DNA of 52,690 nt from Nitrospirae bacterium CG2_30_53_67 (GCA_001873285.1 MNYV01000017.1:1-52690); one strand, 5' to 3'. Positions 1 to 52,690 are shown, counted from the stretch's first letter. Numbers and translations are program-made. Notes: a model not told the origin generated them from the letters alone.

Positions 1-350
1 AGTGGGTGAAAACATCAGGGGTCAAGGATTCCAGGGGTCAAGTGAAGTGCTGAAAACATAAGGGGCCGAGGGTCATAGGGTTCAAGGGTTCCAGTGTTTT
101 TCTCTGGAAATTTTGCTTGCGTTCTTGTACTCGGTTTACCGGTATCAGTATTTCACTTGACCCCTTGAACCCTGGAATCCTCGACCCCAAGATACGTTAG
201 TGTAGTAGCCGTCGCAGACGGTCCCGGCCCGGCAAAAAAAGATTCAAGGAGATGCCGGGATCTAATGACAAAAATAGAGAAAAGCGGGGCACGCGAAGCG
301 TAACCCTGGAATCCTCGAACCCTTTTTACCCACTATATGGGAGAAGAACC
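1..350 (+). repeat. Family-A composite inverted-repeat element, copy 1 (may begin left of the window)
   Basis: Starts AGTGGGTGAAAACATCAGGGGTCAAGGATTCCAGGGGTCAAGTGAAGTG. Ends CACTTGACCCCTTGAACCCTGGAATCCTCGA...CCCTTTTTACCCACT followed by ATATGGGAGAAGAACC. The two ends are reverse complements of each other. The same termini recur at 27779-28121, 34463-34689 and, inverted, 50771-51125. Confidence 0.8.
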
Positions 351-448
351 GAAATTAAAGATCAAGAATCAAAAACTTTTGATCTTTGATCAAAAGGCGT
401 GCAAAAAAACCTTTGATTGCCGATTAGAAGAAGAGAGGTCTTGCATGC

Positions 449-889
449 TCACTCCACGTTGACATGAACCTTCTCTTTCTGGCCCGCCTTGGGCAGGCGT
501 ATCTCTAAAACCCCCTGGTCAAAGCGGGCCTGGATCTCGTTTTTTTTAATACTCTGCGGAAGGGTAAAGACCCTATGAAAAACGCCATAGGAACATTCCA
601 TCCTGTAATAATTTTCCTGGTCGGCCTCTTTTTGGAATTTTCTCTCTCCCCTCAGAATCAGGATATCCCCCTCGATCTGTATATCGATATCCTCCCTGCA
701 AACGCCCGGGAGCTCGGCCAGGAGGATCACTTCACTCCCTGTTTCCAGGATATCAACGGGCGGCGTATAGGCGCCTCCCTTCTCCTCACCCAATGCGGGA
801 ACAGAATAGAGCGCCTCTTTGAAGAACTGGCTCAACCTGTCCTGGACCAGGGACAGGTCCTTAAAGGGGTCCCACCTCAGTATCGCCAT
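449..889 (-). CDS. hsp20: Small heat-shock protein, Hsp20/alpha-crystallin family
   Basis: 146 aa. N-terminus MAILRWDPFKDL, then an alpha-crystallin core (PVDILETGSEVILLAELPGV...GVLEIRLPK) typical of IbpA/Hsp20 proteins. Confidence 0.9.
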   Translation of the reverse strand: MAILRWDPFKDLSLVQDRLSQFFKEALYSVPALGEEKGGAYTPPVDILETGSEVILLAELPGVCREDIDIQIEGDILILRGERKFQKEADQENYYRMECSYGVFHRVFTLPQSIKKNEIQARFDQGVLEIRLPKAGQKEKVHVNVE

Positions 890-927
890 AAGGATCCTTA
901 TATCAATCTTTCGTCACGCCTGATTAG

Positions 928-956
928 ACTTTAAGAGTCTTCCTTTAACCTGTCAA
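928..956 (-). promoter_or_regulatory. Putative sigma70 promoter of hsp20
   Basis: Minus strand reads TTGACA (956-951), 17-nt spacer, TAAAGT (933-928), about 40 nt upstream of the hsp20 ATG. Confidence 0.5.
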
Positions 957-967
957 GTATTTTATGC

Positions 968-2644
968 TCACGGGGTCATGGCGGCGGCATAACGCTGGAG
1001 TTCCTTGGGCGCCCACCATTTTTCAAAATTATACGATATTCCTGCTTTTTCCTGTTTGATCCCATGAAATCTCGCATCCACGACAGGGAGGGCATCCGGC
1101 ACATAAAGAAAACAATAGGGCTGGTCCTCTGCCAGAATGGCATGGATCTTCCGGTAGATGGCCTTTCGTTTTTCCAGATCAAAGGTTCTCCTTCCCTGGA
1201 TCAGGAGTTCATCAATTTCCGGATTGCTGTAGGATACGAAATTGTACTGGTTGGGTCCGGTCTGAGAAGAATGCCACATGATGTAGTTGTCCGGGTCCAG
1301 ACCGATGGACCATCCGAGAATGATGGCCTCGTACTGCCTCTTGTCTACAAACTCGTTGATAAAGGCCTGCCATTCCACAACCTTGATCCTGACATCGAGC
1401 CCTACGGCCTTGAGGTTCTGCTGAATGATCTCCGCCGCCTGTTTGCGTTCATCATTCCCCAGATTGGTGATCATCGTAAACTGGAAAGGCCTGCCGTCTT
1501 TGTCCAGGATCCCGTCCCCATCCGTATCCGACCATCCGGCTTCATGGAGCATGGCCTTGGCCTTTTCCGGGTCATAGGGATAGGTCCGTACACTGGGGTT
1601 GTAAGCCCAGTAATGGGGGGGATACGGTCCTGTGGCGGGTGAACCCAGGCCAAGCCGGACCCCCTTGATGATATCTTCCTTGTTGATGGCATAGGCCAAG
1701 GCCTGGCGGACCCGTTTGTCCGAAAATTTCGGATTTTTTAAATTGTAGCCCAGATAGGTATACCCGTTGGACGGGTATCTGAATTTTTTAAAATTCTCCT
1801 TGAAAAAAGCGCTGTCGGTCTGACGGCTGAACTGAAGAGGCGTGAGGCCCATCATGTCGACCCCTTTGGAGCGCAGTTCCTGAAACATGGTGGCCGGATC
1901 CGGGATGATCCGATAATCATACTCGTCAATGTAAGACCTCCCTTTGAAATACGCATCGTTCGCTGTAAGGACGATCTTCTGACCGGTCAGCCATGCCTTG
2001 AACCGATAGGGGCCTGTGCCCACAGGATGCCGGTTGAACTCATCCGTGTTGATATCCTTTCCCTGGAGAATATGCTTTGGGATGATCCCCATGGTCCAGC
2101 TCTCGAGGGCCGGCGCAAACGGCTCCTTGTACGTCACCCGGAACGTCAGGGGACTCAGGATCTCAGCCTTGGCCACTCTTTGGTAATCCGCCGCGTAGGG
2201 TGTGGCCACATTCGGATCAATGAGTTTCCGGTAGGTAAAAAGGACGTCCTCGGCGGTGAAAGGTTCGCCGTCATGCCAGGTCACTTTAGGCCGGAGATGA
2301 AAGGTGATGACCAGGCCGTCGTCTGAAATATCCCAAGACTCGGCCAGATCCCCTTCGAAATGGAGATCCTTGTCATAACGGATCAGGCCGTTAAAGACCA
2401 GACCATTGATGTCGCCGGAGGCGCTGTCATTGGCAATCACAGGGTTCAACCTCTTGGCATCACCGATCGAGGCCACCACAATGGCATCCCCGGAAACCGG
2501 CTTCTGGGCAAGAGCGGCATCGTTCGAGGATTGCTCTTTGTTTTCCGGGGGGCTGCATCCCGACAGAGCTGAGGAAATAAAGATGCTGATGAAAAGAAAC
2601 CGAAGCGGAACGGTTAGACGTTTTACAGATATCATTCTCATCAT
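968..2644 (-). CDS. ABC transporter substrate-binding lipoprotein, family 5 (peptide/nickel, OppA/DppA-like)
   Basis: 558 aa. Signal peptide with lipobox (ALSGC), length and motifs typical of SBP_bac_5 proteins. No cognate permease or ATPase genes are adjacent. Confidence 0.85.
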   Translation of the reverse strand: MMRMISVKRLTVPLRFLFISIFISSALSGCSPPENKEQSSNDAALAQKPVSGDAIVVASIGDAKRLNPVIANDSASGDINGLVFNGLIRYDKDLHFEGDLAESWDISDDGLVITFHLRPKVTWHDGEPFTAEDVLFTYRKLIDPNVATPYAADYQRVAKAEILSPLTFRVTYKEPFAPALESWTMGIIPKHILQGKDINTDEFNRHPVGTGPYRFKAWLTGQKIVLTANDAYFKGRSYIDEYDYRIIPDPATMFQELRSKGVDMMGLTPLQFSRQTDSAFFKENFKKFRYPSNGYTYLGYNLKNPKFSDKRVRQALAYAINKEDIIKGVRLGLGSPATGPYPPHYWAYNPSVRTYPYDPEKAKAMLHEAGWSDTDGDGILDKDGRPFQFTMITNLGNDERKQAAEIIQQNLKAVGLDVRIKVVEWQAFINEFVDKRQYEAIILGWSIGLDPDNYIMWHSSQTGPNQYNFVSYSNPEIDELLIQGRRTFDLEKRKAIYRKIHAILAEDQPYCFLYVPDALPVVDARFHGIKQEKAGISYNFEKWWAPKELQRYAAAMTP

Positions 2645-2678
2645 TCCGGGATCTCTGGTGAGATCATGTGTCCTTAAT

Positions 2679-3092
2679 TTATTTGGCTTCTGTTTCCGGC
2701 GCAGGGGCCTTCTCCTGAGATGGAGCAGGACTTTCCGGAACGCCTTGCTTCTGTTCGATGGGGGGGAGTGTCTGGTCTATTCCCTCCGGGGCAGGGGCTG
2801 GGATGCTCGAAGATTCCTGCTTTTCGGAGGTCAGGGGGGCCATATTCACCACGGATGAGGCCTTGTTCCCGCCCGATAAATAAGCCAGGCTTAAAGAAGT
2901 GATCATAAAGATCGCCGCACACCAGGTGGTTAACTTGCCCATAAAATCCGTGGGGCCGGAACTGCCGAAAACCGTCTGGCTGGCCCCGCCGAAGCTGGCC
3001 CCGATGTCAGCGCCCTTTCCCCCTTGCAGCAACACGATAAGGATCATGATGATACAGACCGTTATGTGGATGACAATTAATAAAGGAATCAT
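2679..3092 (-). CDS. secG: Preprotein translocase subunit SecG with a long Pro/Ala/Glu/Ser-rich C-terminal tail
   Basis: N-terminal 75 aa (LLQGGKGADIGASFGGASQTVFGSSGPTDFMGKLT, two TM segments) match SecG. The remaining ~60 aa are low complexity. Confidence 0.85.
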   Translation of the reverse strand: MIPLLIVIHITVCIIMILIVLLQGGKGADIGASFGGASQTVFGSSGPTDFMGKLTTWCAAIFMITSLSLAYLSGGNKASSVVNMAPLTSEKQESSSIPAPAPEGIDQTLPPIEQKQGVPESPAPSQEKAPAPETEAK

Positions 3093-3200
3093 ACCGCTCT
3101 CTCCTTGAAGTATTTTTCAATTTTCATGTTCTATTCATTACCATAAATGGAAGATAAAGACAAGGGATAAAAACCCCGGGATGCACATGAGGCTCTCATG

Positions 3201-3659
3201 CTAAAAGTGCGCTGTAACGGCCAAAACGATAAAACCGGACTGAAATGAAGGGCCCCCGATGATCACGGTCCCATGGTTGGCAATCCGGATCTGCGTTTTT
3301 AGAAGCGAAGTCCCCCCTTCACGGATGTTGACCTGCATGACAATCTTCCCCCGTTCCACACCTGTGGGAGTGAGCTCCATGACCCTTCTCCCGGGTATCG
3401 GCACTTTACCGGTCTGGCCGCCGCCCAATGACAATCCGGTCTGATCAACGAGCTCAAAGGACATGTAGTTGAGGGCAAGAAGATCCTTTTTCAGGTCCAG
3501 AAGCCTCGGGTCAAACCCCTGGTCTGAATTTGAAGCCAGAATGACACGGACCTCCGTATTAAAAACCTCAGCCACAGCGGGACGGGCAAGGCTTATAAAG
3601 CAAATGCCCCCGGCCAGCATGAAAAAGAATGTTTTTCTTAGACGGAATAGGGTGTCCAT
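3201..3659 (-). CDS. Hypothetical secreted protein, last gene of the ECF sigma/anti-sigma unit
   Basis: 152 aa with an N-terminal signal peptide (ISLARPAVA-EV). Overlaps the anti-sigma gene by 22 nt. I recognise no family. Confidence 0.6.
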   Translation of the reverse strand: MDTLFRLRKTFFFMLAGGICFISLARPAVAEVFNTEVRVILASNSDQGFDPRLLDLKKDLLALNYMSFELVDQTGLSLGGGQTGKVPIPGRRVMELTPTGVERGKIVMQVNIREGGTSLLKTQIRIANHGTVIIGGPSFQSGFIVLAVTAHF

Positions 3660-4204
3660 CGCCCTTGCGCCTCCTCATTCGATTCATGATCCGAAGACAA
3701 CCAGATCACCGTCATTTGCGAGTCATGCGTCTTGAACAACATGACCGTGCCGTTTGCGCCTTCAACCGAGTCCACGATGCATTCATTCTTCCCGGAAGTT
3801 TTTATCACAGATGATAGGGGATTGTAAATCTTTAAAACCACCGCTGCAATCAGGACCGCTGCAATAGCTGAAGGGACCAGAATCCTCGACCCCCGGAACA
3901 TGAGGTTTTTGAGCCTCCCACCCCACCATCGTCCTTTGCTCTCCGATTCCTGCAACCGGATCCCGTCTCTAACCCTTGAATGGAGGGCTTCAAGATCCGA
4001 ATTCTCTTCAGCCATCGAGAGAGCAACACCTTGTCGGACTAATCTCCGTGTCTGCCGGAGGCGCTTTAGAGCCGTCCGGCATGAAAGACAATCCTCAAGA
4101 TGCCCCCTGACCCTGGCGCTCCTAAAAGGAGAAAGCTCCCCGTCATCATAGGGGCCGATCCATTGAAGTATCCTGCTGCATCTACTTTTTCTCACGGATC
4201 TCAC
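3638..4204 (-). CDS. Anti-sigma factor, zinc-binding (ZAS, HxxxCxxC) type with one TM segment
   Basis: 188 aa. HLEDCLSC motif near the N-terminus and a central hydrophobic helix (ILVPSAIAAVLIAAVVL). Overlaps the 3' end of the ECF sigma gene by 23 nt. Confidence 0.75.
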   Translation of the reverse strand: MRSVRKSRCSRILQWIGPYDDGELSPFRSARVRGHLEDCLSCRTALKRLRQTRRLVRQGVALSMAEENSDLEALHSRVRDGIRLQESESKGRWWGGRLKNLMFRGSRILVPSAIAAVLIAAVVLKIYNPLSSVIKTSGKNECIVDSVEGANGTVMLFKTHDSQMTVIWLSSDHESNEEAQGRWTPYSV

Positions 4205-4796
4205 CTTCTTTAATATAAGGCATCAGGTTCTTCTGAAGCTCCTGCCTGGCATAATGCAGCCTCGACATCACGGTTCCTTTTCTTATCCTGAGCGTCTTTG
4301 CGATATCCTCATAGGATAGCCCTTCCATCTCCCGGAGGAGGATGACCGATCGGTGTTCCTCCGGCAATGACTGAATGGCATCCATGATCACCCGGTTCAA
4401 TTCTTTCTGTGCCATTTCCTGCCCGGGATGTGAAGAGGATGGAACGCGGATGACAGGATCCTCTTCTTCTGTCAGATCCTGGTTGTCGCGGTATTCCAAA
4501 TTCTTTTTCCGCCATTCCTTCCGCATGAAATCAATGGATAAATTGTACGCGATCCGATAGAGCCATGTATAGAACCCCCCGCCCCCCTGAAACCCTTTTA
4601 GTGAACGAAAGGCCTTGAGAAAGGCCTCTTGGGCGATATCCAGGGCATCCTCCCGGTTCCCGAGCATGCCATACGCCAGGTAATAGACCCTTTTCTGGTA
4701 TTTCCGTACCAGTTCGGAAAAGGCCTCCTGATCCCCATCCTGGGATCTTTGAACCCATTCCAGATCCTCGGATATTGGATCCACCTTTTTATCCAT
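4182..4796 (-). CDS. ECF (sigma-24/sigma-E type) RNA polymerase sigma factor
   Basis: 204 aa. Region 2 (FSELVRKYQKRVYYLAYGMLGNREDALDIAQEAFLKAF) and region 4 (LPEEHRSVILLREMEGLSYEDIAKTLRIRKGTVMSRL). Confidence 0.9.
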   Translation of the reverse strand: MDKKVDPISEDLEWVQRSQDGDQEAFSELVRKYQKRVYYLAYGMLGNREDALDIAQEAFLKAFRSLKGFQGGGGFYTWLYRIAYNLSIDFMRKEWRKKNLEYRDNQDLTEEEDPVIRVPSSSHPGQEMAQKELNRVIMDAIQSLPEEHRSVILLREMEGLSYEDIAKTLRIRKGTVMSRLHYARQELQKNLMPYIKEGEIREKK

Positions 4797-4887
4797 TAGA
4801 CGCCAAAAATTCCAGAAAATTCAAGTAAACATCCGCGGTTGGGCTGGACAACGGCCATTTAAGGCAGCGTTTTCTCTGTTGCCTTTC

Positions 4888-5646
4888 CTATCCACGACTG
4901 GAGAAGATAATCTCTGAGAAGGATTCCACGGTCAGGCTGGCTCCTCCCACCAATGCCCCGTCGATATCCGGCTGATTCATCAGTTCCGCAGCATTGGACG
5001 GCTTCACGCTCCCTCCGTAAAGAATCATCGTCTTTTCCGCAGTCTGGTCATTGACGGCATCAGAGAGAAGGTGACGAAGGTAGGAATGAACTTCGTTGGC
5101 TTGTGCCGGCGTGGCGGTCTTACCCGTTCCAATGGCCCATATCGGCTCATAGGCCATCACGATGTTTCCCATCTCTTTTTCGCTGCATCCGGCAAGACCG
5201 GCCTTAACCTGCCGGCTCACCACTTGGAAGGTCTTCCCGGCATCCCGCTCTTCCAAAGATTCGCCGAAGCACAGGATGGCGGTCAGTCCGGCATTCAAGG
5301 CCGCATGGACCTTTCTGTTGACCATCTCATCGGTCTCTCCGAAGTATCCTCTCCTCTCGGAATGTCCTACGATCACATACTGGCATCCCACGTCCTTGAG
5401 CATCCCGCCGGAAACCTCTCCGGTATAAGCGCCTTCCTTCTCATAAAAGAGGTCCTGTGCGGCGAGCATGATGTTGCTGGATTGAATGGCCTGATAAACC
5501 CTGGCCAGCGACGTGAACGGGGGGGCCACCACCATATCCACATCATCAATCTGATTGAGCTTCTTCTTCAGTCCCTCCACCAGCGCAAGCGCCTCAGTCA
5601 CGGTCTTATACATCTTCCAGTTCCCGGCAATCATCTTTCGTCGCAT
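4888..5646 (-). CDS. tpiA: Triosephosphate isomerase
   Basis: AGNWKMY, VGHSERR and AYEPIWAIGTG motifs. The ORF is open to 5661, but AGGAG sits 7 nt upstream of the ATG at 5646, so that start is preferred. Confidence 0.93.
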   Translation of the reverse strand: MRRKMIAGNWKMYKTVTEALALVEGLKKKLNQIDDVDMVVAPPFTSLARVYQAIQSSNIMLAAQDLFYEKEGAYTGEVSGGMLKDVGCQYVIVGHSERRGYFGETDEMVNRKVHAALNAGLTAILCFGESLEERDAGKTFQVVSRQVKAGLAGCSEKEMGNIVMAYEPIWAIGTGKTATPAQANEVHSYLRHLLSDAVNDQTAEKTMILYGGSVKPSNAAELMNQPDIDGALVGGASLTVESFSEIIFSSRG

Positions 5647-5674
5647 CTCTTTTCTCCTCATTAAATAAACCGCA

Positions 5675-6871
5675 TTACAAAACCTTCTTTTCGGTCAACC
5701 CTTCAATGCCGGGAAGGCTTTTCCCCTCAAGGAGCTGCAGCGAGGCCCCTCCGCCCGTGGAGATGAAGGTCATGTTATCGGCCTCGCCGGCCCGGTTGAC
5801 CGCATCAGCGGTATCTCCCCCTCCGATAATCGTGGTGGCATAGCATCCGGCCACGGTGTGCGCCAGCGACGAGGTCCCCCGGCTGAAGGCATCGATCTCA
5901 TAGACTCCCATGGGCCCGTTCCAGACAATGGTCTTAGCGCCCTGAAGCGCCAGCTCAAAAAGTTTGCTGGAGGCCGGCCCTATATCCAATCCGTACCATC
6001 CTTGAGGAATCTCCTGGACCGTGACGATCTTGGTATTGGCATGGGCATGAATCCGGTCGGCCACAACCACATCCACAGGGAGGTAGAACTTGACCCCTTG
6101 TTTCCGGGCACGCTTAAGCATGTGAAGGGCAGAATCGACCATCTCCTCTTCAACGAGGGAGTTCCCCACTTCAAGCTGGGAGTCCTTGAGAAAAGTGAAC
6201 ATCATTCCGCCCCCGATGATGATTTTGTCCACCCGGTCTATCAGGTTCTTGATCACACCGATCTTTCCGGAAACCTTGGACCCCCCCAGGATCGCCACAA
6301 AAGGACGCACCGGATTCGTAATGACCTTTTCAAAATATTCGATCTCTTTTTTCATGAGAAATCCGGCCACGGCTACCGGGACAAAGCGGCTGATCCCGAA
6401 GGTCGAGGCATGCGCCCGGTGTGCTGTTCCAAAGGCGTTGTTTACATAGACATCCATGCCCTGGGCCAGCTCTTTGGCAAACCCTTCATCGTTGATTTCT
6501 TCCCCCGGATGGAAACGAAGGTTTTCCAATAAAATGATGTCGCCGTTCCGAAGGGAATCGATCATGGCACGGACTTCCGGGCCCACGCAATCCGGAGCGA
6601 ACCGCACCTCTTTATTCAGGAGACGGTTGAGTCTCTTGGCCGTGGCAGTCAGAGAAAGTTTGGCATTCCGAACCCCCTTGGGCCTCCCCAGATGAGAGGC
6701 GAGAATCACCCTGGCCCCTCGATCAATACAGTAGTTAATCGTTGACAGAGACGCCCGAATCCTTCGGTCATCGGTGATGTTCCCGTCATCGTCCATAGGA
6801 ACATTATAATCAACACGGATAAAAACACGCTTCCCCTCTAATTCCACATCCTCAATCGTCATCTTATTCAC
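5675..6871 (-). CDS. pgk: Phosphoglycerate kinase
   Basis: 398 aa, full-length PGK signature (RVDYNVP, ASHLGRPKG, FGTAHRAHAS, GGGDTA). Confidence 0.95.
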   Translation of the reverse strand: MNKMTIEDVELEGKRVFIRVDYNVPMDDDGNITDDRRIRASLSTINYCIDRGARVILASHLGRPKGVRNAKLSLTATAKRLNRLLNKEVRFAPDCVGPEVRAMIDSLRNGDIILLENLRFHPGEEINDEGFAKELAQGMDVYVNNAFGTAHRAHASTFGISRFVPVAVAGFLMKKEIEYFEKVITNPVRPFVAILGGSKVSGKIGVIKNLIDRVDKIIIGGGMMFTFLKDSQLEVGNSLVEEEMVDSALHMLKRARKQGVKFYLPVDVVVADRIHAHANTKIVTVQEIPQGWYGLDIGPASSKLFELALQGAKTIVWNGPMGVYEIDAFSRGTSSLAHTVAGCYATTIIGGGDTADAVNRAGEADNMTFISTGGGASLQLLEGKSLPGIEGLTEKKVL

Positions 6872-7005
6872 AGCTCACCTCGTCAAGTTTTCGATCATGT
6901 ATCCTTATGGTCTTTTCCATTTGTCAACCTGAGCAAGCACCTCTGTTTATATTAAACCCACAGAATAATGTCAAGATGTAAGCTGTTTTTAAACGGTTTT
7001 TAAAT

Positions 7006-8226
7006 CTAATTCTCTATCGGGGAATTTCTCAACTCAGGATCAAGCTTGACCGCCCATGCCCTCTCCTGCTGAGAGAGGGAGGGATCGCCTTTCCTATGGT
7101 AAATTCTGGAAAGCCCCAGGTGTGCCTGCGCCGCACCGGAATCAGGAGGAGAACCGGATAAATATGCCTGAAATGCCGTCTCGGCTTCGGTCAGATCATT
7201 CCCCATCAGAAAATCCCGTCCGGCTTCAAGGAGGACCCATCGGATGGATGGATCTCCGTCATAGCCGTTATAATAGGTCATCCCGGCATCGAACCATTGA
7301 GACCGGCGCCGATAGATCTTTGCAAGGGGATCCCGGATCAGAAGACATTTCGGACCCTCTTTAAGAAAGGCCTCGCCCATCTTGATCCCCTCGAGATCCC
7401 GGCCTTCTTTTTCGGCAAGAGCAATCAAGGCGATCTTGCATGCAGGAACGGCATAATGCCCTTTTCCCAATGCCGTGCGGATCTCTTCAATCCCCTCCAG
7501 CCGCTGGTCATGGATCAGCGGGAGAAACCAGAGGTACCGGGTCTTGACGCTCCGGAAATACTTATAAAGCCCCGTAGCAAAGTCAACATCATGAATTTCG
7601 GGGTCCATGATCCGCGCCTCTTTAAAATGGGAAAGGGCGGAGATCCCGTGCATAAAAGCGGAAACATAGCGCTGGTGTTCCAACTCATAGAGGCCCTGGG
7701 CGCCGAGCGATCCTCCCATGATATAATGATCCCATGCGGTAAGGTCTGGTTGGTCCTTCATCTTTTTTAGAAGCCGGGTGTTCTTCTTCATCTCGGCCAG
7801 GATCTCCTTTTCAATACGCTCGAATGTCTCGCCCTTCTCTAAAGAGTGTGCCATGAGGATCAGAAGGCGGCCCATGCTCGGCAGAATCGACTCAGGTTCC
7901 TCTTTCTCCATCTGGTCAAAGAGGCCCATGGCCTCATCATAGCGGCGTTCCATCACCAGCGACTCGGCCATGAGGATGATCCGATCTTGTTCAGGGGAAA
8001 TATAATTCAACGGAAAACGTTCCGCTCCATGAAGTGGAGAGACATGGACCAGACCCCATAAGGGGAAAAAAAGGAGAAATACAAAAGTCCTGAAGAATAA
8101 AATCGAGGCTTTATGGTTATCCACATCTTGTATATAAGATGTGGATAACCACCATATCTTGAATAAAATGCTATTAGAATTTCCTTTGTTTGTCAGAGGT
8201 TGCAACAAGGGATTCTTTTTCCACAT
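7006..8226 (-). CDS. Exported TPR-like repeat protein, start uncertain
   Basis: 406 aa ORF with helical repeats and a C-terminal TPR-like segment. A canonical signal peptide appears only if translation starts at the in-frame GTG at 8124 (MDNHKASILFFRTFVFLLFFPLWGLVHVSPLHG-AE). The ATG at 8226 has no SD. Confidence 0.6.
   Translation of the reverse strand: MWKKNPLLQPLTNKGNSNSILFKIWWLSTSYIQDVDNHKASILFFRTFVFLLFFPLWGLVHVSPLHGAERFPLNYISPEQDRIILMAESLVMERRYDEAMGLFDQMEKEEPESILPSMGRLLILMAHSLEKGETFERIEKEILAEMKKNTRLLKKMKDQPDLTAWDHYIMGGSLGAQGLYELEHQRYVSAFMHGISALSHFKEARIMDPEIHDVDFATGLYKYFRSVKTRYLWFLPLIHDQRLEGIEEIRTALGKGHYAVPACKIALIALAEKEGRDLEGIKMGEAFLKEGPKCLLIRDPLAKIYRRRSQWFDAGMTYYNGYDGDPSIRWVLLEAGRDFLMGNDLTEAETAFQAYLSGSPPDSGAAQAHLGLSRIYHRKGDPSLSQQERAWAVKLDPELRNSPIEN
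8115..8150. promoter_or_regulatory. Perfect 15-bp-arm palindrome containing two consensus DnaA boxes
   Basis: GGTTATCCACATCTT-GTATAT-AAGATGTGGATAACC. TTATCCACA is at 8117-8125 and its complement at 8140-8148. The related motifs CCATATCTTG (8152-8161) and TTTTCCACATCTTG (8217-8230) lie nearby. Confidence 0.55.
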
Positions 8227-8290
8227 CTTGCGGTTTATCTGTTAGTAAGCCCACATATTGTGTTTGATCTCCGAAATGACAAGGTCTTCT

Positions 8291-8794
8291 CTATTCATGA
8301 TCAAAATAGATGATCCTGCCGTTTATTTCATCCGCATCCATTTCTATGAACCCCACAGAGAGCGGGTGTCCATGACTTTTCTTGCCTGCGGTACCCGGGT
8401 TGAAGAAGAGAATCCCGTTGATCCATTGATTGAAAGAATGATGGGTGTGCCCGAACACCACCACGGCAGGCCGGACCTGGAGCAGCCTTTCCTGCAGTTC
8501 CGCGCAAGGCTTCATGGGGTTTCCTACCCGGTGGGTGATCAGGATATTCTTATCCGCCAGACGGCTGACACGGTAAACCGGAACGTCATATGACAAGGGA
8601 GGCGAATCCATATTCCCTCTGACCGCCATGACCGGGGCGATCTTTTTCAGCCTTGACAGCACGTCGTCATCGCCGATGTCGCCGGCATGAAAAATGGCAT
8701 CCACCCCTTCAAAAAGATCAAGAACAGCCTGGTGAAGGACGCCATGCGTATCGGAAAGGATGCCTATCTTCACGTTTCCCACTCTTGCAATCAT
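8291..8794 (-). CDS. Metallophosphoesterase, YfcE/MJ0936 family
   Basis: 167 aa with the ordered motifs GILSDTHG, HAGDIGD, GNMD and FGHTH. Confidence 0.85.
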   Translation of the reverse strand: MIARVGNVKIGILSDTHGVLHQAVLDLFEGVDAIFHAGDIGDDDVLSRLKKIAPVMAVRGNMDSPPLSYDVPVYRVSRLADKNILITHRVGNPMKPCAELQERLLQVRPAVVVFGHTHHSFNQWINGILFFNPGTAGKKSHGHPLSVGFIEMDADEINGRIIYFDHE

Positions 8795-9280
8795 TTAATG
8801 GGTGAATACGGCGCCCACCCCGATCCCTAAATGGATATCGGAAGTTGTTTTTGGATCCCACAACCGGTCGTATAGACGATGGATCACCGGATAGCCATAA
8901 CGGATCTCACCTAAAGGGCGCTCTTGATAACCCTGGACCTCGCCGACCACGGTGATGGCTCTCCCCTTGGCATATCGGACGGGTTCGGCATATCCCGGAT
9001 ACCCAATAAGAAAACGGCCTCGGGTCTGGTCCAGATCTTCAGGGCGGTTCCCTGAATCGAGAGGGGATTCAATCACTTCGATATAGGTTCCTTCCGGGAT
9101 ATTGGAAACCTCCTGAATATATCCACCCCAGGCCACTGTAACGCCGATATATTTTTGAATGTTTGATTTCACTATCGGGTAAGTTGCAGATCGGTCGATC
9201 TTGGAGAGATACTCCATGGGAATGGCCGGGGTACACCCGGTAATAAAAATTAAACAGGCGGCAATATATAAAAACTTCAT
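8795..9280 (-). CDS. Slp-family outer-membrane lipoprotein
   Basis: 161 aa. Lipobox ITGC, and YIGVTVAWGGYIQEV is typical of the Slp/YeaY family. Confidence 0.75.
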   Translation of the reverse strand: MKFLYIAACLIFITGCTPAIPMEYLSKIDRSATYPIVKSNIQKYIGVTVAWGGYIQEVSNIPEGTYIEVIESPLDSGNRPEDLDQTRGRFLIGYPGYAEPVRYAKGRAITVVGEVQGYQERPLGEIRYGYPVIHRLYDRLWDPKTTSDIHLGIGVGAVFTH

Positions 9281-9503
9281 AACCTTATCATCTCATTTTC
9301 ATCCACTCTACCTTTGCTCCGGATAAAAGTCAAACCAAAATCCACATGCGAATGGAGCGATAAAATCCTATCTATATACCCATACCCTCATGGATCGGGA
9401 GGCGCCGCAAGTCACGTCCATGCTCTCGTTGGTTAAAAAACATGGAGGCTTAGGCGGAGGGTTCCGGCCGTTTCTATCACCCGGATTGGGACCGCCTTAC
9501 ATC

Positions 9504-9532
9504 TTGACAAGCAAGGATCAATGCTCTACTAT
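9504..9532 (+). promoter_or_regulatory. Putative sigma70 promoter of the polyprenyl synthase gene
   Basis: TTGACA (9504-9509), 17-nt spacer, TACTAT (9527-9532), 25 nt upstream of the ATG at 9557. Confidence 0.5.
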
Positions 9533-9556
9533 CACGTTATTTTATAGGGAATTTTT

Positions 9557-10531
9557 ATGGAAATCGGGGAAGTCTGGAAAAGCTTAGAGAAGGATTTGGC
9601 GGATGTCGAAGCGTGCATCATCACCCATCTTGCGTCCAAGGCCCCGTTGATCCCGGAGGTGGGGTTTCATCTTCTCAAAGGAGGGGGAAAGCGGATCCGG
9701 CCTCTGTTGCTCCTGCTTTCAGCCAGGGCCTGCGGATACAGGGGAAACAGGCATTACCTCCTTGCCGGCATCATCGAATATATCCACACCGCATCTCTGC
9801 TCCACGATGACGTGGTCGATGAGGCCAACATGCGCAGGGGACAAAAGTCGGCTAACCGGGTCTGGGGGAATCAGGCCAGCATTCTGGTGGGAGATTTTCT
9901 CTACTCCAAGGCCCTTTACCTTGCCGTACGAGAGCATAACCAGCAGATCATGGACGTCCTGTCGGAGGCGACCACGACCATGTCCGAAGGCGAAGTGATG
10001 CAGCTCGCCCATATCGGGAACGTCGGTATTACGGAAGAGGAATACATCGAGGTCATCACCTATAAAACGGCGGCCTTGATATCCGCAGCCTGCCGCCTTG
10101 GGACCATTATTGCAGGGGCGCCCCAGGAGATCCGGAACGCCATGACGGCTTTTGGCATGAATATCGGCATCGCGTTCCAGTTGATCGATGATGCGCTCGA
10201 CTATTCCGCCGAGGAGCGCAAACTCGGGAAACAGGTAGGCAAGGATCTTCTCGAAGGGAAGATCACCCTGCCGCTGATCCATACCCTGATGAAATCCGGC
10301 AAGGAGGAGTCTCAAAGGCTGGTCCGGATTTTTAAAAACCGCCGGCCCAAGCCCGAGGATGTTGAATTCGTCTTCGAGTGCATCGCGAACGACAAGGGGG
10401 TGGAATATACAATGGAAAAAACCCAGGGATATATCAAAAAAGCCAAGGCATCCCTGGACTGCTTTGAGCCTTCTCCTGCAAAGAACGCCCTTCTTGCCGT
10501 CTCTGATTTCATTTACAAGCGAGAGCTATAG
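9557..10531 (+). CDS. ispB: Long-chain polyprenyl diphosphate synthase (IspB/octaprenyl or heptaprenyl type)
   Basis: 324 aa. Both Asp-rich motifs are present (LLHDDVVDEANMRRG and FQLIDDALDY). Confidence 0.88.
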   Translation: MEIGEVWKSLEKDLADVEACIITHLASKAPLIPEVGFHLLKGGGKRIRPLLLLLSARACGYRGNRHYLLAGIIEYIHTASLLHDDVVDEANMRRGQKSANRVWGNQASILVGDFLYSKALYLAVREHNQQIMDVLSEATTTMSEGEVMQLAHIGNVGITEEEYIEVITYKTAALISAACRLGTIIAGAPQEIRNAMTAFGMNIGIAFQLIDDALDYSAEERKLGKQVGKDLLEGKITLPLIHTLMKSGKEESQRLVRIFKNRRPKPEDVEFVFECIANDKGVEYTMEKTQGYIKKAKASLDCFEPSPAKNALLAVSDFIYKREL

Positions 10532-10560
10532 CCTCGTTAACCCTTGGCAGATTTTATTGA

Positions 10561-11562
10561 ATGAAACCTTTTCGATGCCTGGTCATCTTCATTCTCCTCC
10601 TGCTGCCGGCAGGCGCTGCAGGATGCAGCCCCTCAGCATCGCCCTTAACCACCAGGGAGCAGATGCTCATGGGAACGCTGGTGAGCATCTCCATCTCCGG
10701 AGCCGAACCGAATCTGGCCGACCGGGCCGAAGACCTTGCCTTTCATGAGATCCGCCGCATAGAACAGGTCATGAGCACCTATATCCCTGAAAGCGATATC
10801 TCTTTGATCAACCGTTCAGCCGGCAAGGCGTGGAGGCCGGTCGACCCTGAACTGCTTTTTGTGATTCAGGAATCCCTCCGGTACAGCCGTCTCTCAAACG
10901 GCGCTTTTGACATCACCTTCAAGCCGCTCTCAAACCTCTGGCCTATGGAGCCGGACAGCCGCCCGCCGTCCGAAGAGGAGATCCGGAAGGTTCTTCCTCT
11001 GATCAACTATCACGACGTGCTGATGGATGATCAGGGAAGGGTCTTGCTGAAGAAGCCCGGCATGTCCATCGGACTCGGCGGGATCGCCAAGGGGTATGCC
11101 GTGGACCGGGCCATGGCCGTTCTTAAGGCGCAAGGGATCAAAAACGCCGTCATCAATGCCGGTGGAGATCTCCTGGTGATCGGAAGACGTTCCGACCAAC
11201 AGCCATGGGAGATCGGGATACAGGATCCGAGAAACCGGAACACCCTGATAAAAAAGATGCCGATGACGAACTGTGCCATAGCCACGTCCGGGGACTACGA
11301 ACGGTTCTTCATCTATAACGGTGTCCGGTATCATCATATCATGGACCCGAGGACAGGCTATCCGGCGCAGGGATGCCGGAGCGTCACCATCATCTGCCCC
11401 ACAGTCATTATGGCCGATGCCGTGGCCACTGCGGTCTTTGTCCTCGGGCCTGAAGCCGGAATGGCATTGATTGATAAAATCCCCGATGTGCAGGGGTTGA
11501 TCGTGGACGAACTTGGAGAGATCCACCCATCCAGGGATTTTGACCGGAGGCGTGTCCAATGA
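10561..11562 (+). CDS. apbE: FAD:protein FMN transferase (ApbE family) lipoprotein
   Basis: 333 aa. Lipobox AAGC and the ApbE core (GGIAKGYAVD, TSGDYERFF, HHIMDPRTG). Confidence 0.88.
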   Translation: MKPFRCLVIFILLLLPAGAAGCSPSASPLTTREQMLMGTLVSISISGAEPNLADRAEDLAFHEIRRIEQVMSTYIPESDISLINRSAGKAWRPVDPELLFVIQESLRYSRLSNGAFDITFKPLSNLWPMEPDSRPPSEEEIRKVLPLINYHDVLMDDQGRVLLKKPGMSIGLGGIAKGYAVDRAMAVLKAQGIKNAVINAGGDLLVIGRRSDQQPWEIGIQDPRNRNTLIKKMPMTNCAIATSGDYERFFIYNGVRYHHIMDPRTGYPAQGCRSVTIICPTVIMADAVATAVFVLGPEAGMALIDKIPDVQGLIVDELGEIHPSRDFDRRRVQ

Positions 11563-12059
11563 AACAGAGATTAAAAGGAAAAACCGTTTCCGAGTCCATG
11601 GTCGAAAGCACGGAATTGGTCCAGCCCAATGATGCCAATCATCTGGGTAACGTATTCGGAGGCAAGGTCTTATCCATGATTGATCTGGCCGGCGCCATGG
11701 CCGCCATGCGCCATTGCCGTAAAATCGTGGTCACGGCATCCGTGGACCGCGTGGATTTCAAACATCCGATCAAGGTCGGCCACTTTGCCATCATCCGGGC
11801 GCGTCTCAATGCGGCCTTCAAAACCTCGGTAGAGGTGGAAGTGGAGATCTTCTCGGAGCACCCGACCACCGGCGAACGGAGGCAGACCTGCTCCGCACTC
11901 GTCACCTATGTTGCATTGGATGGGAAAGGATGTCCCGCCCGTGTCAATCCTCTGATCTGTATGAGCCGGGATGAGAAGGAACGGCAAAAACTCGCTGAGG
12001 CACGAAAAAGGCTGCGGGACAAGGCCCGGCGCCGCGATCTCGGGCCCTATGAGCCCTGA
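11559..12059 (+). CDS. Acyl-CoA thioesterase (hotdog fold, YciA-like), in the ybgC position of the tol-pal cluster
   Basis: 166 aa. ELVQPNDANHLGNVFGGKVLSMIDLAGAMAA matches the YciA/BFIT-type hotdog fold. It sits directly upstream of tolQ. Confidence 0.8.
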   Translation: MKQRLKGKTVSESMVESTELVQPNDANHLGNVFGGKVLSMIDLAGAMAAMRHCRKIVVTASVDRVDFKHPIKVGHFAIIRARLNAAFKTSVEVEVEIFSEHPTTGERRQTCSALVTYVALDGKGCPARVNPLICMSRDEKERQKLAEARKRLRDKARRRDLGPYEP

Positions 12060-12209
12060 ACCCGGCATGGACCGCAGCAACATCTTCGGCAATCCAATCT
12101 ATGAATCGAGATTCGGATCTTGACTTTAGATGACGAGGTATATTAAAGTTTCAAAAAGTTGTTGCAAAACAAGCTGCTGGAAAGAATACCTTTTGAAGGG
12201 ATAACCTCT

Positions 12210-12947
12210 ATGGAAGGCGCCGCAGTAACCCTTGGGAATAACGGAATACTCTCTCTGGTCATGCAGGCAGGCTGGGTGGTCAAGGGGGTTCTCCTGATCC
12301 TGCTGATATTCTCCGTGGCCTGCTGGGCCATCATTTTCTATAAATATCGTGTCATCCGTCTGGCCCGGATCCAATCGAACAATTTTCTCAAGGTTTTCTG
12401 GATGGATCATCCCCTGAATACCCTGATCCGTTCAGCCAAACAATATTCGGCCAGTCCCATCTCAAGACTCTTTGAGGCCGCATATGATGAGCTGAACAAG
12501 ATCATGCAAAAAGAGGCGTTATTAAAAAAGAAGTCTCAAAATTCTGAAGCGCATGTTGAAATGACGGGGATCACCGAGACCATGGGAATTGAGCGCATCA
12601 AACGGGCCCTGAACCGGGCAACCATCTCCGAGATCACGAGGCTGGAGCGATCCATCACCTTTTTAGCCACAACCGGCAGCACCTCGCCGTTTATCGGGCT
12701 TTTCGGCACGGTCTGGGGAATCATGAGCGCCTTCCGCGGGATCGGCGCCCGGGGGTCGGCCAGCCTGGCCGTGGTCGCTCCGGGGATCTCCGAGGCCTTG
12801 GTGGCTACAGCCGCAGGGCTTGCCGCGGCAATTCCTGCGGTCGTGGCCTATAACCATTTTGTTCGCAAGATCCGGGTTCTTGCCAATGAGATGCAAAACT
12901 TTTCTTCCGAATTCATTACGATCGCGGAAAAATACTTGGAGAAGTAA
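12210..12947 (+). CDS. tolQ: Tol-Pal system protein TolQ (MotA/TolQ/ExbB proton channel)
   Basis: Three TM segments and the conserved TTGSTSPFIGLFGTVWGIM region. The ORF opens at 12159, but the ATG at 12210 gives a normal N-terminus. Confidence 0.9.
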   Translation: MEGAAVTLGNNGILSLVMQAGWVVKGVLLILLIFSVACWAIIFYKYRVIRLARIQSNNFLKVFWMDHPLNTLIRSAKQYSASPISRLFEAAYDELNKIMQKEALLKKKSQNSEAHVEMTGITETMGIERIKRALNRATISEITRLERSITFLATTGSTSPFIGLFGTVWGIMSAFRGIGARGSASLAVVAPGISEALVATAAGLAAAIPAVVAYNHFVRKIRVLANEMQNFSSEFITIAEKYLEK

Positions 12948-12970
12948 AACCTTTTTTTCAAGAACGGACC

Positions 12971-13386
<416 letters not shown>

Positions 13387-13390
<4 letters not shown>

Positions 13391-14211
13391 TGGTGATCAG
13401 GTTTCGCCCTTTTGAAGAAACCGAATTTGACAGGGATTTCTGGCGGATGTTTTGGGTCTCCCTGGCCCTTCACCTTGCCGTAATCTTTTTCATTGCCCTT
13501 GCCCGGAAGATCGCCCCACTTCCCATTTATTATGCCCCGCCTTCGGCTACGACCGTGGATCTGGTTTCCATGGCCGGGCAGGCGCAAAAGAAGGCCGAGG
13601 CCCCGGCCCCGCCACAGGAAAAGGCGGTGATGGTTCCTCCGAAACCAAAGGCTGAGGAGAAGATCCTCATACCCGATGTGAAGAAGGAGAAAAAAGCCCC
13701 GGAAATAGTCAAGAAGGCCGCGCCTGAGGCGGAAAAGGCGGTCAAGAAAAAACCGGTTCCTGAAAAACCGCCGGACAAGGACTACAGTAACAAGGATATC
13801 CGGTCCGCCATTGAGAACCTGAAGAAAAAGATATCCGAAAAGGATGGGGGGGCAGGGAGCGTGGCAGGCCAGGGCCAGCAGCAGGCCATTGCCGGCCGGG
13901 GCGCCATATCCAGCCGGCTGATGGAGATCCGGTATAAAACCTACTATAGCACAATCTGGGAGATTATCCGCGACGCATGGATCATCCCCCAAGGCATATC
14001 CATTGAACGCGATATGGAAACCGTGATCGGCATCGTGATAGAAAAAAATGGGAAAATATCGGACATCACCATTGAAAAAAACTCAGGGAACCAGGCCTTT
14101 GATGATTCGACCATCCGGGCCATTGAAAAAAGCAGCCCCCTTCCACCGATTCCAGGCGAGGAAGAAGAGCTTCCGGTGGGTATCCGTTTTACTCCAGAGG
14201 ATTATCAATGA
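13387..14211 (+). CDS. tolA: TolA-like protein (TM anchor, Lys/Pro/Ala/Glu-rich linker, TonB-C-like domain)
   Basis: 274 aa. Domain order and its position between tolR and tolB. Start overlaps the tolR stop. Confidence 0.8.
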
Positions 14212-15551
14212 ATAGACATCTTACCCCCTATCTGAAAAAAGTTGCCGTTCTGGCCATGACCTCCATATTTTTTCTTTTTCTCTCGGATGCTTCGGCCGAT
14301 CCCAAGATCTACCTGGATATCAATGCCCCGGTTATCCGGAGGCTCCCTGTGGCCATCCAACTCTTCAAGGATTTGAAACAGGCTCCTGAGGACCTCCCCA
14401 TCGGGAAGGAGCTTCATGAGACCTTAAGCGACGACTTGTCCTTTTCCGGGCTGCTCCAGATCCTGGATCCCACGAGCTTCATTGAAGACCCCGCTGCTTC
14501 GGATACCGATCCGTCCAAGATCCGCTTCGAAGACTGGCGGATCGTGGGTGCCGATGTCCTGATCAAGGGAACCTATCTTCGGAGCGGAGACCAGCTCCAG
14601 ACCATATTTTATCTCTATGATGTGATCCTGCAAAAGCAGATTCTTGCGAAAAAATATTACGGCAAGGTCAGCGAGGTTCGAAGGATGGCCCATCGTTTTG
14701 CAAACGAGATCATCAAACAGATCACCGGAGAGGAAGGGGCCTTCGATACCCGGATCGTCTATCTCTCCATTGCCGGCGGTTTCTATGAGATCCATATCAT
14801 GGACTACGACGGTTATAATGACCATGTCAGTCTGAAGGAAAAACCCATCATCGTTGCGCCCAAATGGTCTACAGACGGCGAAAAGATCGTTTTTACCTCA
14901 TACAGGGAAAAGAATCCCGACCTCTATCAGATCATCGCACAGACCGGCGAAGTCCAGAAAATTTCCGGGGAACCCGGCATCAATACAGGAGGCGTTTACT
15001 CGCCCGGAGGGGGAAGGCTGGCCTACGTCATGAGCAAAGAAGGCAATCCTGAGATCTATATTCTCGACAAGTACTCCAAAACCCCGAGGGCGATGACCAA
15101 AAACTTTGCGACGGATGTATCCCCAGCCTGGTCGCCGGACGGCAAACAAATCGCCTTCATGTCGGATCGGGCAGGGACTCCACAGATCTATATCATGGAT
15201 TACAGCGGCACAAACGTATCCAGGGTCACCTCCCAGGGTAAATACAATGCCTCGCCGGCCTGGTCTCCACGGGGGGACCGGATCGCCTTTTCCAGTCAGA
15301 CCAATGGGCATTTCCAGATCGCAACCATCAAGCCGGATGGGTCCCAGATGATCCTGCTGACGTCCAATGCCGGGAACAATGAGTACCCTTCCTGGTCGCC
15401 GGATGGACGGTTTCTCTGCTTCAGTTCCACACTGGGCGGGAAACCGGACATTTATATCATGAACGCCAATGGCACAAATCTTCGTAAAATCACCTCAAAT
15501 CCGGCTAAAAATACGGCGCCCAACTGGTCGCCAGGCATTTCTGTTGAATAA
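14208..15551 (+). CDS. tolB: Tol-Pal system beta-propeller protein TolB
   Basis: 447 aa. Signal peptide and repeated P-x-WSPDG blades (PAWSPDGKQIAF, PAWSPRGDRIAF, PSWSPDGRFLCF). Confidence 0.93.
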   Translation: MNRHLTPYLKKVAVLAMTSIFFLFLSDASADPKIYLDINAPVIRRLPVAIQLFKDLKQAPEDLPIGKELHETLSDDLSFSGLLQILDPTSFIEDPAASDTDPSKIRFEDWRIVGADVLIKGTYLRSGDQLQTIFYLYDVILQKQILAKKYYGKVSEVRRMAHRFANEIIKQITGEEGAFDTRIVYLSIAGGFYEIHIMDYDGYNDHVSLKEKPIIVAPKWSTDGEKIVFTSYREKNPDLYQIIAQTGEVQKISGEPGINTGGVYSPGGGRLAYVMSKEGNPEIYILDKYSKTPRAMTKNFATDVSPAWSPDGKQIAFMSDRAGTPQIYIMDYSGTNVSRVTSQGKYNASPAWSPRGDRIAFSSQTNGHFQIATIKPDGSQMILLTSNAGNNEYPSWSPDGRFLCFSSTLGGKPDIYIMNANGTNLRKITSNPAKNTAPNWSPGISVE

Positions 15552-15700
15552 AAAATTCTTTAAAAAAACTGTTTACAAATTAAATTTCTGTATTATACTT
15601 AACCATGTTTGAAAAGGGTGGTACAGCCACGGGGAACAAAGAGGTGGTCTTTTTGTATCTTTGTGGTATTTTTTTTCAACAAGAGAAGGAGGAGCAGCAT

Positions 15701-16210
15701 ATGAAGAAGAACAGATGGATGTCTTTTAGTATCATGGCCATGGCGGTCGTACTCTTATTCGCCTTTGGCGGTTGCGCGAAGAAAGTGGACACGACCAAAT
15801 CAGCCGCAGGGGAAGAAGGCGCCGGCACAGGCATGAAACAAGGCGGTATGGGCTCTGAAGAGATCGAGGCGATCCAACCCAAGGAACTCAAGGATATCTC
15901 TTTTGATTTCGACCGTTTTGATCTCTCTCCGGAAGCGCGTGCAACCCTGGCCGACGATGCTGCATGGCTTGAAAGCAATCCTAATGTCAAGGTGGCGGTT
16001 GAGGGTCACTGCGATGAGCGGGGCACCAATGAATACAACATCGCCCTGGGAGACAGAAGGGCAAAAAGCGCCTATAATTATCTGATCAATTTAGGGATCA
16101 AGGCCGACCGCCTCTCCACCATTTCGTACGGCGAGGAAAAACCCCAGTGTACGGAACATGAAGAGTCCTGCTGGTCGAAAAACAGACGGGCACACTTGTC
16201 CGCGAAGTAA
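15701..16210 (+). CDS. pal: Peptidoglycan-associated lipoprotein Pal (OmpA family)
   Basis: The ATG at 15701 is preceded by AAGGAGG. Lipobox FGGC and an OmpA-like domain (EGHCDERGTNEYNIALGDRRA). The ORF is open from 15605. Confidence 0.92.
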   Translation: MKKNRWMSFSIMAMAVVLLFAFGGCAKKVDTTKSAAGEEGAGTGMKQGGMGSEEIEAIQPKELKDISFDFDRFDLSPEARATLADDAAWLESNPNVKVAVEGHCDERGTNEYNIALGDRRAKSAYNYLINLGIKADRLSTISYGEEKPQCTEHEESCWSKNRRAHLSAK

Positions 16211-16278
16211 CTCACAGCTTGGATGTTGAGATTGAAAGAAACCGATAAGCCCAGAGGCACGCTTTAAGGGGAACCGCC

Positions 16279-17166
16279 TTGACGAACATGCACCGAATCC
16301 GGCAGTGGATGATCTTGTCCATGGTAATAGGCCTGTTTTGCGGCTGTGCGGCAATGAACCAGGACGCGCGCATTAACTTTCTTGAAGGACAAATGAAAGA
16401 CGTCCTGCAGAAATCCGCTGAATGGGATGTGTCATCCAAGGATGTCCGCAGGAAGATGGCGGATTTTTCTTCTCAGACGGACTCGATTCAGAATCAAATC
16501 CAGCAGCTTGCCGGACGAGTTGACGAGATTCAGGATAGAAGCGACACTCGTGTGAATACTGCCCCTGTACAACAAGGGATTTCGGAGGAGATTCGGAACC
16601 TGAAGGAACATCTTTCATTCTTAGAAGCCAGAGTGGCGGAACTGGAAAAAACCCTTTCTCCCACAAAGCCGATGAACATGGAGATTCCTTCATCAACCGG
16701 CCCCTCCGAATCCCCTCTGGCGCCTCCACCGGCGGCTGAAATCGAGAGACCGCCTGCGCTGCCGATTGAAGAAACACGGAAAGAGTCCTCACCCCCTGAG
16801 GACGAGCGGGCATACAACGAAGCCATGGATGCAATGAAGCAGAGACAGTATGAGAAGGCCATCCGACAGCTTCGCAGCTTTATCAAGAAATATCCGGGGA
16901 ATGAACTCAATGACAATGCCCAGTACTGGATAGGTGAATCTTACTTTGCGCAGAAGAAGTATGAGGAGGCCATCATCGAGTTCGAAGAAGTGATCACGCA
17001 ATATCCCAAGGGGGAAAAGATCCCGGCCGCCTTGCTCAAGGAAGGGCTTTCATTCCAGGAGCTCAAAGATACCAGCATGGCCCGCCAACTCCTGAAGAAG
17101 CTAGTTGATCAATATCCTGACGCGGAAGAAGCGAAGATGGCCAGGCAGAAATTGAAACAGCTATAG
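16279..17166 (+). CDS. cpoB: Tol-Pal-associated cell-division coordinator CpoB/YbgF (coiled coil + TPR)
   Basis: 295 aa. N-terminal coiled coil and C-terminal TPR block (AQYWIGESYFAQKKYEEAIIEFEEVITQYP). Last gene of the tol-pal cluster. Confidence 0.85.
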   Translation: MTNMHRIRQWMILSMVIGLFCGCAAMNQDARINFLEGQMKDVLQKSAEWDVSSKDVRRKMADFSSQTDSIQNQIQQLAGRVDEIQDRSDTRVNTAPVQQGISEEIRNLKEHLSFLEARVAELEKTLSPTKPMNMEIPSSTGPSESPLAPPPAAEIERPPALPIEETRKESSPPEDERAYNEAMDAMKQRQYEKAIRQLRSFIKKYPGNELNDNAQYWIGESYFAQKKYEEAIIEFEEVITQYPKGEKIPAALLKEGLSFQELKDTSMARQLLKKLVDQYPDAEEAKMARQKLKQL

Positions 17167-17655
17167 TCCTTTGCCCTTGACGCCCCGCATCAATCTCTGA
17201 ACCCATTTGATTTCTCGGATGTTTTTATAGAACCTCTCCTTCCGGTTCCGGCGCAGGAATTTTTTTAACAGGGCGAGATCCGTCTCGGAAATTTTTCTGA
17301 TCTTAACCCCCACATTATATCGGCAGAAATCCCCCGGCTCAGAAAGATTGTACCAGCATGCCGACCCTTGAATCAGAATTTCACTCTGATCGGGAAGCTG
17401 AATCCTGACCTCCAGGGTATTGTCCGCTCCCCCTGAACTGCCGGCCAGAACATGAAGATCCTCCACCATGGTCATGTCTGTGGCCATACAAAAGCCGGAG
17501 ATAGAGAGATTCTTGACCGACACAGGAATGCGTTTGGTCCTTCTGCCTGTCCTGCCGCAGATAATACAGAAACTGACCTTGAGGTTGGCCTCTAACCGGC
17601 TGGCCGACCTCCTTTCTTCGGAAACTTTATTTTGACCCTTCACGGAAGTTCCCAT
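17161..17655 (-). CDS. PilZ-domain protein (putative c-di-GMP receptor)
   Basis: 164 aa. Has an RxxxR motif (RRSASR) followed by N-x-S-x-x-G (NLSISG). Confidence 0.7.
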   Translation of the reverse strand: MGTSVKGQNKVSEERRSASRLEANLKVSFCIICGRTGRRTKRIPVSVKNLSISGFCMATDMTMVEDLHVLAGSSGGADNTLEVRIQLPDQSEILIQGSACWYNLSEPGDFCRYNVGVKIRKISETDLALLKKFLRRNRKERFYKNIREIKWVQRLMRGVKGKGL

Positions 17656-17734
17656 GCGTCCGCGCCTTTCGATTTTTTACAATAAAGGATTTGAAAAATA
17701 AACTCAACTTATTTTTTCAATACGCATTCTGCAC

Positions 17735-17763
17735 TTGATACCGTGCCGTTTTATGTGTAAAAT
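17735..17763 (+). promoter_or_regulatory. Near-consensus sigma70 promoter upstream of a small basic ORF
   Basis: TTGATA (17735-17740), 17-nt spacer, TAAAAT (17758-17763). Confidence 0.5.
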
Positions 17764-17824
17764 GAACCGGCAACAAAACAAAACCGGTTTCATCACATCC
17801 TCTCGCACCATTCGAAGGAGCCTT

Positions 17825-17908
17825 ATGGGGAAACAATACAACAAAACAGAAAAGAGAAAACGAAGAAAAGCAAGAATCAAACGGCTTAAGCAAAAAAAGA
17901 AAAAATAG
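17825..17908 (+). CDS. Candidate 27-aa highly basic small protein (below the ORF-track cutoff)
   Basis: ATG at 17825 is preceded by GAAGGAG (17814-17820). It translates to MGKQYNKTEKRKRRKARIKRLKQKKKK with a stop at 17906-17908. A promoter-like site lies 60 nt upstream. Confidence 0.4.
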   Translation: MGKQYNKTEKRKRRKARIKRLKQKKKK

Positions 17909-17917
17909 GAGAGGCTT

Positions 17918-18589
17918 CTAACGAGATACGCCTTGACCGGGAAGAAGTTCCAGAAAATAGATAATAGAAGGGAATTCCGAAGACCCGCGAATGGGCGCCT
18001 GTGTGCTTGGGCGAGCGACAAAAACAAGGTGACGGATACCGGCCTGCCTCGCAGAACGGAGATTGGCTTCGCTGTCTTCGGCCAGAAGCGCACGGTCCTT
18101 ATCAAAACCGAGATGGGACACCAAGGCCTTCCAAAACATAGTATCCTCCTTTGGAACGCCGAAATCATGAGCGGAGATAATCTCATGGAAAAAAGGCCCG
18201 AGAAGGGTCTTCTTCATCTTCAGATCCAGGGTCTTCCCATGCGCATTCGTCACCAGGCAGATTTCCTTTCCTGCATCCCTTAGAAAACACAGAAACCGTT
18301 CTACATAAGGGTGCACCTGGATTAAGTGTTCAACCTGTGTCTTGAGAAAAGGGATGTCGAGACCCAGTTCCTCGGACCAGAAATCAAGATCGGTCCAGTT
18401 CAGCGTCCCTTCCTCTTTTTTGTATCGCGCCGTCAACTCCTTCGCGGCCCTTTCCGTGGAAATGCCGTTGGACTCGGCATACTCCCTCGGAACGAAGACC
18501 TCCCAGAAATAATCATCAAAGTACCGGTCGAGCAGAGTCCCGTCCATATCCAGGAGCACGGTATCGATCTCATCCCACGGCAGATGCAT
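17918..18589 (-). CDS. yrfG: HAD-superfamily nucleotidase, YrfG-like (GMP/IMP nucleotidase family)
   Basis: From the ATG at 18589 the protein reads MHLPWDEIDTVLLDMDGTLLDRYFDDYFW...LNWTDLDFWSEELGLDI...TNAH...FGVPKED. As I recall E. coli YrfG, the two are collinear. The ORF is open to 18664 but would then overlap the upstream gene. Confidence 0.75.
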   Translation of the reverse strand: MHLPWDEIDTVLLDMDGTLLDRYFDDYFWEVFVPREYAESNGISTERAAKELTARYKKEEGTLNWTDLDFWSEELGLDIPFLKTQVEHLIQVHPYVERFLCFLRDAGKEICLVTNAHGKTLDLKMKKTLLGPFFHEIISAHDFGVPKEDTMFWKALVSHLGFDKDRALLAEDSEANLRSARQAGIRHLVFVARPSTQAPIRGSSEFPSIIYFLELLPGQGVSR

Positions 18590-18641
18590 GAATTCATTCC
18601 CTTTCTCATGGAGCAGGCGTCCTTTCGAAGGGGATAGGAAT

Positions 18642-18956
18642 CTACAGAGTCCCCAAAATATCACGCTCCCGGACCATCACAAACTCCTCCCCCTTCACCT
18701 TAACCTCATCCACGCCGAATCTTCTGAAAAGGATCTTATCGTCAGGCTTCACCTCGATTTTAATGAATTTCTTCTCTCCGGTCAGGTTTCCCTTCTTGTC
18801 CCTCTCCTCTTCGTAACATCCTCTCCCTGCTGCCACAACGATTCCCCGCGTCGGCTTCTCCTTTGCAGAATCCGGAATCAAGATCCCACCGGAAGAACGA
18901 TTCTCGGAAGGTTCGGGCTTGATGAGCACCCAATCGTTCAAAGGACGTATTTTCAT
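18642..18956 (-). CDS. Orphan GroES/Cpn10-family co-chaperonin with an enlarged roof-hairpin region
   Basis: 104 aa. MKIRPLNDWVLIKP...SSGGILIPDSAKEKPTRGIVVAAG...ILF...ERDILG aligns with GroES. It carries about 10 extra residues (GCYEEERDKKGNLTGEKKFIKIEV) where GroES has its roof hairpin. No groEL is adjacent. Confidence 0.75.
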   Translation of the reverse strand: MKIRPLNDWVLIKPEPSENRSSGGILIPDSAKEKPTRGIVVAAGRGCYEEERDKKGNLTGEKKFIKIEVKPDDKILFRRFGVDEVKVKGEEFVMVRERDILGTL

Positions 18957-19081
18957 GGTAGAAATCCCTCCTTCATAATGATTGCAAACAAAATACCTTG
19001 AATATGATCATTCATAACAAAAAATCCATCAAATGGCAAGCTGGTTTTCAACTTCTTTTATTTTTTATGTTTTATTTTTTA

Positions 19082-19110
19082 TTGACAAGGAAAGAATGAT
19101 TTTATATAGT
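19082..19110 (+). promoter_or_regulatory. Putative sigma70 promoter of the tRNA cluster with an AT-rich UP-like tract
   Basis: TTGACA (19082-19087), 17-nt spacer, TATAGT (19105-19110), preceded by a T/A-rich run (19050-19080). It lies 110 nt upstream of tRNA-Lys. Confidence 0.55.
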
Positions 19111-19220
19111 TATTTTTTCTTTAGAAAGATCTTAAAGGCTTCCGGTCGGAAGAAAATTCCTTTTTGTGTTTGCAGAACGCATCATGCAATTTTAACCGCT
19201 CCCGGAGGATATTCATACTT

Positions 19221-19296
19221 GGGCCGTTAGCTCAGCTGGTAGAGCACCGCCCTTTTAAGGCGGGTGCCGTTGGTTCGAATCCAACACGGCTCACCA
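19221..19296 (+). tRNA. tRNA-Lys (anticodon TTT)
   Basis: Cloverleaf by eye: acceptor GGGCCGT/ACGGCTC, anticodon loop CTTTTAA, T-loop TTCGAAT, encoded CCA. Confidence 0.9.
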
Positions 19297-19388
19297 AAGA
19301 AAAAGGGGGGGGCAAAACATTCACGGACAGGGGCATAACCTGAGAATTTTTTGCCCTCTGAGAAGAAAATGATAAGATCATATATGCC

Positions 19389-19466
19389 GTCCCCATCGTC
19401 TAGCCTGGCCCAGGACACCGCCCTTTCACGGCGACGACGGGGGTTCAAATCCCCCTGGGGACGCCA
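19389..19466 (+). tRNA. tRNA-Glu (anticodon TTC)
   Basis: Acceptor GTCCCCA/TGGGGAC, anticodon loop CTTTCAC, T-loop TTCAAAT, encoded CCA. Confidence 0.9.
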
Positions 19467-19500
19467 AACAAAAAATTCAAATTTCAAAACTTAGAAGAGA

Positions 19501-19554
19501 GGGCAGATAGCTCAGATGGGAGAGCATCCCGGTTACGACCGGGAGGGTCACGGG
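19501..19554 (+). pseudogene. tRNA-Val-like 5' fragment (broken in the T-arm)
   Basis: Acceptor GGGCAGA, D-arm GCTCAGATGGGAGAGC, anticodon arm TCCCG-GTTACGA-CCGGG (TAC). After ...GGGTCACGGG the sequence runs CCACTGAGCAACATG before a T-loop-like TTCGATC. No 3' acceptor strand (TCTGCCC) follows. Confidence 0.6.
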
Positions 19555-19585
19555 CCACTGAGCAACATGTTCGATCAGAAAGAAC

Positions 19586-19661
19586 GGGCGGGTAGCTCAG
19601 CTGGGAGAGCATCGGCCTTACAAGCCGGGGGTCACAGGTTCAATCCCTGTTCCGCCTACCA
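19586..19661 (+). tRNA. tRNA-Val (anticodon TAC)
   Basis: Acceptor GGGCGGG, D-arm GCTCAGCTGGGAGAGC, anticodon loop CTTACAA, T-loop TTCAATC, encoded CCA. Confidence 0.88.
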
Positions 19662-19690
19662 AGTAATAAGAATTTGAAATTTCAAATTTC

Positions 19691-19742
19691 AAACCTGCAT
19701 ATTCAGTTGGTTAGAACGTCCCGGTTGTGACCGGGAAGGTCG
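19691..19742 (+). pseudogene. tRNA-like 5' fragment interrupted by family-B element
   Basis: The D-arm ATTCAGTTGGTTAGAAC is almost identical to that of tRNA-Asp at 19943. The anticodon arm TCCCG-GTTGTGA-CCGGG has the same stem as the fragment at 19501. The variable region AAGGTC is followed immediately by the family-B element. GCAGGAT at 19929-19935 is 6/7 complementary to the 5' strand AACCTGC. Confidence 0.5.
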
Positions 19743-19913
19743 CTTAGTGGTCCTGTTCGTAAATATGGTAACGTACCGAGAGTGCCGTAGGGCGGCATCA
19801 TCAAGGCGCGCGACTGAGGCGTACCCCCTGCGGTACGTCGCAAGGAGCGGAACGCCGAGGAGGCCGCCCTACGGCACTCGAATGCGACCGTATTTACGAA
19901 TAGGACCACTTAG
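19743..19913 (+). mobile_element. Family-B MITE-like long-hairpin element, copy B1 (with CTTAG direct duplications)
   Basis: The body 19748-19908 starts TGGTCCTGTTCGTAAATATGGT and ends ACCGTATTTACGAATAGGACCA, an imperfect ~26-nt TIR. The interior is also self-complementary (GTGCCGTAGGGCGGC...GCCGCCCTACGGCAC). CTTAG flanks both sides as a direct repeat, not an inverted one. Confidence 0.85.
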
Positions 19914-19942
19914 TCCCATCAACCCCGAGCAGGATAGCTGGG

Positions 19943-20019
19943 GGGGCGGTAGTTCAGTTGGTTAGAACGTCGGCCTGTCACGCCGAAGGTCACGGGTTCG
20001 ACCCCCGTCCGCCCCGCCA
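19943..20019 (+). tRNA. tRNA-Asp (anticodon GTC)
   Basis: Acceptor GGGGCGG/CCGCCCC, anticodon loop CTGTCAC, T-loop TTCGACC, discriminator G, encoded CCA. Confidence 0.9.
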
Positions 20020-20046
20020 GATATTCTGCTCTCTCTCCTGAAGGAC

Positions 20047-21509
<1,463 letters not shown>

Positions 21510-21524
21510 TCAAGAATGGATGGA

Positions 21525-23096
21525 TTACAAACGGGCCACCCGGACATCCACTACATTGGGAAGACCGGACAGTTTTTTCAAGAGATTCTTATCCACAGGA
21601 CTGTCGACATTCACGATAGAAATGGCCTTGCCTCCCGGCTCCTCCCGTCCGAATTGCATACGGGCGATGTTGATCCCGGCATCGGCCAGGGCTATTCCCA
21701 CGCTGCCGATCACACCCGGTTTATCATGATTCCGGAAAATGAGCATCTCCCCTTCCGGTATGGCCTCAAGGGGCATCCCGTCCACCATGACGATCCTGGG
21801 GTCTTTGTTGTTGAACAAGGTCCCGGAAATAGAGTTCCGGCCGTATTTCCCACGAATGGTGACCATAATCTTGTTCTGAAAATTCGGCCTTTCGCTCGAC
21901 TTGATTTCAGATATCCTGATACCCAGGTCTTTGGCCAGAAAGGGGGCGCTCACGTAGTTGACATCCGTAAAGTTCGAGAGGAACCCTTTGAGAATTCCAT
22001 TGGAAACAGGATCAGTATTCAATGCCGAGGCATCTCCGAAAAACTCCATGATCACCTCGTCGGCCCTTCCGTCGGCTACCTGGCCGAGGAAGGATCCGAG
22101 CTTTTCCCCCAGTGAGATATACGGCTGGATCTTTTGGAACTCATCCGCGGAAACGGCGGCCATGTTCCGGGCATTCCTTGCCACACCGGTCTTGAGGTAT
22201 TCCACCATCTGTTTGGCCACCATGACAGCCACGTTCACCTGTGCCTCACTGGTGGATGCCCCGAGATGAGGGGTGACCACCACATTTTCAAGCTGCAGCA
22301 AAGGATTGCCCAAGGGGGGTTCGTTCTCAAATACATCCAAAGCGGCCCCGGCTACTTTACCGCTTTTCAGAGCCTCAAGGAGATCCGCCTCCTTGATGAT
22401 CCCGCCGCGGGCACAGTTCACCAGGCGGACACCATTCTTCATCCTGGATATCGTCTCAGAGTTGATCAGGTATCGTGTTTCGGGCGAGAGCGGAGTATGG
22501 ACCGTAATGATATCGGACTGCGCGTAGATCTCATCAAGCGAGACCAGACTCACGCCCAGGGAACGGGCCATCTCCTCGGTCATGTAAGGATCGTATCCGA
22601 TGACGTTCATACCGAGAGATCTGGCACGCTGGGCCAGGTTCTTCCCGATATTGCCCAGACCGATGACCCCGAGGGTCTTCCCATAGAGTTCAATGCCTGT
22701 AAATTTTTTCTTTTCCCACTTGCCGATCTTCAGGCTCGCCGTGGCCTCAGGGATATTGCGGCACATGGACATGATCATAGCCAGGGTATGCTCCGCCGTG
22801 GTGATGGTGTTCCCTCCGGGCGTGTTCATGACCACAATCCCCTTGCGGCTGGCGGCGGCGATATCCACATTATCGAGACCCGTTCCGGCGCGTCCCACAA
22901 CCTTCAGCCGGGCTGCATGTTTAAGGAGTCCTTCGGTCACCTTGGTGGCGCTTCGAATCACCAGACCATCGTATTCCCCGATCATCCCGGCAAGTTCCTC
23001 CGCCGGCGTCGATGTTCTGGCGTCGACCTCCATGCCCGCCTCCTTGAAGATGGTTATCCCTTCAGGGGCCAGGTTGTCGCTGATCAGAATCTTCAT
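21525..23096 (-). CDS. serA: D-3-phosphoglycerate dehydrogenase (long form with C-terminal ACT domain)
   Basis: 523 aa. NAD fold GVIGLGNIGKNLA, catalytic region NCARGG...TPHLGAST, and a C-terminal ASB/ACT region. Confidence 0.92.
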   Translation of the reverse strand: MKILISDNLAPEGITIFKEAGMEVDARTSTPAEELAGMIGEYDGLVIRSATKVTEGLLKHAARLKVVGRAGTGLDNVDIAAASRKGIVVMNTPGGNTITTAEHTLAMIMSMCRNIPEATASLKIGKWEKKKFTGIELYGKTLGVIGLGNIGKNLAQRARSLGMNVIGYDPYMTEEMARSLGVSLVSLDEIYAQSDIITVHTPLSPETRYLINSETISRMKNGVRLVNCARGGIIKEADLLEALKSGKVAGAALDVFENEPPLGNPLLQLENVVVTPHLGASTSEAQVNVAVMVAKQMVEYLKTGVARNARNMAAVSADEFQKIQPYISLGEKLGSFLGQVADGRADEVIMEFFGDASALNTDPVSNGILKGFLSNFTDVNYVSAPFLAKDLGIRISEIKSSERPNFQNKIMVTIRGKYGRNSISGTLFNNKDPRIVMVDGMPLEAIPEGEMLIFRNHDKPGVIGSVGIALADAGINIARMQFGREEPGGKAISIVNVDSPVDKNLLKKLSGLPNVVDVRVARL

Positions 23097-23115
23097 GTTT
23101 AATCCTCACATTCTC

Positions 23116-24258
23116 TTATACTTCAAAAAGGACCTTCTCTGCTGCGCGTAAGCCCGCACCGAGTTCAAAGGAATACCCGAATTCCTTGAGTCCTCTCTCT
23201 ACGGAAGCCACGGCATTGATCACGTCCAGCACGTCCGCATAGCCGAGATGGGCGACCCGGATGACCTTCCCCTTGAGCTTGTCCTGCCCTCCGGCAATGG
23301 TTACACCATAATGATCCCGCAATTTTTTGTTGAAGGCCCCGCCATCGATACCGTCCGGCAGATAGACGCCGGTTACGGAATTGCTCGGAGAGTCCACGGC
23401 CAGGAGACGAAGCCCCAAGGCCCGAAAGGCCTCACGCGTGGCGTGAGCAAGCTTCTCATGCCGGGCGAAGATCTGCTTCAGCCCCTCCTGCTTCATCATC
23501 TCCAAAACCTTTCTCAGACCGATGATCATTGAAACCGGGCTGGTGAAGTTGGTCTGCCCGGTCTCGGCCTTGGCCTTTTCCTTCCTGAGGTTGAAATAGA
23601 AACGGGGGCATTTGGCGGACTCGTTGAAACGCCAGGCCTTGTCGCTGACACTGAGGAATGCCGCACCGGGAGGGAGCATGAGCGCCTTCTGAGAGCCGGT
23701 GATACAGATGTCGATCCCCCATTCATCCACAGGAAGGTCCACCACCCCGAGCGCCGTAATGGCATCCACGACCAGGATGGTATGCTCCCGCTTGCGGACA
23801 ATCTCCGCGATCTCCTTGACCGGATGGGCCACGGCCGTACAAGTCTCACTCGCCTGAACGTAAACCGCCTTGATGGACGGGTCTTTTTCAAGGGCCTCTC
23901 GAACGGCATCAGGTTTCACGGCCTCGCCCCAGGGGACGTCGATGTTGACCGGGGTCACTCCGTAGGCGTGGCAGATCTCGGCCCAGCGCTCCCCGAACTT
24001 CCCGCCGCGGACGCAGACGGCACGATCCCCAGGGGAGAGGAAATTGGTGACCGCGGCCTCCATGCCGCCGGTCCCTGATGAACTCAGAATCAACACCGTA
24101 TTCTTAGTCTGGAATAACCACTTCAGCCCTTCCAGTACCTCCTTTAAAATAGCAGCGAATTCCGGAGACCGGTGGTGAATCACCGGCTCCGACATGACCG
24201 AAAGAACCTCCGGCGGGACCGGTGTAGGTCCTGGGGCAAGCAGATATTTCTTTTTCAT
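23116..24258 (-). CDS. Class-V aminotransferase (AGXT/serine-pyruvate family), likely the phosphoserine aminotransferase partner of serA
   Basis: 380 aa. PLP-lysine context ITGSQKAL. Sits 19 nt upstream of serA on the same strand. The functional assignment is an inference from context. Confidence 0.8.
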   Translation of the reverse strand: MKKKYLLAPGPTPVPPEVLSVMSEPVIHHRSPEFAAILKEVLEGLKWLFQTKNTVLILSSSGTGGMEAAVTNFLSPGDRAVCVRGGKFGERWAEICHAYGVTPVNIDVPWGEAVKPDAVREALEKDPSIKAVYVQASETCTAVAHPVKEIAEIVRKREHTILVVDAITALGVVDLPVDEWGIDICITGSQKALMLPPGAAFLSVSDKAWRFNESAKCPRFYFNLRKEKAKAETGQTNFTSPVSMIIGLRKVLEMMKQEGLKQIFARHEKLAHATREAFRALGLRLLAVDSPSNSVTGVYLPDGIDGGAFNKKLRDHYGVTIAGGQDKLKGKVIRVAHLGYADVLDVINAVASVERGLKEFGYSFELGAGLRAAEKVLFEV

Positions 24259-24362
24259 GACCTCCCTTTCTTAACCTTTCTTATTAAATTTAACCGTCTT
24301 TTTCCGGCGATATGACAGAAGTTAAATTGTTAACATAGGGGTTTTTTATTGTCAAGACAAAA

Positions 24363-24408
24363 CCCAGACGCGGGTGCGCGACAAATTTGTCGCAGACCCC
24401 CCAGACGC
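24363..24408. repeat. 28-nt near-perfect palindrome flanked by a 9-nt direct repeat
   Basis: CCCAGACGC-GGGTGCGCGACAAATTTGTCGCAGACCC-CCCAGACGC. The two halves of the same palindrome recur split apart at 27528-27544 and 27673-27689. Confidence 0.7.
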
Positions 24409-24440
24409 TACCCCTGAATAGGGCCTTTTCAAATCACTTT

Positions 24441-25295
24441 TCAGATCGTCACGGAGGCCGCCGGCTCCGTGGTCTGCAGCCGGTCCTTAATCAGCCATAA
24501 GCCGCCTGCAATAATCAATCCCCCGCCGGCCCAGGCGAGGGGGTGCGGAACCTCCCCCCAAAAAACATAGCCATAGATCACGGATACAATGACCGTTAAA
24601 TAGCCGGCCGAGGCCACGGCCGGCGCGCGGTCCCTCTGGTACGCCAGGGTCATCAGGAGCTGGCCCAGACTGGCAAAGAGCGCCGCCCCGGAGAGAAAGA
24701 ACCACTGCCGGAGGTCAGGCATCACGAATGTTGGAAGGACCGGGAACGAAGTCAAAACGGCCGTCAGCAAAGTAAAGTTGAACACGATAACCAGAGGCGA
24801 GTCCGTGGCATTGAGACGCCGGACCAAAAGATGGGCCATGGCCGAAGCCGCTGATGCCCCGAGGGCCACCCAGGCGGCTGTGGGCCAGGCCATGGCCGGC
24901 TTCATGATCACGGCTACACCGGTCAGACCGGCAAAAATGGCGATCCATGCCGATCTCGGGGTCCTCTCTCCGATGACAAACGGAGCGAGGAGTGAAAGGA
25001 TCAGCGGATGCGAACTCCCGATGAACATGCACTCGGCAAGCGGCATGTGGGTCAGGGCATAAAAAGATCCGGTCATGGCCGCCATCCCGAAAAGGGTTCG
25101 GAAGAACATGACGTGCCCCGCCCTGACCCAAAGAGGTTTTTTACGCAATCGGACAAACAGAAACAGGAGAGGGATGGAGATTAAACAACGCAGGAAGACC
25201 AATTCCATCGGAGAGATCCCCGGACCCACCGCCTTGATCAGCGCGGACATGGTCGCAAAGCAGACGGAAGCAAAAAGCATGAAGATAATGCCCAT
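24441..25295 (-). CDS. EamA/DMT-superfamily transporter
   Basis: 284 aa, about 10 hydrophobic helices arranged as two EamA-like halves. Confidence 0.8.
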   Translation of the reverse strand: MGIIFMLFASVCFATMSALIKAVGPGISPMELVFLRCLISIPLLFLFVRLRKKPLWVRAGHVMFFRTLFGMAAMTGSFYALTHMPLAECMFIGSSHPLILSLLAPFVIGERTPRSAWIAIFAGLTGVAVIMKPAMAWPTAAWVALGASAASAMAHLLVRRLNATDSPLVIVFNFTLLTAVLTSFPVLPTFVMPDLRQWFFLSGAALFASLGQLLMTLAYQRDRAPAVASAGYLTVIVSVIYGYVFWGEVPHPLAWAGGGLIIAGGLWLIKDRLQTTEPAASVTI

Positions 25296-25409
25296 GACCC
25301 ACCATAAGATTTTAAAGATTCATGATATATTAAGGGTCTCATAACAATTTTAAGACCGTTAATGAAGTTGAAATCATAACATAAGATTTGGATAAACCAT
25401 CAAGGAAAA

Positions 25410-25631
25410 ATGCACAGTCCCCCTCCGGCCATTCTTCCAGAACCCCATATTTCCTCTCTTGAGGAGACTTGGACGTTACACAAGCTGGGGCTGTTTCAGG
25501 AGATCTGCAGAAGCCTGAAGACCAGCAACTGCATCGAGTCGCTCATGTCCCTGATCGGTCAGAAGCTGGGCATCGAATGGGTATGTTACCCCAAACACCC
25601 CTCTGTCTGTTTTTCCTTGAAGTTTTTCTAA
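25410..25631 (+). pseudogene. Possible transposase C-terminal remnant
   Basis: The 73-aa ORF contains LEETWTLHKLGLFQEICRSLKTSNCIESLMSLIGQK. This resembles the conserved ...TLHRLGL...TTN.IES.N... block near the C-terminus of some IS transposases. There are no catalytic region and no IR ends nearby. Confidence 0.35.
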
Positions 25632-25719
25632 TGCCTTGATATAAAAGTTTTAACCATAACGTCTTCGGTGATCACGGCCGTTGTTTTGACGCCATTCTTC
25701 GTCGGGGAAAGGGGACCAC

Positions 25720-27276
25720 ATGGCAGAGTTCAGATACCGCTGGGCCCGGATCGGGGACATCAACGCCTTTTTCGGGCTGATGCTGGACAACATGTCCGAT
25801 CTGGTGATCATGGCCGGGATCCTGATCGGGGTCTTCGGCTTCCCCAAGGAGATCGTTCTTTACCGGATGCTTCCGGGCACGGCGATCGGCGTGCTGTTCG
25901 GGGACCTGATCTATACCTTTCTTGCCTTTCGCCTGGCGCAACAGACGGGCCGAGACGATGTGACGGCCATGCCGCTGGGACTCGATACGCCCTCCACGTT
26001 CGGGCTGGCCTTCGGCATCATCGGCCCGGCCTACCTCAAGTTCAAGGACCCGATCCTGGTCTGGCACATCACCACGGCGGTCATCATCCTCATGGGGATC
26101 ATCAAGATCATCGGGGCCTGGACCGGTCCTGCGATACGAAGGCTCGTGCCGCGGGCCGGGCTCCTCGGTTCCATTGCCGCCGTGGCCATGATGCTGATCG
26201 CCTTCTTCCCTTCACTCAAGATTTTTTCCAATCCTATTGTCGGTTTTGTCTCTCTGGGGATCATCCTGATGACCCTGATCGGAAAGATCAAGTTCCCCTT
26301 CAGGATGCCGGGCGCCCTGGCCGCCGTCCTGATCGGAACGGTGATCTATTATCTCCTTCACCTGACCGGTATCTCGGTGATTCCGGAAGAGCATCTGCCG
26401 AGACTCCATCTAAGCGTGGGGTTTCCTCTGCCCACACTCGGCTTCATGGAAGGAATGACTGAGGCCCTGAAATATCTCCCCATTGCCGCGCCTTTTGCGC
26501 TTGCGATTGTGGTGGGAGGGATTGATGTCACCGAATCCGCGGCCGCGGCCGGGGATGAGTACGACAGCAGGACGATCATCCTGACCGACGGGATCGGGAC
26601 CATCCTTGCGGGCCTCTGCGGCGGAATCCTTCAGAGCACCCCCTATATCGGCCATCCGGCCTACAAGGATATGGGAGGGAGGTCCGCATACACCCTGGCG
26701 ACCGCGGTCTTTATCGGCCTAGGCGGTATCCTCGGATACCTCTCCTTTTTCGTTAATCTCCTCCCGGAAGCGGCCGTGGCCCCGATCCTGGTCTTTATCG
26801 GGCTCGAGATCACGGCCCAGGCCTTTGAGTCCAGTCCGGCCCGTCATGCCAAGGCCGTGGCCATGGCCTTCATCCCGGTGATCGCCAATCTTCTCTTTAT
26901 CGAGATCGGAAGCCATATCACCAACCTCGGGAAGGAAGCCTCGGATCTGACCGGTGAGGTGGCCGTCACGTTTCAGACCATCATGATGATGGGAAACGGT
27001 TTCATCCTCTCATCGCTCCTCTGGGGCTCCATCACCGCCTTTATTATTGATAGAAAGCTCAAGATCGCCGCGGCATTTCTCTTGACGGCTGGGGTTTTCT
27101 CGCTTTTCGGAATCATCCACTCCCCCTTTGCAAGCGGCGAGATCTTTCTCCCCTGGCAGATCCAGACCACGGCCCATTACAAATTCTTCGCCGCTTACCT
27201 TCTCACCGGACTCCTCTTGTTCGCCCTGGACGGCCCCTCCAATGCCGACACGGGACCCGGCAAAAAAAGTCAGTGA
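25720..27276 (+). CDS. Polytopic membrane permease (possibly NCS2/xanthine-uracil permease superfamily)
   Basis: 518 aa with more than 12 predicted hydrophobic helices. The family assignment is a weak recollection. Coding status is strong (long ORF with a consistent hydrophobic pattern). Confidence 0.6.
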   Translation: MAEFRYRWARIGDINAFFGLMLDNMSDLVIMAGILIGVFGFPKEIVLYRMLPGTAIGVLFGDLIYTFLAFRLAQQTGRDDVTAMPLGLDTPSTFGLAFGIIGPAYLKFKDPILVWHITTAVIILMGIIKIIGAWTGPAIRRLVPRAGLLGSIAAVAMMLIAFFPSLKIFSNPIVGFVSLGIILMTLIGKIKFPFRMPGALAAVLIGTVIYYLLHLTGISVIPEEHLPRLHLSVGFPLPTLGFMEGMTEALKYLPIAAPFALAIVVGGIDVTESAAAAGDEYDSRTIILTDGIGTILAGLCGGILQSTPYIGHPAYKDMGGRSAYTLATAVFIGLGGILGYLSFFVNLLPEAAVAPILVFIGLEITAQAFESSPARHAKAVAMAFIPVIANLLFIEIGSHITNLGKEASDLTGEVAVTFQTIMMMGNGFILSSLLWGSITAFIIDRKLKIAAAFLLTAGVFSLFGIIHSPFASGEIFLPWQIQTTAHYKFFAAYLLTGLLLFALDGPSNADTGPGKKSQ

Positions 27277-27510
27277 CCTCGGAGGCTTGACGTTTGCCGG
27301 CCCCTCAAATGGGCTTATTCGCAAACGGTTAAGAACACCCTCCCCTTAATCCCCTCCCATCAAGGGAGTGGAAACCATATGGCAGTTCCCTCGCCCCTTG
27401 TGGGAGAGGGGTAAAGCATTTCGGTTAACTGCATACTCCCGGAATGGCCAAACTCCGGGAGTCCCCCGGCAGAGTCGGGGGTTTACCTAAATGCAATTAC
27501 GAGTAAATCC

Positions 27511-27715
27511 GCCCCGGAGCCCCGGAAGGGTCTGCGACAAAAATGCCTGTCCTCCGACCGGACAATCCATGGTTCGACAAGCTCACCATGACAATTGTCA
27601 CCCTGAGCCTGTCGAAGGGTGGATTCCCCGATCGAGTCGGGGAATGACGCTCTTAGAGAAATATTTGCCCATAAATTTGTCGCACACCCGCCCCGGAAAA
27701 ACAGCCCCGGAAAAA
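27511..27715. repeat. Split copy of the GCGACAAATTTGTCGC palindrome with a ~130-nt structured insert
   Basis: GGGTCTGCGACAAA (27528-27541) and AAATTTGTCGCACACCC (27673-27689) bracket an insert containing the hairpins TTCGACAAGC...GCCTGTCGAA and CCCCGATCGAGTCGGGG. GCCCCGGA repeats lie on both flanks. Confidence 0.6.
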
Positions 27716-27778
27716 CATATTGAACAATTTTTATTAAAATGTTAATTTTATTATTCATCTTTTAAGAAAGGGTCTTCA

Positions 27779-28121
27779 CCAAAAGAGTGAGTGAAAACAA
27801 AAGGGGCCAAGGGGTCAAGGATTCCAGGGGTCAAGTGAAGTGCTAAAAACATAAGGGGCCGAGGGTTCAAGGGTTACGCTTCGCGTGCCCCGCTTTTCTC
27901 TATCATCTTTGCCGTCTGCGACGGCTATTACACCAAGGTATCTTGGGGTCAAGGGTTAGAGTGTTTTTTTCTGGAGATTTTGCCTGCGTTTAAGTATTTC
28001 ACCCTGTTAGAGAGCTCGTCTCTCTAACGGGGTTCACTTGAACCCTTGGCCCCTTGACTCCTATAACCCTATGGTTCTTGAATCCTCGAACCCTTTTTAC
28101 CCACTAAATGGGAGAAGAACC
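27779..28121 (+). repeat. Family-A composite inverted-repeat element, copy 2
   Basis: Left end CCAAAAGAGTGAGTGAAAACAAAAGGGGCCAAGGGGTCAAGGATTCCAGGGGTCAAGTGAAGTG. Right end CACTTGAACCCTTGGCCCCTTGACTCC...GAATCCTCGAACCCTTTTTACCCACTAAATGGGAGAAGAACC. It ends 24 nt upstream of the radical-SAM gene. Confidence 0.85.
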
Positions 28122-28144
28122 TTAAGAATAAGGCGATATTCCAT

Positions 28145-30712
28145 ATGACAGAAAAAGACCTTGCCCGTGTGTCCAGGCCGTCCCGTTATATCGGCTCGGA
28201 GATCAATGCCGTTAAAAAGGACCACCAACGAGTGGATATCAAGGTGGTCTTGGCCTTTCCTGACGCCTATGAGATCGGGATGTCTCATACCGGGCTCAAG
28301 ATCCTCTACGAAATCCTGAATAACCGAAAAGATACGGCGGCTGAACGCGTCTTTGCCCCATGGAAGGACATGGAACAACTCCTGCGTTCAGAAAAGAGGC
28401 CTCTCTGCTCTCTGGAGTCCGGTATTCCCCTCCGGGATTTTGATATCCTCGGATTCACGTTGCAGTACGAAATGAGCTATACCAACATCCTGAATATGCT
28501 CGATCTTGCGGGGATCCCTCTGTTCTCGGCTGAGCGGGATGGATCCTTTCCCCTGATCATCGGCGGGGGACCCTGCGCCTTCAACCCAGAACCTCTTGCC
28601 GGCTTCTTCGATCTCTTCGTGATCGGGGACGGCGAGGAGGTGATCGGGGAGATCGTGGACCTTTTCAAAAAATACCGGTCCTTGAATCGCGAGACCCTCC
28701 TCGGTCATTTGGCCGAACTGGAGGGTGTCTACGTCCCTTCCGACTTTGAGATCCTGTATGCCCCTGACGGGCCAATCCGGGAAATCCGAAGGACCCGGCC
28801 GGGGCCGGAGCGGATCCGAAAACGGATGGTCAAGGACTTAAACAGGGCGCCCTACCCGCGCTCCCCTCTCCTTCCCTATATGAAGATCGTCCATGACCGT
28901 GTGGCCCTGGAGATTTCCCGGGGCTGTACACGAGGGTGCCGTTTTTGTCAGGCAGGCATGATTTACAGGCCCGTCCGGGAAAGAGACGTGAAGACCATCA
29001 TCGGTTATCTGAAAGATTCCGTTCTGAGCACAGGATACGAGGAAATATCCCTGACCTCACTCTCCAGCGGCGATTATACCGAGCTGCCAAGACTCGTCAA
29101 GGAAGCGGTTAGGTTTTCCGAGAAGAGGCATGTGAGCGTCGCTCTTCCGTCCCTGCGGCCGGGGACCCTCTCTTCAGAGATCATCGCAGAAATTCAAAAG
29201 ATCCGCAAGACCGGATTCACGATTGCGCCTGAAGCAGGAACGCAGCGGCTCAGGGATGTCATCAACAAAGGGGTGACCGAGGAAGACCTGCTCACCACGG
29301 TGCAGAAGGTGTTTTCCGCCGGATGGGAGATCCTCAAGCTCTACTTCATGATCGGGCTCCCCTCTGAAACCGAGGAAGACGTCAAGGGAATCACGGATCT
29401 CACGTTCAAGGCATTGAAGATTGCGAAGCAAGCCAATCCGAGGTTCAAGCAGATCCATGTCAGCGTCTCTCCCTTCGTCCCCAAGGCCCATACCCCTTTC
29501 CAATGGTCCCGGCAGAACCGGCCGGAAGAGATCGCGGATAAATACCAATTTCTAAAGAGGGGCTTCAAGCACAAGAAGCTCTCTTTGAAATGGCATGAAC
29601 CGGGGATCAGCAGGCTTGAAGGGATCTTTTCACGCGGAGACCGCAGGCTCGGCCTTGTTCTCTGCGAGGCCTGGCGGCTGGGCTGCCGTTTCGACGGCTG
29701 GACCGATGAATGCGACCTTGCAAAATGGGACCTCTCTTTTCAGAACACAGGGATCACCCCCGACTTCTATCTCTACAGGGAGAGGGACCTGGCCGAGATC
29801 CTTCCATGGGATCATATTGAAAGCGGCGTGACCAAGACCTTTCTGGCCGAGGAATATAGGCAATCCCTTAAAGGGGAGATCACACCCGACTGCCGTTACG
29901 GGGCCTGCACGCTCTGCGGCGCCTGCGGACAGGAACCGGGTTTTGCGCTTGCCCGCTCCGGAGAAGAGACCGGAATCAAGGTTTGCTCTCCCCGGCCGAA
30001 CCTACCGGTCGTGAAACGGTTCCGGATCCGATACTCCAAGGGGGGGCGCCTTAAATTTCTCTCTCACCTGGAACTGATCAACACCATGGTGCGGTCATTC
30101 GCCCGCGCCGGAATCCCCCTGGAGTACTCCCATGGATTTCACCCGCATCCGAAGATGGCCATGGGGCCGGCTCTCCCCGTGGGGGTATCGGCCATGGCCG
30201 AATACCTGGACGTCAACGTGATCGGATCCGTATTCGAGGAGACCCTCGCGGCCGGATTAAACCAGGTCCTCCCCGATGGGATCCGGGTCACTGGAGTCAA
30301 CTGGATTCCGGCACAGGCCCCGGCCATCTCTTCGGTGATCCGCTTCGGGGAGTATCTCCTGGATCTTCCCCGCTCCGCCTTCCGGGAAGATCCGTCTCTT
30401 GCAGTGCAGGAGCTTATGGGCCGGCATGAGATCCTGATCACCAGGGATCAGAAGGACCGGATCAAAACCCTGGATATCCGGCCGATGATCGAGGAAATGG
30501 AGATCCATTCCATGGACGAAGAACAAGTGATCGTAAGACTCATCGTTCAAACCGGAGACCAGGGGGGCGCCCGTATTGATGAAGTGCTGCAGACGCTGTT
30601 AAATCAGCCGGCATCAAACCTTCAGGACGTCCGGATCACTCGAACGGGTCTCTATACAAACCGATATCGCGCCATCCCATTTCAGGAAACAAAGGTTGAG
30701 ACGGCCCATTAA
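28145..30712 (+). CDS. Radical-SAM protein: B12-binding-like N-domain + radical-SAM core fused to a DUF2344-like C-terminal domain
   Basis: 855 aa. CTRGCRFC (CxxxCxxC) cluster motif. The C-terminal ~230 aa (RIRYSKGGRLKFLSHLELINTMVRSFARAGIPLEYSHGFHPHPKM) resembles the radical-SAM-linked DUF2344 family as I recall it. Confidence 0.85.
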   Translation: MTEKDLARVSRPSRYIGSEINAVKKDHQRVDIKVVLAFPDAYEIGMSHTGLKILYEILNNRKDTAAERVFAPWKDMEQLLRSEKRPLCSLESGIPLRDFDILGFTLQYEMSYTNILNMLDLAGIPLFSAERDGSFPLIIGGGPCAFNPEPLAGFFDLFVIGDGEEVIGEIVDLFKKYRSLNRETLLGHLAELEGVYVPSDFEILYAPDGPIREIRRTRPGPERIRKRMVKDLNRAPYPRSPLLPYMKIVHDRVALEISRGCTRGCRFCQAGMIYRPVRERDVKTIIGYLKDSVLSTGYEEISLTSLSSGDYTELPRLVKEAVRFSEKRHVSVALPSLRPGTLSSEIIAEIQKIRKTGFTIAPEAGTQRLRDVINKGVTEEDLLTTVQKVFSAGWEILKLYFMIGLPSETEEDVKGITDLTFKALKIAKQANPRFKQIHVSVSPFVPKAHTPFQWSRQNRPEEIADKYQFLKRGFKHKKLSLKWHEPGISRLEGIFSRGDRRLGLVLCEAWRLGCRFDGWTDECDLAKWDLSFQNTGITPDFYLYRERDLAEILPWDHIESGVTKTFLAEEYRQSLKGEITPDCRYGACTLCGACGQEPGFALARSGEETGIKVCSPRPNLPVVKRFRIRYSKGGRLKFLSHLELINTMVRSFARAGIPLEYSHGFHPHPKMAMGPALPVGVSAMAEYLDVNVIGSVFEETLAAGLNQVLPDGIRVTGVNWIPAQAPAISSVIRFGEYLLDLPRSAFREDPSLAVQELMGRHEILITRDQKDRIKTLDIRPMIEEMEIHSMDEEQVIVRLIVQTGDQGGARIDEVLQTLLNQPASNLQDVRITRTGLYTNRYRAIPFQETKVETAH

Positions 30713-30730
30713 AGATGAACGCGTGCAGCC

Positions 30731-32269
30731 ATGACCACAGAACTGATTGTTAACTCCACATCCTATGAGACGCGGGTTGCCCTGCTTGAGAACAACAATG
30801 TGGTTGAGATCTACATCGACCGCAAAAAGGGGCGCGGCGTGGTGGGAAACATCTACATGGGACGCGTCATCAAGGTTCTTCCCGGCATGCAGGCGGCGTT
30901 TGTCGATATCGGCCTGGAAAAATCCGCTTTTCTTTATGTCGCCGACATCTACAGCAAAATAGAACATTATTCTCAGGCCATCCCGGGGAATGAATTTGAG
31001 GATGAGGAGATCGACGAGGAGGTCGGTGAAGAGATCAAAGAGGAATATACAAAGGTCCCTTACGCCACGCCCATAGAGGATCTGCTCAAGGAAGGGCAGG
31101 AGATCATCGTACAGGTCGCCAAGGAGCCGATCGGGACCAAAGGGGCCCGCGTCACATCTTACATCTCTCTGCCCGGCCGTAATCTGGTCTATATGCCTTC
31201 CGTGGATCACGTGGGGATCTCAAGAAAGATCAGCGATGAGAAGGAGCGTGATAGGCTGAGGGGAATCATCAAGGGTCTGAAAGGCACTGGAGAAGGGTAC
31301 ATCGTGCGGACGGTCAGCGAAGGAAAAAACGACGAGGAATTCCTGGCGGACAAGCAGTTCTTAAAACGTCTATGGGGCGATGTTCAGAAGAAAGTCGAGA
31401 AAGCCTCGGCCCCTTGTCTTCTCCACAGCGACCTGGACCTGGTATTCCGGGTGATTCGAGACCTCTTTACAACTGAAGTGGACCGGATGGTCATTGATTC
31501 ACCTTCCGAGTACTACCGGGTCAAGGAGTTCGTGGGAACGTTTCTTCCCAACCTGATGAGCAAAATCGAACTGTATGACGGGGCCGAGCCGATCTTCGAT
31601 GCCCAGGGCGTGGAAGTGGAAATTTCACGCGCATTGAAAAGGCGCGTCTGGCTGAAATCCGGAGGGTACATCGTCATTGATCAGACCGAGGCCCTGGTGG
31701 CCATTGATGTGAATACCGGACGTTATGTGGGCAAGCGAAACCTGGAGGAGACCATCTTCAAGACCAACATGGAGGCCGCCCGGGAAATCGCCTATCAGCT
31801 CAGGCTCCGGAACATCGGAGGGATCATCATCATCGATTTCATCGACATGGAAGACAAGAAAAACCGGATGATGGTCTTCAATGCCCTGCAAAAAACCCTC
31901 ATGAACGACAAGGCCAGAACCACGATCTATGAGATCTCGGAACTCGGCCTGATCCAGATGACGCGCAAACGGGTCCGGGAAAATCTCGGAAGGGTCCTCA
32001 TGGAGCCATGCAGTTACTGCGAAGGGGAAGGATACATCAAATCCAAGATCACGGTCAGCTATGATATCTTCAGGGAGATCAGCAGGATCGCCCCGTTGAC
32101 TAAGGAAAAGAAAATTCTGGTCGTTGCCCAGATCGATGTGGCAGATATGCTCTACGATGAGCAGAGAAGAGAGGTCGAAGAGCTGGAGAACAAATTCAAG
32201 AAAAGAATCGTCATTAAGGGAGAGCCCGACTTCCATCAAGAGCAGTTTGAAGTCATGCTGACCAGCTGA
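30731..32269 (+). CDS. rng: Ribonuclease G/E-family endoribonuclease
   Basis: 512 aa. N-terminal S1 domain (IYMGRVIKVLPGMQAAFVDIG) and the catalytic region (ALVAIDVNTG...GGIIIIDFIDM). Confidence 0.92.
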   Translation: MTTELIVNSTSYETRVALLENNNVVEIYIDRKKGRGVVGNIYMGRVIKVLPGMQAAFVDIGLEKSAFLYVADIYSKIEHYSQAIPGNEFEDEEIDEEVGEEIKEEYTKVPYATPIEDLLKEGQEIIVQVAKEPIGTKGARVTSYISLPGRNLVYMPSVDHVGISRKISDEKERDRLRGIIKGLKGTGEGYIVRTVSEGKNDEEFLADKQFLKRLWGDVQKKVEKASAPCLLHSDLDLVFRVIRDLFTTEVDRMVIDSPSEYYRVKEFVGTFLPNLMSKIELYDGAEPIFDAQGVEVEISRALKRRVWLKSGGYIVIDQTEALVAIDVNTGRYVGKRNLEETIFKTNMEAAREIAYQLRLRNIGGIIIIDFIDMEDKKNRMMVFNALQKTLMNDKARTTIYEISELGLIQMTRKRVRENLGRVLMEPCSYCEGEGYIKSKITVSYDIFREISRIAPLTKEKKILVVAQIDVADMLYDEQRREVEELENKFKKRIVIKGEPDFHQEQFEVMLTS

Positions 32270-32302
32270 TCTCATAGCCCGTTATGGAGACGGACGGATC
32301 GT

Positions 32303-34447
32303 ATGATAAAGCGTTTTTCCATCCGGATAAAATTAATCGCCGCCTTCATCATCATCGGCGTCTTCCCCATGCTTCTCGCAACGTATATCGGAGTCGAGAT
32401 CGCTTCAGGAAGGCTGGAGAAGGGGATTGAGGAACGCATCAACTACGCGGGAAAATCCGCCGTTTACCTGATTGCCAAGAAGAAGACGGAACTCGAGGGA
32501 GTGGCCCGTTCTTTTTCCGGGGATCCGAGACTCAGAAAGGTCATCCAGGGCGGAGTGAACATCAAATTCCTCTGGTTTGACACGCCGCTCCAGGTTTACC
32601 TTTTCAATCATGAAAACCATATGATCTTCACCAGCACGGGCGAGAAATTCACCCGTCCGAAAAATCCGGCGGAGGGGATGACCTTGCTCCGGACACAATC
32701 CGGCAGCGAACCGTGGCCGCTCCTGGTCTTTCTTCTGCCTGTGTCGGACCAGGGACGTCCCATCGGGACCATCATGACCGGCTATCCGCTCGGCAATGAA
32801 TTTCTCAACGACCTCAAGAGCGTGACCGGCGTGGAGTCCATGCTTTTCAAACAGGACCCGTCCGGGGGGTACTTCTCCATAGAGACAAAAGGGAGGCTGG
32901 ACCTCCCCGATGAAATCCTAAAAAGTGTGGCAACCCATGGCCGCCAGGCATTCACCAAGTCTTCGAGGATCCGGCTTGAAGAGAAAGAGGAAGAGTATCA
33001 CGCCCTTTTAACCCCCTTGCCGGATGCCGACGGTCGTGTATCGTATATATTATTCAACGGCATATCCTCCTCCGAGACCCTGAGCCGGAAGCTCGCCTCA
33101 ACCCGCTTCTACTATATCCTGATTTTCATCGGTGTGCTCCTTTCCGTCATCGCCGGATCGGCTTTGGGCACGGGGATCTCCTGGCCTATCCTTCGGTTGT
33201 CCAGCGGGGTGAAGGCCATCAGCGCGGGCGATTACAACCAGAAAATACAAGTCCGGAGCCGGGACGAGATCGGAGAACTGGCTGGATCCTTCAACCTCAT
33301 GACGGATCGTCTCAAGGCGACCATCGCCAAACTGGTGGAAAACCAGAACTATACCGAGAATATGCTTCGCAGTCTCCTCAATGGAGTGATGACGATTGAT
33401 CCGGATTCCATGATCATCAGAATAAACCGATCGACCGAAAACATCCTGAACTTGCCGGCGGAGAGGATGGTAGGCAAAAAGATTTCCGCCGTCTTTGATC
33501 AGGATCCATCGATCCTTGCATGGATTCAGGAGGGTCTCGAACGCCGCCAGGTCAAGGAAGGCATGGAAACCATCCTCCACCGGAGAGACGGGGCGATCAT
33601 CCCGATCGAGCTCTCCCTCTCCCCGTTGGAAGATCCGGTCAGACCCGCAGGCTCCAAAACCGGACTGGTGGTCCTGATCCGGGATCTCACCGAGATTCAG
33701 GCGCTCAAGGAACATATCCGCAGGCAAGACCGTCTTGCGGCGCTTGGGGAACTTTCTGCAGGGATTGCCCATGAGATTCGTAACCCCCTCGGAATCATCA
33801 AGGGAGCTGCCGGCATCCTCAAGAAGGACTCGAGCTCACAACCCCCGAGATTTGACGAACTCTGTTCGGTCATCCTGGAGGAGGTCGACCGTTTGAACGA
33901 TGTGATCAACGATTTTCTGGAATTCGCCCGGCCGAGACCACCGCAGTTCAAGCCGCAGAACATCAATGAATTGATCCGCGGAACCATTCAAATGACCGCG
34001 CTGCAGATAGAAAAAAATAAAATCTGCATCCATGAAAACCTTAAATCGGACCTCCCCCTGATCATGGCGGACGAACACCAGATCCACCAGGTCTTTTTAA
34101 ACCTGATTCTGAACGCCCTGCAGGCCACGGACCAGGGGGATTCTCTGGAGATCACCACACGCCATCTTAAAGAATTGAATCAGATCGAAATCATTTTTGC
34201 GGACACCGGAATCGGCATTCCTGAGGATAACCTGAATAAGGTGTTCAACCCATTCTTCACCACGAAAGAACAGGGAACCGGACTTGGACTCTCCGTGGTC
34301 AGCAAAATCATCGAAAACCATCATGGCAAGATTTTCCTGGCCAGTGACGCCGGGAGGGGGACGCGGTTTAACATCCACCTGCCCGTGGCAGAGAAGTTTG
34401 ACAGCGCTGATCAGGAAGATGCCGTGAGAACCGGCTCCGCTAAATAA
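32303..34447 (+). CDS. Sensor histidine kinase (periplasmic sensor, HAMP, PAS, HisKA, HATPase)
   Basis: 714 aa. Two TM segments flank a ~230-aa sensor domain. H-box ELSAGIAHEIRNPL and N/G boxes (NLILNALQAT, DTGIGI, GTGLGLS). Confidence 0.9.
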   Translation: MIKRFSIRIKLIAAFIIIGVFPMLLATYIGVEIASGRLEKGIEERINYAGKSAVYLIAKKKTELEGVARSFSGDPRLRKVIQGGVNIKFLWFDTPLQVYLFNHENHMIFTSTGEKFTRPKNPAEGMTLLRTQSGSEPWPLLVFLLPVSDQGRPIGTIMTGYPLGNEFLNDLKSVTGVESMLFKQDPSGGYFSIETKGRLDLPDEILKSVATHGRQAFTKSSRIRLEEKEEEYHALLTPLPDADGRVSYILFNGISSSETLSRKLASTRFYYILIFIGVLLSVIAGSALGTGISWPILRLSSGVKAISAGDYNQKIQVRSRDEIGELAGSFNLMTDRLKATIAKLVENQNYTENMLRSLLNGVMTIDPDSMIIRINRSTENILNLPAERMVGKKISAVFDQDPSILAWIQEGLERRQVKEGMETILHRRDGAIIPIELSLSPLEDPVRPAGSKTGLVVLIRDLTEIQALKEHIRRQDRLAALGELSAGIAHEIRNPLGIIKGAAGILKKDSSSQPPRFDELCSVILEEVDRLNDVINDFLEFARPRPPQFKPQNINELIRGTIQMTALQIEKNKICIHENLKSDLPLIMADEHQIHQVFLNLILNALQATDQGDSLEITTRHLKELNQIEIIFADTGIGIPEDNLNKVFNPFFTTKEQGTGLGLSVVSKIIENHHGKIFLASDAGRGTRFNIHLPVAEKFDSADQEDAVRTGSAK

Positions 34448-34462
34448 TTTTTTTTAGACCAT

Positions 34463-34689
34463 CTCCAAAAGAGTGGGTGAAAACATAAGGGTTCAAGGGG
34501 TCAAGGATTCCAGGGGTCAAGTGAAGTGCTCAAACACGATAAGGAGTTAAAGGTTTGGCAGAAGTCTTATCAATTATGCTTGGAGATTTACAAAATAACA
34601 AACTGATCAAATCACTGGAAAACAAACACTTGACCCCTTGACCCCTGGAACCCTCGAACCCTTTTTACCCACTAAATGGGAGAAGAACC
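34463..34689 (+). repeat. Family-A composite inverted-repeat element, copy 3 (shortest)
   Basis: CTCCAAAAGAGTGGGTGAAAACATAAGGGTTCAAGGGGTCAAGGATTCCAGGGGTCAAGTGAAGTG ... CACTTGACCCCTTGACCCCTGGAACCCTCGAACCCTTTTTACCCACTAAATGGGAGAAGAACC. It lies between the kinase and its response regulator. Confidence 0.85.
34538..34641 (+). pseudogene. Internally deleted, frameshifted remnant of a four-helix-bundle (23S rRNA IVS protein / Avd-like) gene
   Basis: Translates to DKELKVWQKSYQLCLEIYKITN*, the characteristic N-terminal helix of that family. In another frame it reads LIKSLENKHLTP*, a typical C-terminal tail. Confidence 0.65.
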
Positions 34690-34748
34690 TCATTTTAAAA
34701 AGTTGTATGCTTTCTACCGATCCAGGCTACTAAAAAAAAGGTGCACAC

Positions 34749-36113
34749 ATGGAAGAGATCCTGGTCATTGATGATGAAAAAAAGATGCATCGGATCCTCC
34801 AGATCTCCCTGGAAGGGCTGGGATTTCATGTCATCCCTGCCAGCACGGGACTTGAAGGGATAGAACGGGCCAAGACACTCACCCCTTCATTGGTGATCAC
34901 GGACATGAAGATGCCGGGCATGTCCGGAATGGAGGTCCTTCATGAGATCAAAAACATAGGCGAGGAAATTCCCGTGATCATCATGACGGCCTACGGCACG
35001 GTGCAAACCGCCGTGGAAGCCATGAAAGCCGGGGCCTTTGATTACATTCTGAAACCCTTTGACATTTCAGAGATGGAAATCATTGTAGAGAAAGCCGTCC
35101 GTTACCGAAGGCTTGCAAGAGAAAACGAACAGCTCAGATCCGAGCTTCAGTCAAAATACCGGTTCGATAACATCATCGGCAGGAGTAATCCCATGCAGCG
35201 GATTTTCCAGCTGATTAATCAGATCGCCCCCACCAAAAGCACGATTCTGATCCGGGGAGGAAGCGGAACCGGCAAGGAGTTGGTTGCCGGGGCCGTTCAT
35301 TACCACAGCAACCGATCGTCCATGCCTTTCATCAAACTGAACTGCGGCGCCATCCCCGGCACCCTCCTGGAGTCCGAACTTTTCGGGTATGAAAAAGGGG
35401 CCTTCACCGGAGCGGAACGGCAAAAACCGGGGCGTTTCGAGCTGGCAGACGGCGGGACCCTTTTTCTGGATGAGATCGGCGATATGGATACGCTTCTTCA
35501 AGTAAAAATCTTAAGGGTCCTTCAGAACGGGGAGTTTGAACGTCTTGGCGGCACACAAACGATCCGGGTGGATGTGAGGATGATCGCGGCGACCAACACC
35601 GATCTGGAACAGAGAGTTCGGGAGGGCCGCTTCCGCGAGGACCTCTATTACCGGATTAATGTGGTTCCCATCGAAATTCCCCCTCTCCGGGAACGCCGGG
35701 AGGACATCCCCCTTCTGGTCCATCACTTCATTGATAAATACTCGGAGGAGACCCATCAGACGAAAAAAACCATACTACCTGAGGCCATGGATTTGTTAAT
35801 TCATTATGATTGGCCGGGAAACGTACGAGAACTTCAGAATTTGATCGAGCGGGCCGTCGTATTGACCCGCTCCGATACCTTAACCCCGAAATCGTTTACA
35901 TTCCCTGACCGTCCCAGAAAAACCGCCGCATCCCTAAATGAGATCATCATCCCGGAACAAGGGATTTCTCTATCCGATGTGGTGGAAGAGTTGGAGAAAT
36001 CTTACATCAAAAAGGCGTTGATCCAGGCCGAAGGTGTCCAGATCCGGGCCGCAGAACTCCTCCATACGACCAGAAAGATCCTCCGCTATAAAATGGAAAA
36101 GTACGGAATTTAA
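34749..36113 (+). CDS. Sigma54-dependent response regulator (NtrC/AtoC family: REC + AAA+ + Fis-type HTH)
   Basis: 454 aa. Receiver domain ([13 protein letters not shown]), Walker [15 protein letters not shown] motif, and a C-terminal HTH. Confidence 0.92.
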
Positions 36114-36197
36114 GCACTACCCCCTTCTAACTCAACCATTTCTTTTTGAGCATACGAGCAGCCCTCTATTTTTTTGTCAATAATTTGATAATTTTTC

Positions 36198-36226
36198 TTG
36201 ACATCCACGCTTATTTTGTCTATCTT
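36198..36226 (+). promoter_or_regulatory. Putative sigma70 promoter giving a ~190-nt leader for the parA-CBM gene
   Basis: TTGACA (36198-36203), 17-nt spacer, TATCTT (36221-36226). Confidence 0.4.
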
Positions 36227-36416
36227 TTACACCATATATAGTGTATCTTTCATCAATAAACACAAAATAGGACGGAGGAGGGAATCTGTCCTGCATGAAC
36301 ATAACGAGGAGGTGATGCAGAAAAGACACCATGAATGGTTCTGACCTGCTTTTGAACTTCCAAGGGAAGATCGTATGTCTATAGCAGAGAGTCAGCGAAC
36401 CTGAAAGGAGCAGGCT

Positions 36417-37562
36417 ATGAAAACAATAGCAATTGTCAACCAAAAAGGAGGCTGCGGTAAGACAACAACGGCCATCAATCTTTCAGCATCTCTTGCTTCT
36501 TTGGGTAAAAGGGTCTTGCTGATCGATATGGATCCACAGTCACATGCATCATTAGGGCTCAATGTCAGTCCAAAAGAACTCGAAATTTGTCTTTATGATG
36601 TCCTCCTCTCGATCGATGAGGTGGATAGGCCTATACTGGAAGACATTATCTCCCATGTAGGGGAAAATCTCGATCTGATCCCTTCCAATATAGTCCTGTC
36701 TGTCTTTGAACAAAAAATGGCCAACGCTCCGGGGAGAGAAACCCGGCTCCTGCAGGCCATCCAGAGAATGAAGAAAGAATATGATTATATTCTCATTGAC
36801 TGTCCGCCTTCTGTGGGACTTTTGTCCTTCAATGCCTTGATGGCATCCCAGTATGCGATCATCCCCGTTGAACCGAGTTTTTTCTCACTCCACGGTCTTG
36901 GGAAACTCACGGAGACCATCCAGCTCTTTGCTGAAAAATTAAGTCACAACATTCATATTCATATTCTGCTCACCATGTTCGATAGAAGAACAAGGCTTTC
37001 GAGCGAGATCTTTGAGGAGATCAAAAAACATTTCATGGAAAACACGTTCCAGACGGTCATTCACTTTAACATCCGCCTCAAAGAGGCAGCCAGTTTCGGC
37101 TCTCCCATCACCGAGTTTGACAAGCATTGCATCGGATACAAAGATTTTCTTTCCCTTGCACAAGAGGTTCTTCAAATTCCCGAAAAGGAAGCGCAGGAAC
37201 AGACCGCGAAGATCCTCGGCCCTCGTCCGGTGCAAAACGGCGTCCTTTTCTCCTACAAGGGAGCCGATATACAATCCCTGAAACTGGTGGGAGACTTTAA
37301 CAACTGGACGCCGGATCCGTCTTCCGAACTTCAGAAAGAGCCGGATGGGACCTGGAAAAAATTGGTCTCCCTGCCGCCCGGAACCTACCATTACAAGTTC
37401 ATCGCGGATGGAGAGTGGAAGGAGGACCAATATAATCCCAAATACATCATCAACGAGTTCGGCGGGATTGACTCGGTTGTGGAAGTCCCTTACTGGGAAC
37501 GCCATCAGCAAAAAGGGAGTGACCCCGCATCCGATATGAACGCATCATGCCGGCTCCAATGA
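36417..37562 (+). CDS. ParA/Soj-family ATPase fused to a C-terminal CBM48 / AMPK-beta glycogen-binding-type domain
   Basis: 381 aa. Deviant Walker A VNQKGGCGKTTT and a ParA core through ~aa 255. The C-terminus VLFSYKGADIQSLKLVGDFNNWTP...DGTWKKLVSLPPGTYHYKFIADGEWKEDQYNP matches the GxFNNW...YKFxVDGxW signature of CBM48/AMPK1_CBM. Confidence 0.85.
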   Translation: MKTIAIVNQKGGCGKTTTAINLSASLASLGKRVLLIDMDPQSHASLGLNVSPKELEICLYDVLLSIDEVDRPILEDIISHVGENLDLIPSNIVLSVFEQKMANAPGRETRLLQAIQRMKKEYDYILIDCPPSVGLLSFNALMASQYAIIPVEPSFFSLHGLGKLTETIQLFAEKLSHNIHIHILLTMFDRRTRLSSEIFEEIKKHFMENTFQTVIHFNIRLKEAASFGSPITEFDKHCIGYKDFLSLAQEVLQIPEKEAQEQTAKILGPRPVQNGVLFSYKGADIQSLKLVGDFNNWTPDPSSELQKEPDGTWKKLVSLPPGTYHYKFIADGEWKEDQYNPKYIINEFGGIDSVVEVPYWERHQQKGSDPASDMNASCRLQ

Positions 37563-37605
37563 CCCTGAAGGTCATTCAGTGAAGCAGGCCGGATCTTCCA
37601 TTTAT

Positions 37606-37773
37606 CTAAGTGGTCCTGTTCGTAAATATGGTGGCGTACCGAGAGGGCCGTAGGGCGTCTCATCTCCGCGCTCGACTGAGGCGTACCCCTCTGGTACACC
37701 GTAAGGAGCGGAACTTTGATCCGACCGCCTTACGGCACTCGAATGCCACCGTATTTACGAATAGGGCCACTAA
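37606..37773 (+). mobile_element. Family-B MITE-like long-hairpin element, copy B2 (with CTAAG direct duplications)
   Basis: The body 37611-37768 starts TGGTCCTGTTCGTAAATATGGT and ends ACCGTATTTACGAATAGGGCCA. It is flanked by CTAAG on both sides. The central part (CGACTGAGGCGTACCC..GGTAC...AAGGAGCGGAAC) has the same orientation as B1. Confidence 0.85.
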
Positions 37774-37791
37774 GGTCAAAAAGGAGATACC

Positions 37792-38676
37792 ATGTCAGGG
37801 CGGCGGTTGGGAAGAGGGCTCGAGGAGATATCCCATGTATTCCTCTCAACTGAATCCTCAACGAGATCAACCGATAACCCACTCGGTCGGAACGTGCAGG
37901 AGTTTGATTTAAGATGTGATGCGATGCCTGAAATTCACACGATCGGAATCACGGGCGGCCCCATGGAGAGGATGGGCATCTTTGCCATCTGCAACATCGG
38001 GATCGAGCTGGCCAGACAGGGGTACCGGGTGCTGGTGATCGACGAGGATCCCGGAAGTTTGAACGTGACCCGGCTCATGGGGGTGACCGACATTGAGAAC
38101 GCCGCCGAACCCATCTTGATCCATGCCCCCATGGGTGTCCGCATTGCCTACCGCACTCCTTTTCTCAGCCATCTCATGTCTTACAGGGAACTCATCCGGG
38201 ATGGGAGGCGTTGTCCCTGGCCTGAAGAATATCAAAAATATGATTTCATGATTTTTCACATCCCATCCACCCGGTTGGAAGAACTGGGGACCCTGCTCAG
38301 ACAGATCTCCCTCTGTATTGTCATCTCGCCTTCCGACCGGGCAGGTATGCTCAAATCCTACTCTGTGATCAAGGCTCTCCATCAGAAGTCTGGAGAGATT
38401 CAAACCGGCCTGATTGTTTATTCTGAAAAAGGTGAGCAGGATGCGGAAGACGCCTTTTTCAAAATGGCCAAGAATGCAAAACGGTTTTTGGAAAAAGATC
38501 TTGTCAGCTATGCTTTTATACAGAAAGGAGAGGAGATCGACGAATCCATATCCCAAGGGGTCCCATTGGTATTGAAATGGCCGAGTTCCGAGATACGAAG
38601 ACAAATGTATAATATCAGCAGATTGATCATTGAGGATGATGACCGGAGGCGCAGTTCCGATGGAAATATGGAATAG
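37792..38676 (+). CDS. MinD/ParA-fold protein with a degenerate Walker A and a ParB-like N-terminal peptide
   Basis: 294 aa. The N-terminus is MSGRRLGRGLEEISHVFL. The P-loop position reads GITGGPMERMGIF instead of GKGGxGK[ST]. The rest is collinear with MinD/FlhG (RVLVIDEDPG, YDFMIFHIPST, GLIVYS...). AAGGAG lies 7 nt upstream of the ATG. Confidence 0.75.
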   Translation: MSGRRLGRGLEEISHVFLSTESSTRSTDNPLGRNVQEFDLRCDAMPEIHTIGITGGPMERMGIFAICNIGIELARQGYRVLVIDEDPGSLNVTRLMGVTDIENAAEPILIHAPMGVRIAYRTPFLSHLMSYRELIRDGRRCPWPEEYQKYDFMIFHIPSTRLEELGTLLRQISLCIVISPSDRAGMLKSYSVIKALHQKSGEIQTGLIVYSEKGEQDAEDAFFKMAKNAKRFLEKDLVSYAFIQKGEEIDESISQGVPLVLKWPSSEIRRQMYNISRLIIEDDDRRRSSDGNME

Positions 38677-38696
38677 GAAGGATTAAAACAAAACGG

Positions 38697-39263
38697 ATGC
38701 CATTTAAACAAATCCATCTGAACAAGAAACAAGACCTGATCCAGCTCATCAGGAACACCTCAACCCTGATTGAACAGGGGGTTGAAATTCTCGGCGGCCC
38801 GATCGGAACGGAGGAATTCCCCCTGATTGATCTGGTAATGAAAGATAGAAATAGAAGGCCTCTGCTGATTCTTGCTGATGTCGGACCGGATGAAAACGCC
38901 CTGTTGAATGCGGAATCTCAATCGGACTGGTTTGTAAAAAACCTCTCCATGCTCAGGCAGTTGTTCCCGATCCTTGACTTGAACAAAACGGTTTCCCCCC
39001 GGGCTGCCCTGATCTACCCGGAATTTCCTATGCTGATGAAAAGGTCCCTCAGGGCAGCCCCTCTCCTATCCCCGCTGTTTTATCAATATCGCTGTTTTGA
39101 GGTTCTTGATCAAAGGTTTCTCTATCTGGAGCGGTTTCAAACGAACCCTGAAAAACAGGGCTCGAGCGGAGAGTATATTGAAGGTCTTCACCCTTTCCGG
39201 AAAGGCCTTGCCGGAAAAGAGGTGGAGATCACGGCAGAGGAGAGAGAGGCTTTTCTCTCCTGA
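38697..39263 (+). CDS. Hypothetical protein, possibly a degenerate PD-(D/E)xK / NucS-like fold
   Basis: 188 aa. DLIQLIRNTSTLIEQGVEILGGPIGTEEFPLIDLVMKDRNRRPLLILADVG follows the pattern of DUF91/NucS-type nuclease cores. The usual E-x-K position reads A-D-V. This is a weak, motif-level call. Confidence 0.55.
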   Translation: MPFKQIHLNKKQDLIQLIRNTSTLIEQGVEILGGPIGTEEFPLIDLVMKDRNRRPLLILADVGPDENALLNAESQSDWFVKNLSMLRQLFPILDLNKTVSPRAALIYPEFPMLMKRSLRAAPLLSPLFYQYRCFEVLDQRFLYLERFQTNPEKQGSSGEYIEGLHPFRKGLAGKEVEITAEEREAFLS

Positions 39264-39284
39264 TCCAGGGAAACCACAAAAAAA

Positions 39285-39317
39285 GACCCCCCGCCTCCAT
39301 AGCAGGGGGTCTTTTTT
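39285..39317. terminator. Bidirectional intrinsic terminator between the 188-aa ORF and groEL
   Basis: GACCCCC-(loop)-GGGGGTC stem, flanked by A-run (39278-39284) and T-run (39312-39317). Confidence 0.7.
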
Positions 39318-39342
39318 AATTGAAGATTTCTGCAAGTACGGC

Positions 39343-41276
<1,934 letters not shown>

Positions 41277-41359
41277 ATTGATTCTCCTTTCATTTCAATG
41301 AGTTACTATTAAACATCACCATTTTCCCATTTTAACGGCTTAAAAGATTAGTGGAATTG

Positions 41360-41386
41360 TTAGCACTCAGCAATGAGGAGTGCTAA
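41360..41386. promoter_or_regulatory. CIRCE operator (HrcA binding site)
   Basis: TTAGCACTC-AGCAATGAG-GAGTGCTAA is a perfect match to the TTAGCACTC-N9-GAGTGCTAA consensus. It lies 84 nt upstream of groES. Confidence 0.92.
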
Positions 41387-41396
41387 TAGAGTTGAA

Positions 41397-41425
41397 AATA
41401 TAGTCACCCCGCATGAAAATTGCAA
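41397..41425 (-). promoter_or_regulatory. Putative sigma70 promoter of groESL
   Basis: Minus strand reads TTGCAA (41425-41420), 17-nt spacer, TATATT (41402-41397), placed 10 nt upstream of CIRCE. Confidence 0.6.
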
Positions 41426-41555
41426 CCCCTCTTTAGGATTATTTATTATAAATAAACACCGGCTCGGTTCTTGAATCATCCAAGAATCCTCTCAAGTTCC
41501 GGGCCATGAGATCCGATAAAATATTCATAAAAGCATGAGAATGACGTCCTGAGAT

Positions 41556-42938
41556 ATGGATAGGGAGGAACCATCCATGCAGTTCAAATCAAGCCTCAAA
41601 ATGAGATATTGTCCGATGATCGACTCCTTCATCAAGGTCAAAGAGCTGACCCAGGAAGAAATGGACCTGTTTTTTCAAAACGCAGACATGAGGGATAAAA
41701 GCTCATACCAGGAGCTGGTTATCAAGGCGTCTATTCCTGAGTACGATGAAGAGGTCCGATCCTTGATCCATCGTGAATATGACCGGGAGGTCGACATTGA
41801 AAGCGCCATCGAGGAACTCTACCGGATGTGTATCAAGGTGAACCCGTCTTTGAATATCTACAATGTCAATATACCCGTGCAGGAAAAAAATGAGCGATCC
41901 TCTTTGCTCCTCTCTACAGGGGGAAAAGACCTCTGGACCTGCATACGGGAAATCCATGGAATCGAAGACTCGTTAAGAAAGAGGATCATAGGACAGGATG
42001 AGGCCATTAACAAGATCGCCCAGTCTATCAAAAGCGCAAAGGTCGGGATCAAGGATTCAAACAGGCCGGTGGGATGTTTCCTTTTCATCGGGCAGACCGG
42101 CGTAGGCAAGACCGAACTGGCCAAGGCCCTGGCCGAGTTCTTGACCGGGGATGAGAAAAATATGGTCCGGGTGGACTGCTCGGAGTTCTCGCAGCCCCAT
42201 GAATATGCCAAGCTGATCGGCGCCCCTCCGGGTTATGTAGGATACGATGACGGCGGGAGCCTTAGCGAACAGATGCTGAAACGGCCGGTGAATGTGGTCC
42301 TCTTCGATGAGATCGAAAAGGCAAACCCCATGATCCACAACCTGCTTCTTCAAATCATGGATGAGGGGATTCTCACCGACAATAAAGGGAGAAAAATCCC
42401 CTTCCAGGATGCCGTGATCATCCTCACGAGCAACGCAGGCGTTGAAGGAATTGAGGAGATGAAAAGCGCCGTAGGATTCACGAGACAGGACGTCTTGAAT
42501 CGTAACGTGGTCAGGCGTGAGACCCTGAAATCCCTTGAGAAGATCTTCCGCCCTGAATTCCTGAACCGCATTGACGAGATCATTTGTTTCAACCCGCTCG
42601 GACACAAGGAAACACGAAGGATTGTCCAACTGCAGCTTGAACACCTGCAGCGGAAACTCAGCGGGATGAAGATCCATCTCCGGTTCAGCAGGAATGTCAT
42701 CAATTTTCTGATCCGCGAAGGCGCCGATCCGCGTTATGGAGCAAGACCTTTGAAGCGCGCCGTCAAAAAGTTCATTGAAGTACCGCTGGCTGAAAGAATT
42801 CTGAGCGGACCGGCTTCGTTACCTGCAAAAATTCTGGCGGTGATGTCGGAAGAAAAAAGCGTCACCTTTGTGGATCCGGCGCCTCGGCAAAAATCATCAA
42901 AACGGGGAAAAGAAATCAGGAACCAGGTTACCCCGTGA
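41556..42938 (+). CDS. Single-ring AAA+ ATPase of the ClpA/ClpC D2 type with a unique ~135-aa N-terminal region
   Basis: 460 aa. From ~aa 140 it is collinear with the Clp D2 module (IIGQDEAI...PVGCFLFIGQTGVGKTELAKAL...LIGAPPGYVGYDDGG...VVLFDEIEKA...TSNAG...FRPEFLNRIDEII.F..L...GARPLKR). There is no D1 module. The start codon is uncertain. Confidence 0.85.
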   Translation: MDREEPSMQFKSSLKMRYCPMIDSFIKVKELTQEEMDLFFQNADMRDKSSYQELVIKASIPEYDEEVRSLIHREYDREVDIESAIEELYRMCIKVNPSLNIYNVNIPVQEKNERSSLLLSTGGKDLWTCIREIHGIEDSLRKRIIGQDEAINKIAQSIKSAKVGIKDSNRPVGCFLFIGQTGVGKTELAKALAEFLTGDEKNMVRVDCSEFSQPHEYAKLIGAPPGYVGYDDGGSLSEQMLKRPVNVVLFDEIEKANPMIHNLLLQIMDEGILTDNKGRKIPFQDAVIILTSNAGVEGIEEMKSAVGFTRQDVLNRNVVRRETLKSLEKIFRPEFLNRIDEIICFNPLGHKETRRIVQLQLEHLQRKLSGMKIHLRFSRNVINFLIREGADPRYGARPLKRAVKKFIEVPLAERILSGPASLPAKILAVMSEEKSVTFVDPAPRQKSSKRGKEIRNQVTP

Positions 42939-43311
42939 GTACGACCATGGCTGCGGCATAATTATGAGAATGAGAAACGGAAACAAACGCCTCCTTCCCT
43001 CCTGATGCGTCTAAGATCTCCCCGGCCTTTCCATGAAAGAACAACTCCGGCTTTCCGGAGGACCCATGGATCAGCTCAATCTCTGAAAAACCGATCCCTT
43101 TGCGCCACCCCGTCCCCAGGGCCTTCATGGCCGACTCCTTGGCGGCAAAACGTGCGGCATAGTGCTGATATTTTTTCCTCTTCTTCTCGCAGTACTCCAC
43201 CTCACGGTCCGTGAAGGTCCGATGACGGAAACGGTCGGAACCCTTCTGCATGGCCTTCTCGATCCGTGCAATTTCGATGATATCAATCCCGATGCCAATG
43301 ATCCGGCTCAC
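42928..43311 (-). CDS. acpS: Holo-[acyl-carrier-protein] synthase
   Basis: 127 aa with IGIDIIEIARI and FAAKESAMKALGTG motifs. Confidence 0.9.
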   Translation of the reverse strand: MSRIIGIGIDIIEIARIEKAMQKGSDRFRHRTFTDREVEYCEKKRKKYQHYAARFAAKESAMKALGTGWRKGIGFSEIELIHGSSGKPELFFHGKAGEILDASGGKEAFVSVSHSHNYAAAMVVLTG

Positions 43312-44366
43312 AGATACTGATCCAACCCCTTCTTTTTCAGAAGATCCACGACCGTTCTGACTTCCTGGGACCGATTCTTCCGGCAGACCAGGAGCGCATC
43401 CCCGGTCTCCACCACCACCAGATCCTCCACCCCGATAGCCGCAATCATCCTCCCTTCGGAATAGAAGATGCTTCTCCGGGTATCCAACAGGATAGAATCC
43501 CCATGGACCACGTTCCCGTTTTTATCCTTGCCTGAAAGTTCATCCAAAGCGCTCCACGAACCCACATCATTCCATCCAAGATCCACAGGGATCACCAGGA
43601 TGTTGTCCGCCTTCTCCAAAACCCCATAGTCGATGGAATCTCCCCGGATCTTTTTATAAACCCGGCTGATCGTCTGTGCCTCTTTCTCTGTTCCCAGAGC
43701 TTTTTCGATCTTAATCAGCCCTGGGTAGAGTTCCGGGCAGAAGCGTTGAATCGCAGAGAGGATATCCGCCGCCTTCCAGATGAACATTCCACTGTTCCAT
43801 GAAAACCTCCCGGTCTTCAGAAACCTTTCGGCGGTTCTACGAACCGGTTTTTCGGTGAACCGCCGCACCCGGAAGACCCCGTCTTCAAATTCCTTCCCTT
43901 GTTCGATATATCCATATCCGGTCTCCGGACGAGTGGGACTGATCCCAAGGGTAATCAAGACCTGATGTTTTCTCACGATCCGATCCCCTTTCTTCAAGCC
44001 CTGCAGCAGGCGGCTTTTTTTACGGATCACATGATCCGCCGGCAGGATGACCATCACTGCGTCAGGGTCCCTTTTTTTCAGGACCATAGCCGCAAGGCCG
44101 ATGGCGGGGGTGGTATTTCGCCCTACAGATTCGATGAGAAGATTCTCCCTGGGGAGTTCAGGGATTTCCTGCTTCACCATTTCCACAAGTTCAGAGCTGG
44201 AAACGATGAGGACCCGTTCGTAAGGAATGAGCGTGAGGACCCGCTCCACGGTCTGCCGGAGCATGGATGTGAGACCGACAATGTTCAGGAGCTGTTTGGG
44301 TCTTCTCCGCCGACTTTTGGGCCAGAACCGGGTGCCGCTTCCCCCGGCCAGGATCACAGCATACAT
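43308..44366 (-). CDS. Mannose-1-phosphate guanylyltransferase (nucleotidyltransferase domain only)
   Basis: 352 aa. MYAVILAGGSGTRFWPKSR N-terminus typical of ManC/CpsB-type enzymes. No cupin/isomerase domain. Confidence 0.85.
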   Translation of the reverse strand: MYAVILAGGSGTRFWPKSRRRRPKQLLNIVGLTSMLRQTVERVLTLIPYERVLIVSSSELVEMVKQEIPELPRENLLIESVGRNTTPAIGLAAMVLKKRDPDAVMVILPADHVIRKKSRLLQGLKKGDRIVRKHQVLITLGISPTRPETGYGYIEQGKEFEDGVFRVRRFTEKPVRRTAERFLKTGRFSWNSGMFIWKAADILSAIQRFCPELYPGLIKIEKALGTEKEAQTISRVYKKIRGDSIDYGVLEKADNILVIPVDLGWNDVGSWSALDELSGKDKNGNVVHGDSILLDTRRSIFYSEGRMIAAIGVEDLVVVETGDALLVCRKNRSQEVRTVVDLLKKKGLDQYL

Positions 44367-44465
44367 GGTTTTTGCGCCTAAAAATATGCCGGCAGAACAA
44401 GGGATCCGCTCTAAGCGAGCCTTCGGCCGGCATGGAAATAAATCACAAATCCTTCTTTTCTGAAG

Positions 44466-45482
<1,017 letters not shown>

Positions 45483-45579
45483 TTATTCTTGATTCTTAGG
45501 ATATCATGCTTAAGAAATGATCACTCTGAAATTTTTTTCAGTTTACAATAATCTTCAAAAAAGTCAATAGGATTTAGCC

Positions 45580-45609
45580 TTGACAAGGGAATTTTCTCAA
45601 TGCTATATT
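45580..45609 (+). promoter_or_regulatory. Putative sigma70 promoter of tRNA-Ala
   Basis: TTGACA (45580-45585), 18-nt spacer, TATATT (45604-45609), 17 nt upstream of the tRNA. Confidence 0.55.
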
Positions 45610-45626
45610 GATTTTATATTTAATTC

Positions 45627-45702
<76 letters not shown>

Positions 45703-45712
45703 AAAAGTATCA

Positions 45713-45745
45713 GGAGCCGGCCGTCAGAGGCCGGCTCCTTTTTTT
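45713..45745 (+). terminator. Intrinsic terminator after tRNA-Ala
   Basis: GGAGCCGGCC-GTCAGA-GGCCGGCTCC followed by TTTTTTT. Confidence 0.85.
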
Positions 45746-45928
45746 ATCTCTCCCCTCGGTTCCATAGCCGACGAGATCCGATCCGGCCCTTGGAGATCAT
45801 CGTCAACCCTGCTTAAGAGCAAAGTATGGGGGTGTTTTACATATGGACATTTCCCCCCCGCTGGGTTATAATTTTTTGAAATTTTACAGGAACATGAAAG
45901 GATAACCGCATTTCAAAGGAGGAAAAGC

Positions 45929-48151
45929 ATGGCGGATCGGCAATCCGGATCCGAGAGATCCCATTCCTCCCATCGCTTCCGTCCGAAACTGTTTGTCATC
46001 CTCGGCATCCTGGCCTTGATCGGGTTCTTTTTCAGGTTCAGATCGAAGCTTGAGAACTCGGAGAAGATCCGGATCCCGGTCTCCGATTACAGCATCCTTC
46101 TTGCTCTGGCCGTGATCATCACCATCCTCTCCCTTGTGCTCATCCTTATGGTTTTTCGAAACCTGATCAAGTATTACTTCGAGGGGAGAAAGGTTCTGCC
46201 GAGGGCCAGAATCAAGACTAAGCTCATCATCGCCTTTATCGGTTTCTCCGTGATTCCTTCCGTGCTTCTGTTCACCATCGCCAGTTTCCTGATCACCACG
46301 AGCATAGACAACTGGTTCAATAAACGCGTGGAGGATTCCCTGGAGGAGTCCATGGACGTGGCCAAGGTCTACTATAAGAATTCCGAGCTGAACGCCCTCT
46401 ATTACGGACGGCAGATCAGCGAACAGATCACGGAAAACAAGCTGCTCAACGAGGTGAATCTGAAGCGGCTTCGGGAACTCATCAACCAGAAGCAGAAAGA
46501 GTACAACCTCGGTGTGGTGGAGGTCTTTTCGGCCACGCACGAAGAGTTGGTCAAGGCCATGAACCCGGAGGTCCCTTCAAAGACCTTTGTGGGGCCGCGC
46601 TCTGAGATCATCGAGATCGGATTCAAGGGCAAGGAACACACGGAAAGCGAACCCATGGGAGAGGGGGATATCATCCGGGGCGTGGTGCCGGTGGTTTCCT
46701 CCTTTAACCGCACGGATGTGGTCGGGGTGATCGTGGTCAACTACTATGTCCAGAAGAGCCTGGCCAACAAAATGATGAACATCATCAGCGCCTTTGATGA
46801 ATATCGCAGGCAGGCAAGTTTAAAAAATCCCAAAAAGGCCCTCTACATCATGGTTCTTTTCCTGGGCACCCTGGTGATCGCCTTCTCGGCCATCTGGGTG
46901 GGGCTTTATCTGGCCCGCAAGATTACGATCCCCATCCAGGAGCTGACGGGGGCCACGCACCGGATTGCGGAGGGGGATCTGGACTTTGTGATTGATGTGG
47001 ACGCCAAGGATGAACTGGGTGTTTTGATGGACTCCTTCAACCGGATGATGAGCGATCTCAAGGGAAGCAAGGAAAATCTCGAGCGGACGAACATCGAACT
47101 CAAGGTTTCGAACGAAGAGCTGGACAGAAGGAGGAGTTACATCGAGACCATCCTGCAGAATATCGATACCGGAGTCATCTCCATGGACTGGCAGGGGCGC
47201 ATCACCACCATCAACCGGGCAGTGGAACAGATGCTGGGGATTCGGATGGTGGACGCCAGAGGAAAAGATTACCGGGACATCTTCAAGTTTCCCAAACTCC
47301 TGGAGAGCATCCAGATGGTGACGACCGGACATCAAAAGAGCTTTGGCAGGGATCTTAAGATTTCGACCGAACAAAAGACCCTGCATGTCAAGGGCCATGT
47401 CACATCGCTGGAAGACGACCGGGGAAACTATCTGGGCGCGGTCGTGGTCCTGGATGATTTCACCGAGCTGGCCAAGGCCCAGAAAGCGGCGGCATGGCGC
47501 GAGGTAGCCCGCCGGATCGCCCATGAGATCAAAAACCCGCTGACTCCGATCCAGCTTTCGGCCCAGCGGCTGCTGCGCAAGCACGAAAAGAAATCCGAGG
47601 ACCTGGATGAGGTGATCCGGGATTGTACTTCAACGATTATCAGCGAAGTGGAAGGAATGAAAAAGCTGGTGAACGAATTCTCCGAGTTCGCCAAGATGCC
47701 GGATGCGCAGCCCTCGCCCAATGATCTCCACGTCATCGTCGAGGAGGCTGCCACCCTCTATGAAGGGCACAAAGGGATCGAAATCATCAAGGAGCTGGAC
47801 GAAAAACTCCCCATCCTGAATATAGACAAAGAACAGATCCGAAGGGCCTTGATCAATCTGCTGGAGAATGCGGTGGAAGCCATGAGCGATCATGGAAGGA
47901 TCTGGATCAGAACCTGCTTCAATCCCGGCCTTAAAATGGCTACCCTGGAGGTGCGGGACGAGGGGACCGGGATCCGTCCGGAAGACAAGGAGAAACTCTT
48001 TTTGCCTTACTTCTCGAGAAAAAAATCCGGCACCGGCCTGGGGCTCTCCATCGTGGACCGTATTGTCAAGGATCATGGAGGGTATATCCGGGTGAAGGAC
48101 AATAAACCCAAGGGGACCATGTTTGTGATAGAGCTGCCGGTCGCGGCTTGA
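45929..48151 (+). CDS. NtrY-like sensor histidine kinase (multi-TM, HAMP, PAS, HisKA, HATPase)
   Basis: 740 aa. N-terminal TM bundle, HAMP, PAS, H-box VARRIAHEIKNPL, G-boxes DEGTGI and GTGLGLS. The architecture matches NtrY. Confidence 0.88.
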   Translation: MADRQSGSERSHSSHRFRPKLFVILGILALIGFFFRFRSKLENSEKIRIPVSDYSILLALAVIITILSLVLILMVFRNLIKYYFEGRKVLPRARIKTKLIIAFIGFSVIPSVLLFTIASFLITTSIDNWFNKRVEDSLEESMDVAKVYYKNSELNALYYGRQISEQITENKLLNEVNLKRLRELINQKQKEYNLGVVEVFSATHEELVKAMNPEVPSKTFVGPRSEIIEIGFKGKEHTESEPMGEGDIIRGVVPVVSSFNRTDVVGVIVVNYYVQKSLANKMMNIISAFDEYRRQASLKNPKKALYIMVLFLGTLVIAFSAIWVGLYLARKITIPIQELTGATHRIAEGDLDFVIDVDAKDELGVLMDSFNRMMSDLKGSKENLERTNIELKVSNEELDRRRSYIETILQNIDTGVISMDWQGRITTINRAVEQMLGIRMVDARGKDYRDIFKFPKLLESIQMVTTGHQKSFGRDLKISTEQKTLHVKGHVTSLEDDRGNYLGAVVVLDDFTELAKAQKAAAWREVARRIAHEIKNPLTPIQLSAQRLLRKHEKKSEDLDEVIRDCTSTIISEVEGMKKLVNEFSEFAKMPDAQPSPNDLHVIVEEAATLYEGHKGIEIIKELDEKLPILNIDKEQIRRALINLLENAVEAMSDHGRIWIRTCFNPGLKMATLEVRDEGTGIRPEDKEKLFLPYFSRKKSGTGLGLSIVDRIVKDHGGYIRVKDNKPKGTMFVIELPVAA

Positions 48152-48211
48152 AAATGCAAAGCATCCGCTTTGCATTTTCAATGGGAAAAGAACCTCAATG
48201 AAGGAATGTCT

Positions 48212-49588
48212 ATGGCCAAGGCGCGGATTCTTTTAGTGGATGACGAAGTCAGCATCTTGAAATCTCTGACCCATGTGCTCGAGGACGAGGGGTATGAGGT
48301 GGTCTCTGCCGGGTCCGGGGAAGAAGCGCTGAAGATTTTCGGGGATGTGTCGCCCGATGTCACCCTTCTGGATGTCTGGCTCCCGAGTATGGACGGGATC
48401 GAGGTCTTAAGAAAGATTAAGGAAAACGACCCGGATGCCGTCATCATCATGATGTCCGGTCATGGCACCATCGATACGGCCGTCCGGTCCACCAAGTTCG
48501 GCGCCTACGACTTCATCGAAAAACCCCTATCCGTGGACAAGCTGGATATCGTGATCCAGAACGCCCTGGAAAAGAAGAGGCTCGAAGATGAGAACCGCGC
48601 CCTCCGAGGGCGTCTGATCCAGGGGTATGAGATTGTTGGGGAGACGCCGGTCATACTCGAATTAAAAGAGCAGATCAAGATCGCCGGGCCCAGTAACGGC
48701 AGGGTCCTGATCTACGGAGAGAACGGGACCGGCAAGGAACTGATCGCCCGCCAGATCCATTTCCAAAGCGATCGGAGGGATAATCCCTTTGTGGAGGTCA
48801 ACTGCGCGGCCATCCCGCAGGAGCTGATCGAATCGGAACTCTTCGGCCACGAGAAAGGATCTTTCACCGGGGCGACCAGCATGCGGAAGGGGAAGTTCGA
48901 ACTGGCGGACCAGGGGACGCTCTTTCTGGACGAGATCGGCGATATGACTCTGGCCACACAGGCCAAGGTCCTCCGCGTCCTGCAGGAGCAGACCGTCCAG
49001 CGGGTGGGGGGGACCAAGACCATCGAAGTGGATGTGCGCGTAATTGCCGCCTCAAACAAGGACCTTGAAAAGGAGATCAAAGAAGGGCGTTTCCGGGATG
49101 ATCTTTTCTACCGGCTGAATGTCATCCCCATGTATATGCCTCCGCTCCGGGAAAGGCCCGGGGACATCCCTCTTCTGGTTCAGTATTTTATCCATGAGTA
49201 TGCGCAGAAGAACGGGGTCAGGCCCAAAGAGATTCTCAAGGAAGGGATGAACCTCCTGATGCAGTACGACTGGCCGGGAAACGTGCGGGAGCTTAAGAAC
49301 ATCGTGGAACGGATCATGATCATGGTGCAGCAAGATACGATCGGACCGGAGAATATTCCCGTGGGGATCCGCGGTGCGGCCGGCAGGGCCAAGGTCATGC
49401 ATTATTCCGGGACCCTGAGAGAGGCCAGGCAGGAATTTGAGCTGGACTATATCCTCCAGAAGCTTCAGGAGAATGACTGGAATATCTCCCAGACCGCGAA
49501 GGTCCTGGAGATCGAGAGAAGCAATCTTCACCGGAAGATCAAAAAACTCGGACTGGAAGAGAAAAGGTCTTCGGGGATGCAGCGCTAA
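48212..49588 (+). CDS. NtrX-like sigma54-dependent response regulator
   Basis: MAKARILLVDDE receiver domain, Walker A GENGTGKE, GSFTGA motif, and a C-terminal HTH. The ATG at 48212 has AGGA 7 nt upstream. The ORF is open from 48170. Confidence 0.9.
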   Translation: MAKARILLVDDEVSILKSLTHVLEDEGYEVVSAGSGEEALKIFGDVSPDVTLLDVWLPSMDGIEVLRKIKENDPDAVIIMMSGHGTIDTAVRSTKFGAYDFIEKPLSVDKLDIVIQNALEKKRLEDENRALRGRLIQGYEIVGETPVILELKEQIKIAGPSNGRVLIYGENGTGKELIARQIHFQSDRRDNPFVEVNCAAIPQELIESELFGHEKGSFTGATSMRKGKFELADQGTLFLDEIGDMTLATQAKVLRVLQEQTVQRVGGTKTIEVDVRVIAASNKDLEKEIKEGRFRDDLFYRLNVIPMYMPPLRERPGDIPLLVQYFIHEYAQKNGVRPKEILKEGMNLLMQYDWPGNVRELKNIVERIMIMVQQDTIGPENIPVGIRGAAGRAKVMHYSGTLREARQEFELDYILQKLQENDWNISQTAKVLEIERSNLHRKIKKLGLEEKRSSGMQR

Positions 49589-50784
49589 CAGGATGCCGCT
49601 TCCAGGGGGATCGTGACTTCCCGGGTCAGATCCTCAATGAGATCCTTGACATGGACCAGTTTTTTAATACGCCACCCGTTACTCCCGGAGAAGAACAGCC
49701 CGGTATCCACCTTCCCCCATACGGCATCGCCTAATCTATCGGCAATGCAAAAGCCCACCTGTTTGGACTTTTCCCCGTGGTTGCAGACCGAGATGCAGTT
49801 GGAGATGCACTGGATTTTTGGAGAGGAGCCTTGCTTGATGGCATGGTGGAGAGGGGTGAGGATGCCTCTTGCAGGATACCCTACCGGGGATTTCATCAGG
49901 AAAATATCCTGCTTCCTTGAATTTACGATGACCTGTTTGAATTCATCCGGCGCGTCGCACTCGTAGGTTCCGATGAACCGGGTGGCCATCTGAACACCGG
50001 CGGCCCCCTTCGAGATGAACTTTTCGATATCCGCCCTATCCCAGATCCCGCCCGCAGGGATGACCGGGAAGTCGCCCCATTTCCTGGCCTCGTCCAGGAC
50101 CTTGGGAAAGATATTTTCTAAAGCGTATTCAGGATCTTCACACTGCTCAAACGTATATCCCTGGTGTCCGCCGGACTTGGGTCCTTCCATGACCACCGCA
50201 TCGGGAAGGCGGTTGTAGCGGCGGAGCCAGCTTTTGCAGATGATGCCGAGAACCCGTGCCGATGAGACAATGGGAATGAGGGCGATATCCGCATCGCCCG
50301 CATATTCGGGAAGACGCAACGGGATTCCTGCGCCGGAGATGATCAGATCGGCCCCCGCATCTATCGCATCCCTGACCACCCTTCCGTAATCCGTGATGCA
50401 GTACAGGATATTCACCCCGACCGCTCCGTTCCCCTCGGCGATCTCCTTGGCTCGTTTGACAATCCGGATCAGGGATTCGCGATGGTGCAGATTGGCCGGG
50501 CTCAACGGCCGCCCCTGGAAAGTCTTCACAAAGTCGGGATACCGATAACCGGTGCAGACCCCTGAGACGATCCCGATGCACCCGTTTTTAGCCACGTTTC
50601 CAGCGAGGTTATCCCAGGATATGCCGACCCCCATCCCTCCCTGGATAATCGGACGGGGCACATGGATATTTTTGATTTTCAACGATGGAAGCTTCAATAA
50701 TGCTCCTGCTTTAAAACATTGATCCTGCAGGTGGGGATGATTGGATACAAATGCGCCTTCTTTTAATTTAAGTTCTTCTCCCAT
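49585..50784 (-). CDS. NAD(P)H-dependent flavin oxidoreductase (nitronate monooxygenase / FabK-like TIM-barrel family), start doubtful
   Basis: 399 aa with PIIQGGMGVGIS and a Cys-rich C-terminal stretch (CISNCISVCNHG...GFC). About 45 aa precede the first conserved motif. The annotated ATG lies inside family-A repeat copy 4. Confidence 0.8.
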   Translation of the reverse strand: MGEELKLKEGAFVSNHPHLQDQCFKAGALLKLPSLKIKNIHVPRPIIQGGMGVGISWDNLAGNVAKNGCIGIVSGVCTGYRYPDFVKTFQGRPLSPANLHHRESLIRIVKRAKEIAEGNGAVGVNILYCITDYGRVVRDAIDAGADLIISGAGIPLRLPEYAGDADIALIPIVSSARVLGIICKSWLRRYNRLPDAVVMEGPKSGGHQGYTFEQCEDPEYALENIFPKVLDEARKWGDFPVIPAGGIWDRADIEKFISKGAAGVQMATRFIGTYECDAPDEFKQVIVNSRKQDIFLMKSPVGYPARGILTPLHHAIKQGSSPKIQCISNCISVCNHGEKSKQVGFCIADRLGDAVWGKVDTGLFFSGSNGWRIKKLVHVKDLIEDLTREVTIPLEAASC

Positions 50785-51125
50785 ATAGAGGGTAAGAAGG
50801 GTTCGAGGATTCCAGGGTTACGCTTCGCGTGCACCGCTTTTCTCTATCCTTGCCGTCTGCGACGGCTACTACACTGAGGTATCTTGGGGTCAAGGGGTCA
50901 AGTGTTTGTTTTTCAGTGATTTGATCAGAGCCTTGAGCATTCGCTCAACCTCCTCGATATCACTATCTTTTTCAGGAAATTTTTTTGCTATTTTGTAAAT
51001 CTCCAAGCATAATTGATAAGACTTCTGCCAAACCGTTAACTACCCTGTAGTATTTGATCGCTTCACTTGACCCCTGGAATCCTTGACCCCTTGACCCCTG
51101 ATGTTTTCACCCGTTCTTTTGGAGA
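50771..51125 (-). repeat. Family-A composite inverted-repeat element, copy 4 (inverted orientation)
   Basis: The reverse complement reads CATCTCCAAAAGAACGGGTGAAAACATCAGGGGTCAAGGGGTCAAGGATTCCAGGGGTCAAGTGAAG ... GGAATCCTCGAACCCTTCTTACCCTCTATATGGGAGAAGAACT. Confidence 0.85.
50890..51039 (-). pseudogene. Internally deleted remnant of a four-helix-bundle (23S rRNA IVS protein / Avd-like) gene
   Basis: Minus-strand translation is (L)TVWQKSYQLCLEIYKIAKKFPEKDSDIEEVERMLKALIKSLKNKHLTP*. The first helix joins directly to the last helix. A stop lies immediately upstream and there is no start codon. Confidence 0.65.
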
Positions 51126-51274
51126 TGATTTTTAATTCGGAAATGCACAATAGCATAATTCATCGCCGTTTCAAAGGAAAAAATCAACGTGAGGCGGAGA
51201 CATTTATGGACAGGGAGTTGAAGGAACAGGCAGGGTGGTTCAGGGACTGAGAAAGACCTTGAATTAAAGGGATA

Positions 51275-51610
51275 TTACCTGGGCTGGCCCGCCCCGGCCA
51301 AGGCCCGGATGAAGGCGTCCACGACCGATGGATCGAACTGTCTCCCCTTGTTCCGGATAAGTTCTTCAACGGCTTCCTTGTCTCCTCTGCCTTTGCGGTG
51401 CGACCTGTCATGGCACATGGCCACATAGGCATCGGCAACGGCGATGATCCGGGCTCCGATGGGGATCCTCTCCCCGCGGATCCTGGAGGGATATCCCGAA
51501 CCGTTAAACCACTCGTGGTGGTGCAGGATGATCAGCCGCTCCCGGTCGAGGAAGCTGACGTGCTGAAGCATGGTCACGCCGATAGCAGGATGTTTCCGGA
51601 TGCATTCCAC
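51275..51610 (-). pseudogene. N-terminally truncated HD-GYP domain gene (c-di-GMP phosphodiesterase family)
   Basis: The 111-aa ORF (GTG start) holds only the distal half of the domain (HHEWFNGSGYP, RIIAVADAYVAM). The HD metal-binding motif is absent, and an in-frame stop lies 3 codons upstream. Confidence 0.65.
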
Positions 51611-51790
51611 GATGATTTGCTATCCATTTAGTCTTTTAGTATCTTTATTTATTTTATCTATCGGATAAAATGGGCCAGAACTTGAGCAGGTCTGGAAAAA
51701 TCAGGTCAGCCGCCCTGGCCCCGGATTTTTACCTGGATTCTTACAGGAATGGCTTGGCGGGAAGGATGACATGGGGTATACTCCCCGCAG

Positions 51791-52639
51791 ATGAGAAAAT
51801 TCTTATTTTTCAACTGGATATTACTGGTTGTCATGGGATGCAGCGTGCCGATTGAGAGCGGATTCATCTACTTCCCGGATGCTCATGTGGCCGGCACGCC
51901 CTCGGATGTGGGGCTTGCCTATGAGGAGGTCTTTATCCGGACCGGAGACGGGGTCAGGATTTGCGCCTGGTATGTTCCCTGTGAAGGGGCGGAAGCGACC
52001 CTGCTCTGGTTTCACGGAAATGCCGGGAACATCGGGGACCGTGTGGAACTGCTCAAAATTTACCATGATGCGTGGCGGGTCAATCAGATGATCGTGGACT
52101 ACCGGGGGTATGGGAAGAGTGGCGGGAAGGTCTCTGAACAGGGGACCTATGAAGATGCCCGTTCAGCCCTCCGCTATCTTGCCTCGGACAAGGGGGTCTC
52201 GCCTATGGCGTTGATCCTCTTCGGGGAATCCCTCGGGTCAGCCGTGGCCGTTCAGATGGCCATGGAGTCTCCCTGCGCAGGCCTGATTCTGGAATCGCCC
52301 TTTACCTCGGTCCGCGACATGGCGGAGGTCCACTATCCCGTTCTGGGCCGTCTTATCCCCTTCCGCATCCGCTACGATTCCATCGGAAAGATCGGCAAGG
52401 TTCATGTTCCCCTGTTGATTCTCCACGGGGACCGGGATGACATCGTTCCCTATAAACTGGGAAAGAGGCTTTTTGATGCAGCCAATGAACCCAAGACCTT
52501 TTTCACGGTCCGGGATGCCGGACACAACGATATCCTGGTCTGGGTGAAGGAGTCCTTCCATGAGACGGTGAGAAAATTTATTCATGACTCGCTTAGTGGT
52601 CCTGTTCGTAAATATGGTGACGTACCGAGAGGGTCGTAG
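51791..52639 (+). CDS. Alpha/beta hydrolase (S33/BAAT-like) with a C-terminus and stop codon supplied by a family-B element
   Basis: 282 aa. N-terminal TM/signal segment, nucleophile elbow GESLGSA, acid HGDRDDIVP, and His in DAGHND. The last 16 codons (LSGPVRKYGDVPRGS*) lie inside repeat B3. Confidence 0.85.
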   Translation: MRKFLFFNWILLVVMGCSVPIESGFIYFPDAHVAGTPSDVGLAYEEVFIRTGDGVRICAWYVPCEGAEATLLWFHGNAGNIGDRVELLKIYHDAWRVNQMIVDYRGYGKSGGKVSEQGTYEDARSALRYLASDKGVSPMALILFGESLGSAVAVQMAMESPCAGLILESPFTSVRDMAEVHYPVLGRLIPFRIRYDSIGKIGKVHVPLLILHGDRDDIVPYKLGKRLFDAANEPKTFFTVRDAGHNDILVWVKESFHETVRKFIHDSLSGPVRKYGDVPRGS

Positions 52640-52690
52640 GGTGGTCTCATCAAGGCGCGCGACTGAGGCGTACCCCTCTGGTACACTGTA
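52592..52690 (+). mobile_element. Family-B MITE-like element, copy B3 (cut by the window end)
   Basis: CTTAG + TGGTCCTGTTCGTAAATATGGTGACGTACCGAGAGGGTCGTAGGG...CGACTGAGGCGTACCCCTCTGGTACAC, collinear with B1 and B2. Confidence 0.85.

Follow-up and report, generated by a model that had tools for sequence, protein, structure and literature searches.

ParA/MinD-type ATPases are established as positioning factors for chromosomes, plasmids, carboxysomes, chemoreceptor arrays, and division sites. In the cargo systems McdAB, which positions carboxysomes, and PomXYZ, a nucleoid-bound ATPase works with a stimulating partner on a cargo other than DNA, and the adaptor binds this cargo. To our knowledge, active positioning by such ATPases has not been established for polysaccharide granules.

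A three-gene operon with the same logic was analyzed here in a stretch of 52,690 nucleotides from Nitrospirae bacterium CG2_30_53_67 (GCA_001873285.1 MNYV01000017.1:1-52690), hereafter the window. We regard it as moderately likely that this operon is a ParA-type system for the spatial organization of cytoplasmic alpha-glucan (glycogen) granules. Whereas cargo binding belongs to the adaptor in McdAB and PomXYZ, here it is putatively carried by the ATPase, unlike in known ParA systems, and no sequence similarity of gene 2 or gene 3 to McdB, PomX, or PomY appeared in any search. The initial annotation knew of no described system of such composition; likewise, neither a ParA–CBM48 protein nor a glycogen-positioning system was found in the literature searched, which omits most subscription journals.

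Organization of the Operon

The three open reading frames are co-oriented on the plus strand and lie exactly where the initial annotation placed them. Gene 1 (36417–37562, 381 aa) encodes a predicted ParA/Soj-type ATPase with a C-terminal CBM48, as assigned from Pfam and PDB matches. The product of gene 2 (37792–38676, 294 aa) is a putative peptide-bearing pseudo-ATPase partner, characterized using homologue clusters, hhalign, and AF2 models searched with Foldseek, and gene 3 (38697–39263, 188 aa) codes for a protein resembling an inactive NucS C-domain of the PD-(D/E)xK fold, as judged by AF2 and Foldseek. The strings quoted earlier for these proteins, KGGCGKT, GDFNNW...GTYHYKFIADGEW, GGPMERMG, and RRLGRGLEEI, were all found.

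The single promoter-like site reported upstream is a sigma70-type promoter of the operon, TTGACA-N17-TATCTT (36198–36226, plus strand), which matches the consensus at 10 of 12 positions. Five relatives, whose proteins are just 50–85% identical, keep both of its hexamers as well as the A/T-rich blocks that flank them. Iterated TTTTGT(C/G) half-sites, arranged as direct and inverted repeats, form an operator-like region that first overlaps and then follows the promoter (36170–36269), with the palindrome TACAC-N8-GTGTA among them at 36228–36245. These putative half-sites fall in clade-conserved blocks. The 5' leader (36233–36416) showed no unusual fold (z −1.0), and the Rfam search returned five tRNAs alone, with no match in the leader or the spacer.

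The spacer between genes 1 and 2 folds at −114.5 kcal/mol (z −8.5) and holds an inserted palindromic repeat element of ~170 nt (37606–37774), recognized by its fold and by further copies at 19743–19913 and 52592–52690. The corresponding spacers of relatives measure 23–76 nt; the element lies inside the operon and outside the conserved module. Downstream of gene 3, a bidirectional intrinsic terminator (39279–39317), with a 17-bp GC-rich stem between runs of A and T, is shared with the convergent groEL gene.

As the initial annotation had it, the trio lies directly downstream of a sigma54 two-component pair, but this kinase/regulator pair is syntenic within the window's clade only and not in distant loci. 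Control by the pair was rejected: no conserved GG-N10-GC stands upstream of gene 1, and the one GG-N10-GC match in the window is in the wrong context and missing from relatives. The pair represents lineage-specific synteny, and the conserved sigma70-type promoter belongs to the operon itself. Nor was the clade synteny radical SAM–RNase G–kinase–regulator–trio–groESL counted as independent evidence, since conservation extends over the entire neighborhood.

The repeats around the promoter bear on another reading of the operon, DNA partition or organization of the chromosome by type Ib logic, in which gene 3 would bind a "centromere", gene 2 would be a peptide-presenting adaptor, and the promoter repeats would serve as operator or centromere. 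We consider this quite improbable. The clade-conserved half-sites and palindrome fit it, but the upstream regions of distant loci have no centromere-like repeat pattern in common, and no parS was found in the window at ≤3 mismatches. Against it also stands the setting of the locus, which is chromosomal and housekeeping, with no plasmid or mobile-element genes seen nearby. The reported lack of ParB, Min, or flagellar genes near the trio proved correct.

Gene 1 Combines a Predicted Soj-Type ParA with a Putative Glycogen-Binding Module

The ATPase domain of gene 1 (aa 1–255; 36417–37181, plus strand) matched the Pfam families AAA_31 (6e-57) and CbiA (2e-21) and, in the PDB, the Myxococcus xanthus ParA 8RAY (3e-56). 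Its residues were mapped by alignment onto M. xanthus ParA, for which the pocket and DNA-binding residues were taken from PMC12462528. The deviant Walker A motif KGGCGKT, with its signature lysine, spans K10–T16; KGGCGKT recurs in 99 of 101 family proteins and the KGGxGK[ST] pattern in 100 of 101. D38 of motif 2 aligns with D60 of M. xanthus ParA, Walker B reads ILID, and R220 corresponds to R238, the arginine of non-specific DNA binding. The pocket for the ParB peptide retains five of its six hydrophobic residues (V133/L135/F138/L170/L175), the differing one being V116, replaced by Q99. Both proteins thus have a deviant Walker A, a DNA-binding Arg, and a peptide pocket in common, and by its sequence gene 1 encodes a complete Soj-type ParA with all ParA hallmarks, in agreement with the initial annotation. 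It differs from the ATPase of chromosomal ParABS in its CBM48, in the Cys of its Walker A, and in Q99 at the V116 position.

The tail that follows a variable linker of ~20 aa forms a predicted CBM48/AMPK-beta-type glycogen-binding module (aa ~276–358; 37242–37490, plus strand). The AMPK1_CBM model (PF16561) matched aa 286–357 at 4.7e-11 with 43.2 bits, above its gathering score of 26.8 bits; the PF02922 CBM_48 model is matched by most homologues, with the window protein below its cut-off. In the PDB, gene 1 matched the AMPK beta1 CBM 1Z0N at 3e-7. A profile of the tail matched the AMPK beta1/beta2 CBMs at ~1e-12, followed by pullulanase, LSF1, SEX4, and GlgB, all of them alpha-glucan-binding modules (CBM48s). 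The tail alignment keeps FNNW, YKF, and DGxW across 120 homologues. The sugar-contacting residues of AMPK beta1 are W100, K126, W133, and N150. The gene 1 tail and the AMPK beta CBM (1Z0N, 2F15) have in common the Trp of FNNW, the Lys of YKF, and the Trp of DGxW, whereas the N150 equivalent reads Asn in most family members and Asp in the window's clade. In AMPK the module belongs to a kinase scaffold; here its fusion partner is a bacterial ParA. The CBM48 assignment of the initial annotation was upheld, and the tail is best described as an alpha-glucan-type CBM48 predicted to bind glycogen.

Protein–protein or regulatory roles are known for the AMPK beta CBM as well. By analogy with this generally known regulatory function, the CBM48 could be a glycogen or energy sensor that couples ParA activity to the carbon-storage state with no carrying of granules, and the ParA would position another cargo, such as a gene 2–gene 3 complex, a polar or division landmark, or some other assembly. 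We hold this to be unlikely. It would agree with the lack of a carbohydrate-related domain in genes 2 and 3 and with the lack of glycogen genes in the window's own neighborhood, which counts against glycogen positioning. The composition of the other loci, described below, speaks on both sides.

Gene 2 Carries a ParB-Type Peptide on a Putative Pseudo-ATPase

Gene 2 has 22 homologous clusters and reached the cut-off of no Pfam or NCBIfam model. The hhalign comparison with the partner protein of Omnitrophota gave prob 99.3 and E 1e-20, and a profile search against the ParA/MinD families gave sub-threshold matches only. Its affinity was seen in the predicted structure. The core (aa 46–291; 37927–38664, plus strand), modeled by AF2 with pLDDT 81, found FlhG, FleN, and MinD in Foldseek (4RZ2 and 5J1J being the best structural matches) and aligned with FlhG 4RZ2 at E 3.7e-14 and TM 0.66–0.76. 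The P-loop position reads GGPMERMG, none of the 22 homologues conserves the Walker A position, and just 1 of 85 gene-2-like proteins keeps GxxxxGK[ST]. In the alignment with gene 1, the Walker B Asp position is occupied by His156. As first proposed from the P-loop, gene 2 thus appears to be a MinD/FlhG-fold pseudo-ATPase with neither Walker A nor the Walker B Asp, in contrast to FlhG, FleN, and MinD themselves. It also has an acidic C-terminus instead of an amphipathic membrane-targeting helix, and it stands outside any flagellar or Min context.

The N-terminus of gene 2 (aa 1–45) is disordered in the AF2 model (pLDDT <50) and opens with LGRGLEEISHVFLS. Within it lies the putative ParB-type ParA-binding peptide RRLGRGLEEISHVFLS (aa 4–19; 37801–37848, plus strand). 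L6, G7, R8, G9, S14, F17, and S19 are invariant among 22 homologues, and in L6 G7 R8 G9 L10 x x I13 each named residue is invariant or nearly so. The motif by which ParB binds ParA has been defined experimentally as L-G-R/K-G-L-x-x-L/I (PMC12462528). The earlier comparison of RRLGRGLEEI with the ParB N-peptide was well founded, as the gene 2 peptide fits this motif, which makes gene 2 a candidate activator of gene 1. Gene 2 is not a ParB, since its fold is that of MinD/FlhG, it had no Pfam or NCBIfam match to a ParB/Srx CTPase domain or an HTH, and parS is absent from the window. The trio therefore differs from chromosomal ParABS, which has a ParB (CTPase/HTH) and parS, and what gene 2 has in common with the ParB N-terminus is the motif, placed here on a dead MinD-like protein and extended to ...ISH(V/L)FLS.

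Gene 3 Resembles an Inactive NucS C-Domain

Gene 3 itself had no Pfam match, nor did it reach the cut-off of an NCBIfam model, and a sequence search of the PDB gave nothing significant. The AF2 model (pLDDT 77) found the mismatch endonuclease EndoMS/NucS as its best fold match in Foldseek (5GKE/2VLD, E 2e-4 to 9e-4, prob 1.0). Relatives were collected in 434 representative clusters; two distant ones (P0170 and P0183) match NucS_C (PF01939) above the cut-off, and the profile searches thus reached the NucS family through relatives of gene 3. PilZ–NucS_C proteins also occur among the relatives, and the fold resembles the nuclease domains of Shedu and Card1 as well.

A bridging alignment placed L59 and D61 at the positions of the catalytic Glu and Lys of NucS, whereas D45 preserves the first catalytic Asp. 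At the Glu/Lys positions, other ParA-linked members read N/D, L/G, or D/S. Only the NucS C-domain is aligned (chain residues ~126–200), and the N-terminal ssDNA-binding domain of NucS is absent. Gene 3 further differs from NucS in a conserved C-terminal helix, EEREAFLS, and in its acidity; the family is mostly acidic, with a median pI of 5.3–5.8 and a net charge of −3 to −7. Together with the loss of the catalytic E-x-K, already suspected, the model indicates a probably inactive NucS-type PD-(D/E)xK fold.

The descent of this fold from a DNA enzyme, together with the closeness of gene 1 to chromosomal ParA, agrees with the DNA-partition reading, but a mostly acidic gene 3 family does not. The similarity to Shedu and Card1 would likewise agree with a conflict system, anti-phage or other, that combines an ATPase with a nuclease-fold protein, a common layout in defense. 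Such a role is very hard to reconcile with the loss of both the catalytic residues in the nuclease fold and the P-loop in gene 2, and with a stable housekeeping synteny in place of a variable island. With PADLOC, gene 1 drew only generic P-loop matches, genes 2 and 3 drew none, and we rate the defense role as extremely improbable.

The Module Recurs in Distant Phyla and Often Lies Beside Glycogen Genes

The trio is syntenic in the window's close clade and also in distant lineages with differing surroundings, including Zixibacteria, Omnitrophota, Myxococcota, and Thermodesulfobacteriota. The module spans hundreds of species-level genomes in about a dozen mostly uncultured phyla, all relatives found coming from MAGs or metagenomes. 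The peptide-bearing gene stood immediately downstream in 41 of the 52 ParA–CBM loci with room for it. In the reverse test, metagenomes were searched by the peptide alone, and 67 of 69 testable loci lay directly behind a gene-1-type ParA: 56 of the 69 behind a ParA–CBM and another 11 behind a ParA that belongs to this subfamily but lacks the CBM. The sequences therefore describe a conserved pair of a ParA ATPase and a partner with a putative activating peptide, as in ParA-type positioning systems. A fusion of gene 2 with gene 3 occurs in one locus (L073), and the two genes show a 4-nt overlap in two others (L001 and L008). The trio appears to be ancient and its partners coupled.

The glucan-branching enzyme GH57 was the commonest neighbor, in 12 of 54 loci with varying arrangements, and the most frequent neighbor family, with 11 matches among 274 neighbor genes of 42 dereplicated loci. 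A GlgA-type synthase and phosphoglucomutase also recurred, and the arrangement of the glycogen genes differs among Omnitrophota, Zixibacteria, Thermodesulfobacteriota, and Latescibacterota. One locus (L059) has a GH57 enzyme with a fused CBM of the gene 1 subfamily, and stand-alone genes of this CBM subfamily lie beside GH57 elsewhere. In some phyla, the peptide is found on short unrelated proteins or, next to the GH57 branching enzyme, on a DUF4912/Glucodextran_B protein; in Omnitrophota, this glucan-associated protein bears the identical peptide. The peptide is the sole part common to gene 2 and the short partners, and no Pfam domain was found in the short peptide-only partners or in those with a looser motif. 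DUF4912 is uncharacterized in the literature.

The glycogen hypothesis is strengthened by the GH57 neighbors, the CBM–GH57 fusion, and the peptide on DUF4912/Glucodextran_B proteins. Both the conserved CBM48 and the linkage to GH57 are left unexplained by DNA partition. The sensor reading draws support from the CBM-less ParA variant, which retains genes 2 and 3 and would also suit DNA partition; since the partners are kept there, their role and the core mechanism are not strictly CBM-dependent. Against a mere sensor are the genes for GH57, DUF4912, and stand-alone CBMs with which the module is physically clustered in several phyla, and the candidate activating peptide on the DUF4912/Glucodextran_B protein, which points to glucan-bound clients.

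A Proposed Mechanism of Glycogen Positioning

The recurrence of the trio, often beside glycogen-branching enzymes, suggests a previously undescribed glycogen-positioning system. By homology with Soj/ParA, ATP-bound dimers of gene 1 would bind the nucleoid non-specifically. The CBM48 on its flexible linker would hold glycogen, so that the ATPase itself may bridge granule and nucleoid. The gene 2 peptide would trigger ATP hydrolysis and release, giving the dynamics required by a ParA gradient or ratchet. Judging by the gene fusion and the overlapping genes, the dead MinD-like core of gene 2 and the dead NucS-like domain of gene 3 may form an adaptor body. The peptide also occurs on short unrelated and DUF4912/Glucodextran_B proteins and would therefore act as a portable tag linking clients with the gene-1-type ParA. 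Points against this mechanism are the unusual location of the cargo-binding domain on the ATPase, the CBM-less variant, Q99 in the peptide pocket, the Asp at the N150 equivalent, the other roles of the AMPK beta CBM, and the origin of all relatives in MAGs or metagenomes. More tentatively, we propose that the operon could represent a phylum-spanning ParA system that actively distributes glycogen granules along the nucleoid and would differ from known ParA systems in its CBM48 on the ATPase, its portable ParB-derived peptide, and its adaptor of two dead enzymes. Every computationally testable part of the initial interpretation was supported, and the function is predicted from sequence.

The module is a concrete, testable candidate for the active organization of bacterial glycogen stores. 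The candidate activating peptide has 16 residues, short enough for synthesis, the ATPase is soluble, and the two partners define unannotated families. The operon would also be a case in which pseudo-enzymes were recruited as adaptors and a ParB-type peptide was reused outside DNA segregation.

Results

Layout and Regulatory Surroundings of the Trio

The initial annotation had proposed three co-oriented genes as a positioning module, and their open reading frames lie exactly at the coordinates claimed: gene 1, read as a ParA-CBM48 fusion, at 36417–37562 (381 aa); gene 2, a putative MinD/FlhG-fold protein with a ParB-type N-terminal peptide, at 37792–38676 (294 aa); and gene 3, a NucS-C-domain-like protein, at 38697–39263 (188 aa). 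All the sequence strings quoted in that annotation were found in the window. The promoter-like site noticed ahead of the trio is of the sigma70 type (TTGACA-N17-TATCTT, 36198–36226, 5′ of gene 1). The region is not enriched over chance in matches to such promoters. Five relatives with proteins only 50–85% identical keep this site together with the A/T blocks on either side of it and the 3′ palindrome TACAC-N8-GTGTA (36228–36245). The clade-conserved operator-like sites around it (36170–36269) consist of about four TTTTGT(C/G) half-sites and this palindrome. The gene 1 leader (~190 nt, to 36416) contains conserved blocks, its fold is not unusual (z −1.0), and no sigma54 element was found around the promoter and leader (36170–36416). 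A strong bidirectional terminator (39279–39317) lies between gene 3 and the convergent groEL. As had been claimed, ParB/parS, Min and flagellar context is missing: the scan for parS gave no site in the window, and no ParB, Min or flagellar genes are found near the trio.

Genes 1 and 2 are 229 nt apart, and their spacer forms a single long hairpin (−114.5 kcal/mol, z −8.5), which is a copy (37606–37774) of a ~170-nt MITE/REP-like palindromic repeat with terminal inverted arms of ~35 nt and the conserved core GCGACTGAGGCGTACCCC. Other copies are present at 19743–19913, between tRNA-Val and tRNA-Asp, and at 52592–52690, where the window end cuts it; a weaker copy occurs in the related locus L001 (16566–16702). 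The repeat had no match in Rfam. The gene 1–gene 2 spacers of relatives measure 23–76 nt, so the repeat in the window is a lineage-specific insertion, and it may affect the expression of gene 1 relative to genes 2 and 3.

Several other features of the window were recorded. The palindromic repeat interrupts a cluster of four tRNA genes at 19221–20019 (Lys-TTT, Glu-TTC, Val-TAC, Asp-GTC), and a separate tRNA-Ala-GGC lies at 45627–45702. There are two kinase/sigma54-regulator pairs, one at 32303–36113 and the second, downstream, at 45929–49588 (an NtrY_N/HAMP/PAS histidine kinase with a sigma54-dependent response regulator). A single-ring ClpB-like protein of 460 aa (AAA_2 and ClpB_D2-small; 41556–42938, with equivalents in L001 and L004) adjoins groESL, and in some relatives a T2SSG pseudopilin-like gene comes next. 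The 518-aa ORF at 25720–27276 has no Pfam match at E ≤ 1e-5.

Domain Identities of the Three Proteins

Both parts of the predicted fusion were significant in the profile HMM check: gene 1 matched AAA_31 (6e-57) and CbiA (2e-21), as a ParA-type ATPase does, and its tail (aa 286–357) matched AMPK1_CBM (PF16561, 4.7e-11) with 43.2 bits, where the curated cut-off is 26.8. None of the three trio proteins reached the cut-off of any NCBIfam model. The nearest solved structure to gene 1 is the chromosomal ParA of Myxococcus xanthus (MxParA, 8RAY, E 3e-56), and the tail separately matches the glycogen-binding domain of AMPK beta1 (1Z0N, 3e-7). Residues of gene 1 were mapped by alignment to MxParA and to the residues defined experimentally in PMC12462528. 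The motif 2 Asp (MxParA D60) corresponds to D38, the DNA-binding Arg (R238) to R220, and the ParB-peptide pocket (L150, L152, L155, L187, L192) to V133, L135, F138, L170 and L175, with one pocket position changed (V116 to Q99). Gene 1 also has a Walker B motif (ILID), and its Walker A with Cys (KGGCGKT) is a family hallmark seen in 99 of 101 unique proteins.

A tail profile made from 17 diverse homologues matched alpha-glucan-binding CBM48 modules only, with AMPK beta1/beta2 first (~1e-12), then pullulanase, LSF1, SEX4 and GlgB. Across 120 homologues two Trp residues (in FNNW and DGxW) and a Lys (in YKF) are kept; they correspond to AMPK beta1 W100, W133 and K126, in that order. The position equivalent to AMPK beta1 N150 is Asn in most family members and Asp in the window's clade. 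By its sequence, gene 1 is a fully equipped Soj-type ParA carrying a glucan-type CBM.

Gene 2 gave only sub-threshold ParA/MinD matches in Pfam, and its direct matches amounted to only 22 clusters among 5.8 billion proteins. In the alignment of these clusters the Walker A position varies freely; the N-terminus has seven invariant residues (L6, G7, R8, G9, S14, F17, S19) and four that hardly vary (L10, E11, E12, L18). The AF2 model (pLDDT 81) has a confident core behind disordered residues 1–45, and the best Foldseek matches of this core are FlhG, FleN, MinD and Soj (E 4e-14, TM up to 0.76), which agrees with the MinD/FlhG fold that had been predicted. The position of the Walker B Asp is His156. 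GxxxxGK[ST] is kept in just one of the 85 gene-2-like proteins collected, and the loss of the P-loop is therefore an ancient family trait. M. xanthus ParB binds ParA through a motif that uses L11, L15, L18 and I19 and has R13 at its centre; about half of ParBs have Lys at the R13 position (PMC12462528). The resemblance of the gene 2 N-terminus to the ParB peptide, also suggested initially, was borne out, as L6-G-R8-G-L10-x-x-I13 matches this motif at each position. Gene 2 is thus best described as a predicted pseudo-ATPase with a ParB-type peptide.

Gene 3 matched nothing in Pfam or NCBIfam. The top match of its AF2 model (pLDDT 77) is EndoMS/NucS (5GKE, 2VLD; E 2e-4 to 9e-4, prob 1.0), followed by other PD-(D/E)xK nucleases. 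Among 1.84 billion representatives, profile searching returned 434 clusters at E ≤ 1e-3, and some of these distant relatives exceed the Pfam NucS_C threshold (P0170 with 40.9 bits, P0183 with 27.3 bits); when aligned to P. abyssi NucS, P0170 has D...E-L-K intact. In the joint alignment, gene 3 of the window retains D45, and L59 and D61 stand in for the Glu and Lys; in further ParA-linked members these two positions read N/D, L/G or D/S. Sequence and model together point to a dead NucS C-domain, as the initial annotation had it. A defence system is disfavoured as an explanation of the trio, since the PADLOC outcome was against it and the catalytic residues are lost. A rival to a positioning role is a DNA-partition-like one with gene 3 on DNA; the fold is of the NucS type, and its family members are for the most part acidic (median pI 5.3–5.8). 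In three distant relatives (P0166, P0168, P0212) the NucS_C-like domain is preceded by a fused PilZ domain of the c-di-GMP-binding type.

Conservation and Two-Way Linkage of the Genes

The close relatives keep the entire neighbourhood (radical SAM, RNase G, kinase, sigma54 regulator, trio, groESL) and so represent one lineage, not independent linkage. Meanwhile, the ParA-CBM fusion itself is widespread: PF16561 was present in 120/120 best gene 1 homologues, the source names of which include Zixibacteria, Omnitrophica and Deltaproteobacteria MAGs. A CBM-tail scan with one genome per species gave at least 583 relatives, and the best 80 of them were all MAGs from about a dozen phyla. Among these 80, 54 loci outside the window's clade had a full-length ParA-CBM, and their downstream genes were classed by purpose-built HMMs and inspection. 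Gene-2-like and gene-3-like genes stood directly behind ParA-CBM in 22 of the 54, and a gene-2-like gene only in five (two at contig ends). A short 142–190-aa partner with only the peptide in common, a partner whose peptide has drifted (e.g., MPRDLGDVLHYFLP, LEEIAHLYFSS) and a small membrane protein without the peptide were found at seven loci each; four fell into none of these classes, and two contigs left no room.

The 22 full trios come from MAGs of Zixibacteria, Omnitrophota, Thermodesulfobacteriota, Myxococcota, 'delta proteobacterium' and Sedimentisphaerales, and also from MAGs labelled Spirochaetales and Gammaproteobacteria. In Omnitrophota-type contigs, two unannotated genes follow ParA-CBM; the first (~305 aa) is homologous to gene 2 (hhalign prob 99.3, E 1e-20, 274 columns) and the second (~220–233 aa) to gene 3 (BLASTP 2e-9). 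L073 has genes 2 and 3 as a single fused gene, and in L001 and L008 the two share a 4-nt overlap. The trio is thus syntenic within the clade and in distant phyla, and is kept far outside the window's lineage.

In L018, L025, L026, L028, L038, L047 and L071, labelled Omnitrophota/Planctomycetales, a ~105–134-aa membrane protein just 3′ of ParA-CBM replaces the peptide-bearing partner; the two such proteins scanned had no Pfam match. Three of these seven loci (L018, L028, L047) have GH57 immediately upstream of ParA-CBM, as does L082, a locus without the membrane protein. An N_methyl pilin-like gene just 5′ of ParA-CBM is a further feature of Omnitrophota loci.

For the reverse test, a metagenome collection was scanned with the 23-residue peptide alone, which gave 80 loci, and the counts were restricted to the 69 that had 300 nt or more of upstream sequence. 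ParA-CBM ended just upstream of the peptide gene in 56 of the 69, a ParA of the same subfamily without the CBM tail preceded it in 11, with genes 2 and 3 still downstream, and neither type was found in two. The linkage holds in both directions. This ParA subfamily thus has the peptide as its dedicated companion, and the CBM is common in the partnership but not needed for it. The CBM48-less ParAs of L111, L120, L122, L124, L126, L137, L142, L164 and L165 are ~295–315 aa long and have gene-2-like and gene-3-like genes behind them where the contig reaches; in L127 and L166 the ParA tail is instead an acidic repeat.

Association with Alpha-Glucan Metabolism

In a Pfam census of 274 genes around 42 dereplicated loci, Glyco_hydro_57 was the commonest family in both halves (11 matches). 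BE_C, the branching-enzyme C-terminal domain, had five matches, and DUF4912, Cu-oxidase_4, phosphoglucomutase and GlgA-type synthase were next commonest. GH57 occurred near ParA-CBM at 12 of the 54 loci, and it was also close to the module in 10 peptide-found loci. By our own rough estimate, as opposed to a calculated control, a gene at 1–2 copies per genome would be expected well under once. The arrangement of GH57 varies by lineage: Omnitrophota trios and Zixibacteria have it downstream in the same orientation, partner-less Omnitrophota have it immediately upstream, Thermodesulfobacteriota have it convergent and separated by a stand-alone CBM48 gene, and Latescibacterota have it downstream. 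In L059 the same CBM subfamily is fused to a GH57 enzyme (AMPK1_CBM + GH57 + Glucodextran_C). The peptide recurs, as KKLGKGL(K/E)(E/D)IS(H/T)LFLS after a Lys-rich N-terminus, in DUF4912 + Glucodextran_B proteins encoded beside a GH57 branching enzyme in four Omnitrophota operons (L008 5338–6759; L009 10704–12575; L041 8885–10423; L057 4209–5891); DUF4912 is an uncharacterised family. Stand-alone CBM48/AMPK1_CBM genes of ~100–125 aa lie just past the trio in L019 (6422–6781, −), L021 (6337–6642, −), L048 (7945–8304, −) and L045 (6968–7345, +), in L019 and L021 between the trio and the convergent GH57.

The trio's own surroundings in the window hold no glycogen genes. A rival explanation is that the CBM acts as a sensor and that the ParA system has a different cargo.

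Discussion

The domain identities, the conserved motifs, the linkage of the genes in both directions and the association with GH57 and DUF4912 are established from sequence; the roles in DNA and glucan binding, ATPase stimulation, complex formation and granules are proposed. The reading with the best support makes the trio a three-part ParA-type positioning system. The gene 1 ATPase would bind nucleoid DNA and, through its CBM48, glycogen, and partners with the ParB-type peptide would speed its turnover by stimulating the ATPase. Genes 2 and 3 would form a complex, an adaptor built from two dead enzymes, and the system may act on glycogen granules. In the paper library searched, nothing tied ParA to CBM48 or glycogen, and the source labels for these proteins do not go beyond 'AAA family ATPase', 'chromosome partitioning protein' or 'hypothetical'. 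On this reading the trio would belong to the known ParA/MinD kind of positioning system, as a new variant and not as a new kind.
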